Of a stretch of 64,000 nucleotides of DNA, positions 1 to 64,000 are shown piece after piece; within the stretch, counting starts at the first letter, position 1; each line of letters starts with the position of its first letter. The notes under the pieces are model-generated. The model was given only the letters and a program-made list of their open reading frames with translations. It was not told the origin of the DNA and made no database searches. Origin of the DNA: an uncultured Anaerotruncus sp. (GTDB lineage: Bacteria; Bacillota; Clostridia; Oscillospirales; CAG-272); the NCBI GenBank assembly GCA_902461815.1, contig CABPZE010000001.1, positions 321,374 through 385,373 of the forward strand. The letters are read 5' to 3'. A program made the translations under genes and the position numbers.

Positions 1-90
1 AAACTTTCGGCTGAGGACAGAGACGCACTTATTTCAGCTATATCCACTTTGATTGAAAGTGCGGCATCAAACGGGGGCATATCGTCATGA
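1..90 (+). CDS. 3' end of an unidentified CDS (5' end outside window)
   Basis: Frame 1 is open from the window edge (…KLSAEDRDALISAISTLIESAASNGGISS*). It stops at TGA 88-90, overlapping the next ATG in an ATGA junction. No motif recognised. Confidence 0.35.
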   Translation, partial: KLSAEDRDALISAISTLIESAASNGGISS

Positions 91-1031
91 AAAAGCCTTC
101 ACTTTTTGCCGAAATACTCGGGTCTGTGACAAAGTATTTTCTCATACTTGTCACGGTTGTTCTGATCCTGATAGCCTTTTCAGGCGTGCGGATAATTGAC
201 ACCGGAAATGTCGCTGTGATCCTGCGGTTCGGAAAGCTTGTTGGAGATTCATACGATGAACAGGTACATGAGGCGGGGCTTTTGCTTGCTTTTCCTTATA
301 TCATTGATGAAGTAATAACCGTACCCACCGGAAGCGTTATTGAACAAACGGTTTCAACGCATTATACCTCCGGAAATATGACGACCCTGCGGAATAACGG
401 ATATGTGATAACGGGCGACAGGAATATCGCTGTTGTCAGCGCATCTGTAAAATACATTATTTCCGACCCGGTCGCATATGCGCTGAATATTTCCGACATA
501 TCAAAGATAATTGATGCATCCGTAAGCTCGGCAATGGTAAGTCGGGCGGCTGGCACAGCCGTTGACTACCTGCTTACCTCGGGCAAGGATGATTTTGCGC
601 GTGATGTACTGTCTATGGCACAAAGCAAGCTGGATGCCGCGGGAGCAGGTGTTACTATCGGAACAATAGAACTTACCGACATCGGTATGCCCGCTGAAGT
701 CAGAAGCACATATGACGAGGTCAATTCCGCAACGGTACGGGCGGCAACACTGCTTGAACAGGCACTGCAGTACCGCGAAACGCTGATACCGCAGGCTGAA
801 GCCGAAGCCAATCAGCTCATATCATCGGCAAATTCCGAATACTCCGCATCAGTCGCTTACGCGAATGCCGAACTGTCTGAATTCTGGGGAGTGCTTGACG
901 AATATACTCAGAATCCCGAGCTGGTCAGCATACGCATTTACAACACCAAGCTTTCCGAGGCGGTCGGTCGCATTGGAAAGATACGTGTTGTGCAGGACGG
1001 TGAGACACGGATATTTATTTCCGGAAGCTGA
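87..1031 (+). CDS. SPFH/band-7 (prohibitin/HflC-HflK-like) membrane protein
   Basis: 314-aa ORF with an N-terminal TM helix followed by 'IIDTGNVAVILRFGKL…', typical of the SPFH domain. The C-terminal half is Ala/Glu-rich and helical. Confidence 0.7.
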   Translation: MKKPSLFAEILGSVTKYFLILVTVVLILIAFSGVRIIDTGNVAVILRFGKLVGDSYDEQVHEAGLLLAFPYIIDEVITVPTGSVIEQTVSTHYTSGNMTTLRNNGYVITGDRNIAVVSASVKYIISDPVAYALNISDISKIIDASVSSAMVSRAAGTAVDYLLTSGKDDFARDVLSMAQSKLDAAGAGVTIGTIELTDIGMPAEVRSTYDEVNSATVRAATLLEQALQYRETLIPQAEAEANQLISSANSEYSASVAYANAELSEFWGVLDEYTQNPELVSIRIYNTKLSEAVGRIGKIRVVQDGETRIFISGS

Positions 1032-1043
1032 TCGAGGTTTAAT

Positions 1044-2942
1044 ATGGAAAACATAGATAACATGGCTGGCAACAGCCTTGAAGCACTTTCACGCGATAAT
1101 CTTACAGACAGCGGCAAGAAAAAGCTGCGCCGTGAAATAATTTGCGGAGCAATGGCTATCTCGTGTATTATAGTTGGCCTTATTTATTCTGCCGTATTCA
1201 AGAACCGCGCCGTTGTCCCTGCATTGCTGTATACGGTTGGATTTCTTATTGAGGGCATTCCGATCTTTGCCGCCGCGGTTAGGGGGATCATAACCAAAAA
1301 TCTTACCAACGCAATGGAGATACTCGTAGCCATTGCAATTGTCGCCTGCTATTTTACCGGAGATCTGATTCTTGCAGTGCTTATCCCGCTGATCCTCAAT
1401 GCCGTTCATTTCCTTGAGGAACGCAGCATTATGGGCGGAAGAGACGTAATTGACGGACTTAAGAAGATGCAGCAGAGCACCGCATTACTGCTTGACGGAG
1501 AAACTGAAACGACCGTAGATGTAAAGACCCTGAAAAAAGGCAATAAGATCGTTGTGCGTCCTGGGATGGGTATCCCGATTGACGGAACGATAGTATCAGG
1601 AGCGACAAATATCGACCAGAAATCGCTCACCGGAGAGCCTCTCCCTTTTCACGCATCGGTAGGCGACCCGGTTTATGCCGGTACAGTAAACATCGACGGA
1701 AGAATAGTAGTTGAGGTAAAAAAAGAATTTGTCGATACATCGTTTTCGCAAATACTGGCTTTGCTCGAAAAATCGGAAAACATTTCAATTCCGGAATCAC
1801 GCCTTATTGACCGCTTTATGAAATATTATATTCCATTCGTGCTGTCAATAGCGGCGGCAGTGGCGCTTGTGACACGCGATATAAGCAAGGCAATTGCCAT
1901 TCTGGTGGTCTCCTGCCCCTGCGGGCAAATGCTTGTCAGCTCCGCCCCGATGATAGCTGCGCTTTCGGCAGCTACAAAGCGCGGAATACTTATAAAAAAC
2001 TCAAAATTCATTGAGGAGCTTACCGAGATCGACGCAGTGGTATTCGATAAAACCGGAACAGTAACACGCGGCGAGCTTTCAATTACCGGAATATTCCCCT
2101 GTGAAGGCGTAAGCCCCGCGGGGCTGCTATGCGCCGCTGCGTCTGTTGCTGCGGCGTCAACTCATCCGGTTTCGCGCGCTGTCGCGGCAGCGTCTCAGGC
2201 ACAAGACTACCGCCGCGACCTTACCGTCAACGAGCTGTCAGGAAAAGGAATGACCGGTACATCCCCAGACGGTTATACAGTTCATTTCGGTAAACGGGAA
2301 TGGATAGCGGAATTCTGCGAAGTCACCTCCGAGCCGGAAGACGATTCCTGCGGAAGCATAAGCTATGTTGAATGCTGCGGAAAGCTCATGGGATGTATAG
2401 GATTCGGAGACACGATACGAGAAAACGCCTCCGAATGTATTGACGAGCTTCGTACACTGGGTATCTCGCATTCCGTTATGCTGACTGGCGACCGCGAAGC
2501 CGCGGCAAGCGCAATATGCCACAGTGTGGGAATAGACACCTTATATGCACAGCTTCTTCCGCAGGAAAAATACGACCATATGCGCGTACTGAAAGGAGAA
2601 TTTCGCGTTCTTGCGGTAGGAGACGGAATAAATGACGCTCTGGCACTGCGCGAGGCGGACGTCGGAATTTCAATGGGCGCCATGGGGTCGGATCTTGCCA
2701 TCCAATCCTCCGATATTTCTCTTATGAACAACAATCTGATGAACATCCCCTTTGTTGTCAGACTGGCACGCCGCACACGGAGCATAATTTATCAGAATCT
2801 CGCCATTTCTATCGGGATCAGCGTCTGTATGATAGGACTTTCCGCATTCGGCGTCATCAGCGCCCTTGCAGGCTCAGTGCTACATAACCTCGGAGCGTTT
2901 GCTGTACTTATAAACAGTTCAAGGATACTGCGCATCAACTGA
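1044..2942 (+). CDS. Heavy-metal-translocating P1B-type ATPase (no N-terminal metal-binding domain)
   Basis: Motifs present: TGEP ('SLTGEPLP'), membrane CPC ('VSCPCGQ'), phosphorylation site 'FDKTGTVT' and hinge 'VGDGINDA'. GAGG RBS lies 6 nt upstream of the ATG. Confidence 0.85.
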   Translation: MENIDNMAGNSLEALSRDNLTDSGKKKLRREIICGAMAISCIIVGLIYSAVFKNRAVVPALLYTVGFLIEGIPIFAAAVRGIITKNLTNAMEILVAIAIVACYFTGDLILAVLIPLILNAVHFLEERSIMGGRDVIDGLKKMQQSTALLLDGETETTVDVKTLKKGNKIVVRPGMGIPIDGTIVSGATNIDQKSLTGEPLPFHASVGDPVYAGTVNIDGRIVVEVKKEFVDTSFSQILALLEKSENISIPESRLIDRFMKYYIPFVLSIAAAVALVTRDISKAIAILVVSCPCGQMLVSSAPMIAALSAATKRGILIKNSKFIEELTEIDAVVFDKTGTVTRGELSITGIFPCEGVSPAGLLCAAASVAAASTHPVSRAVAAASQAQDYRRDLTVNELSGKGMTGTSPDGYTVHFGKREWIAEFCEVTSEPEDDSCGSISYVECCGKLMGCIGFGDTIRENASECIDELRTLGISHSVMLTGDREAAASAICHSVGIDTLYAQLLPQEKYDHMRVLKGEFRVLAVGDGINDALALREADVGISMGAMGSDLAIQSSDISLMNNNLMNIPFVVRLARRTRSIIYQNLAISIGISVCMIGLSAFGVISALAGSVLHNLGAFAVLINSSRILRIN

Positions 2943-2969
2943 TGATCCAATCAGGGACAAGACAGATGC

Positions 2970-3539
2970 CTACAGAAACACCTGTCGTGTCTGCTTTCCG
3001 TTCAGCGCATCTTTTACCGTTGTTTCAAGAAGAGAAAAATCCGCGACAAGTGAATGAGGCTTGCGCACCGGGTCGTCCTGCCTCATAGGAACAAAATACA
3101 CGCATTTCTTTGAGATCAGTGCGGCAATATTCCTGAAGTTCGCCGACATAGCATCGTTTGTCGCCAAAGCAATAACCAATGGGCGGTCGCATCTGAGATG
3201 TGCTTTTGCAGCCATTGTCACCGATGTATCTGTAATTCCAAGTGCCAGCTTGGCAAGAGTGTTCCCTGTGCAGGGGCAGATGATCATTAAATCAAGCGGC
3301 TCGCTCGGTCCCAGCGGTTCTGCGTCTACAATTGACTTAACGGCATCTCGTCCGCAGAGCTTCTCGGCACGGCTGACGGTATCCTTCGCATTACCAAAGC
3401 GCGTGTCAATTGTAGCTACGTGCTCACTGATTATCGGCACGATCTCCCACTCCGGATTTTTTTCCTTCAAATGCATCAACGCTTCAAGTGATTTTCCTAT
3501 TGTGCAAAAAGAGCCGCACAAAGCATATCCGACTTTCAT
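2970..3539 (-). CDS. spoVFB: Dipicolinate synthase subunit B (flavoprotein family)
   Basis: 189 aa beginning 'MKVGYALCGSFCT…', with 'ICPCTGNTLAKLA…'. The start overlaps the subunit A stop in an ATGA junction. Confidence 0.85.
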   Translation of the reverse strand: MKVGYALCGSFCTIGKSLEALMHLKEKNPEWEIVPIISEHVATIDTRFGNAKDTVSRAEKLCGRDAVKSIVDAEPLGPSEPLDLMIICPCTGNTLAKLALGITDTSVTMAAKAHLRCDRPLVIALATNDAMSANFRNIAALISKKCVYFVPMRQDDPVRKPHSLVADFSLLETTVKDALNGKQTRQVFL

Positions 3540-4435
3540 TCTCCGATTATTCCCTCGCTTTCAAGATAAGACAGCACTGTTTCCCCTATAATTACACCGG
3601 ATGTGACCGGGGCATATTTTCCGGGCAGAGACAGCGCCCATATTGCATTGAGTCCCAGTTTATTTGCCGCGTCAAAATCCACTCCGCCCGGAACTGAGGC
3701 AAGGTCAATGATTACAGTTTCGGGACTTATCTGATGCAATATATCCCCAGACAGAAGCCTTGCGGGTATTGTATTTATTATCAGATCATATCCGTGTGTC
3801 AGACTTACCATACCAAGCAACGGCTTATCCGGATTTATGTGCATCGGGCGCATACCGCATATCTGCGCACGTGCAAGTTCGCTTTTGCTCCTTGCGGCGA
3901 CCGTTACCGCCGCGCCCATTGATCTCAGCAAACCGGCGGTAGCTGAACCGACGCGACCATATCCAAGCACCGCCGCACGGCAGCCGTTGACAGTACATTC
4001 AAGCTCACGCATTGCAATGCACACCGCTCCCTCTGCCGTTGGGAGCGCGTTTTTGATCTTCAGCTCTTCCGAGTCATAATAATCGTATATCTTTCTTCCC
4101 TTTTCATCTGCCGCCTTGCGGAAAAAATCGGGTAGTCTGCCGCCTAATATCGGCGCGTCGCCGACATCAAGAAGCGCCGACAGCTTAAGCCGGCATTCCG
4201 GAGCAAGCGGACAATTCACACGCACGCCGTCAAATGACGCCGGAAGCGGAAGAATGATCGCAGAAGCCTCATTCAAAGCCGAAAGCCAGTCGTCGCACCT
4301 GACCGCTCCTCCAAGCTCACTGCGTGTGTCAAGCCCCCACACAGCGCACTCAAGTCCGCTGTCCGACAAAAAACGTGCTGCCGACGACTGACGCAGATCC
4401 CCGCCGAGCAGCGCTGCTTTAATTCGGTAATTCAT
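3536..4435 (-). CDS. spoVFA: Dipicolinate synthase subunit A
   Basis: Rossmann-type 'VLGYGRVGSATA' and overall DpaA-like sequence. The ORF track starts at 4486, but the internal ATG (MNYRIKAALLGGD…) at 4435 is the more typical N-terminus. The start is uncertain. Confidence 0.8.
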   Translation of the reverse strand: MNYRIKAALLGGDLRQSSAARFLSDSGLECAVWGLDTRSELGGAVRCDDWLSALNEASAIILPLPASFDGVRVNCPLAPECRLKLSALLDVGDAPILGGRLPDFFRKAADEKGRKIYDYYDSEELKIKNALPTAEGAVCIAMRELECTVNGCRAAVLGYGRVGSATAGLLRSMGAAVTVAARSKSELARAQICGMRPMHINPDKPLLGMVSLTHGYDLIINTIPARLLSGDILHQISPETVIIDLASVPGGVDFDAANKLGLNAIWALSLPGKYAPVTSGVIIGETVLSYLESEGIIGE

Positions 4436-4617
4436 CGTTGCCAATACCTTAATAATGTTTTGATTGCGGAGCCGATTCAAAGACATCCGCTGGTACAGAA
4501 TATGAAAAAAAGCCCGGTTTGGTGTCAGATAGCGATCAAATACATTATCGCCAAATACGTCTTATGCAATTTCCGAACACTAAAATTGCGTAATCACGAT
4601 TTTTTTCAAAAAAAGCA

Positions 4618-4646
4618 TTGACATATTACCTCACTTGTGATAAAAT
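4618..4646 (+). promoter_or_regulatory. Sigma-A-type promoter of the met leader/metQNI operon
   Basis: TTGACA (4618-4623), a 17-nt spacer, then TAAAAT (4641-4646), preceded by TG at 4638-4639 (extended -10). Confidence 0.6.
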
Positions 4647-4689
4647 ACAAAACAATAAGTAAGAATCATCGGAAGAAAGGAGAAGCTCC

Positions 4690-4800
4690 ATGCACAATGA
4701 TATTTTTGCCGTTGTCGATATGATGATGCCGATGTGCATGCTCTCCATGCGCATGTTTTGTCGCGCCCTTAGTTCCGATGTGCAGCCTTCCGGGGTCTGA
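4690..4800 (+). CDS. Putative 36-aa Met-rich leader peptide (MHNDIFAVVDMMMPMCMLSMRMFCRALSSDVQPSGV)
   Basis: AAAGGAG RBS at 4676-4682, 7 nt before the ATG at 4690. The ORF has 8 ATG codons, 7 of them within 4720-4755, and stops at TGA 4798-4800. It lies between the promoter and the terminator upstream of metQ. It is below the 60-aa cut-off of the ORF track. Confidence 0.5.
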   Translation: MHNDIFAVVDMMMPMCMLSMRMFCRALSSDVQPSGV

Positions 4801-4829
4801 TATATGGGTCTTACCCACGATGTCAAAAA

Positions 4830-4862
4830 ACGGGAACGCCATCGGCGCTCCCGTTTTATTTT
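4830..4862 (+). terminator. Intrinsic terminator/attenuator in the metQNI leader
   Basis: ACGGGAACGCC (4830-4840) pairs with GGCGCTCCCGT (4844-4854) with one mismatch, followed by TTTTATTTT. It sits 30 nt upstream of the metQ ATG and before its RBS. Confidence 0.7.
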
Positions 4863-4892
4863 ATAAAAACACTCAAACAAAAGGAGTCTGTC

Positions 4893-5765
4893 ATGAAAAA
4901 AACCGTTTCTCTTCTGCTCGCACTTACTCTTGCACTTTTTGCACTCACGTCTCTCGCATCCTGCTCCGGCAAAGGATTTGAGATAGCCGTACCGAACGAT
5001 ACCACCAACGAAGCACGTGCACTGCTTCTGCTTGAGGCTCAGGGTATTATCAAGCTTAAAGAAGGAGTCGGTATGACTGCAACTGTCCGTGACATTGTTG
5101 ATAATCCTTACAATGTCAGCATAAAGGAGGTTGAAGCCGCTCAGATACCCAATATTCTCAAGGACGTAGACTATGCCGTTATCAACTCAAACTATGCAAT
5201 TGACAGCGGTCTTAAGCCGGAAACCGACGCGCTTGCCATCGAAGATAAAGCCTCCGAGGCATGCCTGCGCTACGCAAATATTCTTGCCGTTAAGTCCGGA
5301 AACGAAAATTCCCCCAAGATACTTGCTCTTAAAGCCGCGCTTGAGAGCCAGGCTGTTGCCGACTACATTCAGAAGACCTATGCCGGCAGCGTTATCAGCA
5401 CAGTAGCAACCCCCGGTGACGGTTATGACGCAAATGTGGACTACAATGCGCTTAAGGGCACGACCATCAAGGTAGGCGCGACCCCCAATCCCCATGCCGA
5501 GATCCTCAAAAATGTTGTAAAAGGCATTCTTGAAGCCAAAGGAATCACTCTTGAAATTACTGAATTTACCGATTACGTGATCCCCAACAATGCCGTTGAA
5601 AGCGGCGAGATCGACGCCAACTACTTCCAGCATCTCCCCTACCTTGAGAGCTTCAACAACGAAAAGAACACACACATTGTCTCCGTAGCTTCGATCCACG
5701 TTGAACCTATGGGTCTTTACGGCGGCAAGCAGTCCTCTCTCGACTCACTGAAAAATTCCAAGTAA
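4893..5765 (+). CDS. metQ: Methionine ABC transporter substrate-binding lipoprotein (NlpA/MetQ family)
   Basis: Signal peptide with lipobox 'LASC', NlpA-family sequence, AAGGAG RBS, and immediately followed by metN and metI. Confidence 0.9.
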   Translation: MKKTVSLLLALTLALFALTSLASCSGKGFEIAVPNDTTNEARALLLLEAQGIIKLKEGVGMTATVRDIVDNPYNVSIKEVEAAQIPNILKDVDYAVINSNYAIDSGLKPETDALAIEDKASEACLRYANILAVKSGNENSPKILALKAALESQAVADYIQKTYAGSVISTVATPGDGYDANVDYNALKGTTIKVGATPNPHAEILKNVVKGILEAKGITLEITEFTDYVIPNNAVESGEIDANYFQHLPYLESFNNEKNTHIVSVASIHVEPMGLYGGKQSSLDSLKNSK

Positions 5766-5773
5766 GATCCGGA

Positions 5774-6790
5774 ATGATTGAACTGAGGCATCTTTCCAAG
5801 ACCTTTCCGGGAGCTGACGGCGATGTTGAAGCGTTGCACGATATTTCCCTCAAAGTAAATGACGGAGATATTTTCGGAATCATCGGCGTAAGCGGAGCAG
5901 GAAAAAGCACGCTTGTGCGTTGTATTAATCTGCTTGAACGTCCCACCGAGGGTGAGGTGTTCATAAACGGTAAAAATGTTACCGCCATGACCCCTCAGGA
6001 GCTTCGCGCCCTACGCCGCAAGGTCACAATGATATTTCAGGGCTTTAATCTGCTGATGCAGCGCACCTGTCTTTCCAATATATGCTTTCCGCTTGAGCTT
6101 GCAGGTGTAAAGCGCGCCGACGCACGTCGGCGCGCTTCCGAGCTGCTATCTGTTGTCGGACTTCCGGATAAGGCAAACGCATATCCTGCACAGCTGTCCG
6201 GCGGTCAGCAGCAGCGTATTGCCATAGCACGCGCGCTTGCTACCGATCCCGAGGTTCTGCTCTGCGACGAAGCCACAAGCGCCCTTGATCCCACAACTAC
6301 GCATTCAATTCTTGAGCTGATTCGCGACATTAACAACAAACTCGGAATAACGGTAATTATTATCACCCACCAAATGAGTATAGTCGAGGAAATATGCCGT
6401 AATGTCGCCATACTTGACGGCGGGCGTGTGGTTGAAACCGGAGCTGTATCTGAGGTGTTTTCAAATCCGTCTTCCGACGCGGCACGCAGGCTTGTTTTCC
6501 CTGACGGAGGAAGCCAATTGCTGAAGCTCGTTAAGGGAGAGCGCCGAATACGTGTAGTATTTGACGGAGCGCTTGCAGCAGGCACGCCCATAATTGCTCG
6601 CATGGCAATAGAAAAAGGCATCGCGGCAAACATTCTCGGTGCCTCTACACGATGCATCGGTGAAAAGGTCTACGGAAATATGCTTCTCGGCATTTCCGGC
6701 GGCGATTCTGAGGTTAAGGAAGCTACAGAATACCTGTGCAGCATGGAAAACGTAACCGTGCGTGAAGTCAGCGAAAGGACGGAAAGCTGA
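5774..6790 (+). CDS. metN: Methionine ABC transporter ATP-binding protein with C-terminal NIL domain
   Basis: Walker A 'GVSGAGKST', signature 'LSGGQQQR' and Walker B 'LLCDEATSALD'. The C-terminal ~100 aa resemble a NIL regulatory domain. Confidence 0.92.
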   Translation: MIELRHLSKTFPGADGDVEALHDISLKVNDGDIFGIIGVSGAGKSTLVRCINLLERPTEGEVFINGKNVTAMTPQELRALRRKVTMIFQGFNLLMQRTCLSNICFPLELAGVKRADARRRASELLSVVGLPDKANAYPAQLSGGQQQRIAIARALATDPEVLLCDEATSALDPTTTHSILELIRDINNKLGITVIIITHQMSIVEEICRNVAILDGGRVVETGAVSEVFSNPSSDAARRLVFPDGGSQLLKLVKGERRIRVVFDGALAAGTPIIARMAIEKGIAANILGASTRCIGEKVYGNMLLGISGGDSEVKEATEYLCSMENVTVREVSERTES

Positions 6791-6791
6791 A

Positions 6792-7499
6792 ATGGGACAG
6801 TTGTTTTCTTCTGAAGCATGGACCGAGGCTCTTGATATAATAAAGACCGAATTTCCTATGGCTGTATGGGAGACCATATATGTCACATTGCTTTCAACGG
6901 TTTTTGCGATAATACTCGGACTTCCGCTCGGCGTTCTGCTGGTCGTCGGGCAAAAAAACGGTATTCTTCCCCTCCCGAATTGGATTATGACGACGCTTGA
7001 CGTTGTAATCAACCTGCTTCGTTCGATACCGTTCCTTATCCTGATGATCCTTGTATTTCCGCTGACACGTCTTATAACCGGAACAACAATAGGAACACCC
7101 GCAAGCATTGTACCGCTTGTTATTGCGGCATTTCCCTTTGTGGCACGTCTTGTCGAAGGAAGTTTGCGGGAGCTGAATCCCAACATAATCGAGGCTGCAC
7201 AGAGCATGGGAGCAACTCCTATGCAGATAATATGCAAGGTAATGATTCCGGAAAGCATACCAAGCCTGATCTCAAACGCGACCATAGCCGTTACAACCAT
7301 ACTTGGTTATTCGGCAATGAGCGGAATTATCGGCGGCGGCGGTCTTGGCAAAATAGCGATCAATTACGGTTGGTACCGTTATCGCTATATTGTTATGATC
7401 TTTGCCGTTATCCTGCTTGTCGCTCTGGTTCAGATAATTCAGACTGTGGGAAATAAGCTCGCAACACACTCGGATAAAAGAATAAAAAACAAAAACTGA
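6792..7499 (+). CDS. metI: Methionine ABC transporter permease
   Basis: Polytopic permease with an EAA-like loop ('IEAAQSMGATPMQII'). I prefer the ATG at 6792 (MGQLFS…), just after the metN stop. The track ORF begins at 6762 inside metN. Confidence 0.9.
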   Translation: MGQLFSSEAWTEALDIIKTEFPMAVWETIYVTLLSTVFAIILGLPLGVLLVVGQKNGILPLPNWIMTTLDVVINLLRSIPFLILMILVFPLTRLITGTTIGTPASIVPLVIAAFPFVARLVEGSLRELNPNIIEAAQSMGATPMQIICKVMIPESIPSLISNATIAVTTILGYSAMSGIIGGGGLGKIAINYGWYRYRYIVMIFAVILLVALVQIIQTVGNKLATHSDKRIKNKN

Positions 7500-7509
7500 A
7501 CAATAAAAC

Positions 7510-7560
7510 GATGGGATCTGCTGTCAATGAGAAATGTAACAGCGGATCCCATCATTTTTT
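7510..7560. terminator. Bidirectional intrinsic terminator between metI and pcrA
   Basis: GATGGGATCTGCTGT (7510-7524) pairs with ACAGCGGATCCCATC (7539-7553). T-run ATTTTTT follows on the + strand and TTTTATT on the - strand. Confidence 0.8.
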
Positions 7561-10003
7561 ATATTTTTCTTAGCTTTGCGTAGCTGCCCATAAGCTTTTT
7601 GGTGCCGACACGGTCAAATATGACCTCATACAGCTTATCAGCACCCATCTGCTTTACAGAAAGCACTTCGCCTTCTCCGAATACCGGATGCAGAACACGC
7701 ATACCGGGTTCAAAGCTTTCAGAAGACGCACGTGTTACTGTCGGAGCATGATTTACTGTCAGGCGGTCAGAGGACATTGAAGAAGCGCGAGGACGCGACG
7801 GGCTTCTGTTCATCTGAGACGAATATGTAACATTACCCTCCTCATCAAATGAGGCTCTGAAAGGAACTCTTCCATCCGGAGAATTCTTTTTTTGATACTC
7901 ATCATCCTCATCTATCAGCTCGGTAGGAATATCCTCGATAAAGCGTGACGGCGCGTTGAACTGAGTGCGACCGTACATGGTGCGCATTTTCGCTCTCAGG
8001 ATAAACAATTCCTTCTTCGCCCGCGTTATGGCAACATAGGCAAGCCGCCGTTCTTCCTCAAGCTCCTCAGGCTCCATGACCGCCTGAGAGGACGGGAATA
8101 TTCCCTCCTCCATACCGGGGAGAAATACGACCGGAAATTCCAGTCCTTTGGCTGAATGAACCGTCATAAGCACCACGGCGTCAGCATTCTCGTCGAACCT
8201 GTCAACATCAGCGACAAGAGCATTTTCTTCAAGGAATCCCGTGAGAGTCGGCTCATCGTTAGCCTGCATGTATTCCATAATGCTTGAAATAAATTCATTA
8301 ACGTTGTCAACTCGATCTGCCTCTTCCTCACCGGCATCGGTCAGCATTTTCATATATCCGGTCTTGTCAAGCACCTGACGCGCAAATGCATCAAGCGGAC
8401 ATCCGCTCTCAAGGACACCTGTCAGCTCGTTTATGGTTGCGGCAAAGCTTTCAAGCGTATGAGCTGAGCGCAAAAGCGCAGTATAAGACGACGCGCGTGA
8501 CATTACGTCAAACATTGAAGCCCCGGTCTCGTTGGCAATATCCTCAACGGCTTCAAGCGTTTTTGCGCCTATTTTCCGGCGAGGTTCGTTAATTATTCGA
8601 AGAAGCCTTTCGCGGTCGGCGTGGTTATTTATCAGCTGCAGATATGCAACTGTGTCACGTATTTCTTTGCGGTCTGAAAAACGCAGACCGCCGTAGATAC
8701 GATAAGGAATTCCGCTCTTTGCAAGAGTACGTTCTATACTGCTTGCCTGTGCATTTACACGGTAAAGCACTGCGAAGTCGCGGTAAGTGAATTTATCAGT
8801 AGCAATATGTTTAAGAATCGTGTCAGCGATAATGCGCGATTCGGAAATCTGGTCGTCAGCTGCACGGTATGAGATCAGCTCACCCTTGTCATTTGACGTC
8901 CAAAGTGTTTTCCCGCGACGGGATTCATTTTTACTGATAACAGCGTTGGCTGCGTTAAGTATATTTGAGGTGGAGCGGTAATTCTGTTCCAGCTTTATTA
9001 CCTTTGCATCGGGATAATGCCGGTCAAATGTCAGTATATTTTCAATCGTTGCCCCGCGAAAACGGTATATGCTCTGGTCATCATCCCCGACAACCATGAT
9101 ATTACGCCACTCGGAAGCAAAAAGCGAACAAAGCTCAAACTGTGCAAGGTTCGTGTCCTGATACTCGTCAACGCAAACGTATCTGAACTTGTGCGCATAA
9201 TACTGCTTTACATCATCGTTTTCGCGCAGGAGTATGACCGTCTGCATGATAATATCGTCAAAATCCATGGCGTTTGACGCCTTTAGCGATTTCTGATATT
9301 CTGCATAAACCTTTGCATACTCACGTTCACGGTAGCCGCCGCCGGCTTCCATAGCATATGCCTCCGGGGTGAGCAGCTTTTCTTTAGCGCGACTTATAAC
9401 GCCGGCAACAGTTTTAAGGGGGAACTGCTTGTCGTCCACATTGGCGCTTTTCATTGCTTTCGCAAGCGCTTTTTTCTGGTCGTCAGTGTCATAAATCGTA
9501 ACCTGACCGGTGTATCCTATGCGTTCGGCGTATTTGCGGATCATCCTCATGCAAATTGAGTGAAAAGTACCCGCCCAGATATCTGCGGCAATATCCGGAG
9601 AATCAAACATTGATGTAAGCCGCGATTTGATCTCATTTGCCGCTTTGTTTGTAAATGTAATTGCCAATACATTCCACGGAGCAGTGGTTTCGGTAGCAAA
9701 CTCATCCAGTATAGGCGTAATATCCTCAGGCGACAGTTCCGCCGCCGACTCAAGATCAGACACATACGCCTCATCAAGGTTATCCGGGACTTTTTCCGAA
9801 TAATATGCATCTCCGTACCTAATGATCTGCGCTATACGTCTGACAAGTACCGTGGTTTTTCCGCTGCCTGCGCCTGCAATGACAAGGAGCGGACCTTTTA
9901 CGGTAAACACTGCCTCGCGCTGACAGTTGTTAAGACCACTGAGCGATTTGTCAAATAACCTTCTTTTTGCCGCCAGATAGCGGTTTTCAAGTGCTGAGTT
10001 CAT
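7559..10003 (-). CDS. pcrA: ATP-dependent DNA helicase PcrA/UvrD family
   Basis: Walker A 'AGAGSGKTTVL', motif 'VDEYQDTN', 'GDDDQSIYRFRGA' and C-terminal 'VHSAKGLEF'. 814 aa. Confidence 0.9.
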   Translation of the reverse strand: MNSALENRYLAAKRRLFDKSLSGLNNCQREAVFTVKGPLLVIAGAGSGKTTVLVRRIAQIIRYGDAYYSEKVPDNLDEAYVSDLESAAELSPEDITPILDEFATETTAPWNVLAITFTNKAANEIKSRLTSMFDSPDIAADIWAGTFHSICMRMIRKYAERIGYTGQVTIYDTDDQKKALAKAMKSANVDDKQFPLKTVAGVISRAKEKLLTPEAYAMEAGGGYREREYAKVYAEYQKSLKASNAMDFDDIIMQTVILLRENDDVKQYYAHKFRYVCVDEYQDTNLAQFELCSLFASEWRNIMVVGDDDQSIYRFRGATIENILTFDRHYPDAKVIKLEQNYRSTSNILNAANAVISKNESRRGKTLWTSNDKGELISYRAADDQISESRIIADTILKHIATDKFTYRDFAVLYRVNAQASSIERTLAKSGIPYRIYGGLRFSDRKEIRDTVAYLQLINNHADRERLLRIINEPRRKIGAKTLEAVEDIANETGASMFDVMSRASSYTALLRSAHTLESFAATINELTGVLESGCPLDAFARQVLDKTGYMKMLTDAGEEEADRVDNVNEFISSIMEYMQANDEPTLTGFLEENALVADVDRFDENADAVVLMTVHSAKGLEFPVVFLPGMEEGIFPSSQAVMEPEELEEERRLAYVAITRAKKELFILRAKMRTMYGRTQFNAPSRFIEDIPTELIDEDDEYQKKNSPDGRVPFRASFDEEGNVTYSSQMNRSPSRPRASSMSSDRLTVNHAPTVTRASSESFEPGMRVLHPVFGEGEVLSVKQMGADKLYEVIFDRVGTKKLMGSYAKLRKI

Positions 10004-10127
10004 TGTTATGTATTTCCCTTGCAGTTCTTATATGCGGGGCTGCCGACTAAGTGCGGCAGCCCCTGACTTTGATATATACAACCGTATCAAAGCCGTGCGG
10101 AGCTATGCTCCATATGCAGATATTTTT

Positions 10128-10271
10128 TTATTCGGCTTCCCTGTTGTTCTTGTTCTGCTGCTGATTCTGCTGATTCTGACTCTGTTTGTTCTGCTGATTC
10201 TGCTGATTCTGCTGATTCTGATTCTGCTGATTCTGATTCTGCTGGTTCTGGTTCTTGTTATGATTTTCCAT
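10128..10271 (-). CDS. 47-aa Gln/Asn-repeat peptide (MENHNKNQNQQNQNQQNQNQQNQQNQQNKQSQNQQNQQQNKNNREAE)
   Basis: GGAGAA RBS 5 nt upstream of the ATG at 10271. The track ORF extends to 10358, but that extension has no RBS. It lies between the 485-aa membrane protein gene and pcrA on the same strand. Confidence 0.45.
   Translation of the reverse strand: MENHNKNQNQQNQNQQNQNQQNQQNQQNKQSQNQQNQQQNKNNREAE
10141..10259. repeat. In-frame 6/9-nt tandem repeat tract (CTGATT / CTGCTGATT units)
   Basis: The units …CTGCTGATT CTGCTGATT CTGCTGATT CTGATT CTGCTGATT CTGATT CTGCTGGTT CTGGTT… are directly visible. They encode NQ/NQQ on the minus strand. Confidence 0.75.
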
Positions 10272-10364
10272 TATTCTTCTCCATGCCGTACTTCGGCGGA
10301 ATATTTTGTGCGGATAAATATTTTTTACCGCAAACAGAGTATTCCCTGAAGCAAGCACGAATAT

Positions 10365-11774
10365 TCAGCTCAGCATATATCTGCTATCAATTTCAGCCTT
10401 TATCTCAGATTCGGCTTTAAGCACGATAAAAAAATTGATAAGGCACAATACGGCGCTGATGATCCACCATACGTCAGACAATGTGCGCATCAAACCGGCG
10501 GCGGTGTGGAATACACTCAAAGATGAGTTATATGTTATTATGATGTCACCTATGCAGAAGCTTACGGCGCACACTGCTGCCATAACGGCAATTACCCTTA
10601 CCCACTTTTCAAGATATTTGCGTATCTCGGCAAGCTTTGATTCCCGGAATGATGCCGGAGAATTTTCGGCGATAAACCCTGCATGATCACGAATTATCTG
10701 ATTCAGCGCAAGCATGACGAAAATCACCACAGCAACAAATAACGCCGAGCTAAGTATCATAAACAAATATCTTACCGCAAACACGCTGCGGGCGTCGCTG
10801 CTCGTCCACACGGATGCATTGAAATAGTTCTCGTTGAAATAAAACTGAAGCCAATCGCTTACAGCTGCCGCGACGGCATAAACAGAAGAAATTGCTACTC
10901 CGGCTTTCCACTTGTCAAATATACTGCCGAGAATAAGAAAGAAAGCAATAAAAGCAACAGCGGCAAGTGTGTCCGGAATAATATTATTTCCTTCAACAAT
11001 AAAATCGATCTCAAGCAGGAATGCGGCTGCAAGAACCGCAAATGCCATGTTGATTTTCCGTCTTGTAAAACGGATATCATCCGGCAATATCTCAGTGTCA
11101 TATTTTCTTTGAAGCGCGGGAACAAATTCGGTATCACGGCACAGTCTTGCCAAATACCGTTCGATAACAACAAGCCAGAATACACCGGCAGCAAGACCTA
11201 TTATAACACCGAAATCACGGAAAAGGCCGATAAATTCATACCAGTTGAATTTTGTTTCATCATAACCGCCCATACTGAGAGAAGCAAATTCCGGAATCAC
11301 CGCGCACGCAGGTTTAATAAACAGAAATGCAATCGTTACTGTTTTTGCAAACCCTGTGATAGTTGCCCTACCGCGTCGGCTTTTGTATGGGATCATAGCT
11401 CCGGTGCGGCTGCCAAGGTAAAGCAGACCGTCAAAAAGCTCGCTCCATGCAGGTATAAGCAGAATAAGCTCAATGACGGCAAACGAAAATGCCGCAAGCA
11501 ACAAAGCCATTGGCTGTTCGTTCTGACTGGATATGCTGAATACCAAAAACAGCGAAGCAAACTTTGCAGCCGACACAGCAGCTGCCCATATGAATTTGGA
11601 ACGTGCGTTTTCAATCTTCGGGCAGATGTATGACATACGTGTTATTGCAGAAAAGATCAAAATATATGCAATAAAATCAGGAAGTATATCAAAAATCGCA
11701 ATGTCGGGATTAAACAGAAGCACAGAAGCCACTGCTAACATTGCAAGACCCATATGCTTTCCTTTTATTTTCAT
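10365..11774 (-). CDS. Uncharacterised polytopic membrane protein (~10+ TM segments)
   Basis: Long hydrophobic ORF. I prefer the ATG at 11774 (MKIKGKHMGLAML…), which has GGAAAGG upstream. The track start is 11822. No family recognised. Confidence 0.6.
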   Translation of the reverse strand: MKIKGKHMGLAMLAVASVLLFNPDIAIFDILPDFIAYILIFSAITRMSYICPKIENARSKFIWAAAVSAAKFASLFLVFSISSQNEQPMALLLAAFSFAVIELILLIPAWSELFDGLLYLGSRTGAMIPYKSRRGRATITGFAKTVTIAFLFIKPACAVIPEFASLSMGGYDETKFNWYEFIGLFRDFGVIIGLAAGVFWLVVIERYLARLCRDTEFVPALQRKYDTEILPDDIRFTRRKINMAFAVLAAAFLLEIDFIVEGNNIIPDTLAAVAFIAFFLILGSIFDKWKAGVAISSVYAVAAAVSDWLQFYFNENYFNASVWTSSDARSVFAVRYLFMILSSALFVAVVIFVMLALNQIIRDHAGFIAENSPASFRESKLAEIRKYLEKWVRVIAVMAAVCAVSFCIGDIIITYNSSLSVFHTAAGLMRTLSDVWWIISAVLCLINFFIVLKAESEIKAEIDSRYMLS

Positions 11775-11898
11775 CGTAATGACCAGCCTTTCCCGTGCTG
11801 TTGCGTCAAATGCCCACAGCACGTTATATGCAGTGGAGAAAAATGATCCGATGCATCTTCAGTTTTGCACTGAAACGATGTACGCACAGAACTCGTAT

Positions 11899-12588
11899 TT
11901 ATTTCTTGCGGCGTTTACTGTTTCTCGACTCGGCGCGCTTTCGTTCTCTTTCCTCAATTTCGCGGCGTGTTGTCTCAACGGCGCGCGCCTCTCGTGCATC
12001 GAGCTTCTCAAAAAACCGATCCACAAACTGAATCCCGGTTTTTTTGCGTCCCATGTCTTCGGCGCCCTCCGGACAAATGTTCTTGTAGCAACCGAAAATT
12101 GAGATCGCCGTAACCACAATAAGGATTATAAGCATCAGATAATAAAATCCCGGAGGAATAATCTTTGCAGTTCCCAACGCATATGTGGAAGCCCAAAGCA
12201 CGGTAATTATCATAGCAGTAAGCGCGGTGGATCTTTGCTTATCAAGACCCACATCCGCGGCAGCATTGCTAAGCGCCCAAAGCATCAATAAATGCAGGAG
12301 CATCACAAGCGCCAGCCATACCCATCCTTCAAGAGTAACGGCAAATTGCGGCAAAGCCTCCTCGCCCGCATAATGTTTTATAAAGTAAAACACACCCTCG
12401 GCAACTCCGGTCAGAAGAAAAAGTGCCGCCGCTACCCCTGCGTATACAAATTGTCGGAAATATTCACGGAGCTTATGCATTCCGATCATCATGACAACGC
12501 ATCCGACAATACGTATCGCCCACCCGTAAAGGGTCATTGAAACCACAAAGGTCAGAAGGTAGCCAATAAGCAGAAGACCGAATCCCAT
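11899..12588 (-). CDS. Uncharacterised membrane protein with highly charged C-terminal tail
   Basis: 229 aa with about six hydrophobic segments, then '…REIEERERKRAESRNSKRRKK'. Its ATG overlaps the secA stop (TGATG). Confidence 0.6.
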   Translation of the reverse strand: MGFGLLLIGYLLTFVVSMTLYGWAIRIVGCVVMMIGMHKLREYFRQFVYAGVAAALFLLTGVAEGVFYFIKHYAGEEALPQFAVTLEGWVWLALVMLLHLLMLWALSNAAADVGLDKQRSTALTAMIITVLWASTYALGTAKIIPPGFYYLMLIILIVVTAISIFGCYKNICPEGAEDMGRKKTGIQFVDRFFEKLDAREARAVETTRREIEERERKRAESRNSKRRKK

Positions 12589-15356
12589 CAGCTGTCACCG
12601 CCGCCGGATATCTTTGCACCACAGCACTTTTTGTATTTTTTACCGCTTCCGCAAGGACACAGTGCATTGCGGTCAATTTTTTCGGCAGTTGAAGCGGCAG
12701 GCGCAGACTTTTTGTTCTGCTCGATGCTTCTTCCCATCCGCATATTTTTTATCATTTCAGGAGTGATAACTATAACCTCGGGAATCTTTTCGGTCAGCAT
12801 CTCACGTGCGGTCTTGTCCCTGATCTCGGTGATAAGATCGCCGAACATATTTGATCCGAGCAGTTTATACTCGGTAAGCGGGTCTTTGTGAGCATACGAC
12901 TGAAGCATAACATTCTGCTTAAGGTTCTCCATATCGTCGATATGATCAAGCCACATCTCATCAATGTTATGCAGCAGAGTATTACGTTCAAAGCGTCTGA
13001 ATCTGTCCTCGCCCACTTCTGCTTCGCGCGAGCTGTAAAGCTCCTCAGCATTATCCTGCAAAAGCTTTTCTATATCCTCAGCGGAAACATGCTTCAGCTC
13101 TTCTTCGGAATAAATAAGCTCGTCCTCGTGGCAGACCCATCCGAGATATTTTCTTCTCAGCGCTTCAAGATCCCATTCGCTCTTATTAGCCCCAGAAGTG
13201 GCGCTTTCCACAGATTCGGAAATAGTGGAAGCTATCATCTGTTTTACTTTATTGGAGAGATTGCCCTCATGCAGAATCTCGTCTCTCTGCTCATAAATTG
13301 TCTTTCTCTGCTCGTTCAGCACATCGTCATACTCAAGAACATTTTTGCGTATCTTGAAGTTGCGGCTTTCTATACGCTTCTGCGCACTTTCAATTACATT
13401 GGAGAAAAGGCTGATATTCTGAGACATGTCTCCGCTGCCGTCTGTCAGATTGGCGGCAAGAGAGGACAGCTTCTGCAGTCTTGCGGGGTCGGCAAACAGC
13501 CGCATCAGATCGTCCTGAAGTGAAATGAAAAACGTTGATTCACCAGGGTCGCCCTGACGTCCGGAACGCCCGCGCAGCTGATTGTCGATTCTCCTGCTTT
13601 CATGACGCTCGGAGCCGATAATATACAATCCGCCTGCGGCGATAACCTTCTCGCGCTCCGGAATTATCTGTTCTCTGAACTTTTCAAAGTAAATACGGAA
13701 TGTATTACGCGCGTTTTTGATATCCTGATTTTCGGTCGGAACAGTACCGGTTGAAAGCGCAATAAGCTCCGGATGAATTCCCATACGCGCCATTTCCTGC
13801 TTTGCCATATGCTCCGGATTTCCGCCAAGCATTATATCGGTTCCGCGCCCCGCCATGTTTGTGGCTATGGTCACAGCACCGGCGCGTCCTGCCTCGGCGA
13901 TTATATCCGCTTCGCGCTCGTGATTCTTGGCGTTCAGTACATTATGCTGAATGCCCTTCGCCTTGAGCATTCTCGACAGGACCTCGGATTTTTCAACCGA
14001 TGCAGTACCAACAAGCACCGGCTGTGATTTTGCACGGCACTGCTCCACAAGTTCAATAATTGCACGGAATTTTGAGCTTTCATCGGTAAATATGCGGTCT
14101 GGGTGATCGACGCGTATCATTGGCTTATTGGTGGGAACTTCAACAACATCCAAGCCGTAAATTTCGCGGAACTCTTCCTCCTCGGTAAGAGCCGTACCGG
14201 TCATACCGGATAGCTTGCGATACATACGGAAATAATTCTGGATAGTAACGGTAGCCGTTACCTTCATTTCGGACTTGATATTTACCTTTTCCTTTGCCTC
14301 AAGCGCCTGATGAAGCCCGTCCTGATATCTTCTTCCCGGCATAAGTCTGCCGGTGAACGGGTCAACGATAATAATTTCTCCGTCCTTGACCACATAATCA
14401 ACATCACGCTTCTTGACGCCATATGCGTGGATCGACTGATTGACACTGTGCGCTATACTTGCATTTTCCGGATCATTCAGATTGTCGATGCCAAAGAATT
14501 CTTCTATCTTTTTTGCCCCGCGCGGAGTAAGGACCGCACTTGAGTGTTTTTCATCAACGATGTAGTCAAAATTCTCGTCGTCTGTCTCCGCCTTGGTGTC
14601 AAGCTCTTTGATCACCTTTTTGGAAAGCTTGCGGACAGCTGCATCACATTTCTCGTAAATATCGGTTGATTTTCCGCTCAGACCGGAAATAATAAGCGGC
14701 GTACGCGCCTCATCGATGAGAATCGAGTCGACCTCATCTATGATGGCAAAGTTATGCCCGCGCTGCATCTGCGCTTCAAGACTTGTCTGAAGATTGTCAC
14801 GCAGATAGTCAAATCCGAATTCGTTGTTTGTTCCGTAGGTTATATCTGCCGCGTAATTACGCCTCTTTTCGGCGGCGGACATATCCTTAGTTATAACACC
14901 GGTGCGCAGCCCGAGATATTCGTATATACGTCCCATTTCACCGGCGTCACGAACCGCAAGATAATCGTTTACTGTAACGATATGAACACCTTTTCCGGTT
15001 AGCGCGTTAAGGTATGCCGGCATTGTCGCAACAAGTGTTTTACCTTCTCCGGTCTTCATTTCGGCAATTCTGCCCTGATGCAAAAGAATTCCTCCAAGCA
15101 CCTGTACCCGGAAGGGACGCTTGCCCAGAACACGATCAGCAGCTTCCCTGACCGCGGCAAATGCCTCGGGCAGCAGTTGCTCCAGAGTCTCACCGTTTGA
15201 AAGTCTTTCACGGAACTCCGGAGTAACCGCGCGAAGCTCCTCGTCGCTCATTGACTTGAATTTGTCGGCGAGTGCATCAACCGCATCCGCCGCACCTTTT
15301 ATTTTTTTGAGCTGTCTTTTGCTGTAATCGCCAAATAATAATGTTTCAAGTTTCAT
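12588..15356 (-). CDS. secA: Preprotein translocase ATPase SecA
   Basis: 922 aa with 'MKTGEGKTLVA' (Walker A), a DEAD-like 'IIDEVDSILIDEA' and the C-terminal zinc motif 'CPCGSGKKYKKCCG'. Confidence 0.95.
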   Translation of the reverse strand: MKLETLLFGDYSKRQLKKIKGAADAVDALADKFKSMSDEELRAVTPEFRERLSNGETLEQLLPEAFAAVREAADRVLGKRPFRVQVLGGILLHQGRIAEMKTGEGKTLVATMPAYLNALTGKGVHIVTVNDYLAVRDAGEMGRIYEYLGLRTGVITKDMSAAEKRRNYAADITYGTNNEFGFDYLRDNLQTSLEAQMQRGHNFAIIDEVDSILIDEARTPLIISGLSGKSTDIYEKCDAAVRKLSKKVIKELDTKAETDDENFDYIVDEKHSSAVLTPRGAKKIEEFFGIDNLNDPENASIAHSVNQSIHAYGVKKRDVDYVVKDGEIIIVDPFTGRLMPGRRYQDGLHQALEAKEKVNIKSEMKVTATVTIQNYFRMYRKLSGMTGTALTEEEEFREIYGLDVVEVPTNKPMIRVDHPDRIFTDESSKFRAIIELVEQCRAKSQPVLVGTASVEKSEVLSRMLKAKGIQHNVLNAKNHEREADIIAEAGRAGAVTIATNMAGRGTDIMLGGNPEHMAKQEMARMGIHPELIALSTGTVPTENQDIKNARNTFRIYFEKFREQIIPEREKVIAAGGLYIIGSERHESRRIDNQLRGRSGRQGDPGESTFFISLQDDLMRLFADPARLQKLSSLAANLTDGSGDMSQNISLFSNVIESAQKRIESRNFKIRKNVLEYDDVLNEQRKTIYEQRDEILHEGNLSNKVKQMIASTISESVESATSGANKSEWDLEALRRKYLGWVCHEDELIYSEEELKHVSAEDIEKLLQDNAEELYSSREAEVGEDRFRRFERNTLLHNIDEMWLDHIDDMENLKQNVMLQSYAHKDPLTEYKLLGSNMFGDLITEIRDKTAREMLTEKIPEVIVITPEMIKNMRMGRSIEQNKKSAPAASTAEKIDRNALCPCGSGKKYKKCCGAKISGGGDS

Positions 15357-15520
15357 CTGAGATGCCTTTCGGTCTTAATGTAACTATATTTATTTTATTA
15401 TACATCATTTGTGGGATAAAAACCATACTAAAATGTAAATTTTACATTCAGATATTATCTGTACCTGAACAAATTTGAACCAACCCGGAAGAATTGCGCC
15501 GACACAGGCACGCTGCTCAT

Positions 15521-15554
15521 AAAAAACCGACCCCTTCTGAATTATCGGGGTCGG
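15521..15554 (-). terminator. Intrinsic terminator downstream of the 163-aa secreted-protein gene
   Basis: CCGACCCC (15527-15534) pairs with GGGGTCGG (15547-15554). On the minus strand it is followed by TTTTTT (15521-15526). Confidence 0.7.
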
Positions 15555-15573
15555 ATTTCTATGTTAATAAAAG

Positions 15574-16065
15574 TTACTGTGTAACAGTCTGCTCTTCGGT
15601 AACAAGCTTGTAAACTATCTTGTCGCCGTCATTTACCTTGCAGGTTACAGAGGTAGCGTTTTCAGGCGTTGCACCGTTTACCGTCCACACAAAATGTGTG
15701 TTTTTGAAGGTAGCGGAGTCGGCGTTGCTGGAAACTGCGGCGCTGTGCTGCTTGATAGTATCTCCACCGAAGGTTATTGAATCAACAGAACCGTCGGAAA
15801 GTGCTACATAGGTCGCCTCTCTTGCATTGATAAGAGCAATAAGAGCGTCGTTGACAGATATACCGGCATCAACTTCAAGCTCGTTATTTCTCAGGAAGAT
15901 CGCCTCAGCACCGTCGCTGTCAGTGTAATACACCTCAACGGAAACGATAATTTTATCTTTTTTGTCATCGGGAGTGTCGTTGCCGTCGCAGGAAATACAC
16001 ATCGCGGAGAAGCCTACAAGCATTACCGCAGCCAAAATCAGTGAAATTAATTTTTTTGTTTTCAT
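15574..16065 (-). CDS. Small secreted/anchored protein, possibly DUF4430-like
   Basis: N-terminal signal/anchor (MKTKKLISLILAAVMLVGFSAMCISC…). The C-terminal '…WTVNGATPENATSVTCKVNDGDKIVYKL' recalls the DUF4430 pattern. AGGAGG RBS present. Confidence 0.5.
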   Translation of the reverse strand: MKTKKLISLILAAVMLVGFSAMCISCDGNDTPDDKKDKIIVSVEVYYTDSDGAEAIFLRNNELEVDAGISVNDALIALINAREATYVALSDGSVDSITFGGDTIKQHSAAVSSNADSATFKNTHFVWTVNGATPENATSVTCKVNDGDKIVYKLVTEEQTVTQ

Positions 16066-16093
16066 AAATATTCCTCCTTGTGGGTTCTAATAG

Positions 16094-16122
16094 ATTATAC
16101 AATGCCAAAGCCGTTTTGTCAA
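16094..16122 (-). promoter_or_regulatory. Consensus sigma-A promoter for the 15574-16065 gene
   Basis: On the minus strand: TTGACA (16122-16117), a 17-nt spacer, then TATAAT (16099-16094). Confidence 0.65.
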
Positions 16123-16176
16123 TAGTATTAGTGCATAATTTTCAGCCTTATCAATTTTAACGTGCCAAAATTAAAT

Positions 16177-18795
16177 TCAAAACAGCTTAAGCAATCGCCT
16201 GTACAGATTAAGCCCGCTGTACTCGTCTCCCCAGCCTCCCGGAAGCCACGCTGACTGATTTGAATGAATGTTCGAATTGACCGGAACTGCAGGAAGGTGA
16301 TTATCATCAAGTATCCATGCTTCTGAGCTTGCGTGCTCGGTGCAGGCGTGATTATATGGCAGTCCGCTTCCGGAATGCATTCCGAAAAATCTGCCGTTGC
16401 CTGAAAGATTCTGATAATACGGGTAGTGACTGTTCAAATAAGGCGCAACTCCCGACGAGGTCTTTACACAGGTGTACTGGGTGTCCGAAACATATATCTC
16501 CATCGGGAAGTTGCGGTTTACAAGCATTAGCGACTTCTGAACCAGGTTCTGCACCGGGCACTTGTCACAAGCAACACCGCCGGTCTCAGAGTCAAACCAC
16601 ACCCATACATGACGGTCGCAGGAGGTCGTAGGCTCTGTCCCGCGTAGAAAATATCCGGTCTCGGCGCAATTGCCGCGAGGATCAGCCTCGCACGCGGCGG
16701 TAATCAGCTTTCCTGAATATTTGCAGTAGGTGCATTTGACCACATCGTCCGAAACGCGGAAGGTCTTAAGCTCTTCAGTACCATCTTTCACCGCATCAAA
16801 TATCGGCTGATGGATCTCTGTCATCATGGTGTTCCATACAATACCGGACGGGTTGTCTCCGGGTATTGCCTTGGGGTATTCGTAGCCATACCAGACGCCG
16901 CAGATGTAGTACGGTGAGTAACCGATAAACCAACGGTCATAGTTATCTCCGGCAGAACCCGTTTTGGCGGCAAGCTCGATCTGCGAATCCAGCTTGATAT
17001 ATCCGCTGTGCGCAACAACATTCTGAAGCAGCTTTGTCATTATTGAAGCCGTCGCCTCACTCAGCGCAACAGTACCCTTGTAGTTATTCTGAAGTATGAC
17101 ATTCCCTGCGCTGTCCTCAACCTTAAGATAGGAATGCGGTTCATTGTAAACACCGTAGTTAGCGAAAATAGAATATGCCGCAGTCATCTCTCGCACGGTC
17201 AGGCCGTAATTGAGCTGTCCGAGCGCCAACGCCGCATAGCCCTTGTCGGTGAGCTTCCGTCCACTCTCAAGAGTTCTGGATTCTATCAGATTTTCAAGCT
17301 TGAGAGTATCGTGACAGAAGCGAAATGACTTTTCAAGTCCAAGCAGATCCAGCACCTTGAGTGATACCGTGTTGAGCGAATTTTCGACTGAATATTTTAT
17401 ATTTGTTATACCGCGATAATAGTAGTCAAAGTTTTTGGGCCAGGCAACATTATCGGTAAAGGTAAACGGAGTATCGTCAAATACCGACGCATAGGTAATA
17501 AGCCCGCTTTCTATTGCCGGTGCATACACGGCAAGCGGCTTGATAGAAGAACCGGGAGAACGAGTTGTAGTCGTCGCATAGTTCTGAATACGGTTTCCGC
17601 TCTTTTCCCCTCGGGCGCCTACGACAGCAAGAATATCTCCGGTATCAGGATCGATCACAATTGCCGAAGACTGAGCCGGAATACCGGATTTGTTTTCGGG
17701 AAAATTTGAGTCGTCAAGATAAGTTTCCTCAAGTATCGTCTGGATCCTGTCGTCAACCAGAAGATAGATCTTCCAGCCGCTGTTATACACCTGAAGCGCC
17801 GCCATTCTTTCGGAAACGCCGTACTGCTCGGCATAATCGCTGATAATATCCTCGATCGCCATATCGGTGTACCATGAGTTAAGATTTATCTCACGTGTAT
17901 CGTCGGTAACGTTGAGGACAAGCTCCTTGTCATATGCCTCATCGTACTCGCGCTTGTTGATAAGTCCCTGCTCAAGCATAAGATCAAGCACCGTATTCCG
18001 GCGTTCAAGGTTGTCCTCGGGATGCGTTATCGGATTGTATTTTGAAGGATTCTTGGTAATTGACGCGATCGCTACACACTCAATAAGCGTAAGCTCGCTG
18101 ACATCTTTGTTAAAATACTTGTTAGCCGCTGCCTGAACTCCGTAGCATCCGGAGCCGAGATTTATGATGTTGAGATACATTTCAAGTATCTCTTCCTTCT
18201 CCATCTTTTTTTCAAGGTCAAGCGCCCAAAGGATTTCCTGGATCTTTCTCTGTATTTTATACGAGTCGTCACCGGTAACGTTTTTTATCAGCTGTTGCGT
18301 CAGTGTCGAACCGCCGTAGTTTGAATCATCAAACCCCAGAAAAAAGTTTGCTCCCGCCTTTATCGTTCTCAGCCAGTCAACACCGTCGTGAGTGCGGAAT
18401 CTCTTGTCCTCAACCGCGATAAAAGCATTCTGCAGATCTTCGGGGATCTGGTCATATCCGATATATATACTGTTTTTCGGACCGTAAAGACGTTCATTTT
18501 CAAGCTCCACCGCAGTACCGACACGGTTTGAACGGTCTGTGAAATCATAGCGGTAAACGCGCGTCGTGGTCGAGGTGTTGAAATCAAGCGTGAATTTGGA
18601 CATATCGACTTCGGTTTCGACATAATTCTTAACATATATAGTGAAAGCGCAGACAACGATTATTCCGGTAAGCGCGCAGATAAGCAGAAATGTTATCAGC
18701 ACACTGAGAAAACCGCGGAAGAACAATCCCGCGCCATGAATAAATATCTTTCCGGCTTTTTTTATTTCCTCAAGCCAGTTTATTTTTTTCTGCAT
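16177..18795 (-). CDS. Class A penicillin-binding protein (glycosyltransferase + transpeptidase) with Cys-rich C-terminal extension
   Basis: GT51 motifs 'EDKRFRTHDGVD' and 'GGSTLTQQL', and transpeptidase 'SPGSSIKP' (SxxK). I prefer the ATG at 18795 (MQKKINW…), which has GAAAGG 7 nt upstream. The track uses TTG at 18810. Confidence 0.9.
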   Translation of the reverse strand: MQKKINWLEEIKKAGKIFIHGAGLFFRGFLSVLITFLLICALTGIIVVCAFTIYVKNYVETEVDMSKFTLDFNTSTTTRVYRYDFTDRSNRVGTAVELENERLYGPKNSIYIGYDQIPEDLQNAFIAVEDKRFRTHDGVDWLRTIKAGANFFLGFDDSNYGGSTLTQQLIKNVTGDDSYKIQRKIQEILWALDLEKKMEKEEILEMYLNIINLGSGCYGVQAAANKYFNKDVSELTLIECVAIASITKNPSKYNPITHPEDNLERRNTVLDLMLEQGLINKREYDEAYDKELVLNVTDDTREINLNSWYTDMAIEDIISDYAEQYGVSERMAALQVYNSGWKIYLLVDDRIQTILEETYLDDSNFPENKSGIPAQSSAIVIDPDTGDILAVVGARGEKSGNRIQNYATTTTRSPGSSIKPLAVYAPAIESGLITYASVFDDTPFTFTDNVAWPKNFDYYYRGITNIKYSVENSLNTVSLKVLDLLGLEKSFRFCHDTLKLENLIESRTLESGRKLTDKGYAALALGQLNYGLTVREMTAAYSIFANYGVYNEPHSYLKVEDSAGNVILQNNYKGTVALSEATASIMTKLLQNVVAHSGYIKLDSQIELAAKTGSAGDNYDRWFIGYSPYYICGVWYGYEYPKAIPGDNPSGIVWNTMMTEIHQPIFDAVKDGTEELKTFRVSDDVVKCTYCKYSGKLITAACEADPRGNCAETGYFLRGTEPTTSCDRHVWVWFDSETGGVACDKCPVQNLVQKSLMLVNRNFPMEIYVSDTQYTCVKTSSGVAPYLNSHYPYYQNLSGNGRFFGMHSGSGLPYNHACTEHASSEAWILDDNHLPAVPVNSNIHSNQSAWLPGGWGDEYSGLNLYRRLLKLF

Positions 18796-18964
18796 TTGTC
18801 TGCCTTTCAATTATCCGAATTATTGATGATAGCCGCGGTAAGGCATCAGATATCTTCCAAACCGCAGAATTATTTTACCACTTTATTTTGAATATATTAT
18901 GAATTCGGGACAATAATAATGAAAAAGAAAATTTCAGGCGGCAGAACGCAAGTCCGCCGGCAAA

Positions 18965-19417
18965 ATGAAGGATAAGAATATGAAAAACAAGCTCATAGCG
19001 TTTATTACCACAGCGGCGGTGCTTTCTCTTATTGTATCGACCGTCGCCGTTATCAGCTGCTCACGCGCGTTCTCAAAGAAAAACGATATAATACATGCCT
19101 ACCCGGATACCGAACACAGACTTCCCGATTCCCCGATAACTCAATATTGCGATACAGATACACATGACAACGATACAACTCCGGATACCGATAACGACGA
19201 GCCGGCAAAGAGCGCAGGTCTTTCCGAGGACGCGCTTTATCTGTTGATCTACGAAAACGATACACTGTTTGCCTTTGACGAATCAGGTACCGAAATATTT
19301 TCGTCACCGCTGAATGCCGACCGCCTGTCCGCCGCAGAGTCAGAGCTGCTTTACGGCGGAATAATGATTGCGGGCGGTTCGGCGCTGCGCGAAGCGCTTG
19401 AAGACCTGCTCTGCTGA
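18965..19417 (+). CDS. Hypothetical membrane-anchored protein
   Basis: 150-aa ORF with one N-terminal TM helix and an acidic D/T-rich linker. An alternative start at 18980 (MKNKLIAF…) has AAGGA upstream. No family recognised. Confidence 0.45.
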   Translation: MKDKNMKNKLIAFITTAAVLSLIVSTVAVISCSRAFSKKNDIIHAYPDTEHRLPDSPITQYCDTDTHDNDTTPDTDNDEPAKSAGLSEDALYLLIYENDTLFAFDESGTEIFSSPLNADRLSAAESELLYGGIMIAGGSALREALEDLLC

Positions 19418-19443
19418 ACTCAGCAAAAATATAAAATCAACGA

Positions 19444-22400
19444 TCAGCGAAGCACGATATTCTCAGCTCCGGCAACCAAGACAAGCTCGGCTACAAGGCA
19501 GCCGCTTATATCTGCACCCGTCCGGCTGTCCTCATATTTTGCTTCATCTGCAAAATAAAACACAGTCCTCAGAGTGCCGTCAAAGATACCGACAAGATTG
19601 TCGCATTTTCTGTAAATCAGGCTGTCGCGCGAGGGGACTCTGATATAAAGCACACGCGGCTGTACGTGTTGCTGCGGTGCAGACGTGCGGGATGGCGTAA
19701 TTCTTTTCAAAGTTGACACCGAGTCCGGTGTTACCGCGGCGGGCTTATACCTCTCATCCGTTATCAGCGGAATAATATGATTCAAAAGAATTTTGACCTC
19801 ATCGCCGTCGCGCCCCTCGCGAATCGAAAGAGTTCCGCGCACGCATACCGCTTCGCCGTTCTGTATAAGCCCTCGGTATTTTTCAAAGCTTTTCGGAAAA
19901 ACAACGACTTCGATCTGCCCGAAGCTGTCCTCAAGCCGGAAAAATGCCATCGTTTCATTCCCGCGTGTGCTTTTGCGGTTAAGTCCGGATATGATACCTG
20001 CCACCGTGACCGACTGCTTATCGGTATACCGAGCATCTGGGGAATATTCTCCACTCTGAACCTCATCGTCGGAATCGTCGGACATAAGGTCTCCTATCGA
20101 CACCGGGGATAAGTCCTTTATATGCTTTGAGAAACCGTCAAGCACATGACCGGAAAAGCACATTCCGACACTTTCTTTTTCATACTCCAGAAGCTGACGC
20201 AAAGGATATTCCGGAATATCCGGATAAACGCAGATCCCGCCCAGCTTCGTATCCGGATTTTTTTCGCTGTTCTGTTGCGATGCAACGGAAAACATATCAA
20301 GCTGACCGTCAAGGTTATGCCGGCTCTTTTCGGCGATTGCAGTCAGCGCCGGGTTCAAAGCCTCAACAAGACGCGAACGGTATACGCCGAAGCAGTCAAA
20401 AGCTCCTGCTTTTATAAGTGTTTCGATCATCCTCCGGTTAAGCTCGCTGTCGGACATACGTGTAAGAAAATCGTCAAAGCTTGTAAAAGCACCGCCGCTC
20501 TCACGTTCGCGTATTATTGCATCGACAAACTGCCTGCCGACGTTTTTTACCGCCAGAAGCCCGAAGGTAATGTTTTTTCCGCTCACGTGAAAATCGGAAT
20601 AGCTTTGATTGACATCAGGCGGAAGTACCTTAATGCCGAACTTACCTGCCTCGGCAATATACTGTACCGTTTTGGTCTGATTTCCGAGCACCGATGTAAG
20701 CAGTGCCGACAGATATTCGCGCGGGTAATGCGCCTTGAGATAAGCCGTTCTGAATGAGATCACTGCATACGCGGCGGCGTGGCTCTTATTGAAGGCATAA
20801 TTGGCAAAGCTCGCCATATCGTCAAACAGCTTTTCTGCGTCTTCCCTGCTCATCCCGCGCTCGGAAGCGCCGTTTATAAACTCCTCACGCTCTGCCTCAA
20901 GCGCATACGCCTTCTTTTTTGCCATAGCACGGCGCACGACATCGGCACGACCGAGAGAATATCCCGCCATAATGCGGAATATACTCATGACCTGCTCCTG
21001 ATATACTATGCAGCCATACGTTTCGGAAAGCACCGGGCGAAGCAACTCGCACGGATAAACAACGGAATCCGGCTCATTTCTCCCTGCAATATACTTAGGG
21101 ATAGAATCCATCGGTCCCGGACGATAAAGAGCAATTGCCGCAAGAATATCGTCTATCGAACGCGGTGCAAGACTTGTCAACATCGCGCGCATACCGGTCG
21201 ATTCAAGCTGGAAAACTCCCAGCGTCTGTCCGCGTGAGATCAGCGCGTAGGTATCGGGATCGGAAAGGTCAACCTTTTCAATATCAAATTCGGGTTCACG
21301 CTCCTTTATCTGACGCACGGCACAGTCGATAATGGTAAGATATCTCAGCGCAAGAAAATCAAACTTCAAAAGCCCAAGCTCAGATACGGTATCCATATCG
21401 TACTGAGTTATAACGGCGCCGTTACTTACAGAAAGCGGAACATAATCTGTAATGGGAAGCTCTGTTATAACTACTCCGGCTGCGTGTACAGACACATTTC
21501 TCGGCATTCCCTCCAGGGCGCGCGCGGTATCAATAAGATCACGTATCTTACCCGAAGATTCGTATTTTTCGCGAAGCTCCTCATTCTCCAGTGCATCGCC
21601 AAGCGTAACGCCAAGCTCACGCGGTATCAGCTTTGCTACCTCGTCAACCTCTGCATAAGGCATACCCATGGCACGCCCGACGTCCCGAATGACAGCACGA
21701 GCCGCCATAGTACCGAAGGTGATTATCTGCGACACGTGCTCAGAGCCGTAGCGTTCTTTGACATATTTCAGCACCTCGTCGCGACGCTCATAGCAGAAAT
21801 CAATATCAATATCCGGCATGCTTACACGTTCGGGGTTCAGGAATCTTTCAAAATAAAGCCCGAAACGTATTGGATCAATGTCGGTTATTCCCGTCAGATA
21901 CGCAGTAAGGCTACCGGCGCCGGAGCCTCTGCCGGGTCCTACCGGAATATCCCGGCTCTTGGCAAAGCCAACATAATCGGCGACAATAAGAAAATAGTCG
22001 GAATATCCCATATTTCTGATGACGGACAGTTCATAGTCAAGTCTTTCGCGGTATTCGGCTTCCGTGTGACCCTGATACGGAACAGTGCTGTTTGCCATAT
22101 ATCGCTCAAGACCCTTAAGAGCCAGACCACGCAAAGCCTCGTCAGCTGTTACCCCACCCTCCGGGTGGAACGCCGGGAGGAGAGTTTTGCCGAATGAAAA
22201 CTCAAAATTACATCTCTCTGCAATTTTTACGGTATTTTCAAGCGCACCTTCGTATGAACCGAACAGCGCCCGCATCTCATCCGTTGACTTATAGAAGAAT
22301 TCATCGGTTTCAAATCCTGCCGGGCGACCGTCGGAAATTACACTGTTGGTTTGAATGCACATAAGCAAAGCCTGAGTTGCAGCATCCGTGCGTTTAAGAT

Positions 22401-23025
22401 AATGCACGTCATTGGTGGCGACCATTCCTATCCCGCACTCGCGCGAGATCCTTGCAAGAGACGGAAGTATCTGCCTCTGCTCAGCTATCCCATGATTCTG
22501 AAGCTCTATATAGAAGTTGTCTTTACCGAAAATGCTGCTGTATTTTTCGGCGACGGCTTTTGCGCCGTCATAGTCTCCCGCGACAAGACGGGAAGGTATC
22601 TCACCCGCAAGGCACGCCGAAAGCGCAATAAGTCCGCCGTGATATTTTCTAAGAAGCTCGTCATCCACACGCGGACGCGAATAAAAGCCCTCGGTATAGC
22701 CCAAAGACACTATTTTTATCAGATTTTTATATCCTGTTTCGTTTTCGCACAGAAGCACCATATGCCGCGCCGCATTTTCCCTTCCGGCGATCTTTTCAAA
22801 GCGGGAGCGCGGAGCCACATAAACCTCGCATCCGATTATAGGCTTTATTCCCTCCTCGCGGCAAGCCTTGAAAAATGCAACCGCGCCGTACATTGCTCCG
22901 TGATCGGTTATTGCGACCGCAGTGTGTCCCGCCGCCGCCGCCGCTTTTGGAATTTCTTTAATGCGGCAGGCGCCGTCAAGCAAACTGTATTCACTGTGCA
23001 GGTGGAGATGCACGAAGTCCGACAT
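19444..23025 (-). CDS. dnaE: DNA polymerase III alpha subunit (DnaE type)
   Basis: 1193 aa with an N-terminal PHP domain 'FVHLHLHSEYSLLDGA', a polymerase core ('GPGRGSGAGS', 'PDIDIDF') and a C-terminal OB-fold region. Confidence 0.93.
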   Translation of the reverse strand: MSDFVHLHLHSEYSLLDGACRIKEIPKAAAAAGHTAVAITDHGAMYGAVAFFKACREEGIKPIIGCEVYVAPRSRFEKIAGRENAARHMVLLCENETGYKNLIKIVSLGYTEGFYSRPRVDDELLRKYHGGLIALSACLAGEIPSRLVAGDYDGAKAVAEKYSSIFGKDNFYIELQNHGIAEQRQILPSLARISRECGIGMVATNDVHYLKRTDAATQALLMCIQTNSVISDGRPAGFETDEFFYKSTDEMRALFGSYEGALENTVKIAERCNFEFSFGKTLLPAFHPEGGVTADEALRGLALKGLERYMANSTVPYQGHTEAEYRERLDYELSVIRNMGYSDYFLIVADYVGFAKSRDIPVGPGRGSGAGSLTAYLTGITDIDPIRFGLYFERFLNPERVSMPDIDIDFCYERRDEVLKYVKERYGSEHVSQIITFGTMAARAVIRDVGRAMGMPYAEVDEVAKLIPRELGVTLGDALENEELREKYESSGKIRDLIDTARALEGMPRNVSVHAAGVVITELPITDYVPLSVSNGAVITQYDMDTVSELGLLKFDFLALRYLTIIDCAVRQIKEREPEFDIEKVDLSDPDTYALISRGQTLGVFQLESTGMRAMLTSLAPRSIDDILAAIALYRPGPMDSIPKYIAGRNEPDSVVYPCELLRPVLSETYGCIVYQEQVMSIFRIMAGYSLGRADVVRRAMAKKKAYALEAEREEFINGASERGMSREDAEKLFDDMASFANYAFNKSHAAAYAVISFRTAYLKAHYPREYLSALLTSVLGNQTKTVQYIAEAGKFGIKVLPPDVNQSYSDFHVSGKNITFGLLAVKNVGRQFVDAIIRERESGGAFTSFDDFLTRMSDSELNRRMIETLIKAGAFDCFGVYRSRLVEALNPALTAIAEKSRHNLDGQLDMFSVASQQNSEKNPDTKLGGICVYPDIPEYPLRQLLEYEKESVGMCFSGHVLDGFSKHIKDLSPVSIGDLMSDDSDDEVQSGEYSPDARYTDKQSVTVAGIISGLNRKSTRGNETMAFFRLEDSFGQIEVVVFPKSFEKYRGLIQNGEAVCVRGTLSIREGRDGDEVKILLNHIIPLITDERYKPAAVTPDSVSTLKRITPSRTSAPQQHVQPRVLYIRVPSRDSLIYRKCDNLVGIFDGTLRTVFYFADEAKYEDSRTGADISGCLVAELVLVAGAENIVLR

Positions 23026-23046
23026 ACTGACTCCCGCCTTTCGATA

Positions 23047-23958
23047 TTACTTATTTTCAGATATCTTACTTTTCATTTTGGCAGCATAAGCGCATAGCTT
23101 CTGAAGCCTGTGGTTTACTCCGGATTTTGAAATAGGTGGAGAATGCTTTGCCGCCAGTTCCGAAATTGAACACTCCTGTTCTCTTTCCCTCAGCTCCGCT
23201 GTTTCGCGCAGCTCTGCGGGAAGCCCGGTAAAATATCCGTTTTCACGCAAAAAGGTAATTGCCTCAAGCTGCTCTGCCGCGGCGCTTACGGAACGCCCGA
23301 TGTTTCTGATCTCACAGTTTGAGGCACGGTTGACATTACTGCGGAATTCTCGCATAAGATCCGACTGTATCAACTTCATTGCCGCGCGGGATGCACCTGC
23401 CGCCGAAAGAATGTCCTGAACTCCTACGCTTCTCTTATAAATAAGCGAACAGCTTTCCGAGCGATGAGAAAGTATGGGCTTTTCACCGTTTGCCTCAAAA
23501 AAACAGGCAATTCTCTCAGCTCGCGAAGGGTCAGAGATCCGTATTTCAAGCCTTACCTCTTTATCAGGATCGGAAAAACGCGCTGCTGACGAAAGAATAC
23601 CCGCAAGAAACGCCGCCCGGCATCCTGCGCATTTAAGCTCGGGTATATCCGCCGTGACCTTTATCGGGTCGGAAATCTCTCCAAGAAAACCTGCAAATCT
23701 CTTTGATTCAAACTCAAATACCGTGATCTTTCTTCCGTAGCAGTTTTCAACCGTCGTATCGGGTTCGCGTCCGTATTGTTCAAGCAGTAGCTTGCGCGCC
23801 GATTCTGCCGCACATATATCCGGAATGCGGCACATGACCATTCCCGCAACACCATTTTCTGCATTAATAAGCAAACCGTGAAGCAGACTTCTTCTGCAGC
23901 ACGCCGATTGCGGAAGCGTTTCAAGAAGCTCCTGCCTTATTTCCTGTCCGAAGCTCAT
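23047..23958 (-). CDS. whiA: DNA-binding protein WhiA
   Basis: 'MSFGQEIRQELL…' N-terminus, a LAGLIDADG-like core and a C-terminal HTH ('ISELAAKH…SKSGVNHRLQKL'). The ATG at 23958 overlaps the murB stop (ATGA). Confidence 0.88.
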   Translation of the reverse strand: MSFGQEIRQELLETLPQSACCRRSLLHGLLINAENGVAGMVMCRIPDICAAESARKLLLEQYGREPDTTVENCYGRKITVFEFESKRFAGFLGEISDPIKVTADIPELKCAGCRAAFLAGILSSAARFSDPDKEVRLEIRISDPSRAERIACFFEANGEKPILSHRSESCSLIYKRSVGVQDILSAAGASRAAMKLIQSDLMREFRSNVNRASNCEIRNIGRSVSAAAEQLEAITFLRENGYFTGLPAELRETAELREREQECSISELAAKHSPPISKSGVNHRLQKLCAYAAKMKSKISENK

Positions 23959-24878
23959 TGTTTTTCCGGTATTCTGCGTATTTCGCATTCAAGTCTGATA
24001 CCATAATTTTTAAATATCGTATTCTGAATGTGCTCTATAAGTAGACACACATCGTGCGATGTCGCGCCTCCGCGGTTGACAATAAATCCCGCATGTTTTT
24101 TTGACACCTCCGCGCCGCCGACCGAATATCCTTTAAGACCGCTTTCCTCGATCATCTTTCCAACATAAACATCCGGCGCACTGCGTTTGAAAACGCTGCC
24201 CGCGCTCGGGTAATTAAGCGGCTGTTTCTCGACCCTGCGACGCATAAACTCATTCATCTTTTCGGATATCGCGTTTACATCTGCCGCTTCAAGCTGAAGG
24301 TCAACGGAAAGCACGGTATATCTTTCTCCGTTTCCCACAATGCTTTTCCTGTACGAAAAGCACATATCCTTGTTTTCAAACTTAACGATATCATCACATT
24401 CCGAATCGTAAAGCGTTACCGTTTTCACAACATCGGCAAGCTCGCCACCGTAAGCGCCCGCATTCATGCAAACAGCGCCACCGCAGCTTCCGGGTATGCC
24501 ATAGGCAAATTCAATGCCTGAAAGTCCGTTTTTTCGTGCAACAGATGCAAGTGCAAGCAAAGACGCCCCGGCGCCTGCACTTATGACAGTACCGCTGACG
24601 GAAATATCGCATATTTTTTTTGTAAAAATGACAGCGCCGCGATAGCCAGCGTCATCAAACAGAAGATTTGAGCCATTCCCGACCACCATATACCGGATAC
24701 CGTTTTTTTTCGCGGAACTGATGGCTTTTGTGAGCTGACCCCCAGAATCCGGATATACTCCGACATCGGCATTGCCGCCGATGCGGAAGCTCGTGTGCTC
24801 GGAAAGTGGAACATCAGGCTCATATATTATGTCAAGCATATCAAGCGAATCAACATATTTCTTGAGAATTTCGTCCAT
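23955..24878 (-). CDS. murB: UDP-N-acetylenolpyruvoylglucosamine reductase
   Basis: 307 aa with an FAD-binding domain ('HTSFRIGGNADV', 'VVGNGSNLL') and 'PSAGSVFK'. AAGGAG RBS present. Confidence 0.92.
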   Translation of the reverse strand: MDEILKKYVDSLDMLDIIYEPDVPLSEHTSFRIGGNADVGVYPDSGGQLTKAISSAKKNGIRYMVVGNGSNLLFDDAGYRGAVIFTKKICDISVSGTVISAGAGASLLALASVARKNGLSGIEFAYGIPGSCGGAVCMNAGAYGGELADVVKTVTLYDSECDDIVKFENKDMCFSYRKSIVGNGERYTVLSVDLQLEAADVNAISEKMNEFMRRRVEKQPLNYPSAGSVFKRSAPDVYVGKMIEESGLKGYSVGGAEVSKKHAGFIVNRGGATSHDVCLLIEHIQNTIFKNYGIRLECEIRRIPEKQ

Positions 24879-24901
24879 GTGCTGCTCCTTTTCGGCGTTT
24901 T

Positions 24902-25588
24902 TTATTCTCCGAGAATGGCAAAAAGCTCACCGAGCGCGTGTATCTCATACATCGGAGTGATACCTGCCGGAAGTATTTTATTTCTTGGATTGAACCAGCA
25001 GGTATCTATACCCGCGGCAATTCCTCCGGAAATGTCGGAAGTAAGTGAATCGCCTATGACCAGCGCCTTATCCGCTTCAAAGCCCTTAATATCGGACTTT
25101 ATAAAATCAAAATATCCTGTTGATGGCTTTTCAAACCCGACCTCCTCTGAAATATATGATTTTTCAATATATTTCTTTATAGGCGAAGCGCCAAGGCGGC
25201 TCTCCTGAATGCTTTTTATTCCGTTGGTAATAATAAACAAGCGGTATCTGCCGTACAACTCGCGGCAAAGGCTGAGCGCACCGTCCATAAGAAATGATTT
25301 TTCGGCAAGCCGGTCTGTGTATTCAACGGCAAGTCGCGATGGATCGACGTCAAATCCGAACCGCTCGGTGAATATCTCGTAACGCCTTACTCTCAGTTTG
25401 TTCTTCTCAATTCCGCCTTTTTCAAGCAGCTTCCAAAGGCTGTCGTTTATCTCGCTGTAAGCCGAGATCAGCTCATCGGTGGGTTCGATCCCAAATTTCA
25501 GAAGCGAATCGCTCAGCGCTTCGCGCTCGGAACGCTTGAAATCAAGCAGGGTATCATCTGCATCGAAAAGAAGGTATTCGTATTTCAT
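24902..25588 (-). CDS. HAD-IA family hydrolase (YjjG-like nucleotidase type)
   Basis: Motif I 'LLFDADDTLLDF', 'ITNG' and motif IV 'VIGDSLTSDISGG'. Confidence 0.72.
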   Translation of the reverse strand: MKYEYLLFDADDTLLDFKRSEREALSDSLLKFGIEPTDELISAYSEINDSLWKLLEKGGIEKNKLRVRRYEIFTERFGFDVDPSRLAVEYTDRLAEKSFLMDGALSLCRELYGRYRLFIITNGIKSIQESRLGASPIKKYIEKSYISEEVGFEKPSTGYFDFIKSDIKGFEADKALVIGDSLTSDISGGIAAGIDTCWFNPRNKILPAGITPMYEIHALGELFAILGE

Positions 25589-25744
25589 AGTCGGTCAGCC
25601 TCATCTTTGGAAGTTATTATTACGCCGAACCGTCGGCTCTTATGCTGATATTATACAACACGTTGAACTTTTTTTCAACATATTTGCGAATCTTTATTTA
25701 ATCAGGTTATTTCTTTGAGACAGCATAACACTCAAAACTCAGTA

Positions 25745-25773
25745 TTGCATTTTTTCTTAAAGTGTAGTATAAT
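25745..25773 (+). promoter_or_regulatory. Sigma-A-type promoter upstream of coaE
   Basis: TTGCAT (25745-25750), a 17-nt spacer, then TATAAT (25768-25773). Confidence 0.55.
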
Positions 25774-25806
25774 ATTTTATATGTATATACTATGAGGAGC
25801 TTCGGT

Positions 25807-26427
25807 ATGATCATCGGAATAACCGGCCCCAGCGGATCGGGAAAATCACTGTTCTGCTCAATGCTTGCAGAGCGCGGATTTACCGTTCTTGACTGCGACA
25901 AAATATATCACGATATGATTTCCGCCCCCGGTGAATGCACCGCCGCGATTGCCCGTGAATTCGGGAACGAAATACTGAACGCCCAAGGAGGCATTGACCG
26001 TTCGGCGCTTGCTGACCGTGTATTCAATTCCGCGGATGCGCTTGAAAGTCTCAACTCAATCACTCGCAAGCATGTTGTACGGCGTATTGAGGAGCTGGCA
26101 CATTCAGCCGAAGCGGCGGGAGATCACGTTGCTGTTGACGCGCCGACTTTGTTTGAAGCCGGAGCAGATTACATATGCGGAATGACGGTTGGAATTCTCG
26201 CACCAAGAAGGACCCGTGCATCACGGCTTGCGGCAAGGGACGGCAATATCCGCACCGAAAAGCAACTGCGCGCCCGCCTTGACGCCTCAAAGCCCGATTC
26301 ATTTTACACCGACCGCTGTGACATAACTTTCCGCAACGATAAAGGCAATGACGCGCTTGAAGCCTTTGCGGAGCAGATATCATCCGGAACATACGCAAAG
26401 GCAAACAAGAAAGGAAGCGCAACATGA
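25807..26427 (+). CDS. coaE: Dephospho-CoA kinase
   Basis: 'MIIGITGPSGSGKS' P-loop at the N-terminus. GAGGAG RBS (25794-25799) lies 7 nt before the ATG at 25807. The track start at 25792 overlaps that RBS. Confidence 0.88.
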   Translation: MIIGITGPSGSGKSLFCSMLAERGFTVLDCDKIYHDMISAPGECTAAIAREFGNEILNAQGGIDRSALADRVFNSADALESLNSITRKHVVRRIEELAHSAEAAGDHVAVDAPTLFEAGADYICGMTVGILAPRRTRASRLAARDGNIRTEKQLRARLDASKPDSFYTDRCDITFRNDKGNDALEAFAEQISSGTYAKANKKGSAT

Positions 26428-26996
26428 GAACAGCTTTCAAGCGTACTCTGACCGTCATAATCATCGCCGCGCTGTCTGTTTGCTGCGGTATTCTTTATGA
26501 CCGGCTTTGCGACCGCAATGAACGAGCAGAATATCCAAGGGAATATACCTCATCTGTGATGAAATACTCCGCGGAATTCGGTGTTCCGGCAAATATAATA
26601 TATGCCGCGCTCAAGGTTGAGAGCAACTTCAATTCCGCGCTCAAGACCGGAGAAGGCGAAAACTCACGCGTCGGTCTTATGCAATTGTCGGCAGATGATT
26701 ACAGGACTTATGGAAGCCGACTCGGAATTAACACTGATCCCGGTCTCTTGTATGAGCCTGAGACCAATCTTACCATCGGAAGCTATCGGATATCCGAATA
26801 TTATGAAAAATATTCCGATTGGCGATGCGTTTTTTCCGCCATGCATTCCGGAACGGATACAGTTGACAGCTGGCTTGCAACACCTGAGCTTACCGACTCA
26901 CAGGGAAAGCTGAAGACTATCCCGGACAAAGAAACCGCAGATTATGTCGAGCGGATGGAAAAGACCTATGCAAAGTACAACGAGCTTTACGGATGA
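26424..26996 (+). CDS. Membrane-anchored lytic transglycosylase (SLT domain)
   Basis: N-terminal TM helix, catalytic 'LKVESNFN' and 'GLMQL' motifs. ATGA overlap with the coaE stop. Confidence 0.75.
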   Translation: MRTAFKRTLTVIIIAALSVCCGILYDRLCDRNERAEYPREYTSSVMKYSAEFGVPANIIYAALKVESNFNSALKTGEGENSRVGLMQLSADDYRTYGSRLGINTDPGLLYEPETNLTIGSYRISEYYEKYSDWRCVFSAMHSGTDTVDSWLATPELTDSQGKLKTIPDKETADYVERMEKTYAKYNELYG

Positions 26997-27038
26997 TCCG
27001 ATTAAAAACTAAAATAACATTATGAAAGGACAAAAATC

Positions 27039-28448
27039 ATGAGACCCGAAGTTGAAAATTCAGAAAAGACCCCCGCAGACTCCGCAAAGGAACTTGCATA
27101 CACCAAAAAGACCGTATACCAGCTGCGCAGTGACGCCGATATTGACGCGGCATATGATTACGCACGCGGATATTCAGCTTTTCTTGACGCGGCAAAAACA
27201 GAGCGTGAAGCGGTAAGCACCGCCATAGAGCTTGCACGCGACAAAGGATTTGTCGAATACCGTTTCGGCGACGAAATTAAAAAAGGCGGAAAATATTATT
27301 ACAATAACCGCGGAAAAAATCTGTTTCTCTTTTACATCGGCAAAAAGGATGTAAAGGAGGGCATACGTATCTCCGCCGCACACATTGACTCTCCTCGGCT
27401 TGACCTCAAGCAGGTTCCCCTGTATGAGGATTCCGGCATGAGCTTCCTTAAAACGCACTATTACGGCGGCATAAGGAAATATCAGTGGGTCGCGACCCCT
27501 CTTGCCCTCCACGGAGTGGTTGCCAAAAAGAACGGCGAAACAGTAAACATCGTCATCGGTGAAGACGACAACGATCCCGTGCTTTATATCAATGACCTGC
27601 TTCCCCACCTTGGTCACGGCGACGATGCAAAGCCGCTCGGCTCTGCAATACCGGGAGAAAAGCTGAATCTGCTCGTCGGAAGCCGCCCCATCGCAGATGT
27701 ATCCGATGGTATCAAGCTGAACGTATTGCGCATCCTCAATGAAAAATACTCAATCGACGAAGCGGACTTCCTTTCCGCAGAGCTTTCGGCAGTACCTCTC
27801 GGCAAAGCGCGCGACGCAGGACTTGACCGTTCCATGATCTGCGCTTACGGACATGACGACAGAGTATGCTCCTATCCTGCGCTGACCGCAATGTTTGAAG
27901 CTCTCGATGGAGATAACTCGATGCTCTGCATCCTTGCAGACAAGGAGGAGACCGGAAGCGCAGGAAACACCGGCATGCAGTGCGAGCTTATGCTCGATCT
28001 CATAGATGCGATTGCCGCTTCTCAGAACACCCCTGCTGCCGTTGTGCGTGTAAATTCAAAGTGTCTCTCGGCAGATGTTTCTGCCGCATTTGACCCCAAT
28101 TTCGGCGATGTTTTTGAAAAACGCAATTCCTCGCTGCTTTCCTGTGGTGTTGTGCTTACAAAATACACCGGCTCGCGCGGAAAATCCGGAACAAGCGACG
28201 CCTCAGCGGAATACATCGGATGGCTTCGCGGAATCATGGAGCGCGATGAGGTCGTATGGCAGGCAGGAGAGCTTGGCAAGGTTGACGCGGGAGGCGGAGG
28301 AACAGTCGCTCAGTTTATCGCCAAACACAACATCGAGGTAGTTGACCTGGGTGTTCCGGTCATATCCATGCATGCGCCGTATGAGATCATTTCCAAAGTA
28401 GACCTCTATGAAGCTCACCGCGCTTTTGCTGCGTTCAACAAATATTGA
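27039..28448 (+). CDS. M18-family aminopeptidase
   Basis: 469 aa with 'SAAHIDSPRLDLK', 'THYYGGIRKYQW' and 'DKEETGS…' motifs typical of aspartyl/aminopeptidase-1 enzymes. GAAAGGA RBS present. Confidence 0.78.
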   Translation: MRPEVENSEKTPADSAKELAYTKKTVYQLRSDADIDAAYDYARGYSAFLDAAKTEREAVSTAIELARDKGFVEYRFGDEIKKGGKYYYNNRGKNLFLFYIGKKDVKEGIRISAAHIDSPRLDLKQVPLYEDSGMSFLKTHYYGGIRKYQWVATPLALHGVVAKKNGETVNIVIGEDDNDPVLYINDLLPHLGHGDDAKPLGSAIPGEKLNLLVGSRPIADVSDGIKLNVLRILNEKYSIDEADFLSAELSAVPLGKARDAGLDRSMICAYGHDDRVCSYPALTAMFEALDGDNSMLCILADKEETGSAGNTGMQCELMLDLIDAIAASQNTPAAVVRVNSKCLSADVSAAFDPNFGDVFEKRNSSLLSCGVVLTKYTGSRGKSGTSDASAEYIGWLRGIMERDEVVWQAGELGKVDAGGGGTVAQFIAKHNIEVVDLGVPVISMHAPYEIISKVDLYEAHRAFAAFNKY

Positions 28449-28457
28449 TGCCGCTCC

Positions 28458-29552
28458 ATGCCTGACTCATCAGCCGTACTGAAAAAGCTCGGCGAGACCG
28501 AGAAAAAATACTGCAGTCTTGAAGAGCTTCTGGCACTACCCGAAACATTTTCCAACATTCCGCTTTATACAAGCACCATGAAGGAATACCGCTCTCTGAC
28601 GCCGGTTATCACCAGATACCGCGATTATATGCGGATGTCATCCGAGGCGGAGGAAGCCGAGGCGCTTTCTCAAGATTCCTCAGACCCTGAACTGCGCGCC
28701 ATGGCGGCGGAGGAGCTGTACGATCTGCGCGAGAAGCTTTCCGCTCTCGAAAACGAGCTTACCGGAATGCTTCTTGCAAGAGATCCCAATGACGACAGAA
28801 ACGTGGTCGTTGAGATACGCGCGGGCGCCGGCGGAGAAGAAGCGTGCCTTTTTGCCGCAGTACTTTACCGGATGTATTCAATGTACTGTGAAAAATCCGG
28901 TTTCCGGGTTTCGGTCGCAGATGCAAACGAAACCGGACTTGGCGGTTTTCGCGCGCTTACCTTCACCGTTGAAGGCGACGGAGCATATTCCCGCTTCAAA
29001 TTTGAATCGGGTGTACACCGCGTTCAGCGCGTACCTCAGACCGAATCTCAGGGAAGAATACAGACCTCCACCGTTACGGTGGCGGTCCTTCCCGAGGCGG
29101 ACGATGTTGATATTGAAATACTGCCTCAGGACCTTGAATTTGAAACCTGCAAATCAAGCGGAGCGGGTGGACAGCATATCAACAAAACAGAATCCGCCGT
29201 AAGAATAACGCATAAACCCTCCGGAATCGTCGTTGAATGTCAGGAGGAGCGCTCGCAATTCAAAAACCGGGACAAAGCTCTCAAGCTTCTGCGTGCAAAG
29301 CTTTATGATATCAAGATGCGTGAGCAGACCGACAAAATTGCCGCCGAGCGGCGCACACAGGTCGGCAGTGGTGACCGCAGTGAAAAGATACGCACCTACA
29401 ACTACCCTCAGAACCGTGTGACCGACCACCGGATAGGTCTTACGCTTTACTCCCTTGACTCATTTCTTGACGGAGACATCGGCGGGATGGTCGACGCCCT
29501 CATTGCGGCGGACACCGCAGAAAAACTGCGCACCGGAGACGATACGGAATAA
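28458..29552 (+). CDS. prfA: Peptide chain release factor 1
   Basis: GGQ motif 'SSGAGGQHINKTESAVRITH' and an RF1-type PxT codon-recognition loop 'RVPQTESQGRIQTS'. No frameshift site, as expected for RF1. Confidence 0.92.
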   Translation: MPDSSAVLKKLGETEKKYCSLEELLALPETFSNIPLYTSTMKEYRSLTPVITRYRDYMRMSSEAEEAEALSQDSSDPELRAMAAEELYDLREKLSALENELTGMLLARDPNDDRNVVVEIRAGAGGEEACLFAAVLYRMYSMYCEKSGFRVSVADANETGLGGFRALTFTVEGDGAYSRFKFESGVHRVQRVPQTESQGRIQTSTVTVAVLPEADDVDIEILPQDLEFETCKSSGAGGQHINKTESAVRITHKPSGIVVECQEERSQFKNRDKALKLLRAKLYDIKMREQTDKIAAERRTQVGSGDRSEKIRTYNYPQNRVTDHRIGLTLYSLDSFLDGDIGGMVDALIAADTAEKLRTGDDTE

Positions 29553-29578
29553 AAAATATTATTTATCAAAGGCATATT

Positions 29579-30634
29579 ATGTCATCATCCACAACTCTCA
29601 ATACAGTTCATATCACATTGAATCCGGATAATTTCGACGAAGCACTTCTCAAGCCTGCCGCGGAAGCCATACGTCGCGGTGGACTCGTGATCTTTCCGAC
29701 AGAAACGGTTTACGGTCTCGGCGGTGACGCCACCAACGCGGAGTCGGCATCAAAAATCTATGCGGCAAAGGGTAGACCGTCGGATAATCCCCTGATAATC
29801 CATATTGCCGAACCGCGAGATGCCGAACCGTACTGCCGTACCTCCCCGCTCTATTACAGACTTGCCTCAAACTTCATGCCCGGACCACTGACCGTTATCA
29901 TGCCTAAAAAAGACACGATACCGGAACGGGTAACCGGAGGACTTGATTCTGTCGCCGTAAGATGTCCTTCTCACCCGATCGCCAATGCACTTATACGTCT
30001 TTGCCGAGTTCCGATTGCGGCACCTAGCGCAAACATTTCCGGGCGTCCCTCGCCAACACGTGCGGAGCACGCCTCGCACGATCTCGACGGACGCGTTGAC
30101 TATATAATCGACGGTGGAGAATGCCGCTTTGGTGTTGAGTCGACCATTGTCCGCATAGACGACGATAAATCGCTTACTCTGCTTCGGCCGGGAGCAATAA
30201 CGTACGATGCGCTTCGTTGCGTTGCCGAGAATGTTACCATAGCCCCGGCAGTCACCGAAATGCTCAAGGCTGATGAGCGTCCGCTTTCCCCGGGAATGAA
30301 ATACCGTCATTACGCACCGTCAAAACCGCTGAAGCTCGTCAAAGGCTCTGAATCCGAAAAACTGCTTTTTTTCAGACACGCACAGGAGACCGAGGACTGC
30401 ATTATTATCTGCTACGACGAGCAGGAGCCTCAGCTTCATGCAGGAAAGGTGCTGACCATCGGAGCCGGATACGATCTTGAAACACAAATGCACCGACTGT
30501 TTTCGGCGCTCCGTGAATCGGATGATATTCCCGCAGATGTCATCTACGCCAATTTACCTGATACCGACGGACTGGGACTTGCGCTTTATAATCGCCTTAT
30601 CCGTGCCGCGGCACATACAGTAATAAGTCTTTGA
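29579..30634 (+). CDS. tsaC: L-threonylcarbamoyladenylate synthase (Sua5/YwlC type, YrdC + Sua5 domains)
   Basis: 'VIFPTETVYGLGGDA', 'KGRPSDNPLIIH', 'SANISGRPSPT', plus a ~130-aa C-terminal Sua5 domain. Confidence 0.88.
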   Translation: MSSSTTLNTVHITLNPDNFDEALLKPAAEAIRRGGLVIFPTETVYGLGGDATNAESASKIYAAKGRPSDNPLIIHIAEPRDAEPYCRTSPLYYRLASNFMPGPLTVIMPKKDTIPERVTGGLDSVAVRCPSHPIANALIRLCRVPIAAPSANISGRPSPTRAEHASHDLDGRVDYIIDGGECRFGVESTIVRIDDDKSLTLLRPGAITYDALRCVAENVTIAPAVTEMLKADERPLSPGMKYRHYAPSKPLKLVKGSESEKLLFFRHAQETEDCIIICYDEQEPQLHAGKVLTIGAGYDLETQMHRLFSALRESDDIPADVIYANLPDTDGLGLALYNRLIRAAAHTVISL

Positions 30635-30654
30635 TCACAGAAAGGTTGATCCTT

Positions 30655-32898
30655 ATGGCAAAAAAGAAAAAAACGACCGACGAAAAAATCACGGGAGTCG
30701 AACCGGCAGCGCCTGTTACCCCTCAGCTTATTACCGAAACAATAGAAGAAAACTATATGCCATACGTAATGAGCGTTATAGTTTCGCGCGCAATTCCGGA
30801 GATCGACGGCTTCAAGCCGGCGCACCGCAAGCTGCTTTATACTATGTATAAAATGGGTCTGATGACCGGACCGAGAACCAAAAGCGCGAATGTAGTCGGG
30901 CAGACCATGAGGCTTAACCCTCACGGAGATATGGCGATATATGAAACTCTGGTTCGCCTTACGCGCGGCAACGCCGCCCTGCTTCACCCTTTTATTGACT
31001 CAAAAGGTGCATTCGGCAAGCAATACAGCACTGAAATGAAATTTTCGGCTCCCAGATACACTGAGGTCAAGCTCGACAAATTTACATCAGAGATCTTCTC
31101 AGGGATCGACAAAAACGCCGTTGACCTTGTCGATAACTATGACGGCACAATGAAGGAGCCGGTCCTGCTTCCGACCACTTTCCCGAATATTCTTGTTACG
31201 CCGAATATGGGAATTGCCGTCGGCATGGCGTCAAACATCTGCTCCTTCAATCTTGCCGAAATATGTGACGGTACAATTGCTTTGCTGCGCAATCCCAAGC
31301 TCGATACCGAAAAACTGCTGGATATTATCAAGGCTCCCGATTTCCCGGGCGGGGGACAGATAATATACAACCGTGATTCGATGCGCGAGGTGTTTGAGAC
31401 CGGATCAGGCTCGGTGCGCATCCGCTCAAAATATAAATATGACCCCAAAGCAAACTGCATCGATATACTTGAGATACCGTACTCCACCACCATTGAGCAG
31501 ATAATAAAACGTCTGACCGAGCTTTACAAGGACAACAAGCTTAAGGAGGTCACTGACTTTCGCGATGAGATCGGTCTTTCAGGCTTCAAGCTGACGCTTG
31601 ATATTCGTCGTGGCACAGACCCCGATCAGCTTATGGCAAAGCTTTTCAAGTCATCGCCGCTTGAGGACTCCTTCAAATGCAACTTCAACGTGCTGATCGA
31701 TTCTGTTCCGCGTCAGATGGGCGTCAGGGAGATACTTAATGAATGGATAAAGTTCCGTACGGAATGTTTTTCACGCGAGATACGCTTTGAGCTTGACCGT
31801 ATGCGCGAAAAGCTGCATCTTCTCATGGGTCTCGGACGTATACTTCTTGACATTGACAAAGCTATCAGAATAATCCGCGGCACCGAAAAAGAAGCCGACG
31901 TTATTCCCAACCTTTGCAAAGGCTTTTCAATAGATGAGGCACAGGCTGAATTTATTGCCGATATCAAGCTGCGTTATCTGAACCGGGAATATATCCTGAA
32001 TCGTATAAAGGACATTGACGAGCTTCAAAAGAAGATAGCGGAGCATGAGGCTACACTCGCGGACGAGCTTAAGCTGAAAAAGCTGATTGCCGCCCAGCTT
32101 ACAGAGATCAAGAAAAAATACGGTCAGCCGCGTCGCTCGGAAATAATTCACGAACACGAAATAACCGTTGTTGCACCGGAAAACGATGTGGAAAACTTCC
32201 CTGCGCACTTCTTCCTCACTTCCGAGGGATACTTCAAAAAGATCACTGCGCTGTCGCTTCGCGGCAACGATGAGCACAAGCTGAAAGACGGAGACAAAAT
32301 TATCTGCGAAGCGGAAGCGGACAACCTCACCGACCTTTTCTTCTTCACCGACAAAGCCCAGCTGTATCGTGCCAAGGCGTCTGATTTTGACATCTGCAAG
32401 GCATCGGCAATGGGAGAATTTCTGCCTGCCAAGCTGGGATTTGACCAGGGAGAAAAGCCTATATACATGAAGGTCGGAGCTGAGTGGAGTGAGAAAAAGA
32501 ATTTCGTCTTTGTATTTGAAAACGGTAAAGGTGTAAAAGTACCTCAGTCTGTGTATCTTACCAAAGGCAACCGGCGCAAGCTGACCGGGGCATTCTCCCC
32601 CTCCTCTCCCATCAAAGGATTTTTCGAGGAAGACAAACCGTTTGATATATTGATAGTGACCTCAAACGATCGCGCCGCGGTACTGTCGTCATCCCTCATT
32701 CCGCTTAAAACAACACGCACATCAATAGGTTCTCAGCTTGTAACATTGCGCTCCGACGCAACAGTAAGCACTGTTATGCGTGACTTTACCGACAAATTTG
32801 AAAATACCAAAGGATACAAAAAGATCAAAATACCAGCTACTCCAGTTTTACTTGTTGAGAAGGACATTGAAAAAATGCAGCTAAAGCTCGATATCTGA
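30655..32898 (+). CDS. Type IIA topoisomerase subunit A (ParC/GyrA-like, short form)
   Basis: 'YVMSVIVSRAIPEIDGFKPAHRKLLY', 'RLNPHGD' and the catalytic Tyr context 'SAPRYTEVKL'. ATG at 30655 with AAAGG 9 nt upstream; the track uses TTG at 30631. No B subunit gene is adjacent. Confidence 0.8.
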   Translation: MAKKKKTTDEKITGVEPAAPVTPQLITETIEENYMPYVMSVIVSRAIPEIDGFKPAHRKLLYTMYKMGLMTGPRTKSANVVGQTMRLNPHGDMAIYETLVRLTRGNAALLHPFIDSKGAFGKQYSTEMKFSAPRYTEVKLDKFTSEIFSGIDKNAVDLVDNYDGTMKEPVLLPTTFPNILVTPNMGIAVGMASNICSFNLAEICDGTIALLRNPKLDTEKLLDIIKAPDFPGGGQIIYNRDSMREVFETGSGSVRIRSKYKYDPKANCIDILEIPYSTTIEQIIKRLTELYKDNKLKEVTDFRDEIGLSGFKLTLDIRRGTDPDQLMAKLFKSSPLEDSFKCNFNVLIDSVPRQMGVREILNEWIKFRTECFSREIRFELDRMREKLHLLMGLGRILLDIDKAIRIIRGTEKEADVIPNLCKGFSIDEAQAEFIADIKLRYLNREYILNRIKDIDELQKKIAEHEATLADELKLKKLIAAQLTEIKKKYGQPRRSEIIHEHEITVVAPENDVENFPAHFFLTSEGYFKKITALSLRGNDEHKLKDGDKIICEAEADNLTDLFFFTDKAQLYRAKASDFDICKASAMGEFLPAKLGFDQGEKPIYMKVGAEWSEKKNFVFVFENGKGVKVPQSVYLTKGNRRKLTGAFSPSSPIKGFFEEDKPFDILIVTSNDRAAVLSSSLIPLKTTRTSIGSQLVTLRSDATVSTVMRDFTDKFENTKGYKKIKIPATPVLLVEKDIEKMQLKLDI

Positions 32899-32946
32899 CA
32901 TAAGCCGGAGACGAGTTGATACCATCCGAATAATGGAGCAACCAAA

Positions 32947-33930
32947 ATGATTAAAAAACCAGAATTTCTGAAAAAAACTGCGTCGCTGATGCTTGCATTG
33001 TCGCTTGCCTTTATTACATCAATCGCAGTATATGCAACAGTAACCTATGACAGTTCCACTGACCCCGTGGTATCACTTTCAGGTCTGGCTCAGTATGTGG
33101 AAAACTATGTGCTGAAGCCGATAGACTCACGCATTTCAGACCTTTCAAGCAGAATAAGCGCACTTGAGCTCGGAGGCACGGGCGGCGGTTCGGGCGGCTT
33201 TGATTCAGAAGCCTATCAGACGCTGATAGCGCGTATTGCCGCGCTGGAGGAAAGCTCAAAGCTCAAGGATGAACAGATATCCAAGCTGAAATCAGATGTC
33301 GAATCGGCAAAAAATGAGCTGAACGGTCGAATCGGAGCTGTCGAACAGAACTACACGGCTCTGTCCAAGCAGATCACGGCGATAAGTGATTCTCTTACCG
33401 GTATCAAGAGCAGTATTGAAACGCTTAAAACCGATAAGACAAATTTGGAAAAGGACTTTGCCGATCTGTCCGATAAATACCTTGCTGTCACCAAATCAAT
33501 GCGCGAGCTTCAGACGTCGCTCGACAAGCTCACAGGTGATGGCGGAGCGATCAGCGAACTAAGGGCGCAGTATAATGCACTCGAAGAATCATGGCAGCTG
33601 CTACAGGCAAAGGCGGGAGTCATGTACCGTCCAGTCTATGTAGAAAACGGAAAAACTATAATGGCTAAAAATGCCGATGAGGGCATACTTGTAATTGTAC
33701 GCACCGGATATGCCGTTATTGTTTCTCCATACAATACATCAGGAACGCTTCAGGGCGTCAACGACCTGACCAGCGGAGAGGAGCTTTACAACGGCGCTGA
33801 CGCACCGCATATGCATAATCTGCTGATCCCGCGCGGCGGAGATGACGGTCGAGGAATACGCATTGAAAGCTATGACGGTGCTTACGTAATGATCGGAGGC
33901 GAATATGTCATTGTCGACAGCAACAGCTAA
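32947..33930 (+). CDS. Secreted coiled-coil protein with beta-rich C-terminal domain (function unknown)
   Basis: Signal/anchor 'ASLMLALSLAFITSIAVYA', a ~170-aa heptad-like region (…LSSRISALE…IAALEESSKLKDEQISKLK…), then a ~100-aa non-repetitive domain. GGAG RBS present. Confidence 0.55.
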   Translation: MIKKPEFLKKTASLMLALSLAFITSIAVYATVTYDSSTDPVVSLSGLAQYVENYVLKPIDSRISDLSSRISALELGGTGGGSGGFDSEAYQTLIARIAALEESSKLKDEQISKLKSDVESAKNELNGRIGAVEQNYTALSKQITAISDSLTGIKSSIETLKTDKTNLEKDFADLSDKYLAVTKSMRELQTSLDKLTGDGGAISELRAQYNALEESWQLLQAKAGVMYRPVYVENGKTIMAKNADEGILVIVRTGYAVIVSPYNTSGTLQGVNDLTSGEELYNGADAPHMHNLLIPRGGDDGRGIRIESYDGAYVMIGGEYVIVDSNS

Positions 33931-35923
33931 AGCCTCGGTATCACGCCATGCCAAGCGTATCGGAAAAAGAGCAACAGCCACAACTCTTGCGCTTGCCTTG
34001 ATATTCGGAACTCTGCTGTTTGCAGTTTTCTTCATCGTAAATGCCTCCGCTGACAGCTCCGAGCTTTCCGGATATGCCATAAATTCAACTGTAAAAACCA
34101 ACCCTACATACCTTGCAATCGGAATCAGGTACGGTGAGGATGCTCCGTTTTCCGTATCCATGCTTTCACCTTACGGCTTTGTTGTAGGTGAGACCGTAAT
34201 CACAAGAACGGAACGCAATTTCAAGCCTCTGTACCGGATAAATTCCGCCTCCGTATACGCTGTTTGCGATACCAATCTGAAGATCGGTTACAACTCATGC
34301 TCTGCGGCGTCAGGCGAAAGCGATACCGATATTGGCGGGTATCACGTTGAGATCTCCTACGACGGCATCGACGTCTGGGACTATATCAACAATTATTCCG
34401 ACCTGTTTACAGCAATGTACGGCCACTGCTTCCCCGCTTACATAAACGGAGAAAAACGCATCCGCATAGGCGCGTTCCCAAGCTATACCTCGGCAGGCGA
34501 GGCTGCAGCGGCGGTTTCGGCGTTTCTTCCGGATTACACAATAAAGATCGCTTCCCCATCGGCTACCGGAGTCTGCGTACTGGATGATGAGATGGAAAGC
34601 ATTCTGTTTGAGTATGAGGGCGGAGAGTACAGCTACCTTGGATTTGCAGCTTATCAGCAAGCAGGAAAAGACTACGCTTATATTCAGGACAGCGCGACCT
34701 CAACGGTATATGACGGACTTTTCTGCTACCGTCATTATATTGGTTCAGGGTCTGACGGCTTGATACACATAAATCTCGTGGAGCTTAACACATATGTCGA
34801 AGGAGTCCTTCCAAACGAGATCTACACAAGCTGGGATATTGAAACACAGAAAGCGTTTGCAATAACTGTACGCTCATATTCTGTTATCTGCATCGGTAAA
34901 CACTTTTCTTCATACGGCTTTGATATGTGCAGTCTTTCTCACTGTGAAAACTATCGCGGCAGAAAGCTGATCACAGAACGTGTGACTCAGGCAGTGTATG
35001 AGACAAAGGATCAGGTGCTTACATACGGAAATCAGATAGTTGAGGGTCTTTACTCCTCAAGCATAGGCGGTTGGTCGGTAGACACGCAGTATGTCTGGGG
35101 CGGTATAACCGACGATTATATTCGTGCACAGGCTACTCCGTGGGAGAGATACTCCGAATACCGTTCCGGAATGTGGTTCAAAGAAGTATCGGCTTCTCAG
35201 CTTAAGACCGCATGCCGCGAATACGGAGAGCTTCAGATCGACTCTGATATTGTAAATGTTGAGACTACCACTACCGGAGATTCACCGTATGTATATTCCA
35301 TAAAGCTGACGGACCGTAACGGTCACACAGCCACAGTAACACGCTGTTCCGCAGTGCGTTCGCTTCTTTACGGATACGTGTGGTCTGCAAATATTGTCAT
35401 AGGCAAAGGCTCTGTTGATTACAGCTATGAAAATTTAAAGTCAATCAGGATAATCAATCTTCAGGGCTCAGGCGCAGGTTCAGTCAATGTGTTGACAAGC
35501 AATGGCACGGCTTTTGCTGATTCTTCAGGCTTCAACTTCCTGACTGACCTCGGACAAGCACTGAAGGACAACTCAAGCACGCTTCATGTTTACACTGCCA
35601 ACGGAGTTGCCCAGCTGACCTCCGGCGATGTTGAAATACCGATCACCACCGAGCCGGACGCAAACGGAAATTACACCGTGGTTTCCAATTATGACAGCTT
35701 CCTGATCGTTACTCAACTGCAAAAAGTATACGATACATACAAAGCATCCGATCCCAGTTCCTTTGCTATTGTCGGAAAAGGAATGGGACACGGTGTGGGA
35801 ATGAGTCAGTTTGGAGCTTCAGACCTCGGAGAAGCCGGAGCGACCGCCGAGCAGATACTGCTCGCCTATTTCCCCGGCACAACAATAAGTAATTATTATA
35901 GCTTCATGGCAGCCAACAATTAA
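33905..35923 (+). CDS. SpoIID/LytB-domain protein (cell-wall lytic transglycosylase family) with long C-terminal extension
   Basis: 'YVEGVLPNEIYTSWDIETQKAFAITVRSYS' and C-terminal 'GKGMGHGVGMSQFGA' are SpoIID hallmarks. GGAGG RBS lies 5 nt upstream. The gene overlaps the previous gene by 26 nt. Confidence 0.78.
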   Translation: MSLSTATAKASVSRHAKRIGKRATATTLALALIFGTLLFAVFFIVNASADSSELSGYAINSTVKTNPTYLAIGIRYGEDAPFSVSMLSPYGFVVGETVITRTERNFKPLYRINSASVYAVCDTNLKIGYNSCSAASGESDTDIGGYHVEISYDGIDVWDYINNYSDLFTAMYGHCFPAYINGEKRIRIGAFPSYTSAGEAAAAVSAFLPDYTIKIASPSATGVCVLDDEMESILFEYEGGEYSYLGFAAYQQAGKDYAYIQDSATSTVYDGLFCYRHYIGSGSDGLIHINLVELNTYVEGVLPNEIYTSWDIETQKAFAITVRSYSVICIGKHFSSYGFDMCSLSHCENYRGRKLITERVTQAVYETKDQVLTYGNQIVEGLYSSSIGGWSVDTQYVWGGITDDYIRAQATPWERYSEYRSGMWFKEVSASQLKTACREYGELQIDSDIVNVETTTTGDSPYVYSIKLTDRNGHTATVTRCSAVRSLLYGYVWSANIVIGKGSVDYSYENLKSIRIINLQGSGAGSVNVLTSNGTAFADSSGFNFLTDLGQALKDNSSTLHVYTANGVAQLTSGDVEIPITTEPDANGNYTVVSNYDSFLIVTQLQKVYDTYKASDPSSFAIVGKGMGHGVGMSQFGASDLGEAGATAEQILLAYFPGTTISNYYSFMAANN

Positions 35924-35930
35924 TCAACAA

Positions 35931-35973
35931 AACACCATCAGGGACGCCGATCGGCGTCCCTGATGGTGTTTTG
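35931..35973. terminator. Bidirectional intrinsic terminator
   Basis: A 19-bp perfect stem, AACACCATCAGGGACGCCG (35931-35949) pairing with CGGCGTCCCTGATGGTGTT (35952-35970), then TTTT. It lies between convergent genes. Confidence 0.8.
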
Positions 35974-35982
35974 GCAGATATT

Positions 35983-36951
35983 TTATTTAAGAAAGTCCAT
36001 GAGATCATTCTCGGTTATTCCGCAAAGCTCAGATATGCGGTCTGCCATACGGATCTTATCAAGTCCTGCAAGCGAATGTGAATCCGTACCGAAAGTAAAC
36101 CGACACCCGGCACTCTTAGCAAGCTTCATGACGCGTATCATCGCCTCATCCGCAAAATCATTTTCCGGCATTTTGAAAGCACCGGTATTGACTTCAATGC
36201 CAACGCCCAACTCCTGAGCGCGGGTAAAGCATTCAAGATACTGTTCATCAGACACGGCTTCAATAAGTATCTTCTGCATTTCCTTTGAGAAACCGCAGGG
36301 AGAAAAAGTATGTGCAATAGAAGTAGGGACGGTTTTGGCGAGCTTCTGAAATTCAGGATTGTTCATAAGCCTGAGGAAGCTCTTGTACATAAAATCAACA
36401 TTGTATCCTATTACATCAACATGGCGCTCGCCGATCAGGTTCTCAATATCCCCGTTTGAGAGAGTATTTACAAGCCTCTTCGCCTGATCAATGCTAAGCT
36501 CCGGAAGCGCGGACGCAACCTTAGCTGTCAGTTCTTCGCGCTTGGCTTTTACGTCCTCCATCTCCGGGATAACAAAATTTTTCATATGAATGTGAGTGTG
36601 AGGAACAAGCACATAGTCAAAACGCTTTGCGGTTTCAGCAAGCATACCGAGAGTGTCGCTCATTCCGCAGTATTCGGTTTCAGTTCCTACCATAAGCCTT
36701 ATTCCGGGAATCGACGGCATCGCCGCGCGCGCTCCCTCAAGGCCGAAATTTATCATCTGCTGATGATACCACTTGCTCGCTCCCGGAACCTTCTCATCCC
36801 ACAGGTGATTTGATACACCGAAAACGGTATGCCCCAGCTCTTTTGCACGGCGCGCGAATGCTTCAACCGTTGCTTCCGGATCGTAGCAACAGGATGAGAG
36901 CAATGTGTGATTATGTATGTCGTGAGTTACTTTCACAGATAGACCCTCCAA
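35983..36951 (-). CDS. PHP-domain metal-dependent phosphoesterase-like protein
   Basis: N-terminal 'HDIHNHTLLS' (HxH), and later 'LVPHTHIHM' and 'FGTDSHS' His/Asp clusters in PHP-like spacing. The specific substrate is unknown. Confidence 0.55.
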   Translation of the reverse strand: MEGLSVKVTHDIHNHTLLSSCCYDPEATVEAFARRAKELGHTVFGVSNHLWDEKVPGASKWYHQQMINFGLEGARAAMPSIPGIRLMVGTETEYCGMSDTLGMLAETAKRFDYVLVPHTHIHMKNFVIPEMEDVKAKREELTAKVASALPELSIDQAKRLVNTLSNGDIENLIGERHVDVIGYNVDFMYKSFLRLMNNPEFQKLAKTVPTSIAHTFSPCGFSKEMQKILIEAVSDEQYLECFTRAQELGVGIEVNTGAFKMPENDFADEAMIRVMKLAKSAGCRFTFGTDSHSLAGLDKIRMADRISELCGITENDLMDFLK

Positions 36952-37014
36952 TCATTTTTATGCTCCCATTATAGCAGATTAAGCGGCATTTTGCAACTGT
37001 TTTGCGATTTTTGC

Positions 37015-37043
37015 TTGATATTTTTCTTATGTTGTGATATCAT
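37015..37043 (+). promoter_or_regulatory. Sigma-A-type promoter upstream of deoC
   Basis: TTGATA (37015-37020), a 17-nt spacer, then TATCAT (37038-37043), with TG at 37035-37036. Confidence 0.5.
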
Positions 37044-37076
37044 ATATATGTAAAACAACGAGGAAAGGGTTTAACA

Positions 37077-37739
37077 ATGGATAAATACGAAATTCTGAAA
37101 TACGCAGATCATACTCTTCTTTCTCCAACGTCAACCGAGGAACAGATACGCACGATTTGCAACGACGGCATCAAATATCACACCGCTTCCGTCTGCATTC
37201 CGGCGTCTTATGTAAAATTCGCTCACGATTACACGGAGGGAAAGCTCAACATATGCACCGTGATAGGGTTTCCGCTTGGATATGACACCACAGCATCCAA
37301 ATGCTTTCAAGCCTCCGATGCAATTGAAAACGGCGCAAATGAGATCGACATGGTAATAAATCTCGGTTGGCTCAAGGACGGTTGCTTTGATAAAATTGAA
37401 AATGAGATAAGAAAGATCAAGTCGGTATGCGGGGATCACATTCTCAAGGTTATTATCGAAACCTGTCTGCTGACAGACGAAGAAAAGATCCGTATGTGTT
37501 CCGTTGTAGGAGCGGCAGGAGCTGATTATATTAAAACATCTACCGGATTTTCAACCGGCGGAGCTACGCGCGAGGACATTGCACTGTTTGCCGCCAATGT
37601 TCCGGCAGGTCTTAAGATAAAAGCCGCCGGTGGAATACGCTCCTTCAAGGACGCAGAGGACTTTATCGCGCTTGGGGCTTCAAGGCTTGGCACAAGCTCA
37701 CTTGTCAAAATAATTAAAAAGGAAGAAGAATCCGAATAA
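37077..37739 (+). CDS. deoC: Deoxyribose-phosphate aldolase
   Basis: '[11 protein letters not shown]', '[10 protein letters not shown]' and the Schiff-base Lys context '[10 protein letters not shown]'. 220 aa. Confidence 0.9.
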
Positions 37740-37745
37740 TTAATC

Positions 37746-37787
37746 GGCTGTCGAAAGCTTTAAGCCTTCGACAGCCAGATTTTTTTA
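37746..37787 (+). terminator. Intrinsic terminator after deoC
   Basis: GGCTGTCGAAAGC (37746-37758) pairs with GCCTTCGACAGCC (37764-37776), followed by AGATTTTTTT. Confidence 0.75.
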
Positions 37788-37796
37788 ATTAATATT

Positions 37797-38978
37797 TCAT
37801 ATCACATGAACACCAAGGCGCGGGTCGGCATGCGGAGCGTCAAGTCCGTATCTCAATGCCTTTCGGTATTCAAAAAAGCGCACTGCTTCATCTCCTGCAA
37901 TGGCATAAGTCAGAATATCTTCCGGGTCATCAAGATATTGCGCCGATTCTCTGCACAGGCAGTCAAGTCCGGGTTCAAGCGTGGACGCCGGACGCACCAA
38001 AAGCATAGGATCGTCCCCTACCGTACGCGCGGCAAAGCTCTCGGAAACAGGTGCAGGAGTCCTGCCGTACATACCGCGCAACAGCGAGCTGAATTCCGGC
38101 AACAGAATCTTATAACGGCTTCCTGCTTTAATATTTGTCTCAGCCTGTGCCTTGAGAATATCCGAGATCGGCGGAGCAAGCGGAGGATATCCTGCATCAG
38201 CACGTACATGAGATATTTCAGCGGAAAGAAATTCATTTGTATCCGGTAAAGCAGTGGCAGATTCACATTCGTCGATCATGTCCATGATCCCTTCCAAACC
38301 GTGCGTCTTTTCTGCGCGGATGCAGAGTTCAACTGCATACACGCCAGCTTGGTCTGCCGCTGAGATAACGTCACGCTCGTAAGCTCCGAAGGTTGATATA
38401 ATTATAGGGATCGAGACATTTCTTTTTATCGCGGAGATAAGCTCCGCGGCATCCGACGGCTGCATAAGACCCTCCGGATCAAAAATACAGACCGAGTCTG
38501 CTCCCATCTGCTCAAGCAATGCGGCATATCCGGCAAAAAAACTTATGCTGTGCGCCGGACTTACAGTGTAAACCAGCCCCGCCTGAAGCTCTGCACCGTA
38601 TTTTTTTGCCGCCCCAATAACTGTCTCAAGATTTCTTGAATCGTTAAGTGCATCATACGCGCGGATCATATCAACACCGTGATCCACCAAGCTTGCAATA
38701 AAATATTCAGTAATATCATCGGGATAAATTTTTGACCCCAGTAAGCATTGCCCGCGTAAAACGACCTGTAGCTTTGTTTTATTCAGACATCCGCGTATTA
38801 TACGCAACCGCTCCCAGGGGTCTTCGCCGAACTCCTTGAGACCGATTCCGAAATCCTCAGCGCCCCACAGGTCAAGCGCGTCAAATCCCGCCTCATCAAG
38901 GGCTGCAATATGATCTCTTGAACTGATTTTCGAGAGCGCGCCGAGCTTTGTCGGCGCAAGTCTTCCGATAATACGCAT
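37797..38978 (-). CDS. OadA / transcarboxylase-5S-like carboxyltransferase-fold protein, active-site ligands substituted, no biotinyl domain
   Basis: It retains the backbone signatures 'GEDPWERLR', 'VLRGQCLLG', 'YDALNDSRNLE' and 'VYTVSPAHS'. The positions of DxxLRD, KDMAG and HxHxH read 'IIGRLAP', 'IFDPEG' and 'IIISTFG'. The protein is 393 aa and ends before any AMKM biotin domain. Confidence 0.7.
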   Translation of the reverse strand: MRIIGRLAPTKLGALSKISSRDHIAALDEAGFDALDLWGAEDFGIGLKEFGEDPWERLRIIRGCLNKTKLQVVLRGQCLLGSKIYPDDITEYFIASLVDHGVDMIRAYDALNDSRNLETVIGAAKKYGAELQAGLVYTVSPAHSISFFAGYAALLEQMGADSVCIFDPEGLMQPSDAAELISAIKRNVSIPIIISTFGAYERDVISAADQAGVYAVELCIRAEKTHGLEGIMDMIDECESATALPDTNEFLSAEISHVRADAGYPPLAPPISDILKAQAETNIKAGSRYKILLPEFSSLLRGMYGRTPAPVSESFAARTVGDDPMLLVRPASTLEPGLDCLCRESAQYLDDPEDILTYAIAGDEAVRFFEYRKALRYGLDAPHADPRLGVHVI

Positions 38979-39139
38979 TACAGTTTGTCAGCGCGGTGAA
39001 CGCTGTCGTTTTCTCCGGTTTCAGCGTTCTTTTTATTACTGTTTGCCTCGCTTGACGCACTGTCGTTATCGGGAACGATTTCTTCTACCTCGGCAATATA
39101 TTCGGTATTGTTGATTTTTACCTTGAACAATCTTTTCAT
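38978..39139 (-). CDS. 53-aa ORF resembling only the N-terminal segment of decarboxylase biotin-carrier subunits (MKRLFKVKINNTEYIAEVEEIV…)
   Basis: It fills the gap between the OadG-like and OadA-like genes. Its TAA overlaps the downstream ATG (TAATG). The N-terminus matches the 'MKKFxVTVNGxxYxVEVEE' pattern, recalled from memory. The RBS is weak or distant (AAAGG ~15 nt upstream). Confidence 0.4.
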   Translation of the reverse strand: MKRLFKVKINNTEYIAEVEEIVPDNDSASSEANSNKKNAETGENDSVHRADKL

Positions 39140-39192
39140 ATTATCATATCATACCTTTCATTATTATCGAGCCAAATCGGTATCCATAATTA

Positions 39193-39546
39193 TCATGGGC
39201 GTATCCACGGCTGTGCTCCGCTTGCGCGTCTGAACGCAACCACACGGAATGATGGTGGAACACTCTTTTTCTCCTCTGCCTCCGCAGCAAGGTACGCGGC
39301 GACCGCCGCCGTTATCGCCGCTGCAAGTTGAGCTTGTGATGCAGCCTCGCAGGCTTCACACTCTGCTCTTTCCGCCATTTCAGCGCGAAGAAGCGCCTCG
39401 CGCTTTTTCTTTTTGTTTTTACCTACCAATGCAACAGTCAAGGAAAGAGCAAGGAGCAGAAAAACAAATAAACAAACAGCTATTATGCAATAGTCGTTGA
39501 ATGTCTTCCCTTCCGCCGCCGTAGCAAGAATTATAAAGCCTCTCAT
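39193..39546 (-). CDS. OadG-family (sodium-pump decarboxylase gamma/delta) membrane anchor protein
   Basis: A single TM helix, then '…LAAAITAAVAAYLAAEAEE…' and C-terminal 'FRVVAFRR…PW'. The ATG at 39546 overlaps the upstream stop (ATGA). The track ORF is extended to 39672 inside the upstream gene. Confidence 0.7.
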   Translation of the reverse strand: MRGFIILATAAEGKTFNDYCIIAVCLFVFLLLALSLTVALVGKNKKKKREALLRAEMAERAECEACEAASQAQLAAAITAAVAAYLAAEAEEKKSVPPSFRVVAFRRASGAQPWIRP

Positions 39547-41036
39547 CTTGAGCGTCTGCCCTCCCTTCGGGGTGTGGGAAGCCCTCGCGACTTGAAAGAA
39601 AGCATTCTGACCGCCGATACAATTCTGGTCCTCAGCTCTGACGGCTCTATTATATCGTCGATCTGACCGCAAAGAGCCGCGTCATTCGGAGAAGCGAGTT
39701 TTTCCCGCCATTCACGTTCAAGCTGTTCTCTGGTCACCGTAACCTCGTTGCTGCAAATTCGGTCGTTCCAGACAAAAGCAACTGATGCCTCAGGAGACAT
39801 TGCACTGATACAGGAATCAACAAGAGCAAAAGCCACGTCTCCGCCAACGGACTTGGACGCCATCAAGGTAAACCCAATTCCATAGGCATTTCCGGTCACC
39901 GCGCTTATTTTTGCATTTTCAGACAGCGTAAGCTCGGAATAAAGATCGGCTATTGCCGAGGCGTATTCCGCCGAATCTGATTCCTCGGAACATATCCCGC
40001 CGCAGTTCGCAAGAGCAATTAGCGGAAGTCCGAATTCATCGCAAAATCTTACAAGCCTTTCAGCCTTGCGGCAAGCCGAAGCTGTCATCATTCCGGAACG
40101 CACCGACGGCTGATTAGCCATGATACCGCAGCACACTCCGCCGACAAAGGCAAGCCCCGCAACAAGCTCAGGAGCAAGCTCTGACCTGATCTCAAGAAAT
40201 ATTTCTTCGTCAGCCAATGATGCTGCAAGCTTTTTGGCATCATACCTGTCCGGAAGGAGCAGTTCCGGCGGAGTCATGCGCTCAAGCACCGGAGTATCGG
40301 TGAGCCTTGCACCTTCGTTACAGTTGGAGGGAATAAGAGCAAGCAGCTCACGGGTGCGGATATACAGCTCATCCTCGCTGTCCGAGATAATATCCGCAAT
40401 CGCAGAACCGTCGGCTGTAGTCTCGCCGCTGATAAACTGCGGAGCAACATAAAATTCGCTCTGATTTCTGACGCATAATACAAAATCAAACGCAGAGGCA
40501 AAGGCAGCCATTCCGCCGCCGCATACTCCGGGGATAAGCGCCACAAGCGGAACAATGCCTTTCGCCGAAAAAATGCTTTTCATTATCCTGCCATATGCCG
40601 CAAGTACTTTTGCGCCCTCGTATACCGATGCTCCGCAGGAATCAAAAATTCCGACAACAGGAGCGCCGTTTCGGATCGCAAGATTGATAAGCGACGTAAT
40701 TTTTCCGGCAGAAACGCTGTCAAAAGCGCCTTTCATACGTGAGCTGTCCTGAACAAAGGCATAAACCAGTCTCCCGTCTATTGCCCCGTAGCCTGTAATC
40801 ACACCTTCAAACGCATTTGACGGATCATCTCCCGCATCCTGCCTTACAATATAAGCCCCGGTTTCGGCAAACGTACCCATATCAAAAAGAGCAAGAATGC
40901 GCGCACGCGCGTTATATCCTCCGTTTGCTTCTTTGATTGAGCTTATATCTATGTTTTTAAGCATTTCGGTCAGTTTGCTCGCCGTAATCGCTCCTAAAAC
41001 ACTTTTTTTTCGTTCGCTCTGACTGCTGTTTTCCAT
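39543..41036 (-). CDS. Acyl-CoA carboxyltransferase-family protein (MmdA/GcdA/PccB-like alpha subunit), divergent
   Basis: Two crotonase-like carboxyltransferase halves: 'GVITGYGAIDGRLVYAFVQD…', 'PGVCGGGMAAF' and 'IMANQPSVRSGMM…KAERLVRFCDEFGLPLI'. GGAG RBS present. Confidence 0.75.
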   Translation of the reverse strand: MENSSQSERKKSVLGAITASKLTEMLKNIDISSIKEANGGYNARARILALFDMGTFAETGAYIVRQDAGDDPSNAFEGVITGYGAIDGRLVYAFVQDSSRMKGAFDSVSAGKITSLINLAIRNGAPVVGIFDSCGASVYEGAKVLAAYGRIMKSIFSAKGIVPLVALIPGVCGGGMAAFASAFDFVLCVRNQSEFYVAPQFISGETTADGSAIADIISDSEDELYIRTRELLALIPSNCNEGARLTDTPVLERMTPPELLLPDRYDAKKLAASLADEEIFLEIRSELAPELVAGLAFVGGVCCGIMANQPSVRSGMMTASACRKAERLVRFCDEFGLPLIALANCGGICSEESDSAEYASAIADLYSELTLSENAKISAVTGNAYGIGFTLMASKSVGGDVAFALVDSCISAMSPEASVAFVWNDRICSNEVTVTREQLEREWREKLASPNDAALCGQIDDIIEPSELRTRIVSAVRMLSFKSRGLPTPRREGRRSR

Positions 41037-41072
41037 GTGCAGCTCCAGTATTCCAAATTTTTTATCAACAAA

Positions 41073-42242
41073 TTATCTGAGTGTCTTTATAAATGCTTCT
41101 ATACGTTCAAGCGCCGCGTCAATATGATTTACAGAATATGCATAGGAAATACGTGCAAAGCCCTCGCCAGATCTGCCGAAAGCAGTACCCGGAACAATAG
41201 CGCAATGATAATCATAAAGCAGACGATTGCAGAATTCTTCGCTTGAAAGTCCAAATTTTCCTATCTCCGGATAGATGTAAAACGCCCCTTCCGGCTCAAA
41301 TGACTCAATACCTATATCTGAAAGTCCGCGGTAAATGTAGCGACGGCGGAAATTGTACTGTTCAGCCATATATTCTATGTCCGAATCACCGTTTTTCATT
41401 GCCTCGACAGCTGCGAGCTGACTTGTTGTGGGCGCGCACATAATAGCGTACTGATGCAGCTTCAGTATCTGCTCCGAAATCGGAGCGGGGGCGCAGACAT
41501 AACCAAGCCTCCAACCCGTCATGGCATATGCCTTTGAAAAACCGGAGGCAAGCACTGTACGTTCGCGCATTCCCGGCAGCGATACAATAGAAGTGTGACG
41601 GAAGCCAAATGTCAGCTCAGCGTAAATTTCATCGGACAAAACCACAATATTGGTCTGCCGCAGCACCTGCGCGATCTTTTCAAGGTCGTCGCGTGTCATT
41701 ACTGCACCGGTGGGATTGTTGGGATATGCCAGAACAAGCAATTTTGTTTTCGGCGTAATCGCCGCCGCCAGCTTTTCCGGAGTCAGCTTGAACTTGTCAC
41801 GCGCCGATGTATCAATTATTACTGGTATGCCGCCTGCCATTTTTACAAGCGGTTCGTAACACACAAAACACGGTTCCGGTATTATGACCTCGTCACCCGG
41901 AACGACAAGCGAACGAATAGCCATATCTATCGCTTCACTGCCGCCGACGGTGACTGTTATTTCCTTTTTAGGATCATAGGTCAAGTCAAAACGGCGCGAA
42001 AGATATGACGCGATCTCATTTCTAAGCTCAAGCGTACCCGCGTTTGAAGTATAATAAGTTTTACCCCTCTCAAGACTTTCAATTCCTGCTTCGCGAATAT
42101 GCCATGGCGTAATGAAATCAGGCTGTCCTACAGTCAGTGAGACCACGTTGTCCATATCCTCAAGTAAATCAAAAAACTTACGTATTCCTGATTTCTTGAG
42201 CGATGTTACAGTGGGAGAGAGCACCTTGCCATAGTCGAACAT
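41073..42242 (-). CDS. Class I/II PLP-dependent aminotransferase
   Basis: 389 aa with 'YPNNPTG' and the PLP-Lys context 'SGFSKAYAMTGWRLGY'. The start overlaps the regulator's stop (TGATG). Confidence 0.85.
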   Translation of the reverse strand: MFDYGKVLSPTVTSLKKSGIRKFFDLLEDMDNVVSLTVGQPDFITPWHIREAGIESLERGKTYYTSNAGTLELRNEIASYLSRRFDLTYDPKKEITVTVGGSEAIDMAIRSLVVPGDEVIIPEPCFVCYEPLVKMAGGIPVIIDTSARDKFKLTPEKLAAAITPKTKLLVLAYPNNPTGAVMTRDDLEKIAQVLRQTNIVVLSDEIYAELTFGFRHTSIVSLPGMRERTVLASGFSKAYAMTGWRLGYVCAPAPISEQILKLHQYAIMCAPTTSQLAAVEAMKNGDSDIEYMAEQYNFRRRYIYRGLSDIGIESFEPEGAFYIYPEIGKFGLSSEEFCNRLLYDYHCAIVPGTAFGRSGEGFARISYAYSVNHIDAALERIEAFIKTLR

Positions 42243-42718
42243 CAGTTGCAGTTTCCTCTCTCGTCGATTTCGGCAGAACCGTATACCACGCCCTTGTCCT
42301 TATATTTCTTAAGTACAAAATGAGTTGCGGTAGAGGTGACATATTCAATGGGCGCCAGCTTCTGGGCTACAAAGAACGCCACTTCCTTCATGGTCTTGCC
42401 CTCAATAATAAGCGCAAGATCAAAGCCTCCCGACATAAGGTAAACACTCTTTACCTCAGGATAGCTGTATATCTTCTCAGCAGCCTTATCAAAGCCGAGA
42501 TCACGCTGCGGGGTGATTTTTACCTCAATGAATGCGGTAACATATTCACGGTCTGTTTTGTCCCAATCCACAAGCGCCTGGTATCCGAGTATTACACCGT
42601 CTTCCTCGTACTTTTTTATAGTCCTTTTTATGTCTCCGGTTTCTTTATTAAGCATTACAGCCAGCTGCTCAGGCGTCAGCTTGGCATCATTTTCGAGCAT
42701 TGCTAAGATCTTATCCAT
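42242..42718 (-). CDS. Lrp/AsnC-family transcriptional regulator
   Basis: An N-terminal HTH ('LENDAKLTPEQLAVMLNKETGDIKRTIKKYEEDGVI') plus a C-terminal RAM/AsnC_trans_reg-like domain. GAGGGA RBS present. Confidence 0.85.
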   Translation of the reverse strand: MDKILAMLENDAKLTPEQLAVMLNKETGDIKRTIKKYEEDGVILGYQALVDWDKTDREYVTAFIEVKITPQRDLGFDKAAEKIYSYPEVKSVYLMSGGFDLALIIEGKTMKEVAFFVAQKLAPIEYVTSTATHFVLKKYKDKGVVYGSAEIDERGNCN

Positions 42719-42741
42719 TTTTATCCCTCACTATCGAAAAT

Positions 42742-44349
42742 TTATTTTTTCATTTCTACTTTCTTTTTTATTGAATCATACGACAATCCGTATTTTTCGG
42801 CAATATCCCGGGCGTAGCTCTTACCGTCGGGTTTGGCACGGGTGATTTTGAAGGAGCGCTTCCCTTCTTCAATGCCGGCAACAAGCGTATCAATTTTTAC
42901 GCCACCGTTTTTGGCGGTTCTGGCATTGATATCGTCTATCATTGCCGCCAACTCGTGCAGATGTGTTGAGAAAAGCACCCGGCATCCAATCAGTGCAAAG
43001 CCACCCAAAACCTCTGCCGCAATATATGACGCTTCAAACGATCCGGTAGAGGACAATGATTCGTCAAGCAAAACCAAAGACTCATCAGTCACGGAGCTTA
43101 TTATTGCGTCAAGCCGGGCGCACTCCTCGCCGAGTCTGCCTTTATCTATTGTATCGTCAGCACCGGTAGGAAAGTGCGTATAGATACCGTCAACAGGAGA
43201 CATGACCGCTGACTGCGCCGGAACAAACATTCCAAGCTGAAGCATTGCCTGCGATATTCCAAGTGCGCAGGTAATAACCGATTTTCCGCCGCGGTTAGGA
43301 CCTGACAGCACATAGATCGTTGCATTCTCGTCAAATACAAGATCGTTAGGTACAACTTCACCTTCTATTTTCAGCGCAACAGCCGGATTGTAAAGCCCGT
43401 ATGCACAGTAAGTCTTGTCAGCGGCAGGAGCAAGCTCCGGGAAACAAAGCGGACAGTGCTTTTCCTTAAGCCGTTTCAGCATACGGGTGCCTTTCACCAA
43501 AAACTCTATTTCGGGGATAAGATTCAGCAGAAAATCGGTATTTTCAAGCACGTACTGCTGAACTATCTTCTTCCACGAGCGAAGCGACGAGCTGTAAACA
43601 TCGTTGATAGCGGAATTAAAGGCTATCGACAAGGCTGTCTTCTGGTTGTCTGTCTGATTCTTGTTAAAGGGCACAAGCTTGGCAATGCATGTGTATTCGT
43701 CGTCCTTGAAATTAAGGCGAAGGATCTTTTCTATTACATCTCCAGAGCGGAACTGCTCCGGGTTGATAGACAGCACTCCGGCATCCTTTGGACGAAGCTG
43801 AGCGTCCAGATTCACTCCGATGGTTACGCTTTTGATTTCCCTTACGCGCTTGGTCAGCTCGCACAGCTTTTCGTTAAGCTCACTGTAATAGTCGCTTTCG
43901 GCAAGCTCGTTTATCCGGTCGCAAAGCGTGCGGAAGGCACGGCTTTTCAGGTTGTCGCTTACTGCGTTTAGACCGTCGTTAAGCGTATCCACACTGGAAA
44001 TATAAAGCTCTATCTCGGTAATGCTCGCAAGATAATCGTTTGTGTCACCGCTGTCAGACTCAAGGCGACGCAGCTCAAGCACGTCGTTCAGAATAGGCAT
44101 CACGGAATTAAGCGTGTCAATAAGTCCTGGGTTCTCAAGCAGATCGGCAAAGGTTTCATTGCGATATGCAATAACCTCAGGGTCAGAGGTAAAAAACTCC
44201 GGCAACGACCCGTTTTTAAGTTGAAGAATATCCCCAAGCCCCAGCTCGTCCACAACATACTGGCTAATATCAGGTCTGTCCTCGGCTCGAAGATGTCTCT
44301 CCTGCGACTCCTCATCGGGATATATCAAAGAAAAATTCTGAAGATCCAT
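42742..44349 (-). CDS. MutS-related ATPase (domain V only, no mismatch-binding domain)
   Basis: Walker A 'SGPNRGGKSV', 'LVLLDESLSSTGSFEA' and 'FSTHLHELA'. The N-terminal ~300 aa are helical and unrelated to MutS domain I. Confidence 0.75.
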   Translation of the reverse strand: MDLQNFSLIYPDEESQERHLRAEDRPDISQYVVDELGLGDILQLKNGSLPEFFTSDPEVIAYRNETFADLLENPGLIDTLNSVMPILNDVLELRRLESDSGDTNDYLASITEIELYISSVDTLNDGLNAVSDNLKSRAFRTLCDRINELAESDYYSELNEKLCELTKRVREIKSVTIGVNLDAQLRPKDAGVLSINPEQFRSGDVIEKILRLNFKDDEYTCIAKLVPFNKNQTDNQKTALSIAFNSAINDVYSSSLRSWKKIVQQYVLENTDFLLNLIPEIEFLVKGTRMLKRLKEKHCPLCFPELAPAADKTYCAYGLYNPAVALKIEGEVVPNDLVFDENATIYVLSGPNRGGKSVITCALGISQAMLQLGMFVPAQSAVMSPVDGIYTHFPTGADDTIDKGRLGEECARLDAIISSVTDESLVLLDESLSSTGSFEASYIAAEVLGGFALIGCRVLFSTHLHELAAMIDDINARTAKNGGVKIDTLVAGIEEGKRSFKITRAKPDGKSYARDIAEKYGLSYDSIKKKVEMKK

Positions 44350-44354
44350 ATATA

Positions 44355-45425
44355 TTATTCCTTATCATTTTTATGTCCGTCGGTGCCGTCAGCGTTCGGT
44401 GCATCCTCGACGCGAGCCACATCCCGCCCGAGCGGATTTTTTGACATTGCATTTTCAACATCGCTGTCAACAACGTGGGTGTATATCTGAGTGGTGTTAA
44501 GCTGCTCATGCCCCAATATTTCCTTAAGGACACGGACATCCACTCCGCCCTCACGGTACATAAGCGTCGCCGCAGTATGCCGCAGCTTATGTACCGAATA
44601 GTGCTTTGACCCCAGACCTGCGCGCTCAAGATATTTGTTGACAGTCCACTCGACCGACTTGGGGCTTATACGCCTGCCCTCACGGCTGAGAAAAAGCGCA
44701 TTTGAATCAGCAGGAGTTTTGGGCTTGACCGTGCCGCGAGTCCGTTCATCGAGGTAATCGCCAAGCGCGGCTCTGCAAGCCTCATTGAGGTAAATAATAC
44801 GTTCCTTATTTCCCTTTCCGACTATACGAACAGTACGCAGATAACGGTCAATATCATCAAAATCAATTCCGCAAAGCTCGGAAAGACGTAATCCGCAATT
44901 CAGAAAAAGAGTTATCATGGCAAAGTCGCGTCGGCGGAATGCTGAGGTCGTATCCGTTCTCACCGTTTCAAGCAGAAGGCGCGATTCCTCAAGCGTCAGA
45001 AATTTCGGCAATGACTTCCGCTTGTTCGGCGCGTCGATTGCGGCAGTCGGGTCATTTTCAAGCAACTGCCGTTTTGAGACGAGATACTTGAACAGACTCT
45101 TGATAGCAGTCAGTTTGCGCGCACGCGCTGCACTTTTGTTTCCGCGTTCGCGGTCGGTGTAAAATAAAAAATCGTAAATATCAGTGCTTTGGATGCCGCG
45201 CAGGAACTCAACATCAACACCGCTGATGTCGATAGAGGTAAATTCCTCACTGTGCGGATCTGGAACGTTGCCCTGCCCCTTGGCAATAAGAAAGCGAAAG
45301 AATGTGCGCAGGTCAAGCATATATTCATTAACCGTCCGAGGTGAGCGCCCCTGAATAACCAGCTTGTATCCGGCAAATTCCCGCAATATCTGAGAATATT
45401 CCTCCGGATTATATTGTGTCGCCAT
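44355..45425 (-). CDS. Tyrosine site-specific recombinase (XerC/XerD family) with ~35-aa acidic C-terminal tail
   Basis: An N-terminal SAM-like domain, with 'GLRLSEL', 'HKLRHTAATLMY', 'LGHEQLNTTQIYTHV' (catalytic Tyr) providing the R…HxxR…H…Y set. Confidence 0.85.
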   Translation of the reverse strand: MATQYNPEEYSQILREFAGYKLVIQGRSPRTVNEYMLDLRTFFRFLIAKGQGNVPDPHSEEFTSIDISGVDVEFLRGIQSTDIYDFLFYTDRERGNKSAARARKLTAIKSLFKYLVSKRQLLENDPTAAIDAPNKRKSLPKFLTLEESRLLLETVRTDTTSAFRRRDFAMITLFLNCGLRLSELCGIDFDDIDRYLRTVRIVGKGNKERIIYLNEACRAALGDYLDERTRGTVKPKTPADSNALFLSREGRRISPKSVEWTVNKYLERAGLGSKHYSVHKLRHTAATLMYREGGVDVRVLKEILGHEQLNTTQIYTHVVDSDVENAMSKNPLGRDVARVEDAPNADGTDGHKNDKE

Positions 45426-45541
45426 ACACCATGCGTCCCTTTCGACTGAAAAATATAAACTTAATAATAATAATTTTAATCATTTTACACAGTGCATCTG
45501 GTGCTTTTATTGTATAAAGTGTAAACTTTCCGATTTGGATA

Positions 45542-45570
45542 TTGAAAACAAACGTGTTTTTATATATAAT
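45542..45570 (+). promoter_or_regulatory. Sigma-A-type promoter for the 45630 membrane-protein gene
   Basis: TTGAAA (45542-45547), a 17-nt spacer, then TATAAT (45565-45570). Confidence 0.6.
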
Positions 45571-45577
45571 TAAAGAA

Positions 45578-45597
45578 ATTGAAGACCCGTCTTCAAT
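45578..45597. promoter_or_regulatory. Perfect 9-bp inverted repeat (ATTGAAGAC-cc-GTCTTCAAT) at the predicted transcription start
   Basis: Read directly from the sequence. It begins 8 nt after the -10 hexamer, so it could be an operator or a 5'-UTR hairpin. Confidence 0.5.
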
Positions 45598-45629
45598 ACG
45601 TCAATCCGTCAATCTACGAGGTTTCGCTC

Positions 45630-46232
45630 ATGAGTTTTCTGAAAAAATATTCTTACAACATCGTCAAGCTGCTTATCAACCAAATTGCAATTTCAATTTT
45701 CGGCAACGTGCTTGCCATCGCGTGCGGAATGGCGCAGTATGAGCAACTCAAGCTGATAACAAGTATATTTGCGATCCTGTTTTATATGTTTCTTAACTAT
45801 TCCGCAGTATGGGATCTTGGATTCCGTGAGCTGCCCGGTATTGAGGCGGGGCGCAATCCGCGCCGTCCTCTCGCAGGTCTTTATATGGCGCTTGTCGCGG
45901 CTATACCGAATTTCCTGCTCGCCATTCTCGTCATGCTGGGTAATCTGCTATGCGATATAAAGTTCTTCTCCACCGTCGGCGCAGTAGCGGGAATGATAGC
46001 TATCTGGGTTGAAGGAATGTACACAGGTATTCTTTCCTTCATTAAGATCTCCGGAATGCCCGCCAATTCGTATTGGATCTCCTATTTTATAATAATCATC
46101 CCCGGTCTGATTGCAGGCTGGCTCGGCTACTACTTCGGCATACGCGGATTCCACCTGACCCGAATACTTATTGCCGACACGCCCGAAGATGTGGAGAAAA
46201 AAAGAGAGGAAAAGAACAGTCACCGCAACTGA
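45630..46232 (+). CDS. Uncharacterised integral membrane protein (~5-6 TM)
   Basis: ATG at 45630 (MSFLKKYSYN…) with GAGG 10 nt upstream; the track ORF starts at 45579. The body is hydrophobic and the tail charged (…EDVEKKREEKNSHRN). Confidence 0.6.
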   Translation: MSFLKKYSYNIVKLLINQIAISIFGNVLAIACGMAQYEQLKLITSIFAILFYMFLNYSAVWDLGFRELPGIEAGRNPRRPLAGLYMALVAAIPNFLLAILVMLGNLLCDIKFFSTVGAVAGMIAIWVEGMYTGILSFIKISGMPANSYWISYFIIIIPGLIAGWLGYYFGIRGFHLTRILIADTPEDVEKKREEKNSHRN

Positions 46233-46246
46233 TAAGACAACCAAAG

Positions 46247-46867
46247 ATGTACGACAATATTATTTATGATTTTGACGGCACTGTTGCCGATTCATATCCG
46301 TATTTCACTCAAGCGATGCAGTTAACACTGCGGCATTACGGCATGGACGATTCCTACGATTCGGTGCTTACTCAGCTGAAAATATCCGTAAGACACGCTT
46401 TTCGTTACTACGCATTTGAGAACAAAGCCGAAGCGAAACTTATGATGTACAACTTTTATCACGAGCTTGCGCGTGATAATGAAACACCGGTTGCGGGTGC
46501 TGCCGAAGCTCTGAGATTTGCATCAAGCGTCGGAAAAAGGAACTATCTTTACACTCACTCCGATGAATTTCCCAAGCTCCTGCTTGAAAAATGGGGGCTG
46601 CTGAATGAATTCACATTCATAATTGACAGCACATTCGGATTTCCGAGCAAGCCCGCTCCTGACGCGCTCAATTACCTTTGCGAACGTTTTTCGCTTGACA
46701 AGGATCGCTCCTTAATGGTAGGCGACCGTGATATTGACGTGCTTTCCGGAATAAATGCGGGTATGCACGGATGTCTGTTCGACGAAGGTCATTTTTATGA
46801 TGATTTCAAGTGCGAGCATATGATCAGACATCTCTGCGAGCTCCCGTCGATCATCGGTGAAAATTGA
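46247..46867 (+). CDS. HAD-family hydrolase (phosphoglycolate-phosphatase-like)
   Basis: Motif I 'IIYDFDGTVADS' directly after the internal ATG at 46247, and motif IV 'MVGDRDIDVLSG'. The track ORF (46073) overlaps the preceding gene. Confidence 0.72.
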   Translation: MYDNIIYDFDGTVADSYPYFTQAMQLTLRHYGMDDSYDSVLTQLKISVRHAFRYYAFENKAEAKLMMYNFYHELARDNETPVAGAAEALRFASSVGKRNYLYTHSDEFPKLLLEKWGLLNEFTFIIDSTFGFPSKPAPDALNYLCERFSLDKDRSLMVGDRDIDVLSGINAGMHGCLFDEGHFYDDFKCEHMIRHLCELPSIIGEN

Positions 46868-46875
46868 TGAAAGCA

Positions 46876-46914
46876 ATCAGGGCTGCTGCGTTTGCGGCAG
46901 CCCTGATATTTTTT
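46876..46914. terminator. Bidirectional intrinsic terminator
   Basis: ATCAGGGCTGC (46876-46886) pairs with GCAGCCCTGAT (46898-46907), followed by ATTTTTT. It lies between convergent genes. Confidence 0.75.
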
Positions 46915-48328
46915 ACTGTGCCTTTGCCGCTGCGTATGTGTCGGCAATGAATTTTTCAAACTTCGGAAGAACCAGCTTATGCCCGTCAAGATTCAGATGG
47001 CTTACGTCAGTTGCTGTCATGGAATATTTGGCACGGAACGTGGAGCTTGTCATATCAACTCCCGAAACCGCAGGATCGGCAGCATTGAAGCAAGGGACAT
47101 TTTTAAGTGAGCATATCTCAAGCATAGCGTCAGAATAAGAGGAAACTGTTTTTCCTATTCCGTTGGTCCCCGATACCTTCCACGGGGTAACGCAGATAAG
47201 CACCGCGTTCGGATACTTTTGACGCAGACCGTCAATAATAACGTTCAGCGCCCCCTTGAAGGTCTTGGTGCTCGTGTCGGTGTTTTCACCGATAGGCACT
47301 TTCTTGTTGTAATCGTTTTTGCCGCCCTCAAGCACAACAATATCGGGATTGTTATCCGACATCTGCTTGTAGCGCACTACCATAGGATTGTTAGTGGTAA
47401 CATAATCGGAAATGGTCGAACCGTTTTTACCGTAGTTCGTGTAATTCATTTCGTAGATCTGTCCCATCAGTGCAGGCCAGACATAGTCGGGGTTAAGTCC
47501 GTTTCCGGCAAAATAGCTGTCGCCTATAAAGTTGACTGTCAGTCCCTTAAGCGCAGGATACTGGATTGCGCTTTTAGCGTCGGCAATATACTTATCAAAT
47601 GCTATCTTTTCATTTTCAGAAATCGAGACAGTACCCTGCTCGCCGGTGAACTCCACATAAACCGTAGGATATTCCGCAGGAGTAAAGCTTGAGCTCTGTC
47701 CCGAACGGTAGCAAAGACGGATATTCTCCTCGTCCTTGGAGGTGACGTATGTATAAACCATTCCCTTGCCGTCCGCGGTCTTTTTGGCAATTTCGTTTTC
47801 GGCAGTTCCCGCACCTGCAAAGTTTGCGCCCGCTTCGTCAAGCACCCACTCGCCGTTCTCAAACTTCCACGATGAAATTACATATGCCGCGGCAGAGGCA
47901 AATCCGGTGTCTCCGTTGGAGTTGGTGTTGTCGTCTGTGAAGGTGATCTTGGTGCCTGCCTTGGAAATATTGATAACATCGGTGTATGAATACGAACCGC
48001 CGTTCGGCTTTATTTTATTGACATAACCCTGTGAGTTGGAAGACGATCCGACATATCCGAAATTCCACTTGACTTCGACCGTAGCAGGTTCGGGAGATGT
48101 AGTTGTTTCGGGAGCCTGCGTAGTCTCCTCTTTGGTGGTAGCAGGAGCATCAGTGGTCTCCGGGGATTCAGGCACGGTAGTGTCAGCGGTTGTATCGCCG
48201 TCAGCCGGAGCGTTGGTCGTAATATCAGCCGAAGTATTATCTCCTACTGTCTGCGTGTTGCTGCACGCGGCAAGCGTTACGAGCATCAATGCAGCAACAA
48301 GGGATGCAATTATTCTTTTGAATTTCAT
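46913..48328 (-). CDS. Lipoprotein with Thr/Pro/Glu-rich linker and C-terminal SGNH/GDSL hydrolase domain
   Basis: Lipobox 'LAAC', a low-complexity 'TTADTTVPESPETTDAPATTKEETTQAPETTTSPEP' linker, block I 'VNFIGDSYFAG', block III 'EGGKNDY' and a distal 'DVSHLN'. Confidence 0.72.
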   Translation of the reverse strand: MKFKRIIASLVAALMLVTLAACSNTQTVGDNTSADITTNAPADGDTTADTTVPESPETTDAPATTKEETTQAPETTTSPEPATVEVKWNFGYVGSSSNSQGYVNKIKPNGGSYSYTDVINISKAGTKITFTDDNTNSNGDTGFASAAAYVISSWKFENGEWVLDEAGANFAGAGTAENEIAKKTADGKGMVYTYVTSKDEENIRLCYRSGQSSSFTPAEYPTVYVEFTGEQGTVSISENEKIAFDKYIADAKSAIQYPALKGLTVNFIGDSYFAGNGLNPDYVWPALMGQIYEMNYTNYGKNGSTISDYVTTNNPMVVRYKQMSDNNPDIVVLEGGKNDYNKKVPIGENTDTSTKTFKGALNVIIDGLRQKYPNAVLICVTPWKVSGTNGIGKTVSSYSDAMLEICSLKNVPCFNAADPAVSGVDMTSSTFRAKYSMTATDVSHLNLDGHKLVLPKFEKFIADTYAAAKAQ

Positions 48329-48354
48329 TTTTTTGCCTTTCTGTACAATATAAT

Positions 48355-48984
48355 TTATTTTTGTTTTTCGCGGTATATATCGGCAAGCGCTCTTGCGGTG
48401 CCTTCTATACCGAGAAAAGAGCTGTCAATTAGCATGTTGTAGTTATCGGGACTTCCCCACTTACGTCCGGTATAATAGTTATAATAGTTGATACGACGTT
48501 TATCGCTGCGCGATATCAGCTCGCGCGCTTCCTTTTCGTTTTTTGCCTGACCGCTCTCAATAACACGTTTTATTTTTTCCTCAAGCGGAGCATAAATAAA
48601 TATAGAAAATCTGTTGGGATTTGAGCGCAGAACATAATCAGAACAGCGTCCGATTATTATACAAGGACTCTCTGCGGCAAGCTCACGTATTATTTCGGAC
48701 TGAGTGATAAACAGCTTGTCGTTGATGGGAACATTCATATCAACGGATGCAGCACCGTAGTATGACGAACCAAGCGCAAGAGTATAAAGCAGGCTGTTTG
48801 TTGCCTTTTCGTCAGCGTGATGCAGTATCTCGCTTGACATACCGCTTTTCTGCGCCGCCATAGTAATAAGCTCTTTGTCATATGACTTTATGCCGAGGAG
48901 CGCTGCAAGACGCATACCTATTTCACGCCCGCCACTGCCGAATTGACGCGCAATTGTAATTACCGTATTGGTGCTGTCAGACAT
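48355..48984 (-). CDS. Cytidylate-kinase-like family protein (P-loop-less AAA_28/CMK-like)
   Basis: 'ITIARQFGSGGREIG…LGIKSYDKELI' is typical of this family. I prefer the ATG at 48984 (MSDST…), with GAGGTG upstream. The track uses GTG at 48993. Confidence 0.65.
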   Translation of the reverse strand: MSDSTNTVITIARQFGSGGREIGMRLAALLGIKSYDKELITMAAQKSGMSSEILHHADEKATNSLLYTLALGSSYYGAASVDMNVPINDKLFITQSEIIRELAAESPCIIIGRCSDYVLRSNPNRFSIFIYAPLEEKIKRVIESGQAKNEKEARELISRSDKRRINYYNYYTGRKWGSPDNYNMLIDSSFLGIEGTARALADIYREKQK

Positions 48985-49121
48985 ACATATCACCTCAAAT
49001 CATCCGTAAATATTTTTTCACACTTACATTATACCACATACCTGCCTTTTTTGCAATACCGAATTGACATCTCTTGCGCGGATAAATAATTCAATGGGTG
49101 GCTGACATTCGATATTTTCAC

Positions 49122-49150
49122 TTGACCGTTCTGCTGTTTAGTGATATACT
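49122..49150 (+). promoter_or_regulatory. Sigma-A-type promoter upstream of polA
   Basis: TTGACC (49122-49127), a 17-nt spacer, then TATACT (49145-49150). Confidence 0.5.
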
Positions 49151-49180
49151 TAATGTAATAAAATTTCTGAGGAAAACACA

Positions 49181-51712
49181 ATGAAAACTCTACTTGCCGT
49201 TGACGGCAACAGTATTCTGAACCGAGCCTTTTACGGTATAAGACCGCTTACAACGCGCGACGGGCTTCCCACCAACGCGCTTTACGGAATGTCAAATATG
49301 CTGATGCGACAGATACAGGATCTTTCTCCTGACATGTGTGCGGTCGCCTTTGACCTCAAAGCCCCAACATTCCGCCACCAAAAATACGATTCGTACAAGT
49401 CGGGCAGAAAGCCCATGCCGGAGGAGCTTGCCGCTCAGCTTCCCATAGCGCACGAGCTGTGCGAGGCATTGGGCTTTTCGGTGCTTGAAGCCGAAGGATA
49501 CGAGGCGGACGATATACTAGGCACTCTTGCAGCAATGGGAGAGATTGACGGTGATACACAGGTATTTATTTTTACCGGAGACCGCGACTCCCTGCAGCTG
49601 ATAAGCAGCCGCACATCGGTGATTCTTGCAACAATTAAAGAAAACATACTGTTTGACCGGGAAAGATTTTTTGAGGAATACGGCGTTTGGCCGGATGTAT
49701 TTGTCGATGTTAAAGCAATAATGGGAGACTCCTCCGACAATATACCGGGAGTTCCCGGTATAGGCGAGAAGGGTGCGCTGAAGCTGATTGCCCAGTTCGG
49801 CTCGCTTGACGGCGTATATTCCGGATTTTCCGCTCCAGGCAGTGGCGTTACACCGTCTGTCGCCGCAAAGCTTGAAGCCGGAAAGCAGTCTGCTTACCTT
49901 TCACGCGAGCTTGCTCTGATATACCGCTCGGTTCCGGGTCTGCCTGCACTATCCGGGCTTGGAAACGGCAAACCGGATCCCGAAAAAGCGCGTCCTTTGT
50001 TCACGCGGCTTGAATTTTCAAAGCTGCTTCAGAAGCTCGCACCCGAAGATACTCCGGCTGAGAAAACAACCAGCCCCGAAGCGTCCGCAGCCAATGTCAG
50101 CGAAGATATTAATGTATTCTTATCTATGCTTGATTCCGCCGCTGTATCAGCAACTGTTCTTGCTTTTGACGGCTCGGAATTCCGTATTTTTGACGGCAAG
50201 ACACTCTGCTCCGTTCCGGCAAGCGCCGAAACCGCCGCCAGGGTCGGAAAGTCCTCCGGGTGGATATGTCACGACTGCAAATCGATATACGAAAAGCTTG
50301 ACTGTATTTCGGGAGAAAAATGCTGCCGTGGAGCTGCGTTTGACGTAATGCTTGCGGAATATGTACTGAATCCGCAGGGTAAATTCGACCTTGACTCCCT
50401 GAAAACACAGTACAAAAAAGACGGCGCATCGGCAAGCGACGTCGAAACGGTATTCGGAATGTATCCCATCCTGAAAGTAAAGTTAGCGGATACTCACTCC
50501 GAAAAGCTGTTTTACGACATTGAAATGCCGCTCGCAGCCGTGCTTGCCGACATGGAGGAGGAAGGCTTTCTTGTTGACCGCGCAGGACTCGCCGAATACG
50601 GTAAGCTCCTTTCAGCTAAATCCGACGCACTGGCTTCCACAATATGCTCGGAAGCAGGGGTGGATTTCAACATAAACTCCCCAAAACAGCTCGGAGAGGT
50701 CTTGTTTGAAAAGCTGGGTCTGCCCGGAGCCAAGAAAACGAAAACCGGATATTCCACCAACGCCGACATACTTGAAAAATTAGCTCCTGACTATGAGATC
50801 GTGCGCAATGTGCTTGAATACCGAAAGCTTACAAAGCTGTACAGCACGTATGTGGTGGGACTTCTGAAGGTCGCTGACGATGACGGCAGAATACACACTC
50901 AGTTCAAACAGACCGGAACTGCCACCGGACGGCTTTCATCCGCAGAGCCTAATCTTCAGAATATACCGATAAGGACAGAGGAAGGCAGAGAGTTGCGCAA
51001 ATATTTCATCGCCTCTCCAGGGCGCGTGCTCATCGACGCGGACTATTCCCAGATCGAGCTGAGGCTTTTGGCTCATATATCGGGGGATGAAAATCTTATC
51101 TCCGCCTTCAGAAGCGGCATGGACATTCACACCTCCACAGCAGCAACAGTTTTCGGCGTTTCACCTGAAAATGTCACTCCGGAGCTGCGCAAGCGCGCCA
51201 AAGCGGTGAATTTCGGTATAATTTACGGAATAGGGGATTTCTCCCTCGCCGGAGATCTCGGTATTCCCGTAAAGCAGGCGCGCGCATATATCAACAGCTA
51301 TCTTGCCTCCTATCCTGAGGTAAACGCGTACCTCAAGGACATCATAGCCGAAGCGCGTGCGCGCGGATATGTCACCACACTGTTCGGCAGGCGCAGATAC
51401 ATCCCGGAAATTTCTGGACACAACGCGGTACAACGCAAATTCGGTGAGCGCGTTGCCATGAACAGCCCGATCCAGGGCAGTGCGGCGGATATCGTAAAGC
51501 TTGCAATGCTCGGCGTCAGCCGCAAATTGAACGAAGAAGGACTTGACGCCAGGCTGATACTTCAGGTACACGATGAACTTATCGTCGAGGCGTCGGAAAA
51601 GGACGCTGAACGCGCCGCAGAGATTTTGCGCGAGCAGATGGAGGGCGCGGTGGAGCTTTCAGTTCCGCTTACCGTTGACCTCAGCACCGGCAAACGCTGG
51701 TACGGAATGTAA
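49181..51712 (+). CDS. polA: DNA polymerase I
   Basis: A 5'-nuclease domain ('LLAVDGNSILNRAFY', 'GDSSDNIPGVPGIGEKGA') and polymerase motifs A 'DYSQIELR', B 'RKRAKAVNFGIIYG' and C 'QVHDELIVE'. The central 3'-5' exo-like region lacks obvious acidic motifs. Confidence 0.93.
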   Translation: MKTLLAVDGNSILNRAFYGIRPLTTRDGLPTNALYGMSNMLMRQIQDLSPDMCAVAFDLKAPTFRHQKYDSYKSGRKPMPEELAAQLPIAHELCEALGFSVLEAEGYEADDILGTLAAMGEIDGDTQVFIFTGDRDSLQLISSRTSVILATIKENILFDRERFFEEYGVWPDVFVDVKAIMGDSSDNIPGVPGIGEKGALKLIAQFGSLDGVYSGFSAPGSGVTPSVAAKLEAGKQSAYLSRELALIYRSVPGLPALSGLGNGKPDPEKARPLFTRLEFSKLLQKLAPEDTPAEKTTSPEASAANVSEDINVFLSMLDSAAVSATVLAFDGSEFRIFDGKTLCSVPASAETAARVGKSSGWICHDCKSIYEKLDCISGEKCCRGAAFDVMLAEYVLNPQGKFDLDSLKTQYKKDGASASDVETVFGMYPILKVKLADTHSEKLFYDIEMPLAAVLADMEEEGFLVDRAGLAEYGKLLSAKSDALASTICSEAGVDFNINSPKQLGEVLFEKLGLPGAKKTKTGYSTNADILEKLAPDYEIVRNVLEYRKLTKLYSTYVVGLLKVADDDGRIHTQFKQTGTATGRLSSAEPNLQNIPIRTEEGRELRKYFIASPGRVLIDADYSQIELRLLAHISGDENLISAFRSGMDIHTSTAATVFGVSPENVTPELRKRAKAVNFGIIYGIGDFSLAGDLGIPVKQARAYINSYLASYPEVNAYLKDIIAEARARGYVTTLFGRRRYIPEISGHNAVQRKFGERVAMNSPIQGSAADIVKLAMLGVSRKLNEEGLDARLILQVHDELIVEASEKDAERAAEILREQMEGAVELSVPLTVDLSTGKRWYGM

Positions 51713-51734
51713 TCAAATATATTATAAAAAACAT

Positions 51735-51765
51735 ACAGGCTGCGGGCAAATGTGCCGCAGCCTGT
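51735..51765. terminator. Bidirectional intrinsic terminator between polA and the M29 peptidase gene
   Basis: ACAGGCTGCGG (51735-51745) pairs with CCGCAGCCTGT (51755-51765). It is flanked by an A-run upstream and a T-rich stretch downstream. Confidence 0.75.
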
Positions 51766-51780
51766 ATTTATATTATATTA

Positions 51781-53007
51781 TCAGAAAGCCCAGTTTCCGT
51801 TTCTGAAGATCGCAACAGTGCGTCCGTCGCGGGTCTTGGCGTCAATGTCAAGGTCGGCGGAGCCTATCATGAAATCGACGTGGATCATTGAATCATTGAT
51901 CCCCTTCTCGCGGCATTCCTCAAGCGTGTACTTGTCAAAATCCCTTACGCAGTTGACAAACCCCATACCGAGTGCCAGATGGCAGCAGGCGTTTTCGTCA
52001 AACAGTGTGTTATAAAAGGTAAGTCCCGAATTCTGAATAGGAGAATCGTAAGGAACGAGCGAGCATTCGCCAAGGTATGCAGCGCCCTCGTCCATTGAGA
52101 TCATCTGACGGAGCAGCTCCTCGTTCTTTTCTGCATGAACCTCGACCGCCTTTCCGTTTTCAAATCTCACGGAGAAGTTTTCAATAAGCTGTCCCTGATA
52201 CGAAAGCGGGCGTGTTGCTACCACAGTTCCCTCCGCCTTTCCGCGCATCGGTGAGGTGAATACCTCCTCGGTAGGCATATTCGGATTATAGTAGACTCCC
52301 TGAAGCGAGGTTTCGCCTCCGCCGAGGAAATCAACATCCGGGATAAGTCCCACACGGAAGTCGGTGCCGTTTGAAGAATGATATATAAGCTCATCTATAC
52401 CAAGAGAGTTAAGATATCTGCACTTTTCGGCAAGATTTGCGTTATGCTTCTTCCAGTCGTTTATGGGATCTTCTCCGTCGGCACGGGAGGTATAAAGGAT
52501 CGCCTCCCACAGCTTTTCAACCGCCTGATGGCGTGAAAGCTTCGGGAACATCTTCTTTGCCCATTTTTCACCCGGAACAGCGGCTATCACCCACTGATAT
52601 CTGTTTTCCATTCTGTCGCGGAAGGGCTTGATGATCGGATATCTCGCCTGTCTTGCCTTGGCGACCTTCTGCTGATTTACACCGGCAAGTCCGTCGGGAT
52701 CTTCGGATTCAAGGTAGATCATCGCCGGGAGAACCGTTGCGCGGTGTTCAAGACGCTCGATCTCCCATTTTTCGATCGTTGAAAGAGTTTTGATACTGCG
52801 GTAGCGGTAGTTGGTCTTCTCCAGCGGCTGGTAACTCCATTCGACAATGACCTTTTTCGCTCCCGCACGATAGCATTCCTCGGCTACCATACGTGCAAAC
52901 TCCGCGGTCTCGACCGAGGAATTGATCATTACCTCCTGACCCTTCTGCACATTTGCGCCGGTAACGGCTATCAGCTGTGCGTATTTTTTCATAACTGTTT
53001 TTTTCAT
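51781..53007 (-). CDS. M29-family aminopeptidase (PepS/AmpS type)
   Basis: 408 aa with 'KYAQLIAVTGANVQKGQEV', 'EFARMVAEECYRAGAKKV' and C-terminal 'HLALG…HVDFMIG' metal-site-like motifs. Confidence 0.8.
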   Translation of the reverse strand: MKKTVMKKYAQLIAVTGANVQKGQEVMINSSVETAEFARMVAEECYRAGAKKVIVEWSYQPLEKTNYRYRSIKTLSTIEKWEIERLEHRATVLPAMIYLESEDPDGLAGVNQQKVAKARQARYPIIKPFRDRMENRYQWVIAAVPGEKWAKKMFPKLSRHQAVEKLWEAILYTSRADGEDPINDWKKHNANLAEKCRYLNSLGIDELIYHSSNGTDFRVGLIPDVDFLGGGETSLQGVYYNPNMPTEEVFTSPMRGKAEGTVVATRPLSYQGQLIENFSVRFENGKAVEVHAEKNEELLRQMISMDEGAAYLGECSLVPYDSPIQNSGLTFYNTLFDENACCHLALGMGFVNCVRDFDKYTLEECREKGINDSMIHVDFMIGSADLDIDAKTRDGRTVAIFRNGNWAF

Positions 53008-53159
53008 AATATAAACTGCCTTTCAGGCGCTTTGCGCCGTAAAATTTTACTGTTTAATATTATATCAAAAAACCCAACGAATTTCAATCTCCATCATGCA
53101 TAAATTTAATAAAATTCCAAAATACTTAAGCAATAACCGCAAAAACTCCCCCTTAAGTA

Positions 53160-53196
53160 CACTCGGGACTGACACCAAGCGCGTCAGTCCCGAGTG
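53160..53196 (-). terminator. Hairpin downstream of the sigma-factor gene (possible terminator)
   Basis: CACTCGGGACTGAC (53160-53173) pairs perfectly with GTCAGTCCCGAGTG (53183-53196). The U-tract on the minus strand is displaced (…GGGGGAGTTTTTG). Confidence 0.5.
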
Positions 53197-53201
53197 ATTA
53201 A

Positions 53202-54827
53202 TTATTTTGATACTCCCATCCAACAGCCCTCGGCTCCGATAGCGTTATCGGGCGGAGTAAGAATACCCTTTTCAACGAGGGATTCGACCACACCGTCGCA
53301 CAGCGGCAAACCTGCAATATTGTTGAAAAAACGCCATTCGCCAAGCAGATAATCCGGAACGCTCCTGCGGATCAGCTCTGCAACCTTCCCGGCAACAGCC
53401 TGCGCTTCGGCATCGAAATATCCGTTTGAAAGCTCATCGCTGATATCAAACAACCTGTCCTCGTCCTTTATATCGTTCACAAGTATCTTCGTCCAAAGCA
53501 TATTTTCCTCACGGTACAGGTAACCGCACTCGATCGCTTTTGCGGCATGCTCCTTTTCAACCTCCGAGAGAGTCCCCACGTCAAGGCCGTTTATTGAACG
53601 GAGAGCAAGCTGAATTTTTGAATCGCTGGAAATATTATGCCCGCATCCGAAATGCTTTTCAATGCGTTTAATATAGATGTTGTCAAGACGAATTTCCGAG
53701 AATCCGCACACATTCCGGGCAACTACTCCGTCCCAACCTCCGCCGTAGTGTTTTCCGTTATCAACATAACCGAATACACTGAACGGACGTTTTACCTTTT
53801 CGACTCCTGCAAAGTAGTTATCCGACAGTATTCTTTCAACTTTTTCCCTAAACACATGCGACATGTTATATACCTGCTGCCAAAGGACAAGATTAAGATC
53901 AATTTTCTTGTTCAGATACGGAAATGCAAGATAATCGCCCTTCCTCTTATCAATGAAATCGGAAATAACATTGCATATCATTGGCAGCTGCTCATTGTAT
54001 ATGCCATGAGCTTTTTCAACCTTATCCTTGTCGAGAAGTATGAAATTGATTGCATATTTACCGTTATCAAGCCGCCGCAAAAGCCCGTATTTCCCGTTCT
54101 CCCCCCTTGTCTGAATATCCAGCTCTTCTTCGACATAAACGGTAGGAACATTCAGTGCTTCTGCAATTTCAAGTGCACTCATGGGCTTTTTATGGCACAG
54201 ATGGACGATCTGCTTTGAAATCTGCCTTGTGCATTCATTTCTTGGGTCGCCCCAACCGGGATTTCCTGTTCCCCAGATCACAAAATTAATTTTATCAAGG
54301 GCGACCGGTCTTTTATTTGTATCTGACATTTTTTCCACCTCGCTTTTTACTTTTTTTCTTGCCGAAAACAGTCTCTGACGAACAGCTCCCTCGCTTGTTT
54401 TCTGACACTCGGCAATTTTTGCTGTTGAAAGTCCGTCAATGTAGAACATTATCATAACCTCGCGGTATGCTCTTGTAAGGAAGGCAATACAACGGTATAC
54501 TGCGCAAATCAGCTCATGTCCTTCATCCTCGTCATTCTCGTCTGAAATGAACGGGAATATTTCTTCAGGATCACCCTCATAAAATATTCCGTCGCGGCGT
54601 TTACGCTTGTCCGAGAAGTCGGCGTACACGTTACGCGCCACTCTCCAGATAAAAGGATAAGGATTTTCAATATCGCCTTCGGCATTGGCAGATTTTACAA
54701 TTGCAAAAATTATGTCAGAACACAATTCCTGCGCCTCATAGCTGTCTGCGGTTCTGGCATAACAGAAGCCGTACAGCTTTTCAAGCAGTTCATCATTGAA
54801 ATAGTTCAGCAGTTCCTGTTTTTTCAT
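53202..54827 (-). CDS. ECF-like sigma-70 family factor fused to a ~375-aa C-terminal domain of unknown function
   Basis: Region 2 ('FIWRVARNVYADF') and region 4 HTH ('REVMIMFYIDGLSTAKIAECQKTSEGAVRQRLFSARKKV') fall within the first ~175 aa. The remainder is unrecognised. ATG at 54827 with AAGGAA upstream; the track uses GTG at 54860. Confidence 0.7.
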   Translation of the reverse strand: MKKQELLNYFNDELLEKLYGFCYARTADSYEAQELCSDIIFAIVKSANAEGDIENPYPFIWRVARNVYADFSDKRKRRDGIFYEGDPEEIFPFISDENDEDEGHELICAVYRCIAFLTRAYREVMIMFYIDGLSTAKIAECQKTSEGAVRQRLFSARKKVKSEVEKMSDTNKRPVALDKINFVIWGTGNPGWGDPRNECTRQISKQIVHLCHKKPMSALEIAEALNVPTVYVEEELDIQTRGENGKYGLLRRLDNGKYAINFILLDKDKVEKAHGIYNEQLPMICNVISDFIDKRKGDYLAFPYLNKKIDLNLVLWQQVYNMSHVFREKVERILSDNYFAGVEKVKRPFSVFGYVDNGKHYGGGWDGVVARNVCGFSEIRLDNIYIKRIEKHFGCGHNISSDSKIQLALRSINGLDVGTLSEVEKEHAAKAIECGYLYREENMLWTKILVNDIKDEDRLFDISDELSNGYFDAEAQAVAGKVAELIRRSVPDYLLGEWRFFNNIAGLPLCDGVVESLVEKGILTPPDNAIGAEGCWMGVSK

Positions 54828-54914
54828 GTTTTTCCTTAAGCGATTGATCAATGCTTTCACCTAAATAGTCGGCATAATTATGAATTTGTCAGGCGGTATG
54901 CAGAAAAAAATCAA

Positions 54915-54952
54915 TATAAAAAACAGGACTGCACGTTTTGGCGGCAGTCCTG
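54915..54952 (-). terminator. Intrinsic terminator after the UPF0210 gene
   Basis: CAGGACTGC (54924-54932) pairs with GCAGTCCTG (54944-54952). On the minus strand it is followed by TTTTTTAT. Confidence 0.7.
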
Positions 54953-54978
54953 CCTGCAGAGCGCACTTGCGCCCCGTC

Positions 54979-56337
54979 TTAATTTTTCAGGCTGTGGATC
55001 GGAGCCGGTATCCTGCCGCCGCGTGCGATAAACTTCTGCGGCGAGCGGTTATTTACCGGCATTACCGGAGCTGTTCCGAGCAGTCCGCCGAAAGACACCT
55101 CGTCTCCAACGCTCTTTCCTACCGCCGGAATAACTCTCACGGCGGTGGTTTTTGTATTTGCCACGCCGATTGAGATTTCATCCGCGATAATTCCGCAAAT
55201 AACGTCAGCACTTGTGTCTCCGGGAATGGCAATCATATCAAGTCCGACCGAGCAAACAGCCGTCATCGCCTCGAGCTTTTCAAGGCTCAGCGCACCTGAG
55301 CGTGCCGCCTCTATCATTCCTGCGTCCTCGGAAACCGGTATGAAAGCTCCGGACAATCCGCCTACATGAGAGGACGCCATGACTCCACCCTTCTTGACCG
55401 CATCGTTGAGCAACGCAAGCGCGGCGGTCGTTCCGGGACCTCCGCATTGCTCAAGCCCCATCTCCTCAAGAATATATGCGACCGAATCTCCGACAGCCGG
55501 AGTCGGGGCGAGAGAAAGGTCTACGATACCGAAAGGCACGTTAAGCCTGCGCGACGCTTCAGCGGCGACGAGCTGCCCCACGCGGGTTATTTTGAATGCG
55601 GTTCGCTTGACTGTTTCGGCAAGCTCGGAGAGATCGCAGTCACCGGCGCGCGCAATTGCCGACGCAACTGCTCCCGGACCTGAAACACCGACATTTATCA
55701 CCGCCTCAGGCTCACTGACGCCGTGGAAAGCTCCCGCCATAAAGGGATTATCTTCCGGAACATTTGAAAACACCACAAGCTTAGCGCAGCCGATAGAATC
55801 ACGGTCGGCTGTCAGCTCGGCGGTCTTTTTGATTATTCCGCCCATCTTGCGTATCGCTTCCATATTTATTCCGGCTTTTGTGGAAGCAACATTTACCGAG
55901 GAGCATACCCTTTCCGTAGACGCAAGGGCGTATGGAATAGAATCAATAAGTCTTTCTTCACCCGGTGTACTTCCCTTCTGCACCAGCGCTCCGTAACCGC
56001 CGATGAAGTTGATACCGAGCGCAGATGCAGCGCGGTCAAGGGTCATGGCAAGCTTTACATAGTCCTCAGACGAAAAAAGACCGCCAAGCAGAGATATCGG
56101 AGTTACCGAGACGCGCCTGTTCACTATCGGAATGCCGTATTCCTTCTCAATTTCGTCTCCGACCTTGCAAAGATTTCCGGCGCGCGAGGTGATCTTGTCG
56201 TAAACACGTCGGCACACACTTTCAATATCATCCCCCGCACAGTCAATAAGAGAAATACCCATCGTTATCGTTCTGATATCGAGGTTTTCCTCGTGTATCA
56301 TATTTATCGTTTCAATTATATCGCTTATATTGAGCAT
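54979..56337 (-). CDS. UPF0210/DUF711 ('PFL-like') family protein
   Basis: 452 aa beginning '[25 protein letters not shown]…'. It forms the conserved pairing with the upstream small ACT (UPF0237) gene. Confidence 0.8.
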
Positions 56338-56360
56338 ATCAGTCAGTTCCGTTAATAAGA

Positions 56361-56630
56361 TCAGATGTGGTGCATTGTATTGAAGATATCCTCATGCATT
56401 GTGGATATCTGAAGTCCGGCGGATTCACCAAGAACTTTCATGCGGTCAACAAAGTCGCCGAAAGGGATCTTTATGCCATCGATATCGACAAGCATTATCA
56501 TTGCAAAATACTCTTTCAGCACGCTTTGGGAAATATCAATGATGTTTACTCCGTCTGCGGCACATTCTTCAGCCACACGGGCGATTATACCGACGCTGTC
56601 GCGTCCGGTAACGGTAATTACAGCTTTCAT
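56361..56630 (-). CDS. ACT-domain protein (UPF0237 family)
   Basis: 89 aa: '[38 protein letters not shown]…'. AAAGGA RBS present. Confidence 0.8.
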
Positions 56631-56740
56631 TTTGTTTTGTCCTTTGGTTTTTATTTGTTTATTATATATTCAAACGTCCGGATTGTCAAGATTATTTGCG
56701 TATCGGTTGACGAAATTCAAAGAATTTAATGGTTTTCGTA

Positions 56741-56769
56741 TTGCAAACAGGTTCATAGTATGATATAAT
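56741..56769 (+). promoter_or_regulatory. Sigma-A-type promoter for the 56886 ACT gene
   Basis: TTGCAA (56741-56746), a 17-nt spacer, then TATAAT (56764-56769). Confidence 0.55.
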
Positions 56770-56885
56770 TAATATGCAGTTAATTTATTCGCATCGGCGC
56801 TGTTGCAAATTTGCACTTCCTTCATTTACATTATAATCGGGAAATGTATTGTTGGCGCGCCCAAATAAGAAAGGCAGAATAATAA

Positions 56886-57308
56886 ATGTCGGTAAAACAG
56901 TTGTCGGTATTCATTGAAAACCGCCGCGGAACTCTTTTTGAAGTTACCGAGGCTCTGGCAAAAGCAAAAATCGATATTCGCGCGCTCTCTCTTACCGAAA
57001 CACCCGAATACGGGATACTGAGACTCATCGTAAATGACACTGAGCGCGCCTTTGAGGTTATCCGCTCAAGCGGAAAGACCGTCTCAATAAACCGCGTGCT
57101 TTGCATTGAGATACCCGACGACCCCGGCGGCCTCATGCAGGCGCTTTGCATACTGAACAATAACGATATCAACATTGAATATATGTACACATTTGTAGGT
57201 CACGACGGGATGCAGGCAAACGTTGCGATCCGTGTTGCAGACAACGAGCTTTCAGGCAAGCTGCTAAGCGAAGCCGGGTATTCGTTGCTGTCCGACGGCG
57301 AAAACTGA
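56886..57308 (+). CDS. Tandem ACT-domain protein
   Basis: 140 aa with two ACT-like halves ('LSVFIENRRGTLFEVTEALAKAKIDIRAL…' and 'CIEIPDDPGGLMQALCILNNNDINIEYM…'). Confidence 0.75.
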   Translation: MSVKQLSVFIENRRGTLFEVTEALAKAKIDIRALSLTETPEYGILRLIVNDTERAFEVIRSSGKTVSINRVLCIEIPDDPGGLMQALCILNNNDINIEYMYTFVGHDGMQANVAIRVADNELSGKLLSEAGYSLLSDGEN

Positions 57309-57323
57309 AAAATAATATATAAA

Positions 57324-57370
57324 AGCAGCACGGGAGATGCCAAAACCGTCCCGTGCCGCTTTTTATTTTT
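57324..57370 (+). terminator. Intrinsic terminator after the ACT gene
   Basis: AGCAGCACGGGA (57324-57335) pairs with TCCCGTGCCGCT (57349-57360) with one mismatch, followed by TTTTTATTTTT. Confidence 0.75.
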
Positions 57371-57371
57371 C

Positions 57372-58226
57372 TTATACCGTTACATCTGCATAAACCATGC
57401 AGTGATCCGAAGCGTCAAGCACCTCCTGGCGCGTCTCTATGCTGTGTACCCATACCTTTACTCCGGGAGTAACAAAAATATGGTCTATCGGAGAACGCGT
57501 ATTGTCGGGAAGCTGTCCTATAACCGGATGGAAAGTGAACTGACCGAGTGAGGCGCGTTCGCTTGCGGCATATTTGGTATTTACCATACCGCCGTCGGTT
57601 ATGACTTTGTAATACTCCTCGTTTTCACCACCGTTGAAATCTCCGGTAAAGAAAACCGGTATGTTGCCGTATCTGTCGGCAATCGACTTTTTTTCGGCAA
57701 GCATCTGACGCGCATTGTCGGCACGCCATTTTGCTCCGTCCACACGGTCGCTCATGCCCTCGAGCTTATATGAGGCAAGTATCAGTGCCGCGTGCGTATT
57801 TATATGCGCTACCAGATCGCCGCTTTGACGGTCGCGAAGCACAGCCGCAGTCATTCCCTTGGTGTAGGTGAAGGTCGAGGTGTACATGACAAATGAAGAC
57901 TCCACCTCTTCGAATCTGTCCGTGCGATATGCTATAGGAAAATAATTGACCTTAGGATATTTAACTGACAGCGAACGCAGCTCGCTCTCCCTCCGATGCT
58001 CCGGATCGGGCCAAGCCAGAGTCAGCGCATAGCCGAGCTTTTGCAGCTTCGGCACAAAGCTGTCATGGTAAAACCTGTTGACCTCCTGAAAACCAATAAT
58101 GTCCGGCTGATAGTATGAAATGTTTTCAAGTATTTTATCCTCGCGCGACGGAGCGGTATCGTCAAACAAAAGGTTTGACGACATAATGCGAAGATTTGAT
58201 CCTTCAAACCTCGGCAGCGTATTCAT
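57372..58226 (-). CDS. Endonuclease/exonuclease/phosphatase (EEP) family protein
   Basis: 'IMSSNLLF', 'PDIIGFQEVN', 'GDFNG' and C-terminal 'SDHCMVYADV'. I prefer the ATG at 58226 (MNTLPRF…), which has AGGAGGAG 7 nt upstream. Confidence 0.8.
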   Translation of the reverse strand: MNTLPRFEGSNLRIMSSNLLFDDTAPSREDKILENISYYQPDIIGFQEVNRFYHDSFVPKLQKLGYALTLAWPDPEHRRESELRSLSVKYPKVNYFPIAYRTDRFEEVESSFVMYTSTFTYTKGMTAAVLRDRQSGDLVAHINTHAALILASYKLEGMSDRVDGAKWRADNARQMLAEKKSIADRYGNIPVFFTGDFNGGENEEYYKVITDGGMVNTKYAASERASLGQFTFHPVIGQLPDNTRSPIDHIFVTPGVKVWVHSIETRQEVLDASDHCMVYADVTV

Positions 58227-58256
58227 ATCAATTCTCCTCCTGATCATGTATTGATA

Positions 58257-59537
58257 TCAAAGATTAAAGGCAACCTCTATTTCGCGTATCTCATCCTCGC
58301 TTATCGGTACGATCGTTCCCTTCATGGAAGCGATATCGCACAGTGACTCAGCTCCGAATTCCAGCACCTCAAGTCTGTCATAGGCATTGAGCGGCGACGT
58401 TCCGGCAACAAGGACACAGTCATTTTCTATAATTGCGATCGGCGTTTTCATGCTGATGGAAGCAACGACCTCACCGGGGGCGTCCTCCAGAGTTCCGCAT
58501 GGAAATCTGAGCGTATTACGCAGACATATGTATCCCTCGGGAATCATATGTGAGTTGAATTCAGCCCCGCTTACGGCAAAACCCATTATATACGGGCTTC
58601 TTGCCGAGCAGATGCTTTCAATTTCCGGATGTGCCTCAAATATACGCGCGGCAAGCCCAGCCCAGCGCGATGGCTTCTTGCCCTTCTCACAGCGTACGCC
58701 CTCAACATATACAAGCATATCGGGGGTCATAAGCCCGCGGTCTTCTCCGTCAGGAGTTATGAGAAAACCTTTTCCCGCACGCGAGGCAAACATACCGGTC
58801 GCAGCGGTAAACAGCTTGTTCTTGTAGCAACGGCGGCATTTGTCGGCAATATCCGAGCGGATATCCGGATAATCAGCCGGCATAAGCTCATCCGCGTATA
58901 TATCCGTGCCGAATCCGTCTGCTTTTTCAAGCTCTGCGGTATCAAGTACTCTGCCTTCCCTGCCCAGCATTGACGCGGCAATGCCGGTGCGCGCGGAAAA
59001 GTCAAGCGCCTCAAACATCATGTACGCGCGCTCAAGACTGTCAGCCCCCAGAACCACACCGTGATTTTCAAGCAGCACCGTATCGCACCCCTTGGCAAAC
59101 TCGGAGGATATGTACCCGCCAAGCTTCTGACTTCCGGGAAGCGCATATTTTGCTATTGCTATCTTTCCGCAAAGCTTTGAAACGCCTGGCATCAGATTCA
59201 TCTCAGGAAGACGGCGCTCAAGGCTGTATGCCACCAGAGCCGCAGGATGGGCGTGCAGAACGGCGTGCAGGTCCGGACGCGAACGCAGTATCGCAAGATG
59301 GAAAGGATATTCACTGGACGGTTTATGTTTTCCGTGAGTTACCCCGTCGGGAGTCACCCACATAATGTCATCGGCAGTCAGATGCGCCTTGTCCACCCCT
59401 GACGGCGAGATCCACATAGTGCCGTTCTCGTCCATTATCGAGAGGTTACCACCCGAGGTTGTTGTCAGCTTGTTGTCGTATAGTCTTGTCATAAAAAAGG
59501 CGATCTTCTCCGCCGGTGTCATGTTTAAAAGCTTCAT
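58257..59537 (-). CDS. Tandem class II aldolase/adducin-domain protein (N-domain canonical, C-domain degenerate)
   Basis: Domain 1 has 'TSGGNLS', 'SSEYPFH', 'VLHAHP' and 'LENHGVV'. Domain 2 has 'CSARSP' and 'IENDCVL' at the equivalent positions. ATG at 59537 with GGAGA 7 nt upstream. Confidence 0.72.
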   Translation of the reverse strand: MKLLNMTPAEKIAFFMTRLYDNKLTTTSGGNLSIMDENGTMWISPSGVDKAHLTADDIMWVTPDGVTHGKHKPSSEYPFHLAILRSRPDLHAVLHAHPAALVAYSLERRLPEMNLMPGVSKLCGKIAIAKYALPGSQKLGGYISSEFAKGCDTVLLENHGVVLGADSLERAYMMFEALDFSARTGIAASMLGREGRVLDTAELEKADGFGTDIYADELMPADYPDIRSDIADKCRRCYKNKLFTAATGMFASRAGKGFLITPDGEDRGLMTPDMLVYVEGVRCEKGKKPSRWAGLAARIFEAHPEIESICSARSPYIMGFAVSGAEFNSHMIPEGYICLRNTLRFPCGTLEDAPGEVVASISMKTPIAIIENDCVLVAGTSPLNAYDRLEVLEFGAESLCDIASMKGTIVPISEDEIREIEVAFNL

Positions 59538-59626
59538 GTGTTTATCTCCATTGCCGCTTTGCGGCTTATTGTACATATGATATTATACTTTCTTTATTCT
59601 CCTGCGTCAATAGCTTTTGAAAATTT

Positions 59627-59660
59627 AACCGATTTGCAGACCTCAGCCGGCAAATCGGTT
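59627..59660 (-). terminator. Hairpin terminator downstream of ldh
   Basis: AACCGATTTGC (59627-59637) pairs with GCAAATCGGTT (59650-59660). On the minus strand it is followed by AAATTTTCAAAAG. Confidence 0.55.
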
Positions 59661-59665
59661 GTAAT

Positions 59666-60637
59666 TTATACCGTCATGCTTATACTGGAGGAATACTCCG
59701 CACCGAGCGAATCAATAACCTCTCTCAGAGACTGTGCCGAGCGGCGAAGCCGCCCTTCTTCGTCCCCGTTGAGGGGGATCTCAAGAACACGTTCAATGCC
59801 GCTTCTTCCGACAATGCAGGGCAAACCAAGGCATATGCCTTCAATACCGTAGTGACCGTCCGATACAGTTGACACAGGCAGGATAGTATGCTCGTCGCGC
59901 ACAATGGCTTCCGCAATGCGGCGCACAGCCTCAGCTATGGCATAGTAGGTCGCGCCTTTGGCGTCAATTATGCGGTAAGCGGCGTCACGAACCTCCTCAA
60001 AAAGTTGAGAAAATCCCGTCGGATCGCATTCCTCGCAGCACTCGCGGCAGTAAAGAGACAAGTCGACCCCCGAAACATTTGCACTGCTGAAGACCGCGAC
60101 CTCGCTGTCGCCGTGCTCACCTATAATAAAAGTATGCACATTGCGGCTGTCAACTCCCAATCTCTCACCCACAAGCTGCTTGAGCCTTGCGGTATCAAGC
60201 ACCGTGCCGGAGCCTATTACACGGTTTTTCGGGAATCGTGAACGCACAAGCGTTACATATGTCAGCACATCCACCGGGTTGGTCACAACAAGGATTATTC
60301 CTTCGGCTCTTGCGCCGGTAATTCCGTCCACTATTGATGAAAACACCCTGACATTCCTGTGAACAAGGTCTATACGTGTCTCTCCGGGGCGCTGTGCCGC
60401 TCCCGCGGTGATAATGATAAGCGCCGCGTCGGAAAGGTCGCTGTATGAACCGGCGTAAATATTCATCGGAGAATGAAACGGCAGACCGTGCGCAATGTCC
60501 TCCGCCTCGCCCTGAGCGCGCTTCATGTCAATGTCGATCAGAACCATCTCCGAAAAAAGACCGCTCTGCATCAAGGTGTATGCCGTGGTAGCTCCGACAT
60601 TTCCGCAACCAATAATTGCACATTTTCTGATATTCAT
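59666..60637 (-). CDS. ldh: L-lactate dehydrogenase
   Basis: 'KCAIIGCGNVGATTAY', 'ITAGAAQRPGETR', 'GEHGDSE' and the catalytic His context. 323 aa. AAGGAA RBS present. Confidence 0.9.
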   Translation of the reverse strand: MNIRKCAIIGCGNVGATTAYTLMQSGLFSEMVLIDIDMKRAQGEAEDIAHGLPFHSPMNIYAGSYSDLSDAALIIITAGAAQRPGETRIDLVHRNVRVFSSIVDGITGARAEGIILVVTNPVDVLTYVTLVRSRFPKNRVIGSGTVLDTARLKQLVGERLGVDSRNVHTFIIGEHGDSEVAVFSSANVSGVDLSLYCRECCEECDPTGFSQLFEEVRDAAYRIIDAKGATYYAIAEAVRRIAEAIVRDEHTILPVSTVSDGHYGIEGICLGLPCIVGRSGIERVLEIPLNGDEEGRLRRSAQSLREVIDSLGAEYSSSISMTV

Positions 60638-60721
60638 TTTTTGATTTCCTTAAAGTAATAATACCGGAGACTTGATGCTCCGGTATTATTATCTTTCCGA
60701 AATCCGCTTTTATTCCCTTTC

Positions 60722-61342
60722 TTATGCGCCTATAATCAGGAATATCTGTCCTATCGGATAAAATGTCCAGATGAGTGTATCGGCATTTTTTATTTTTCCA
60801 TTCAATATGACATCTTCCGCAATCATGAGATCGGATATAAGAAACGATATCACTCCGACAGCTGAAAGAATAAATATTCCGCCGTGCGATAAGGCGCATG
60901 AAAACACGGTCGTAAAATTCAAAGATATAAAAAGAATGTAGAGCATTCCAAGCGGAAGCATTTTTCTGTTGCCGCGCTTAAGACCGCGAAACGTCATCCA
61001 TAACAAAAGACAAGCCGAAAGAAATATTCCCCAATAAGCCCCCGCATTGAAATAGCTTCGCCCTCCCTCAACCGCCGCAAACAAAAATGCAATGAAATAC
61101 AGAACATGAGAGACTGCGAACGTCACCGCGCCCGGAATAAATCCCCTGAAAGGCAGTCTGTCGGTAATCGGGCGGTAGTTCATGAGTATAATATCGCCGA
61201 GTGAGGACACAAGCATTGCCGGAATGCAGAGTATGCGTGTCATGGTAGGATCAAGAACAGCCATCAGAACAGCAAGAAGGCTCATAAGAGCTGTCAGCAC
61301 AACTTTGCCCGGCAGTCCGAACAATTTGAAGAATCGGTGCAT
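60722..61342 (-). CDS. Integral membrane protein, possibly YhhN/lysoplasmalogenase-like
   Basis: Seven to eight hydrophobic segments, with 'SSLGDIIL' and 'FAVSHVLYF' motifs reminiscent of YhhN. I prefer the ATG at 61342, just after the glpK stop. Confidence 0.45.
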   Translation of the reverse strand: MHRFFKLFGLPGKVVLTALMSLLAVLMAVLDPTMTRILCIPAMLVSSLGDIILMNYRPITDRLPFRGFIPGAVTFAVSHVLYFIAFLFAAVEGGRSYFNAGAYWGIFLSACLLLWMTFRGLKRGNRKMLPLGMLYILFISLNFTTVFSCALSHGGIFILSAVGVISFLISDLMIAEDVILNGKIKNADTLIWTFYPIGQIFLIIGA

Positions 61343-61350
61343 TCCGTATC

Positions 61351-62838
61351 CTATCTGGTCAGCACCCGACCGACAGCCTTGCGCCATCCGTCAAGGCGTG
61401 AAAGACGCTCCTCTGCGGAGATCCTCGGTTCAAAGCGTCGCTCGCACTGCCACGAAGCTGAAATTTCCGAAAGTGAGGAAAAAGCTCCGGTTGAAAGTCC
61501 CGCAAGATTTGCAGCACCAAGCGCCGTTGTCTCAATACAACCCGGACGAATAATTGGAGTCCCCAACAGGTCTGCCTGAATTTCAAGCAGCAGGTCGTTT
61601 GCGGACGCACCGCCGTCAACCTTCAGAGACGTCATCGACACCTTAGCCTCGCGTTCCATCAGTTCAAGCACATCAGCCGTCTGGTATGCCATTGATTCAA
61701 GCACCGCTCTCACGATATGCGCACGTGTAGTGCCGCGTGTAAGACCAAGCAGAGCGCCTCTTGCATAGGGATCCCAATACGGTGCGCCAAGCCCGACAAA
61801 TGCAGGAATGAACCATACACCTCCGCTGTTTTCCACAGAGCGCGCGATAGTCTCCGTCTCGGATGCTTTGGATATCAGCCCAAGACCGTCACGAAGCCAC
61901 TGGACTGCCGCTCCGCATACAAACACCGACCCTTCAAGCGCATAGCTTACAGACGAATCCCCTATTCCCCAGGCGATCGTCGTAAGCAGACCGTTTTCCG
62001 ACATCACGGGACGCGAACCGGTGTTCATAAGCATAAAGCCTCCGGTTCCGTATGTGTTTTTGACCGACCCGTCTTCGAAGCAGCACTGCCCGAACAATGC
62101 TGCCTGCTGATCTCCGGCAACGCCCGCCACAGGAATTGATGCCCCGAAAAGCTCCGGCGCAGTCTCTCCGAAAATACACGATGAAGGCTTTACATCCGGC
62201 AGCATCCGGCGCGGAATGTCAAAGAGACGCAGCAGCTCGTCATCCCATTCAAGAGTATTTATGTTGAAAAGCATGGTGCGCGATGCGTTTGAGTAATCTG
62301 TGGCATGCACCTTGCCGCCGGTGAGGTTGAAGATCAGCCAGCTGTCAACAGTACCGAAGCACAGCTCTCCCCTGCGTGCTCTTTCACGTGCTCCTTCAAC
62401 GTTATCAAGTATCCACTTGAGCTTTGTAGCGGAAAAATATGCATCAATAAGCAGACCTGTGCGGCGGCGTATATCCTCGCACAGCTCGCCGCTTTTTATG
62501 TAATCGCAATACTCTGCGGTACGGCGGCACTGCCATACTATTGCATTGCAAATCGGTTTACCGGTAGCGCGCTCCCACACAACAGTGGTCTCACGCTGAT
62601 TTGTAATTCCGATCCCGTAAATATCCGCAGCGTCAGCTCCCGCCTTTGACAGTGCTTCGCGCGCAACGGCAAGCTGGGTATTCCAGATATCCTCCGGATC
62701 ATGCTCCACCCAACCGCGGTGCGGGAATATCTGCGGAAATTCCCGCTGCGATGAAGCTATTATTCTTCCGGAAAGATCGAAAACTATCGAACGCGAGCTT
62801 GTTGTTCCCTGATCAAGCGCCAACAGGTATTTCGGCAT
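61351..62838 (-). CDS. glpK: Glycerol kinase
   Basis: '[13 protein letters not shown]', 'GITNQRETT' and '[10 protein letters not shown]' FGGY-family signatures. 495 aa. GGAGG RBS present. Confidence 0.95.
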
Positions 62839-62882
62839 TTTGTATTACCTCCGAATTGATTATTTGAATATCATATATAAGT

Positions 62883-62911
62883 ATTATACAACATAACCGG
62901 ACGCATTTCAA
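62883..62911 (-). promoter_or_regulatory. Sigma-A-type promoter for glpK
   Basis: On the minus strand: TTGAAA (62911-62906), a 17-nt spacer, then TATAAT (62888-62883). Confidence 0.55.
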
Positions 62912-62952
62912 TATCTCACCGTTTTTTAGGTGAATATTTTGCGTCCGGTTAT
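62893..62952 (-). terminator. Long nested hairpin between the 273-aa gene and glpK (probable terminator overlapping the glpK promoter)
   Basis: A 13-bp perfect outer stem, ATAACCGGACGCA (62893-62905) pairing with TGCGTCCGGTTAT (62940-62952), encloses an inner TCACC/GGTGA hairpin. There is no clean U-tract. Confidence 0.45.
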
Positions 62953-62974
62953 ATAATTTGTTCGGTTTACAATA

Positions 62975-63751
62975 TCAGCCGAAGTCAAAGCCCGCCGCAG
63001 TGACGGCACTTACCGCGTCACTCAGTGCAGCCGCGGCACGTTTGGGTGAAATAAGCTTTGAAAGATCCGAAATGTCCTCACCGTCATCGTCGAAATGCAG
63101 CGCTGCAGCAGCAGCGGGAACAGCGGCGGAGATCGACGCCATTGCCGTCGAAAGCGAGCGAATAACGCCCATTATCTCAGCGGCGAGCTTCTCTGCTGCC
63201 TCGGCGCGCTCTCGTGTCTCGTCTGAAAGCGCCTGTCTGTCTGCCTCAAGAGAGTCATCACCCTTGAGCCTCGCCGCCAAAGCGGCATATTTAAGCTCAG
63301 AAGCAAGCGAGGATGCATCTGCCGCGCAGCTGCGCAGCATAGCCGCCGCCTCGCCGGCGCGCCCGTAAACCGACGACATTTCAGTCATATCTGCCTGCAG
63401 AACTGCACAGGTATCCGAAAAGGTATTTGCAATATACCGACGTTCATCGTAAGAAAATGAAAAAGCAAAATCACGCAGTATCGAGCGCGTTCCCCAGCCG
63501 TCAAGCATATAGCGTATAGTTCCCACTGCATGCATGGCAGCCTCCGAAGCGCCTCTGTACACACTCTCTGCGGCGTCCGCCGCCTTGTCTATCGACTCGT
63601 CAAGCTTTGCAAGCTCCTCCGAGACCTCTGCGCAAGTGCCCGAATCTTCTGCGTTGACATATCTTTCGATAATTTCAAGCGCCGCTCCGTCATCAGGACG
63701 CATACTTATTTGATTTTTTTCAAGCAGATTAAATATCTCGTCCCGTGTCAT
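62975..63751 (-). CDS. Hypothetical Ala/Asp/Glu/Ser-rich helical protein
   Basis: ORF with no recognisable motif. ATG at 63751 (MTRDEIFNLLEK…); the track uses TTG at 63796. No TM helix or signal peptide. Confidence 0.5.
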   Translation of the reverse strand: MTRDEIFNLLEKNQISMRPDDGAALEIIERYVNAEDSGTCAEVSEELAKLDESIDKAADAAESVYRGASEAAMHAVGTIRYMLDGWGTRSILRDFAFSFSYDERRYIANTFSDTCAVLQADMTEMSSVYGRAGEAAAMLRSCAADASSLASELKYAALAARLKGDDSLEADRQALSDETRERAEAAEKLAAEIMGVIRSLSTAMASISAAVPAAAAALHFDDDGEDISDLSKLISPKRAAAALSDAVSAVTAAGFDFG

Positions 63752-63803
63752 GGATGTAAATACCTCGGTGATACCCAGCCCGCATATGCCGGGCAAGGCA
63801 GTG

Positions 63804-64000
63804 TTATTTTATTTCGACAGTAACCTTTCTGCCGGATCCGGCGGAAGCCGCCTTTACAACAGTGCGTATAGCCTTTGCGATCTTGCCGTGTCTGCCGATG
63901 ACCATTCCTGTCTCATCGGGAGCTACGGTAAGCAGAAGCTCAATGCTTCCGTCGCTTTCGTTGTCGGCACGGGTAACGCTGACCTCGTCCGGCGTATCTA
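63804..64000 (-). CDS. KH-domain RNA-binding protein (YlqC/UPF0109 type), 5' end outside window
   Basis: The minus-strand translation ends '…LLLTVAPDETGMVIGRHGKIAKAIRTVVKAASAGSGRKVTVEIK*', which contains the KH GxxG-like 'IGRHGK' core. Stop at 63804-63806. Confidence 0.7.
   Translation of the reverse strand, partial: DTPDEVSVTRADNESDGSIELLLTVAPDETGMVIGRHGKIAKAIRTVVKAASAGSGRKVTVEIK

Follow-up and report, generated by a model that had tools for sequence, protein, structure and literature searches.

A candidate methionine-keyed leader-peptide attenuator upstream of metQNI in gut Clostridia

Results

Organization of the metQNI leader

The window—the whole 64-kb stretch of DNA that was analysed—contains a candidate regulated operon, metQ-metN-metI, preceded by a leader with a promoter, a Shine-Dalgarno sequence (SD), a Met-codon-rich open reading frame (orf), and an intrinsic terminator. 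The features are as follows.

4618..4646, + strand: sigma-70-type promoter; -35 TTGACA (4618-4623), 17-nt spacer, -10 TGaTAAAAT (4638-4646)
4667..4686, + strand: segment 1, 5' UTR and leader SD region; CAUCGGAA (4667-4674), AAGG (4677-4680), GC (4685-4686); contains AAAGGAG
4676-4682, + strand: leader SD, AAAGGAG, 7 nt 5' of the ATG at 4690
4690..4800, + strand: leader orf, 36 codons plus UGA (4798-4800); translation MHNDIFAVVDMMMPMCMLSMRMFCRALSSDVQPSGV
4720..4761, + strand: run of regulatory codons reading M M M P M C M L S M R M F C (seven Met, two Cys); proposed ribosome stall site
4732..4754, + strand: hairpin within the Met run, AUGUGCAUG/CAUGCGCAU, -11.5 kcal/mol, then UUUUG
4763..4780, + strand: segment 2a, orf tail; GC (4763-4764), CCCUU (4766-4770), UUCCGAUG (4773-4780); pairs with segment 1
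4785..4793, + strand: segment 2b, putative antiterminator 5' strand, GC.UUCC.G; would lie under a ribosome at the stop codon
4798..4825, + strand: stop-codon hairpin, UGAUAU.UGGGU...ACCCA..AUGUCA, -9.9 kcal/mol; inner part of the putative composite antiterminator
4828..4862, + strand: intrinsic terminator; 5' arm 4828-4840, loop AUC, 3' arm 4844-4856
4831-4839, + strand: putative antiterminator 3' strand, within the terminator 5' arm
4893..7499, + strand: candidate regulated operon metQ-metN-metI, 3' of the terminator with the metQ SD between
4893-5765, + strand: metQ, circularly permuted NlpA/MetQ lipoprotein (Pfam Lipoprotein_9)
5774-6790, + strand: metN, ABC ATPase with NIL domain (Pfam ABC_tran+NIL)
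6762-7499, + strand: metI, permease (Pfam BPD_transp_1)

The promoter matches the consensus at 11 of 12 positions and has an extended -10 (TG present); transcription is expected to start at about 4653. The real start of metI may be the ATG at 6792. An original prediction, made from the sequence of this region, had described the same order of promoter, SD, Met-rich orf, and terminator before metQ, and every element lies at the place it gave. The translation likewise agrees with its count of seven ATG among the 12 codons at 4720-4755 plus two Cys codons: one of the same 12 codons is TGC (4735), and the second Cys codon (4759-4761) is just past them. The leader run is the only site on the + strand of the whole 64 kb with more than three in-frame ATG per 12 codons—all + strand 12-codon intervals with four to six ATG overlap it, and its peak is seven—and it is therefore not a chance occurrence.

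Search for known regulatory RNAs

The methionine genes of Firmicutes are textbook cases of control by S-box riboswitches and T-boxes. The whole window gave no match to Rfam at the gathering score, and a search of 4480-4960 at E<=10 returned nothing credible, the low-threshold matches being chance-level snoRNA, CRISPR-DR, and wrong-strand Termite-leu. The families without a match at these settings include SAM-I to SAM-VI and SAM/SAH, and the T-box model RF00230 matched nowhere in the window. This negative result is meaningful because the same tool detects a T-box (103.5 bits) in the related locus L024, at the place equivalent to that of the leader. Its specifier loop, GAA-A-AUG-G, has an AUG beside the GAA and reads AUG or AAU, the register being ambiguous by one base. 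The predicted lack of an S-box or T-box in the window's leader is thus borne out, the Rfam scan having matched no riboswitch or T-box family there.

Conservation and gene association

The original prediction called for a Met-run orf conserved upstream of metQ and metN orthologues, and such orfs are found. Of the 28 closest orthologous metQ loci, 24 have a leader-type orf 5' of the gene; all 24 orfs are preceded by an SD and have six or seven Met per 12 codons together with Cys, the other residues diverging, and each is followed 11–50 nt past its stop codon by a terminator of -17 to -29 kcal/mol. TTGACA...TATAAT-like promoters lie at an equal distance in the orthologous leaders. An SD and an in-frame ATG, spaced 6–9 nt apart, are present in 29/29 unique related leaders that have upstream sequence (L020, where this is cut, was left out of the count), and 233 of the 257 non-start ATG triplets (91%) are in frame 0. 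Across the family, the 12-codon run intervals are 56% ATG and 15% TGC/TGT.

A peptide profile search led by a 43-aa family member yielded 143 small-protein clusters from gut metagenomes with the core MMMxMCMxxMCM, none of which is named by its source beyond 'hypothetical protein'. The median among 120 listed peptides is 7 Met, and 9 Met plus Cys, per 12 residues. Scanning metagenomes for the bare codon pattern gave at least 120 stretches; among the matches listed (120), approximately 96 are such orfs directly 5' of metQ or metN (about 60 and about 35, respectively).

The genomic context was looked up for ten leaders. In seven, the leader is followed by metQ-metN-metI and the upstream neighbours are unrelated; one of these seven, L081, ends before the downstream gene, and one look-up was cut off. 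In the other three the leader is followed by a Cys_Met_Meta_PP (metY-like) gene, with PALP next in L097; a cysK-like gene and an Rrf2 regulator follow in this metY-like sub-family. The downstream genes therefore serve the same amino acid as the codon run—metQNI in the window, and metQ, metN, or a metY-like gene in the family—and, judged by gene order, the family most likely controls methionine import and a metY-like gene.

Terminator and leader helices

The GC-rich hairpin and U tract predicted between the leader stop codon and the metQ SD are present, with the stem at 4828-4840/4844-4856 (-17.4 kcal/mol), the U tract at 4854-4857 and 4859-4862, and the metQ SD and then the metQ ATG (4893) beyond. 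The stem covaries in the family: 95.8% is paired, with compensatory changes in 9 of 14 pairs (0/500 shuffles), and CGGG/CCCG in the window is GGGG/CCCC in the divergent relative L127. The alignment thus supports this hairpin as the family's probable terminator.

Segments 1 and 2a form a duplex of -19.1 kcal/mol in the window, which also appears in the full-length minimum free energy (MFE) structure. The corresponding 1:2 helix of the family, between the leader SD region and the orf tail, has a covariation score of 0.182 against 0.107 for shuffled sequences (0/500); when own pairings are compared with swapped ones the mean z is -1.07, and 33% of 61 leaders fall in the best 5%. Covariation in the aligned leaders argues for this pairing, which has the arrangement of an anti-antiterminator; in the window the helix adjoins the putative antiterminator strand with no overlap. 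The orf tail UUCCGAUGUGCAGCCUUCCGGGGU (4772 onward) is nucleotide-identical in L127 despite different N-terminal codons.

The inner stem of the stop-codon hairpin shows a compensatory change, from GGGU/ACCC in the window to GGAU/AUCC in L127. Other sub-families have an analogous CGGCUU/AAGCCG hairpin across the stop codon, and in L011 and L013 it is kept although a 1-nt deletion shifts the stop. The hairpin within the Met run (4732-4754) may be an RNA polymerase pause hairpin, or may be a mere by-product of CAUG palindromes.

A putative antiterminator

Pairing of 4785-4793 with 4831-4839 would give an antiterminator. The composite structure has a predicted energy of -17.9 kcal/mol and the terminator one of -17.4, and the two are thus equally stable. 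In the family, 94% of cells have the CUUUCC homologous to segment 2b paired to the 5' arm of the terminator; in RNAs ending before the terminator 3' arm, the antiterminator core is the only RNAalifold consensus helix. Synonymous codon choice is constrained in the 5' strand, where Leu is CTT in 18/19 leaders compared with a background of 17%. Changes in the helix across the family are restricted to one-sided U-A/U-G wobbles, and no compensatory changes were found in the family alignment, so we infer the antiterminator step. Own pairings between orf tail and terminator arm are no better than swapped ones (mean z -0.27), and the argument for the antiterminator is therefore one from conservation, geometry, and energy; in mononucleotide shuffles it is not significant in most leaders. 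The helix is thus conserved and of terminator-like stability, and would act as an antiterminator under the model below.

Pyrimidine-rich orf tails pair promiscuously with purine-rich terminator arms.

At equilibrium, with a ribosome mask placed on a Met codon (first, middle, or last) or on the stop codon, the window and most relatives keep a terminator probability of ~0.99 whatever is masked, so that the model depends on kinetic, co-transcriptional folding. Masked equilibrium folding was judged uninformative and was replaced by folding of RNA ending before the terminator 3' arm. In the window, the predicted sequestration of the terminator 5' arm is then 0.68, dropping to 0.34 once a ribosome occupies the stop codon; in 13 of 16 leaders, stalled and queued ribosomes leave sequestration higher than does a single one at the stop. 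The expectation of a competing antiterminator in free and ribosome-masked folds is accordingly divided: it fails at equilibrium, where the terminator wins, and stands for RNA that has yet to acquire the 3' arm. Because the 1:2 helix of the window (4763-4780) misses the strand 4785-4793, its untranslated RNA is predicted to form the antiterminator too (0.68).

This predicted untranslated state is unlike the classical default-off arrangement.

Discussion

Proposed attenuation mechanism

We propose, with a probability of roughly 80%, that the leader is a ribosome-mediated leader-peptide transcription attenuator coupling metQNI to charged elongator tRNA-Met, and probably to tRNA-Cys. It combines an SD-led short orf, a cluster of Met codons, a terminator before the operon, a 1:2 pairing, and downstream Met genes. 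The core of the original prediction, a ribosome-mediated, Met-keyed attenuator standing in for an S-box or T-box, holds up well: the orf, SD, and run are conserved, the terminator covaries, and a competing structure exists.

On this model the RNA would begin at about 4653, and a ribosome would load on the strong SD and translate the 36-codon leader. When Met-tRNA is plentiful, the ribosome would reach the UGA (4798-4800), cover 4785-4793, and melt the stop-codon hairpin; the terminator 5' arm would thus be free to pair with the 3' arm (4828-4856 plus the U tract), and transcription would end before metQ. Scarcity of Met-tRNA or Cys-tRNA would stall the ribosome within 4720-4761, with its leading edge 5' of about 4775. 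Segment 4785-4793, the stop-codon hairpin, and 4831-4839 could then assemble into the composite antiterminator, which would be complete before the terminator 3' arm exists, and polymerase would read through into metQNI. It is stalling, antiterminator function, and the sign and specificity of the response that we infer here.

In most relatives the 1:2 helix takes the same tail segment as the putative antiterminator, and would be the anti-antiterminator of a 1:2 / 2:3 / 3:4 scheme; on untranslated RNA it would close the leader SD. A stalled ribosome would leave segment 1 uncovered, and these relatives would require a queued or initiating second ribosome, which is assumed.

A steric model that dispenses with the antiterminator and has the terminator blocked by a ribosome on the stop codon was rejected as the main mechanism: its sign is wrong, and most leaders have 18–50 nt between stop and terminator.

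A second small orf in relatives

About half of the relatives have a further small orf, marked by an invariant CGA-AUG-UGN (for example, one ending in ...LVRANFRFGRM before the stop), which is lost in the window. There, the 3' end of this orf can base-pair with the structural gene's SD. A tentative and, on balance, doubtful extension of the attenuator model is that the Met/Cys-run leader (stage 1) and the second orf (stage 2) form a two-stage sulfur-amino-acid sensor that displaces S-box and T-box control. Stage 1 would sense the charging state of tRNA-Met and of tRNA-Cys alike, and most lineages would need a queued second ribosome on the leader SD holding the anti-antiterminator open; stage 2 would either attenuate translation according to one Met codon or sense the nascent peptide or a metabolite. 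If so, methionine uptake and synthesis would have passed from S-box and T-box control to the two stages across a large group of Clostridia of the human gut.

Alternative explanations

The most durable alternative accepts a leader-peptide attenuator and changes what it reads—cysteine, a general shortage of sulfur, or generally slowed translation of the kind that antibiotic-responsive leaders sense—and we give it only a small chance. Any elongation block inside the orf would give the same structural outcome, and the Cys share of the run intervals (15%), together with the sub-family in which cysK-like and Rrf2 regulator genes come after the metY-like gene, suggests that the signal may not be purely methionine. 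Against this, Met codons dominate the run (56% of the intervals, and a median of 7/12 in the listed peptides), the regulated genes are Met-specific (MetQ, and MetN with its NIL domain), and the RNA that replaces the leader in L024 is a T-box with AUG beside the GAA of its specifier loop, albeit with a register ambiguous by one base.

It is distinctly improbable that the leader is a structured untranslated RNA—for example, a riboswitch of a new type for SAM or methionine, or a leader bound by a protein—with structural AUG repeats and an incidental orf. The leader does fold more stably than its shuffles (z -2.8), the CAUG palindromes of the run do make a hairpin, the tail is in part conserved as RNA, and an undescribed riboswitch is compatible with absence from Rfam. 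However, a strong SD stands 6–9 nt ahead of an in-frame ATG in 29/29 unique related leaders that have upstream sequence, and ATG is concentrated in one frame (91%); the nucleotides between the Met codons vary freely, and the N-terminal part diverges completely while frame and run are kept. No conserved structure resembling a ligand pocket was seen in the family, and the helices that are conserved are those that an attenuator needs.

Slightly less probable again is a functional Met/Cys-rich micropeptide, co-expressed with the transporter as a metal binder, redox buffer, or methionine store, with the hairpin as a partial terminator. The 143 clusters do share their core at the peptide level. Met- and Cys-rich motifs are able to bind metals, and a P-type ATPase gene (1044-2942) lies 5' of the leader; the idea of a metal-binding peptide that came from this neighbour was dropped because the neighbour is not conserved. 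The micropeptide is further opposed by its poor conservation beyond the run, by the conservation of the tail as codons and nucleotides, by the 1-nt deletion in L011 and L013 that alters the C-terminus and keeps the RNA hairpin, and by the strong terminator that always stands between orf and operon. Upstream neighbours vary, whereas the downstream gene is always one of Met transport or biosynthesis (in the look-ups and among the matches listed).

Finally, a chance orf beside an ordinary terminator, or a mirror of the minus-strand His-rich orf at 4666-4842 (ATG read backwards is CAT, giving 7 His/12 codons, with GGGAG 7 nt before its ATG), has a negligible probability: the + strand orf occurs in >140 clusters and, among the matches listed, always ahead of met genes, the neighbour on the minus strand is dpaA in the window and another gene in each of the other lineages, the promoter, SD, and U tract suit the + strand, and the comparative data refute this reading, the minus-strand orf being a mirror image of the ATG run.

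Significance

Leader-peptide attenuation is rare in Firmicutes, and methionine has a single codon, common to initiation and elongation. Since that one codon also initiates, the family offers a clean system for studying how ribosomes sense the charging of elongator tRNA-Met. It is large, conserved, and wholly unannotated (143 clusters), is absent from Rfam, and occurs in abundant gut Clostridia; it provides an annotation rule for small orfs and a prediction of Met-regulated operons in metagenomes. It is also a natural case of T-box and leader-peptide sensors substituting for one another.

Comparison with known systems

The classical attenuators are the enterobacterial trpL, hisL, leuL, thrL, pheL, and ilvL. 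As in trpL/hisL-type systems, the window has a short orf close to the promoter, with clustered cognate codons, and a terminator before the first structural gene; it would also share the scheme of exclusive 1:2, 2:3, and 3:4 pairings read by ribosome position, its 2:3 pairing being a putative one. It differs in that it is keyed to Met with interleaved Cys, its target is a transporter, and its host belongs to the Clostridia (Oscillospirales-like), where T-boxes and S-boxes are expected. Segment 1 consists of the SD and spacer of the leader itself rather than of the regulatory codons, and the antiterminator strand would lie inside the orf, just 5' of the stop codon.

The Met T-box and SAM-I (S-box) leaders of Firmicutes perform the same task, antitermination-based induction of Met genes at low Met. 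These RNAs bind uncharged tRNA or SAM directly, whereas the proposed sensor of the window's leader is the ribosome.

Leader-peptide systems outside Proteobacteria have been predicted previously, with Cys runs in Actinobacteria (Seliverstov 2005, PMC1262725) and for His in Firmicutes (Naville and Gautheret 2010, PMC2965389). They differ from the window in their amino acids and genes, and the actinobacterial Cys leaders are without recognisable terminators.

The original prediction held that Met-keyed leader-peptide attenuation was undescribed, which is too strong, as proposals of it had come from individual genomes in other phyla. In Campylobacter jejuni, MetL upstream of metBA and CJsORF19 (MMYQMR) upstream of Cj0772c were proposed as Met leader peptides that would serve as attenuators, and metL translation initiation was detected by TIS profiling (Porcelli 2013, PMC3847290; Froschauer 2025, PMC11955535). 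These are also SD-preceded Met-rich small orfs before Met biosynthesis or MetQ-type transporter genes; unlike the window family, they have no reported conserved alternative structures or covariation and no regulatory test that we found, and no relationship to it is apparent for the six residues of CJsORF19. Streptomyces lividans metL, before metNIQ, is annotated as a leader peptide only (Droste 2021, PMC8079986). Its C-terminus, CMCRRMCAF, has the Met/Cys alternation and R-M-C motif of the window family, but it is leaderless with only two internal Met codons, and its authors found no typical intrinsic terminator; the peptide is too short for a homology test, and we treat the resemblance as functional rather than as membership. 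No test of a methionine response of MetL, CJsORF19, or S. lividans metL is apparent in the literature. The claim of novelty was thus overstated, and the leader in the window is a much better supported case than these earlier proposals of Met leaders.

Leader elements upstream of metQNI

The original prediction placed four elements—promoter, Shine-Dalgarno-type (SD) site, small open reading frame and terminator—ahead of metQ-metN-metI, the genes of a methionine ABC importer, and all four are found in the sequence exactly as it described them.

Features of the leader in the window (all plus strand)
4618-4646: promoter, -35 TTGACA (4618-4623), 17 nt, extended -10 TGaTAAAAT (4638-4646), 11 of 12 consensus positions
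4676-4682: leader SD AAAGGAG, 7 nt 5' of the ATG at 4690
4690-4800: leader ORF of 36 codons, MHNDIFAVVDMMMPMCMLSMRMFCRALSSDVQPSGV, ATG at 4690, UGA stop at 4798-4800
4828-4840 and 4844-4856: arms of the intrinsic terminator, a G+C-rich hairpin (-17.4 kcal/mol) with U tract at 4854-4862
3' of the terminator: metQ SD, then the metQ ATG at 4893

The downstream products match the Pfam families Lipoprotein_9 (metQ), ABC_tran and NIL (metN) and BPD_transp_1 (metI). Nowhere else in the 64 kb do 12 codons contain more than three in-frame ATG, so the Met run is not a chance feature. An antisense ORF (4666-4842, minus strand; 58 codons, SD-like GGGAG upstream) has seven His in 12 codons (HAHGEHAHRHHHI); we rejected it because CAT codes for His, making it the mirror image of the ATG run, and because its context is not conserved, the minus-strand neighbor dpaA being specific to the window's lineage. 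Divergent from the leader (2970-4486, minus strand) are genes for dipicolinate synthase subunits A and B (DpaA_N; Flavoprotein), which indicate a spore-forming Firmicute as the source, and farther upstream (1044-2942, plus strand) lies a heavy-metal-type P-type ATPase gene.

Known RNA families

The leader had been predicted to lack an S-box or T-box, and an Rfam scan of the whole 64-kb window at the gathering score returned zero matches (no tRNA, riboswitch or other family), with no credible match in a permissive scan of 4480-4960. The same tool detects a T-box leader (RF00230, 103.5 bits) upstream of an orthologous metQ (locus L024, 2554-2821), at the place of the Met-run ORF, so a T-box in the window would have been seen. 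In this sister lineage the same operon is thus under tRNA-charging control via a different sensor. An AUG adjoins the GAA of the T-box specifier loop, the register being ambiguous by one base (AAU or AUG). Three close metQ orthologues (L019, L025 and L026) have neither a Met-run ORF nor an Rfam match within the fetched flank.

Distribution of the leader

Eighty loci encoding MetQ relatives were taken from species-representative genomes. The 28 closest (58-69% identity) are from Oscillospiraceae, Acutalibacteraceae and similar Clostridia MAGs, and 24 of them have a small ORF behind an SD, with 6-7 Met per 12 codons and additional Cys codons, bearing out the expectation that such an ORF would be conserved in orthologous leaders. 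Between the leader stop and a strong intrinsic terminator lie 11-50 nt, and the peptides diverge outside the Met run. The same device is present at two more distant loci, L037 and L055, the latter with gene order metN-metI-metQ and a canonical MetQ.

A profile built from 19 leader peptides recovered 143 metagenome small-protein clusters, all with an MMMxMCMxxMCM core and none with a name other than 'hypothetical protein'; one (P0069) differs from the window peptide by one residue. In context look-ups the leader precedes metQ-metN-metI in seven cases, with unrelated upstream genes, and a 427-429-aa Cys_Met_Meta_PP (metY-like) gene in three; one further sequence was cut off. The metY-like (O-acetylhomoserine sulfhydrylase-like) targets, at L089 (2501-2815), L097 (365-1969), L098 (1117-2717), L096 and L099, carry the leader plus a second small ORF; in L097 a PALP (cysK-like) gene and one for an Rrf2 regulator come after the metY-like gene. 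The element thus defines a small Met/Cys regulon, beyond transporter control. Metagenome contigs scanned without bias for the bare codon pattern ATGATG-N6-ATGTGCATG-N6-ATG gave at least 120 stretches; among the 120 matches listed, leader-type ORFs immediately precede metQ in about 60 cases and metN in about 35.

Signs of translation

Across 30 unique leaders, 233 of 257 non-start ATG triplets are in frame 0, and a GGAG-type SD is present in all 29 unique leaders that have upstream sequence. Codons of the run windows are 56% ATG and 15% TGC/TGT. Relative to L010 and L012, the leaders L011 (2561-2740) and L013 have a 1-nt deletion (TTTG to TTG) that places the stop 9 nt farther upstream, costing the peptide its C-terminal LTA but leaving the downstream CGGCUU...AAGCCG hairpin and the terminator unchanged, which indicates that the C-terminus is not selected as peptide.

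Alternative structures

The terminator (3:4) is 95.8% paired in a 17-sequence alignment, with compensatory changes in 9 of 14 pairs; 0 of 500 shuffles reach the observed values. A competing antiterminator (2:3), also anticipated, appears in RNA folded before the 3' arm but not at equilibrium, where the terminator is always the outcome. Folding the span that starts directly beyond a ribosome halted at the final Met codon and ends with the terminator 5' arm gives a recurrent architecture: a pyrimidine-rich stretch within the ORF tail base-pairs with the 5' arm, enclosing a small hairpin across the leader stop codon. In the window 4785-4793 pairs with 4831-4839 around the hairpin 4798-4825 (-17.9 kcal/mol with the hairpin, versus -17.4 for the terminator). 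Across the family, 94% of cells are paired in the core helix (GCUUUCC with GGAAGGU), with only U-A/U-G changes, and this helix is the sole RNAalifold output for RNAs truncated before the 3' arm. For the Leu codon at its 5' strand, 18 of 19 leaders use CTT (background 17%), which points to constraint at the RNA level. Exchanging a leader's own tail for those of other leaders gave a null result against the 5' arm, and shuffle tests were mostly not significant. The predicted antiterminator is well supported by geometry, energy and conservation, short of proof.

The SD and spacer region of each leader is complementary to its own ORF tail, forming an anti-antiterminator (1:2) whose pairing sequences change between lineages.

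Anti-antiterminator (1:2) pairings
L004: GGAAAGCUGA with UCAGCUUUCC
L010: GGAAAGCAAC with GUUGCUUUCC
L018: GAAAAUCAG with CUGAUUUUC
L090: GAGAAAACAGA with UCUGUUUUCUC
Window, plus strand: CAUCGGAA (4667-4674) with UUCCGAUG (4773-4780)

Here the swap test on 61 unique leaders gave a mean z of -1.07, with 33% in the best 5%; the covariation score is 0.182 versus 0.107 shuffled (0/500; MAFFT alignment, 25 leaders), and 6 of 10 core pairs change on both sides. In most relatives 1:2 and the antiterminator share one tail segment, giving a classical three-way competition; in the window the 1:2 helix sits immediately 5' of the antiterminator strand. Within the window's own sub-lineage, the L082 ORF shows a single substitution, C4787T, that changes GCCUUCC to the family consensus GCUUUCC. 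Another member, L127, has 64% overall identity, quite different N-terminal codons, a nearly unchanged Met run and identical tail nucleotides; its hairpin across the stop codon (GGGU/ACCC to GGAU/AUCC) and its terminator (CGGG/CCCG to GGGG/CCCC) both carry compensatory changes. In pre-terminator folding with ribosome footprints, the window's 5' arm is sequestered at 0.68 with the tail free versus 0.34 with a ribosome on the stop codon, and sequestration is higher with a stalled plus an SD-queued ribosome than with one at the stop in 13 of 16 leaders.

Proposed mechanism

Leader conservation, covariation in 3:4 and 1:2, and gene association support the proposed reading as a Met-keyed attenuator. 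We put the probability that it is ribosome-mediated at about 0.8, and consider it most likely an unusually well supported Met/Cys-specific leader-peptide attenuator of Oscillospirales-type Clostridia. The following account of stalling, of what 2:3 does, and of the sign and specificity of the response is inferred. With ample Met-tRNA, a ribosome at the UGA would cover 4785-4793 and open the stop-codon hairpin; the terminator would then form and metQNI be off. With Met-tRNA (or Cys-tRNA) scarce, the ribosome would stall within 4720-4761 and leave the tail free, so that the antiterminator would be made ahead of transcription of the terminator 3' arm and polymerase would read through. A hairpin within the Met run (4732-4754, then UUUUG) may pause polymerase for the ribosome to catch up.

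Second small ORF and permuted MetQ

Of 30 unique leaders, 16 have a second SD-preceded small ORF between terminator and structural gene; in one more, L023, its CGAATG motif persists with no recognizable SD-preceded ORF. ORF or motif is found at L001, L003, L008, L009, L015, L017, L018, L020, L021, L023, L027, L028, L037, L083, L089, L092 and L096-L099. The ORF is absent from the window, where only 36 nt separate the terminator stem end (4856) from the metQ ATG. CGAATG is invariant, usually within CGAATGTG: Arg is always CGA, Met comes next, then UGN (stop, Cys or Trp). The ORF encodes peptides such as MKNLFEQLVRANFRFGRM-stop, MNTTRFLISSNLYSKRMWL-stop and MLRLRKRMCPRDTED... According to MFE folding, the 3' portion of this ORF base-pairs with either the SD or the spacer of the gene that follows (L001, L015, L028, L089, L097, L098, L009, L018 and L083). 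The ORF may attenuate translation in response to a single Met codon, or encode an arrest peptide.

The window MetQ (4893-5765) is a circular permutant of canonical MetQ/NlpA: in blastp against the L055 protein, residues 27-168 correspond to canonical 127-268 and 190-286 to canonical 30-125, and Pfam matches it in two stretches. Most leader-linked metQ genes among the metagenome matches listed are of this permuted type.

Comparison with known systems

We found no paper in the open-access literature on a Clostridia Met-run leader family, nor an experimental methionine-response test of any Met-keyed leader peptide. The claim that the mechanism is undescribed was nonetheless overstated, since Met-keyed leaders have been proposed in C. 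jejuni and S. lividans. In C. jejuni, dRNA-seq led to the proposal of MetL (20 aa, 3 Met) ahead of metBA (PMC3847290), and TIS profiling confirmed its translation start (PMC11955535); CJsORF19 (MMYQMR) was proposed as leader for a MetQ-type gene (PMC11955535). In S. lividans, metL (…CMCRRMCAF) is an annotated feature 5' of metNIQ that lacks a clear terminator (PMC8079986); its end, ...CRRMCAF, may be set beside the Arg-Met-UGN motif of the second ORF. Other predicted leaders are the Cys-run ones of Actinobacteria (PMC1262725) and those for His in Firmicutes (PMC2965389). In layout the window's leader matches the trp, his and leu attenuators, with two minor architectural peculiarities: the leader SD region is segment 1, and the antiterminator strand is inside the ORF.

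Follow-up and report, generated by a model that had tools for sequence, protein, structure and literature searches.

Introduction

Biotin-dependent decarboxylases and transcarboxylases are textbook examples of swinging-arm catalysis. A minus-strand cluster of four genes at positions 37797-41036 of a 64-kb stretch of DNA from an uncultured Anaerotruncus sp. (hereafter the window, meaning the whole stretch analyzed) resembles such an enzyme, and it raises the question of what a complex of this type may do when neither a biotin arm nor a sodium pump is encoded with it. The initial annotation of this DNA had regarded the cluster as a repurposed or non-catalytic assembly, or as one that borrows its subunits in trans. 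Here, we trace the cluster to a five-gene operon of related bacteria and weigh what its products may still do.

Gene organization

The four genes encode a carboxyltransferase (CT), an OadG-like anchor protein, a 53-aa ORF, and a protein of the OadA/5S/PycB fold (A'), and they overlap as had been described, both overlaps being read directly from the sequence (Table 1). An ATGA at 39546-39543 combines the start codon of the OadG-like gene with the stop codon of CT, and a TAATG at 38980-38976 combines the stop codon of the 53-aa ORF with the start codon of A', with no gene fitting between the two. The stem-loop is common to A' and the convergent deoC gene and likely marks the end of the transcription unit. 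No terminator-like site was found in the gap at 41037-41072 between the aminotransferase gene and CT, and the genes of the AsnC-type regulator and the aminotransferase may be co-transcribed with the cluster.

Table 1. Features of the cluster and adjoining genes, in window positions
Feature	Position	Strand	Remarks
CT, PccB/MmdA/12S type	39543..41036	-	497 aa; PF01039 E = 5e-65
OadG/GcdD-like protein	39193..39546	-	117 aa counted from ATG
BCCP remnant	38978..39139	-	53 aa; matches PRK06549 residues 1-44, E = 1e-3
A', OadA/5S/PycB-fold pseudoenzyme	37797..38978	-	393 aa
Stem-loop, 15 pairs, and T-rich tail	37745..37777	-	Strong; directly 3' of A'
AsnC-type regulator	42242-42718	-	Directly upstream of the cluster, same strand
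Class I/II aminotransferase	41073-42242	-	36-nt gap to CT

Subunits of the putative complex

CT matches PF01039 (Table 1), and its best NCBIfam match is mmdA (TIGR01117). Because this score of 259 bits lies far under the model cutoff of 998.8, the description of CT as a divergent acyl-CoA carboxyltransferase is borne out. Its best matches among solved structures are PCC beta (3n6r), 1x0u, and 12S (1on3), with E values of 1e-55 to 5e-61. The two crotonase-like domains expected of a CT, with GxxxGG and AYGG-type glycine motifs, are present, and the oxyanion-hole motifs are kept (GVCGGG opposite GPCAGG; AYGIGF opposite AYGGAY). Replacement of the second-site Gly by Ile, Met, or Val carries no diagnostic weight, as this position is Ala, Pro, Ser, or Thr in intact relatives. 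The window CT retains 57 of the 60 family-conserved columns, defined as those at least 90% conserved among intact CTs; retention is 95% in group 1 and 90% in group 2, and identity to orthologues from five-gene operons is 48-50%. Judged from these alignments, CT is the sole subunit with an apparently intact catalytic core.

The OadG-like protein consists of one N-terminal transmembrane (TM) helix, a KKKK stop-transfer signal, an amphipathic helix (AAITAAVAAYL), and a C-terminal FRVVAFRR..PW motif. It scores under the cutoffs of PF04277 OAD_gamma (26.8 bits; cutoff 27) and TIGR01195 (E = 6e-4, 20.3 bits; cutoff 36.05). Its gene occupies the position of the OAD_gamma gene in the intact operon of a relative (L005, GCA_964579135.1), and its C-terminal motif is common to intact operons, which supports its assignment as a putative OadG-like anchor.

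The 53-aa ORF is real, but it is not the plain stub that it had been taken for: by sequence comparison, it is the retained N-terminal anchor segment of a biotin carrier. The conserved anchor/association segment at its N-terminus, MKRLFKVKINNTEYIAEVEEI, is still present and is followed by a variable charged tail; the N-terminus of the L005 carrier (BCCP) reads MRRFTVKVNGTSYDVEIEEV. Residues 1-47 of this BCCP matched the ORF by tblastn (E = 0.004), and the match to the BCCP model PRK06549 was confined to residues 1-44 of the model. The ORF gave no match to PF00364. In its 21-codon core, pN across lineages is 0.09-0.32 vs a pS of 0.29-1.05, and every degenerate locus holds an ORF of 41-63 aa. Six-frame searches found no biotinyl domain in the whole 64-kb window and no tblastn match to L005 OadB better than E = 0.5, so the carrier and beta pump noted as missing from the cluster are absent from its surroundings as well.

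A' is homologous to the OadA/5S carboxyltransferase fold, as had been proposed. It matches PF02436 (E = 1e-12) and, under the cutoff of 29, PF00682 (21.9 bits); matches to oadA, 5S, and PycB models range from 1e-62 to 1e-89, all far under the model cutoffs. The AF2 model (pLDDT 77.8) has eight strands and keeps the barrel and the C-terminal domain, and Foldseek aligned it with 5ks8, 2nx9, and 1rqh at TM scores of 0.77-0.84. The reported loss of all four metal ligands (Asp, Lys, and His-x-His) was confirmed in two kinds of alignment. In alignments to solved 2nx9 (OadA), 5ks8 (PycB), and 1rqb (5S), F166 takes the position of the KDMAG Lys and the segment IIISTFG that of the HxH strand; in MAFFT alignments to intact homologues, F166 stands opposite the Lys and S195 opposite the first His, while a deletion has removed the second His. 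Residues 1-21, the expected place of LRDxHQS, contain no Asp, Glu, or His, and the N-terminal RDxHQ motif is lost. An RDH does follow at residues 21-23, but it shows no conservation, and the model places it in helix 1 instead of at the end of strand 1. A' also lacks the PGGM(L)(S/T)N segment that is conserved in all aligned intact homologues, and the metal site is likewise lost in nine A' representatives that are at most 80% identical. Only 84 of 251 family-conserved columns are kept in the window A' (33% in group 1, 31% in group 2). Hardly any residues are conserved in the degenerate family alone, so nothing points to a new active site. The protein ends in a conserved tail, LDAPHADxxxGVHVI, with D380, G389, and H391 invariant, which is of low confidence in the monomer model. 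A' does end before any biotinyl domain, but this is not unusual: intact orthologues of 465-468 aa have none either and are accompanied by a separate BCCP gene, so the feature is ancestral.

Intact and reduced operons in relatives

L005 carries an intact operon, CT(492)-OAD_gamma(118)-Biotin_lipoyl(121, EAMKME)-OAD_beta(398)-OadA(468), and the genes downstream of it are those of the window (deoC, spoIID, a 310-aa ORF, topoIV/gyrA-like, sua5, and RF1). Because the intact operon adjoins the same neighbors, the window cluster is a derivative that lost its carrier and pump, not a type that never had them. The five-gene form occurs in at least 17 further loci, and it is well supported that this operon is common in uncultured Clostridia; we know of no experimental characterization of it (e.g., L005, L057, L013, L070). 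The four-gene arrangement is likewise conserved: it recurs with the same flanks in L001-3, L008, L009, L010/11, and L094, and also in L007/L012 (group 2), among lineages only 40-62% identical in A', and the overlapping start and stop codons are preserved.

In the neighbor-joining tree of CT, group 2 is sister to the intact L057, L095 falls within an intact clade, and L092 groups with the transcarboxylase-type L069, each with a bootstrap value of 100. In agreement with the tree, the L007 CT is 63% identical to that of L057 vs 49% to that of the window. In the A tree, also made only by neighbor joining, all degenerate proteins group together, which we read as long-branch attraction because L092 is pulled in as well. 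The CT phylogeny thus indicates that at least four biotin-less derivatives arose independently. The BCCP motif EAMKME is present in all 21 loci with intact A. Where A has lost its ligands, L093 apart, beta is absent and BCCP is truncated or has lost the biotinyl Lys. Two derivatives keep a full BCCP with this Lys mutated, L095 (EAMEIQ, K to E) and L092 (VMDIE, K to D), and the K to E change is conserved across three 90% clusters down to 78% identity. In L093, a ligand-less A accompanies a BCCP that is intact and the beginning of OadB, which shows that A can die without loss of biotin.

Between the window and L008 (dS about 0.29), dN/dS was 0.08 for CT, 0.20 for the OadG-like gene, 0.30 for the 53-aa ORF, and 0.20 for A'; the genes flanking the cluster gave 0.008-0.15. 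Across comparisons, the ranges were 0.08-0.11 for CT and 0.11-0.25 for A', vs 0.07-0.19 and 0.024-0.043 for CT and A of intact operons. By these rates, all four genes are under purifying selection. That the cluster is a pseudogene array decaying after inactivation of the operon is scarcely credible. On its side are the intact orthologous operon beside the same downstream neighbors in a relative, the evolution of A', which when scaled to dS is 5-8 times as fast as that of intact OadA, and a deletion scar in A' of differing extent among lineages. Against it, every lineage examined has the four ORFs intact even at saturated dS (>2), each gene has a dN/dS far below 1, the codon overlaps are maintained, and the same end state was reached independently.

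Proposed function and alternatives

The evidence supports well that the cluster is a reduced descendant of the five-gene CT-OadG-BCCP-OadB-OadA operon. Equally well supported are the separate steps in the window lineage, namely that the OadB gene was deleted entirely, that the carrier was cut to an N-terminal anchor segment of about 21 residues with a variable tail, and that OadA lost its metal site and its substrate and catalytic motifs while its fold was kept. As a whole explanation, we propose, with a probability of about 45%, a reduced operon in which CT is the sole catalyst, sodium is not pumped, and the other parts serve as an assembly scaffold. The CT hexamer, whose role is suggested by its conservation, would decarboxylate a carboxy-acyl-CoA and conserve no energy in doing so; the similarity of CT to PccB/MmdA/12S makes methylmalonyl- or malonyl-CoA the most likely substrate. 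The enolate might be protonated directly, or the CO2 might be handed to free biotin. The C-terminal helix and strand of the OadG-like protein, the BCCP remnant, and A' would take no part in the chemistry and be kept as an assembly or tethering module. The transcarboxylase 12S hexamer is stable by itself, and why CT should depend on A' is therefore a weak point of the scaffold argument. In such a module, a PT-like mini-domain would be built from the BCCP remnant and the OadG tail, with the conserved A' tail acting as a docking strand. The invariant residues of this A' tail, despite its low confidence in the monomer model, and the L094 OadG protein, whose C-terminal part has outlasted its TM helix, speak for such a role in assembly. 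Such a structure is known from the gamma C-terminal helix, which binds the alpha association domain (PMC7274780), and the N-terminal ~30 aa of GcdC, described as its anchor, have been proposed to form a linker with the GcdD C-terminus (PMC7145394).

Alternatively, the cluster may form a biotin-dependent decarboxylase or transcarboxylase that uses a carrier, and possibly a pump or second carboxyltransferase, encoded elsewhere, the OadG TM helix docking on the foreign OadB. The retention of 95% of the family-conserved CT positions, presumably including the biotin pocket, would be expected if the biotin half-reaction persists, and it fits continued biotin use at least as well as cofactor-free decarboxylation. 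The window and most relatives retain the TM helix, related Clostridia commonly have BCCP-OadB-OadA operons without CT and thus offer such partners within the clade, and L093 joins a dead A to live BCCP and beta. However, independent lineages keep BCCP with its biotinyl Lys replaced, which would be odd if a carrier were needed; L094 OadG has lost the TM helix and retains the C-terminal part; neither beta nor a biotinyl domain lies within 64 kb; and the retained remnant and a foreign carrier would be rivals for one anchor site. We therefore regard such borrowing in trans as unlikely.

We consider it quite improbable that CT is inactive too and that the whole assembly has a new role, such as acyl-CoA sensing or sequestration or enzyme regulation, perhaps tied to the AsnC regulator and aminotransferase. 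Three of the four parts are demonstrably non-catalytic, A' stays under purifying selection without catalytic residues, and the AsnC-aminotransferase pair is tight and conserved upstream in every group-1 locus with an upstream flank (L001, L008, L010, and L094). On the other hand, group 2, L095, and L092 do not have this neighborhood, the dN/dS of CT lies in the range of CTs from intact operons, and its oxyanion-hole motifs are kept. As a description of the cluster, the "repurposed or non-catalytic assembly" of the initial annotation is borne out by the family-wide ligand losses, the conserved gene order, and the purifying selection.

A wider reading, possible though doubtful, is that several lineages of uncultured gut Clostridia dropped biotin chemistry in CT-BCCP-OadA particles that nevertheless stay under selection. 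In that reading, biotin would have been given up as the carrier lost its lysine or was truncated, the pump was deleted, and the OadA site died. If it is true, there would be an undescribed cofactor-independent catalytic or non-catalytic function of carboxyltransferase complexes, and the host organisms might live largely without protein-bound biotin. An armless, pumpless complex with one of its active sites dead that selection has kept from several origins would point to CT chemistry without protein-bound biotin or to an overlooked structural or regulatory role. It also offers a natural dissection of assembly parts (the carrier N-terminal segment and the gamma and OadA C-terminal tails); we found no high-resolution structures of OAD, GCD, or MMD holo-complexes in the literature. 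Annotation pipelines give such proteins the labels "oxaloacetate decarboxylase alpha", "carboxyl transferase", or "hypothetical", so that metabolic models would mistakenly credit these gut MAGs with a sodium pump, or with OAD or transcarboxylase activity.

Comparison with known systems

The window shares with the five-gene clostridial operon the gene order, the OadG C-terminal motif, the BCCP N-terminal motif, and the OadA C-terminal tail, but it has no OadB, only about 21 conserved BCCP residues, and an A' without the metal site, RDxHQ, and PGGM(L)SN. Of the hallmarks of Na+ decarboxylases (OAD/MMD/GCD), the beta subunit (PF03977), which couples carboxybiotin decarboxylation to Na+ pumping, and the (A/V)MKM carrier domain are absent from the window, the CT subunit is present by sequence, and for the small single-TM gamma/delta anchor there is a candidate that scores under the cutoffs of PF04277 and TIGR01195. 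With the Na+ OAD (OadA-OadB-OadG) of Vibrio, Klebsiella, and Salmonella, the cluster has in common the OadA fold (2nx9, TM about 0.77) and a putative gamma-like single-TM anchor that has a C-terminal helix; unlike OAD, it includes an acyl-CoA CT, and because it has no pump, biotin, or metal site, neither OAD half-reaction is possible. The OadA-OadD-OadB-OadH system of the firmicute Enterococcus faecalis likewise has an alpha subunit without a biotinyl domain and a carrier encoded by a separate gene. MmdABCDE and GcdABCD resemble the cluster in their PccB/MmdA-type CT, their delta/gamma-type anchor, and a carrier anchored through its N-terminal ~30 residues (PMC7145394), whereas the window has no MmdB/GcdB or biotinyl domain, a CT far below the mmdA cutoff, and an extra dead OadA-like subunit.

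The combination of CT, a 5S-like protein, and a small peptide resembling a carrier N-terminus recalls the 12S-5S-1.3S transcarboxylase of Propionibacterium (matches 1on3 and 1rqb), in which biotinylated 1.3S carries CO2 between an active 12S and an active 5S; unlike in that enzyme, the 5S-like subunit is dead, the 1.3S-like peptide lacks biotin, and a membrane anchor is present. Geobacter bemidjiensis has a gcdA-oadA pair without a pump (PMC2996986), although its OadA carries biotinyl domains, whereas the window has no biotinyl domain and its OadA is inactive. According to Braune 1999 (cited in PMC2996986), glutaconyl-CoA is decarboxylated by GcdA alone when free biotin is supplied, which is a precedent for a CT acting without a pump or bound carrier.

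Gene content and the lost metal site

The initial annotation had described four minus-strand genes with overlapping stop and start codons, namely a carboxyltransferase (CT), an OadG-like protein, a short stub, and an OadA/5S-like protein (A'). The ORFs are tightly packed, direct reading of the sequence showed the ATGA and TAATG overlaps, and the reported absence of a beta pump (OadB) and a biotin carrier domain (BCCP) holds for the whole window, as no OadB or biotinyl domain is encoded within the 64 kb. CT is divergent, since its best NCBIfam match, mmdA, scored 259 bits against a cutoff of 998.8. A' matched its models strongly, yet far under their cutoffs, and its PF00682 score was under threshold; the homologous protein P0003 is named 'hypothetical protein' by NCBI.

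Features of the window and their family matches
Feature	Position	Strand	Match
CT, 497 aa	39543-41036	minus	PF01039, E=5e-65
OadG-like, 117 aa (from ATG at 39546)	39193-39546	minus	OAD_gamma, 26.8 bits (cutoff 27)
Stub, 53 aa	38978-39139	minus	first 44 residues of a BCCP model only, E=1e-3
A', 393 aa	37797-38978	minus	PF02436 and oadA/5S/PycB models
485-aa ORF	10365-11822		no Pfam match at E<=1e-5
229-aa ORF	11899-12588		no Pfam match at E<=1e-5
163-aa ORF	15574-16065		no Pfam match at E<=1e-5
150-aa ORF	18965-19417		no Pfam match at E<=1e-5
327-aa coiled-coil-like protein	32947-33930		faint Pfam matches
535-aa protein, then Xer-type integrase	42742-45425		MutS domain V only (535-aa protein)
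552-aa protein	53202-54860		sigma-70 region 4 only, residues 121-172

The claim that A' has lost all four metal ligands was confirmed by two kinds of alignment. HMMER comparison with solved OadA (2nx9), PycB (5ks8), and 5S (1rqb) aligned IFDPEG with KDMAG and IIISTFG with the HxH strand. In multiple alignments with intact homologues, the Lys is replaced by F166 and the first His by S195, the second His is deleted, and Asp, Glu, and His are all absent from residues 1-21, the expected place of LRDxHQS. Also deleted is PGGM(L)(S/T)N, the segment that carries the catalytic Thr/Ser. A truncated TIM barrel, expected from the roughly 70 missing residues, was rejected on the basis of an AlphaFold2 model (pLDDT 77.8) that retains the eight strands of the barrel together with the helical domain at the C-terminus; it superposes on 5ks8, 2nx9, and 1rqh with a TM of about 0.8, and the deletion takes out the segment after strand 8, including PGGM(L)SN. 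The kin of A' form a family of 350-410-aa proteins with PF02436 as the only domain detected, and the ligands are missing in all of them. A new active site appears unlikely, because the residues conserved specifically in the degenerate proteins are only L79, G150, L327, and I355, nothing site-like. The C-terminal tail LDAPHADxxxGVHVI is invariant and is disordered in the monomer model.

Elsewhere in the window, the four Pfam-less ORFs lie among the housekeeping genes uvrD/pcrA, secA, PBP1, and dnaE. The gene for the 327-aa protein immediately precedes spoIID, the start of which it overlaps, a pairing kept in the related loci L001, L010, and L094 and, more distantly, in L005. The sigma-70 region of the 552-aa protein lies near the N-terminus, and the roughly 380 residues that remain have no assignment.

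Derivation from a five-gene operon

Whether relatives keep the arrangement had been posed as a check, and a cluster of these four genes in unchanged order was found in two groups of loci. Group 1 comprises L001-3 (A' identity 47%), L008 (88%), L009 (62%), L010/L011 (49%), and L094 (40-43%); wherever flanks were recovered they match those of the window, in the order Xer-type integrase, MutS-V protein, AsnC, aminotransferase, cluster, deoC, PHP, spoIID. In L001, L008, L010, and L094, the group-1 loci for which this flank was recovered, the MutS-V protein and integrase always lie upstream of the AsnC-aminotransferase-cluster block. Group 2 (L007/L012) has different flanks.

The closest intact homologue of A' is P0032 (468 aa) at locus L005, where the operon reads CT(492)-OAD_gamma(118)-Biotin_lipoyl(121, EAMKME)-OAD_beta(398)-OadA(468) and is followed by deoC, spoIID, a 310-aa ORF, a topoIV/gyrA-like gene, sua5, and RF1, the downstream neighbours of the window cluster. 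Uncultured Clostridia commonly have this five-gene form, which was found at 17 or more other loci. From the shared neighbourhood and the frequency of the five-gene form, the window cluster is evidently a reduced derivative of such an operon. Relative to it, the OadB gene is deleted, OadA is gutted, and what is left of the carrier is MKRLFKVKINNTEYIAEVEEI followed by a charged tail that varies (the L005 carrier N-terminus reads MRRFTVKVNGTSYDVEIEEV). An apparent close relative with intact OadA and BCCP (P0005 at L004; 93% identical to A' in its C-terminal 148 aa) was rejected as a chimeric metagenome scaffold: in ENA ERZ28564250 scaffold_60212, a 900-nt stretch (3389-4288) is 95.6% identical to window 37317-38207 and is fused to unrelated sequence, and both joins fall within conserved motifs, VRADAGYPP and AIENGANEI.

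Repeated origin of degenerate loci

In neighbour-joining CT trees (100 bootstraps), group 2 was sister to the intact locus L057 (100) and that pair joined intact L005 (100), with group 1 outside. Consistent with this placement, CT of L007 is 63% identical to that of L057 versus 49% to that of the window, and the stub and OadG tail of group 2 are closer to L057 than to group 1. L091/L095 have CT-OadG-BCCP-OadA without OadB; their OadA reads LRG/QDTAG/STH and their BCCP reads EAMEIQ, in which the biotinyl Lys is replaced by Glu, a change conserved in three 90% clusters with identity down to 78%. The CT of L095 falls inside a clade of intact operons (bootstrap 100), and that of L092, which has CT-BCCP(VMDIE)-OadA(LRN, QLH), joins the transcarboxylase-type L069 (100). 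The placements of groups 1 and 2, L095, and L092 indicate at least four independent origins of degenerate loci. Further ligand-less lineages (P0121-P0123, P0238), along with full-length intermediates, came from a profile search across 1.84 billion representatives.

Although the OadA tree grouped all degenerate proteins together (bootstrap 100), L092 among them, this tree was not accepted as support for a single origin: L092 is pulled in despite a CT of a different, transcarboxylase-type clade, and the raw identities of A' to intact L057/L005 reach those between groups 1 and 2. We take the grouping to reflect long-branch attraction.

All 21 loci that have an intact OadA also have EAMKME in BCCP. 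At loci with ligand-less OadA, there is no beta subunit and the carrier is either truncated or Lys-less, with L093 as the sole exception (244-2294: a dead 405-aa OadA-like protein with LLG, LDKCG, and HAAD, then OAD_gamma, a BCCP that retains EAMKME, and the beginning of OadB). L093 thus has a ligand-less OadA within an otherwise live pump operon, on a contig of only 2.3 kb. Full-length carrier domains with a replaced Lys occur in L095 (8001-8357; also L091), L092 (6059-6421), P0269-P0271, P0275, and P0297; their motifs are EAMEIQ, VMDIE, EALNMQ, and EAMNMQ, and close relatives read EAMKMQ.

Selection on the cluster

Between the window and L008 (dS about 0.29), dN/dS was 0.08 for CT, 0.20 for the OadG-like protein, 0.30 for the stub, and 0.20 for A' (0.11 against L009), compared with 0.008-0.15 for flanking genes. 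The four ORFs and their overlapping junctions are kept in lineages with saturated dS, and the 21-codon core of the stub has a pN of 0.09-0.32 versus a pS of 0.29-1.05. Comparison of close pairs of intact operons showed OadA to be the slowest-evolving subunit (0.024-0.043; CT 0.07-0.19). After reduction, constraint on CT is unchanged (0.08-0.10), and A' is relaxed 5- to 8-fold relative to intact OadA, still clearly constrained. Of the columns conserved at >=90% in 21 CTs whose loci have an intact OadA (n=60), 95% are kept in group 1 and 90% in group 2; by the same criterion for OadA (n=251), 33% and 31% are kept. Synonymous divergence of adjacent genes in window 35983-46867 versus L008, the closest relative, ranged from 0.04 (PHP) to 0.33 (AsnC), which suggests a recombination mosaic.

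Possible function

The ancestral reactions (OAD, acyl-CoA decarboxylase pump, transcarboxylation) could presumably not run as before, because biotin, the pump, and the OadA site are absent. The unchanged constraint argues that CT still works, and its likeness to its nearest characterised relatives, PCC beta, MmdA, and 12S, suggests methylmalonyl- or malonyl-CoA as the substrate. As a sign of a blocked biotin pocket in CT, the difference AYG-I/M/V-GF versus AYGGAY was not diagnostic, as intact relatives vary there too. GcdA alone is described, in a passage of PMC2996986 citing Braune 1999, as decarboxylating its substrate with free biotin. Based on this precedent, the CT constraint, and the characterised relatives, we tentatively favour (probability roughly 0.45) that CT would be a non-pumping acyl-CoA decarboxylase, with the OadG-like protein, the stub, and A' as its scaffold.

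That a carrier or pump encoded elsewhere in the genome serves the complex is rather unlikely, being weakened by the Lys-less carriers encoded in cis and by L094, whose OadG-like protein (6488-6781, 97 aa) has lost its TM helix and kept the C-terminal helix and FRVVAFKR motif. This loss suggests that, with no pump left, the membrane anchor can be done without. It is improbable that the whole particle has ceased to be catalytic and taken on a new role. Simple decay, raised in the initial annotation as a pseudogene cluster, is scarcely credible given dN/dS values of 0.08-0.30 and ORFs intact at saturated dS.

Comparison with known systems

In GcdC, the N-terminal ~30 residues anchor the carrier (PMC7145394), and the amphipathic helix at the gamma C-terminus is described as binding to the alpha 'association domain' within a PT-like structure (PMC7274780). 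The full-length OadA P0111 has the segment YAVSVDGKVYDVIV, with the same pattern as the stub, between its CT and biotinyl domains. The window keeps the OadG helix AAITAAVAAYL and FRVVAFRR strand, the association hairpin, and an OadA-fold protein, and these surviving pieces look like assembly parts of a particle. Our literature search, which was not exhaustive, turned up nothing relevant on either a pseudo-OadA or carboxyltransferase complexes that lack biotin. The comparative picture in these uncultured organisms is clear and would surprise the field. The cluster is not a new kind of system. As the initial annotation stated, A' stops before any biotinyl domain, but this is an ancestral trait and not a loss, and A' resembles in this respect the E. 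faecalis OadA/OadD arrangement, in which OadA likewise has no biotinyl domain (PMC6193673).
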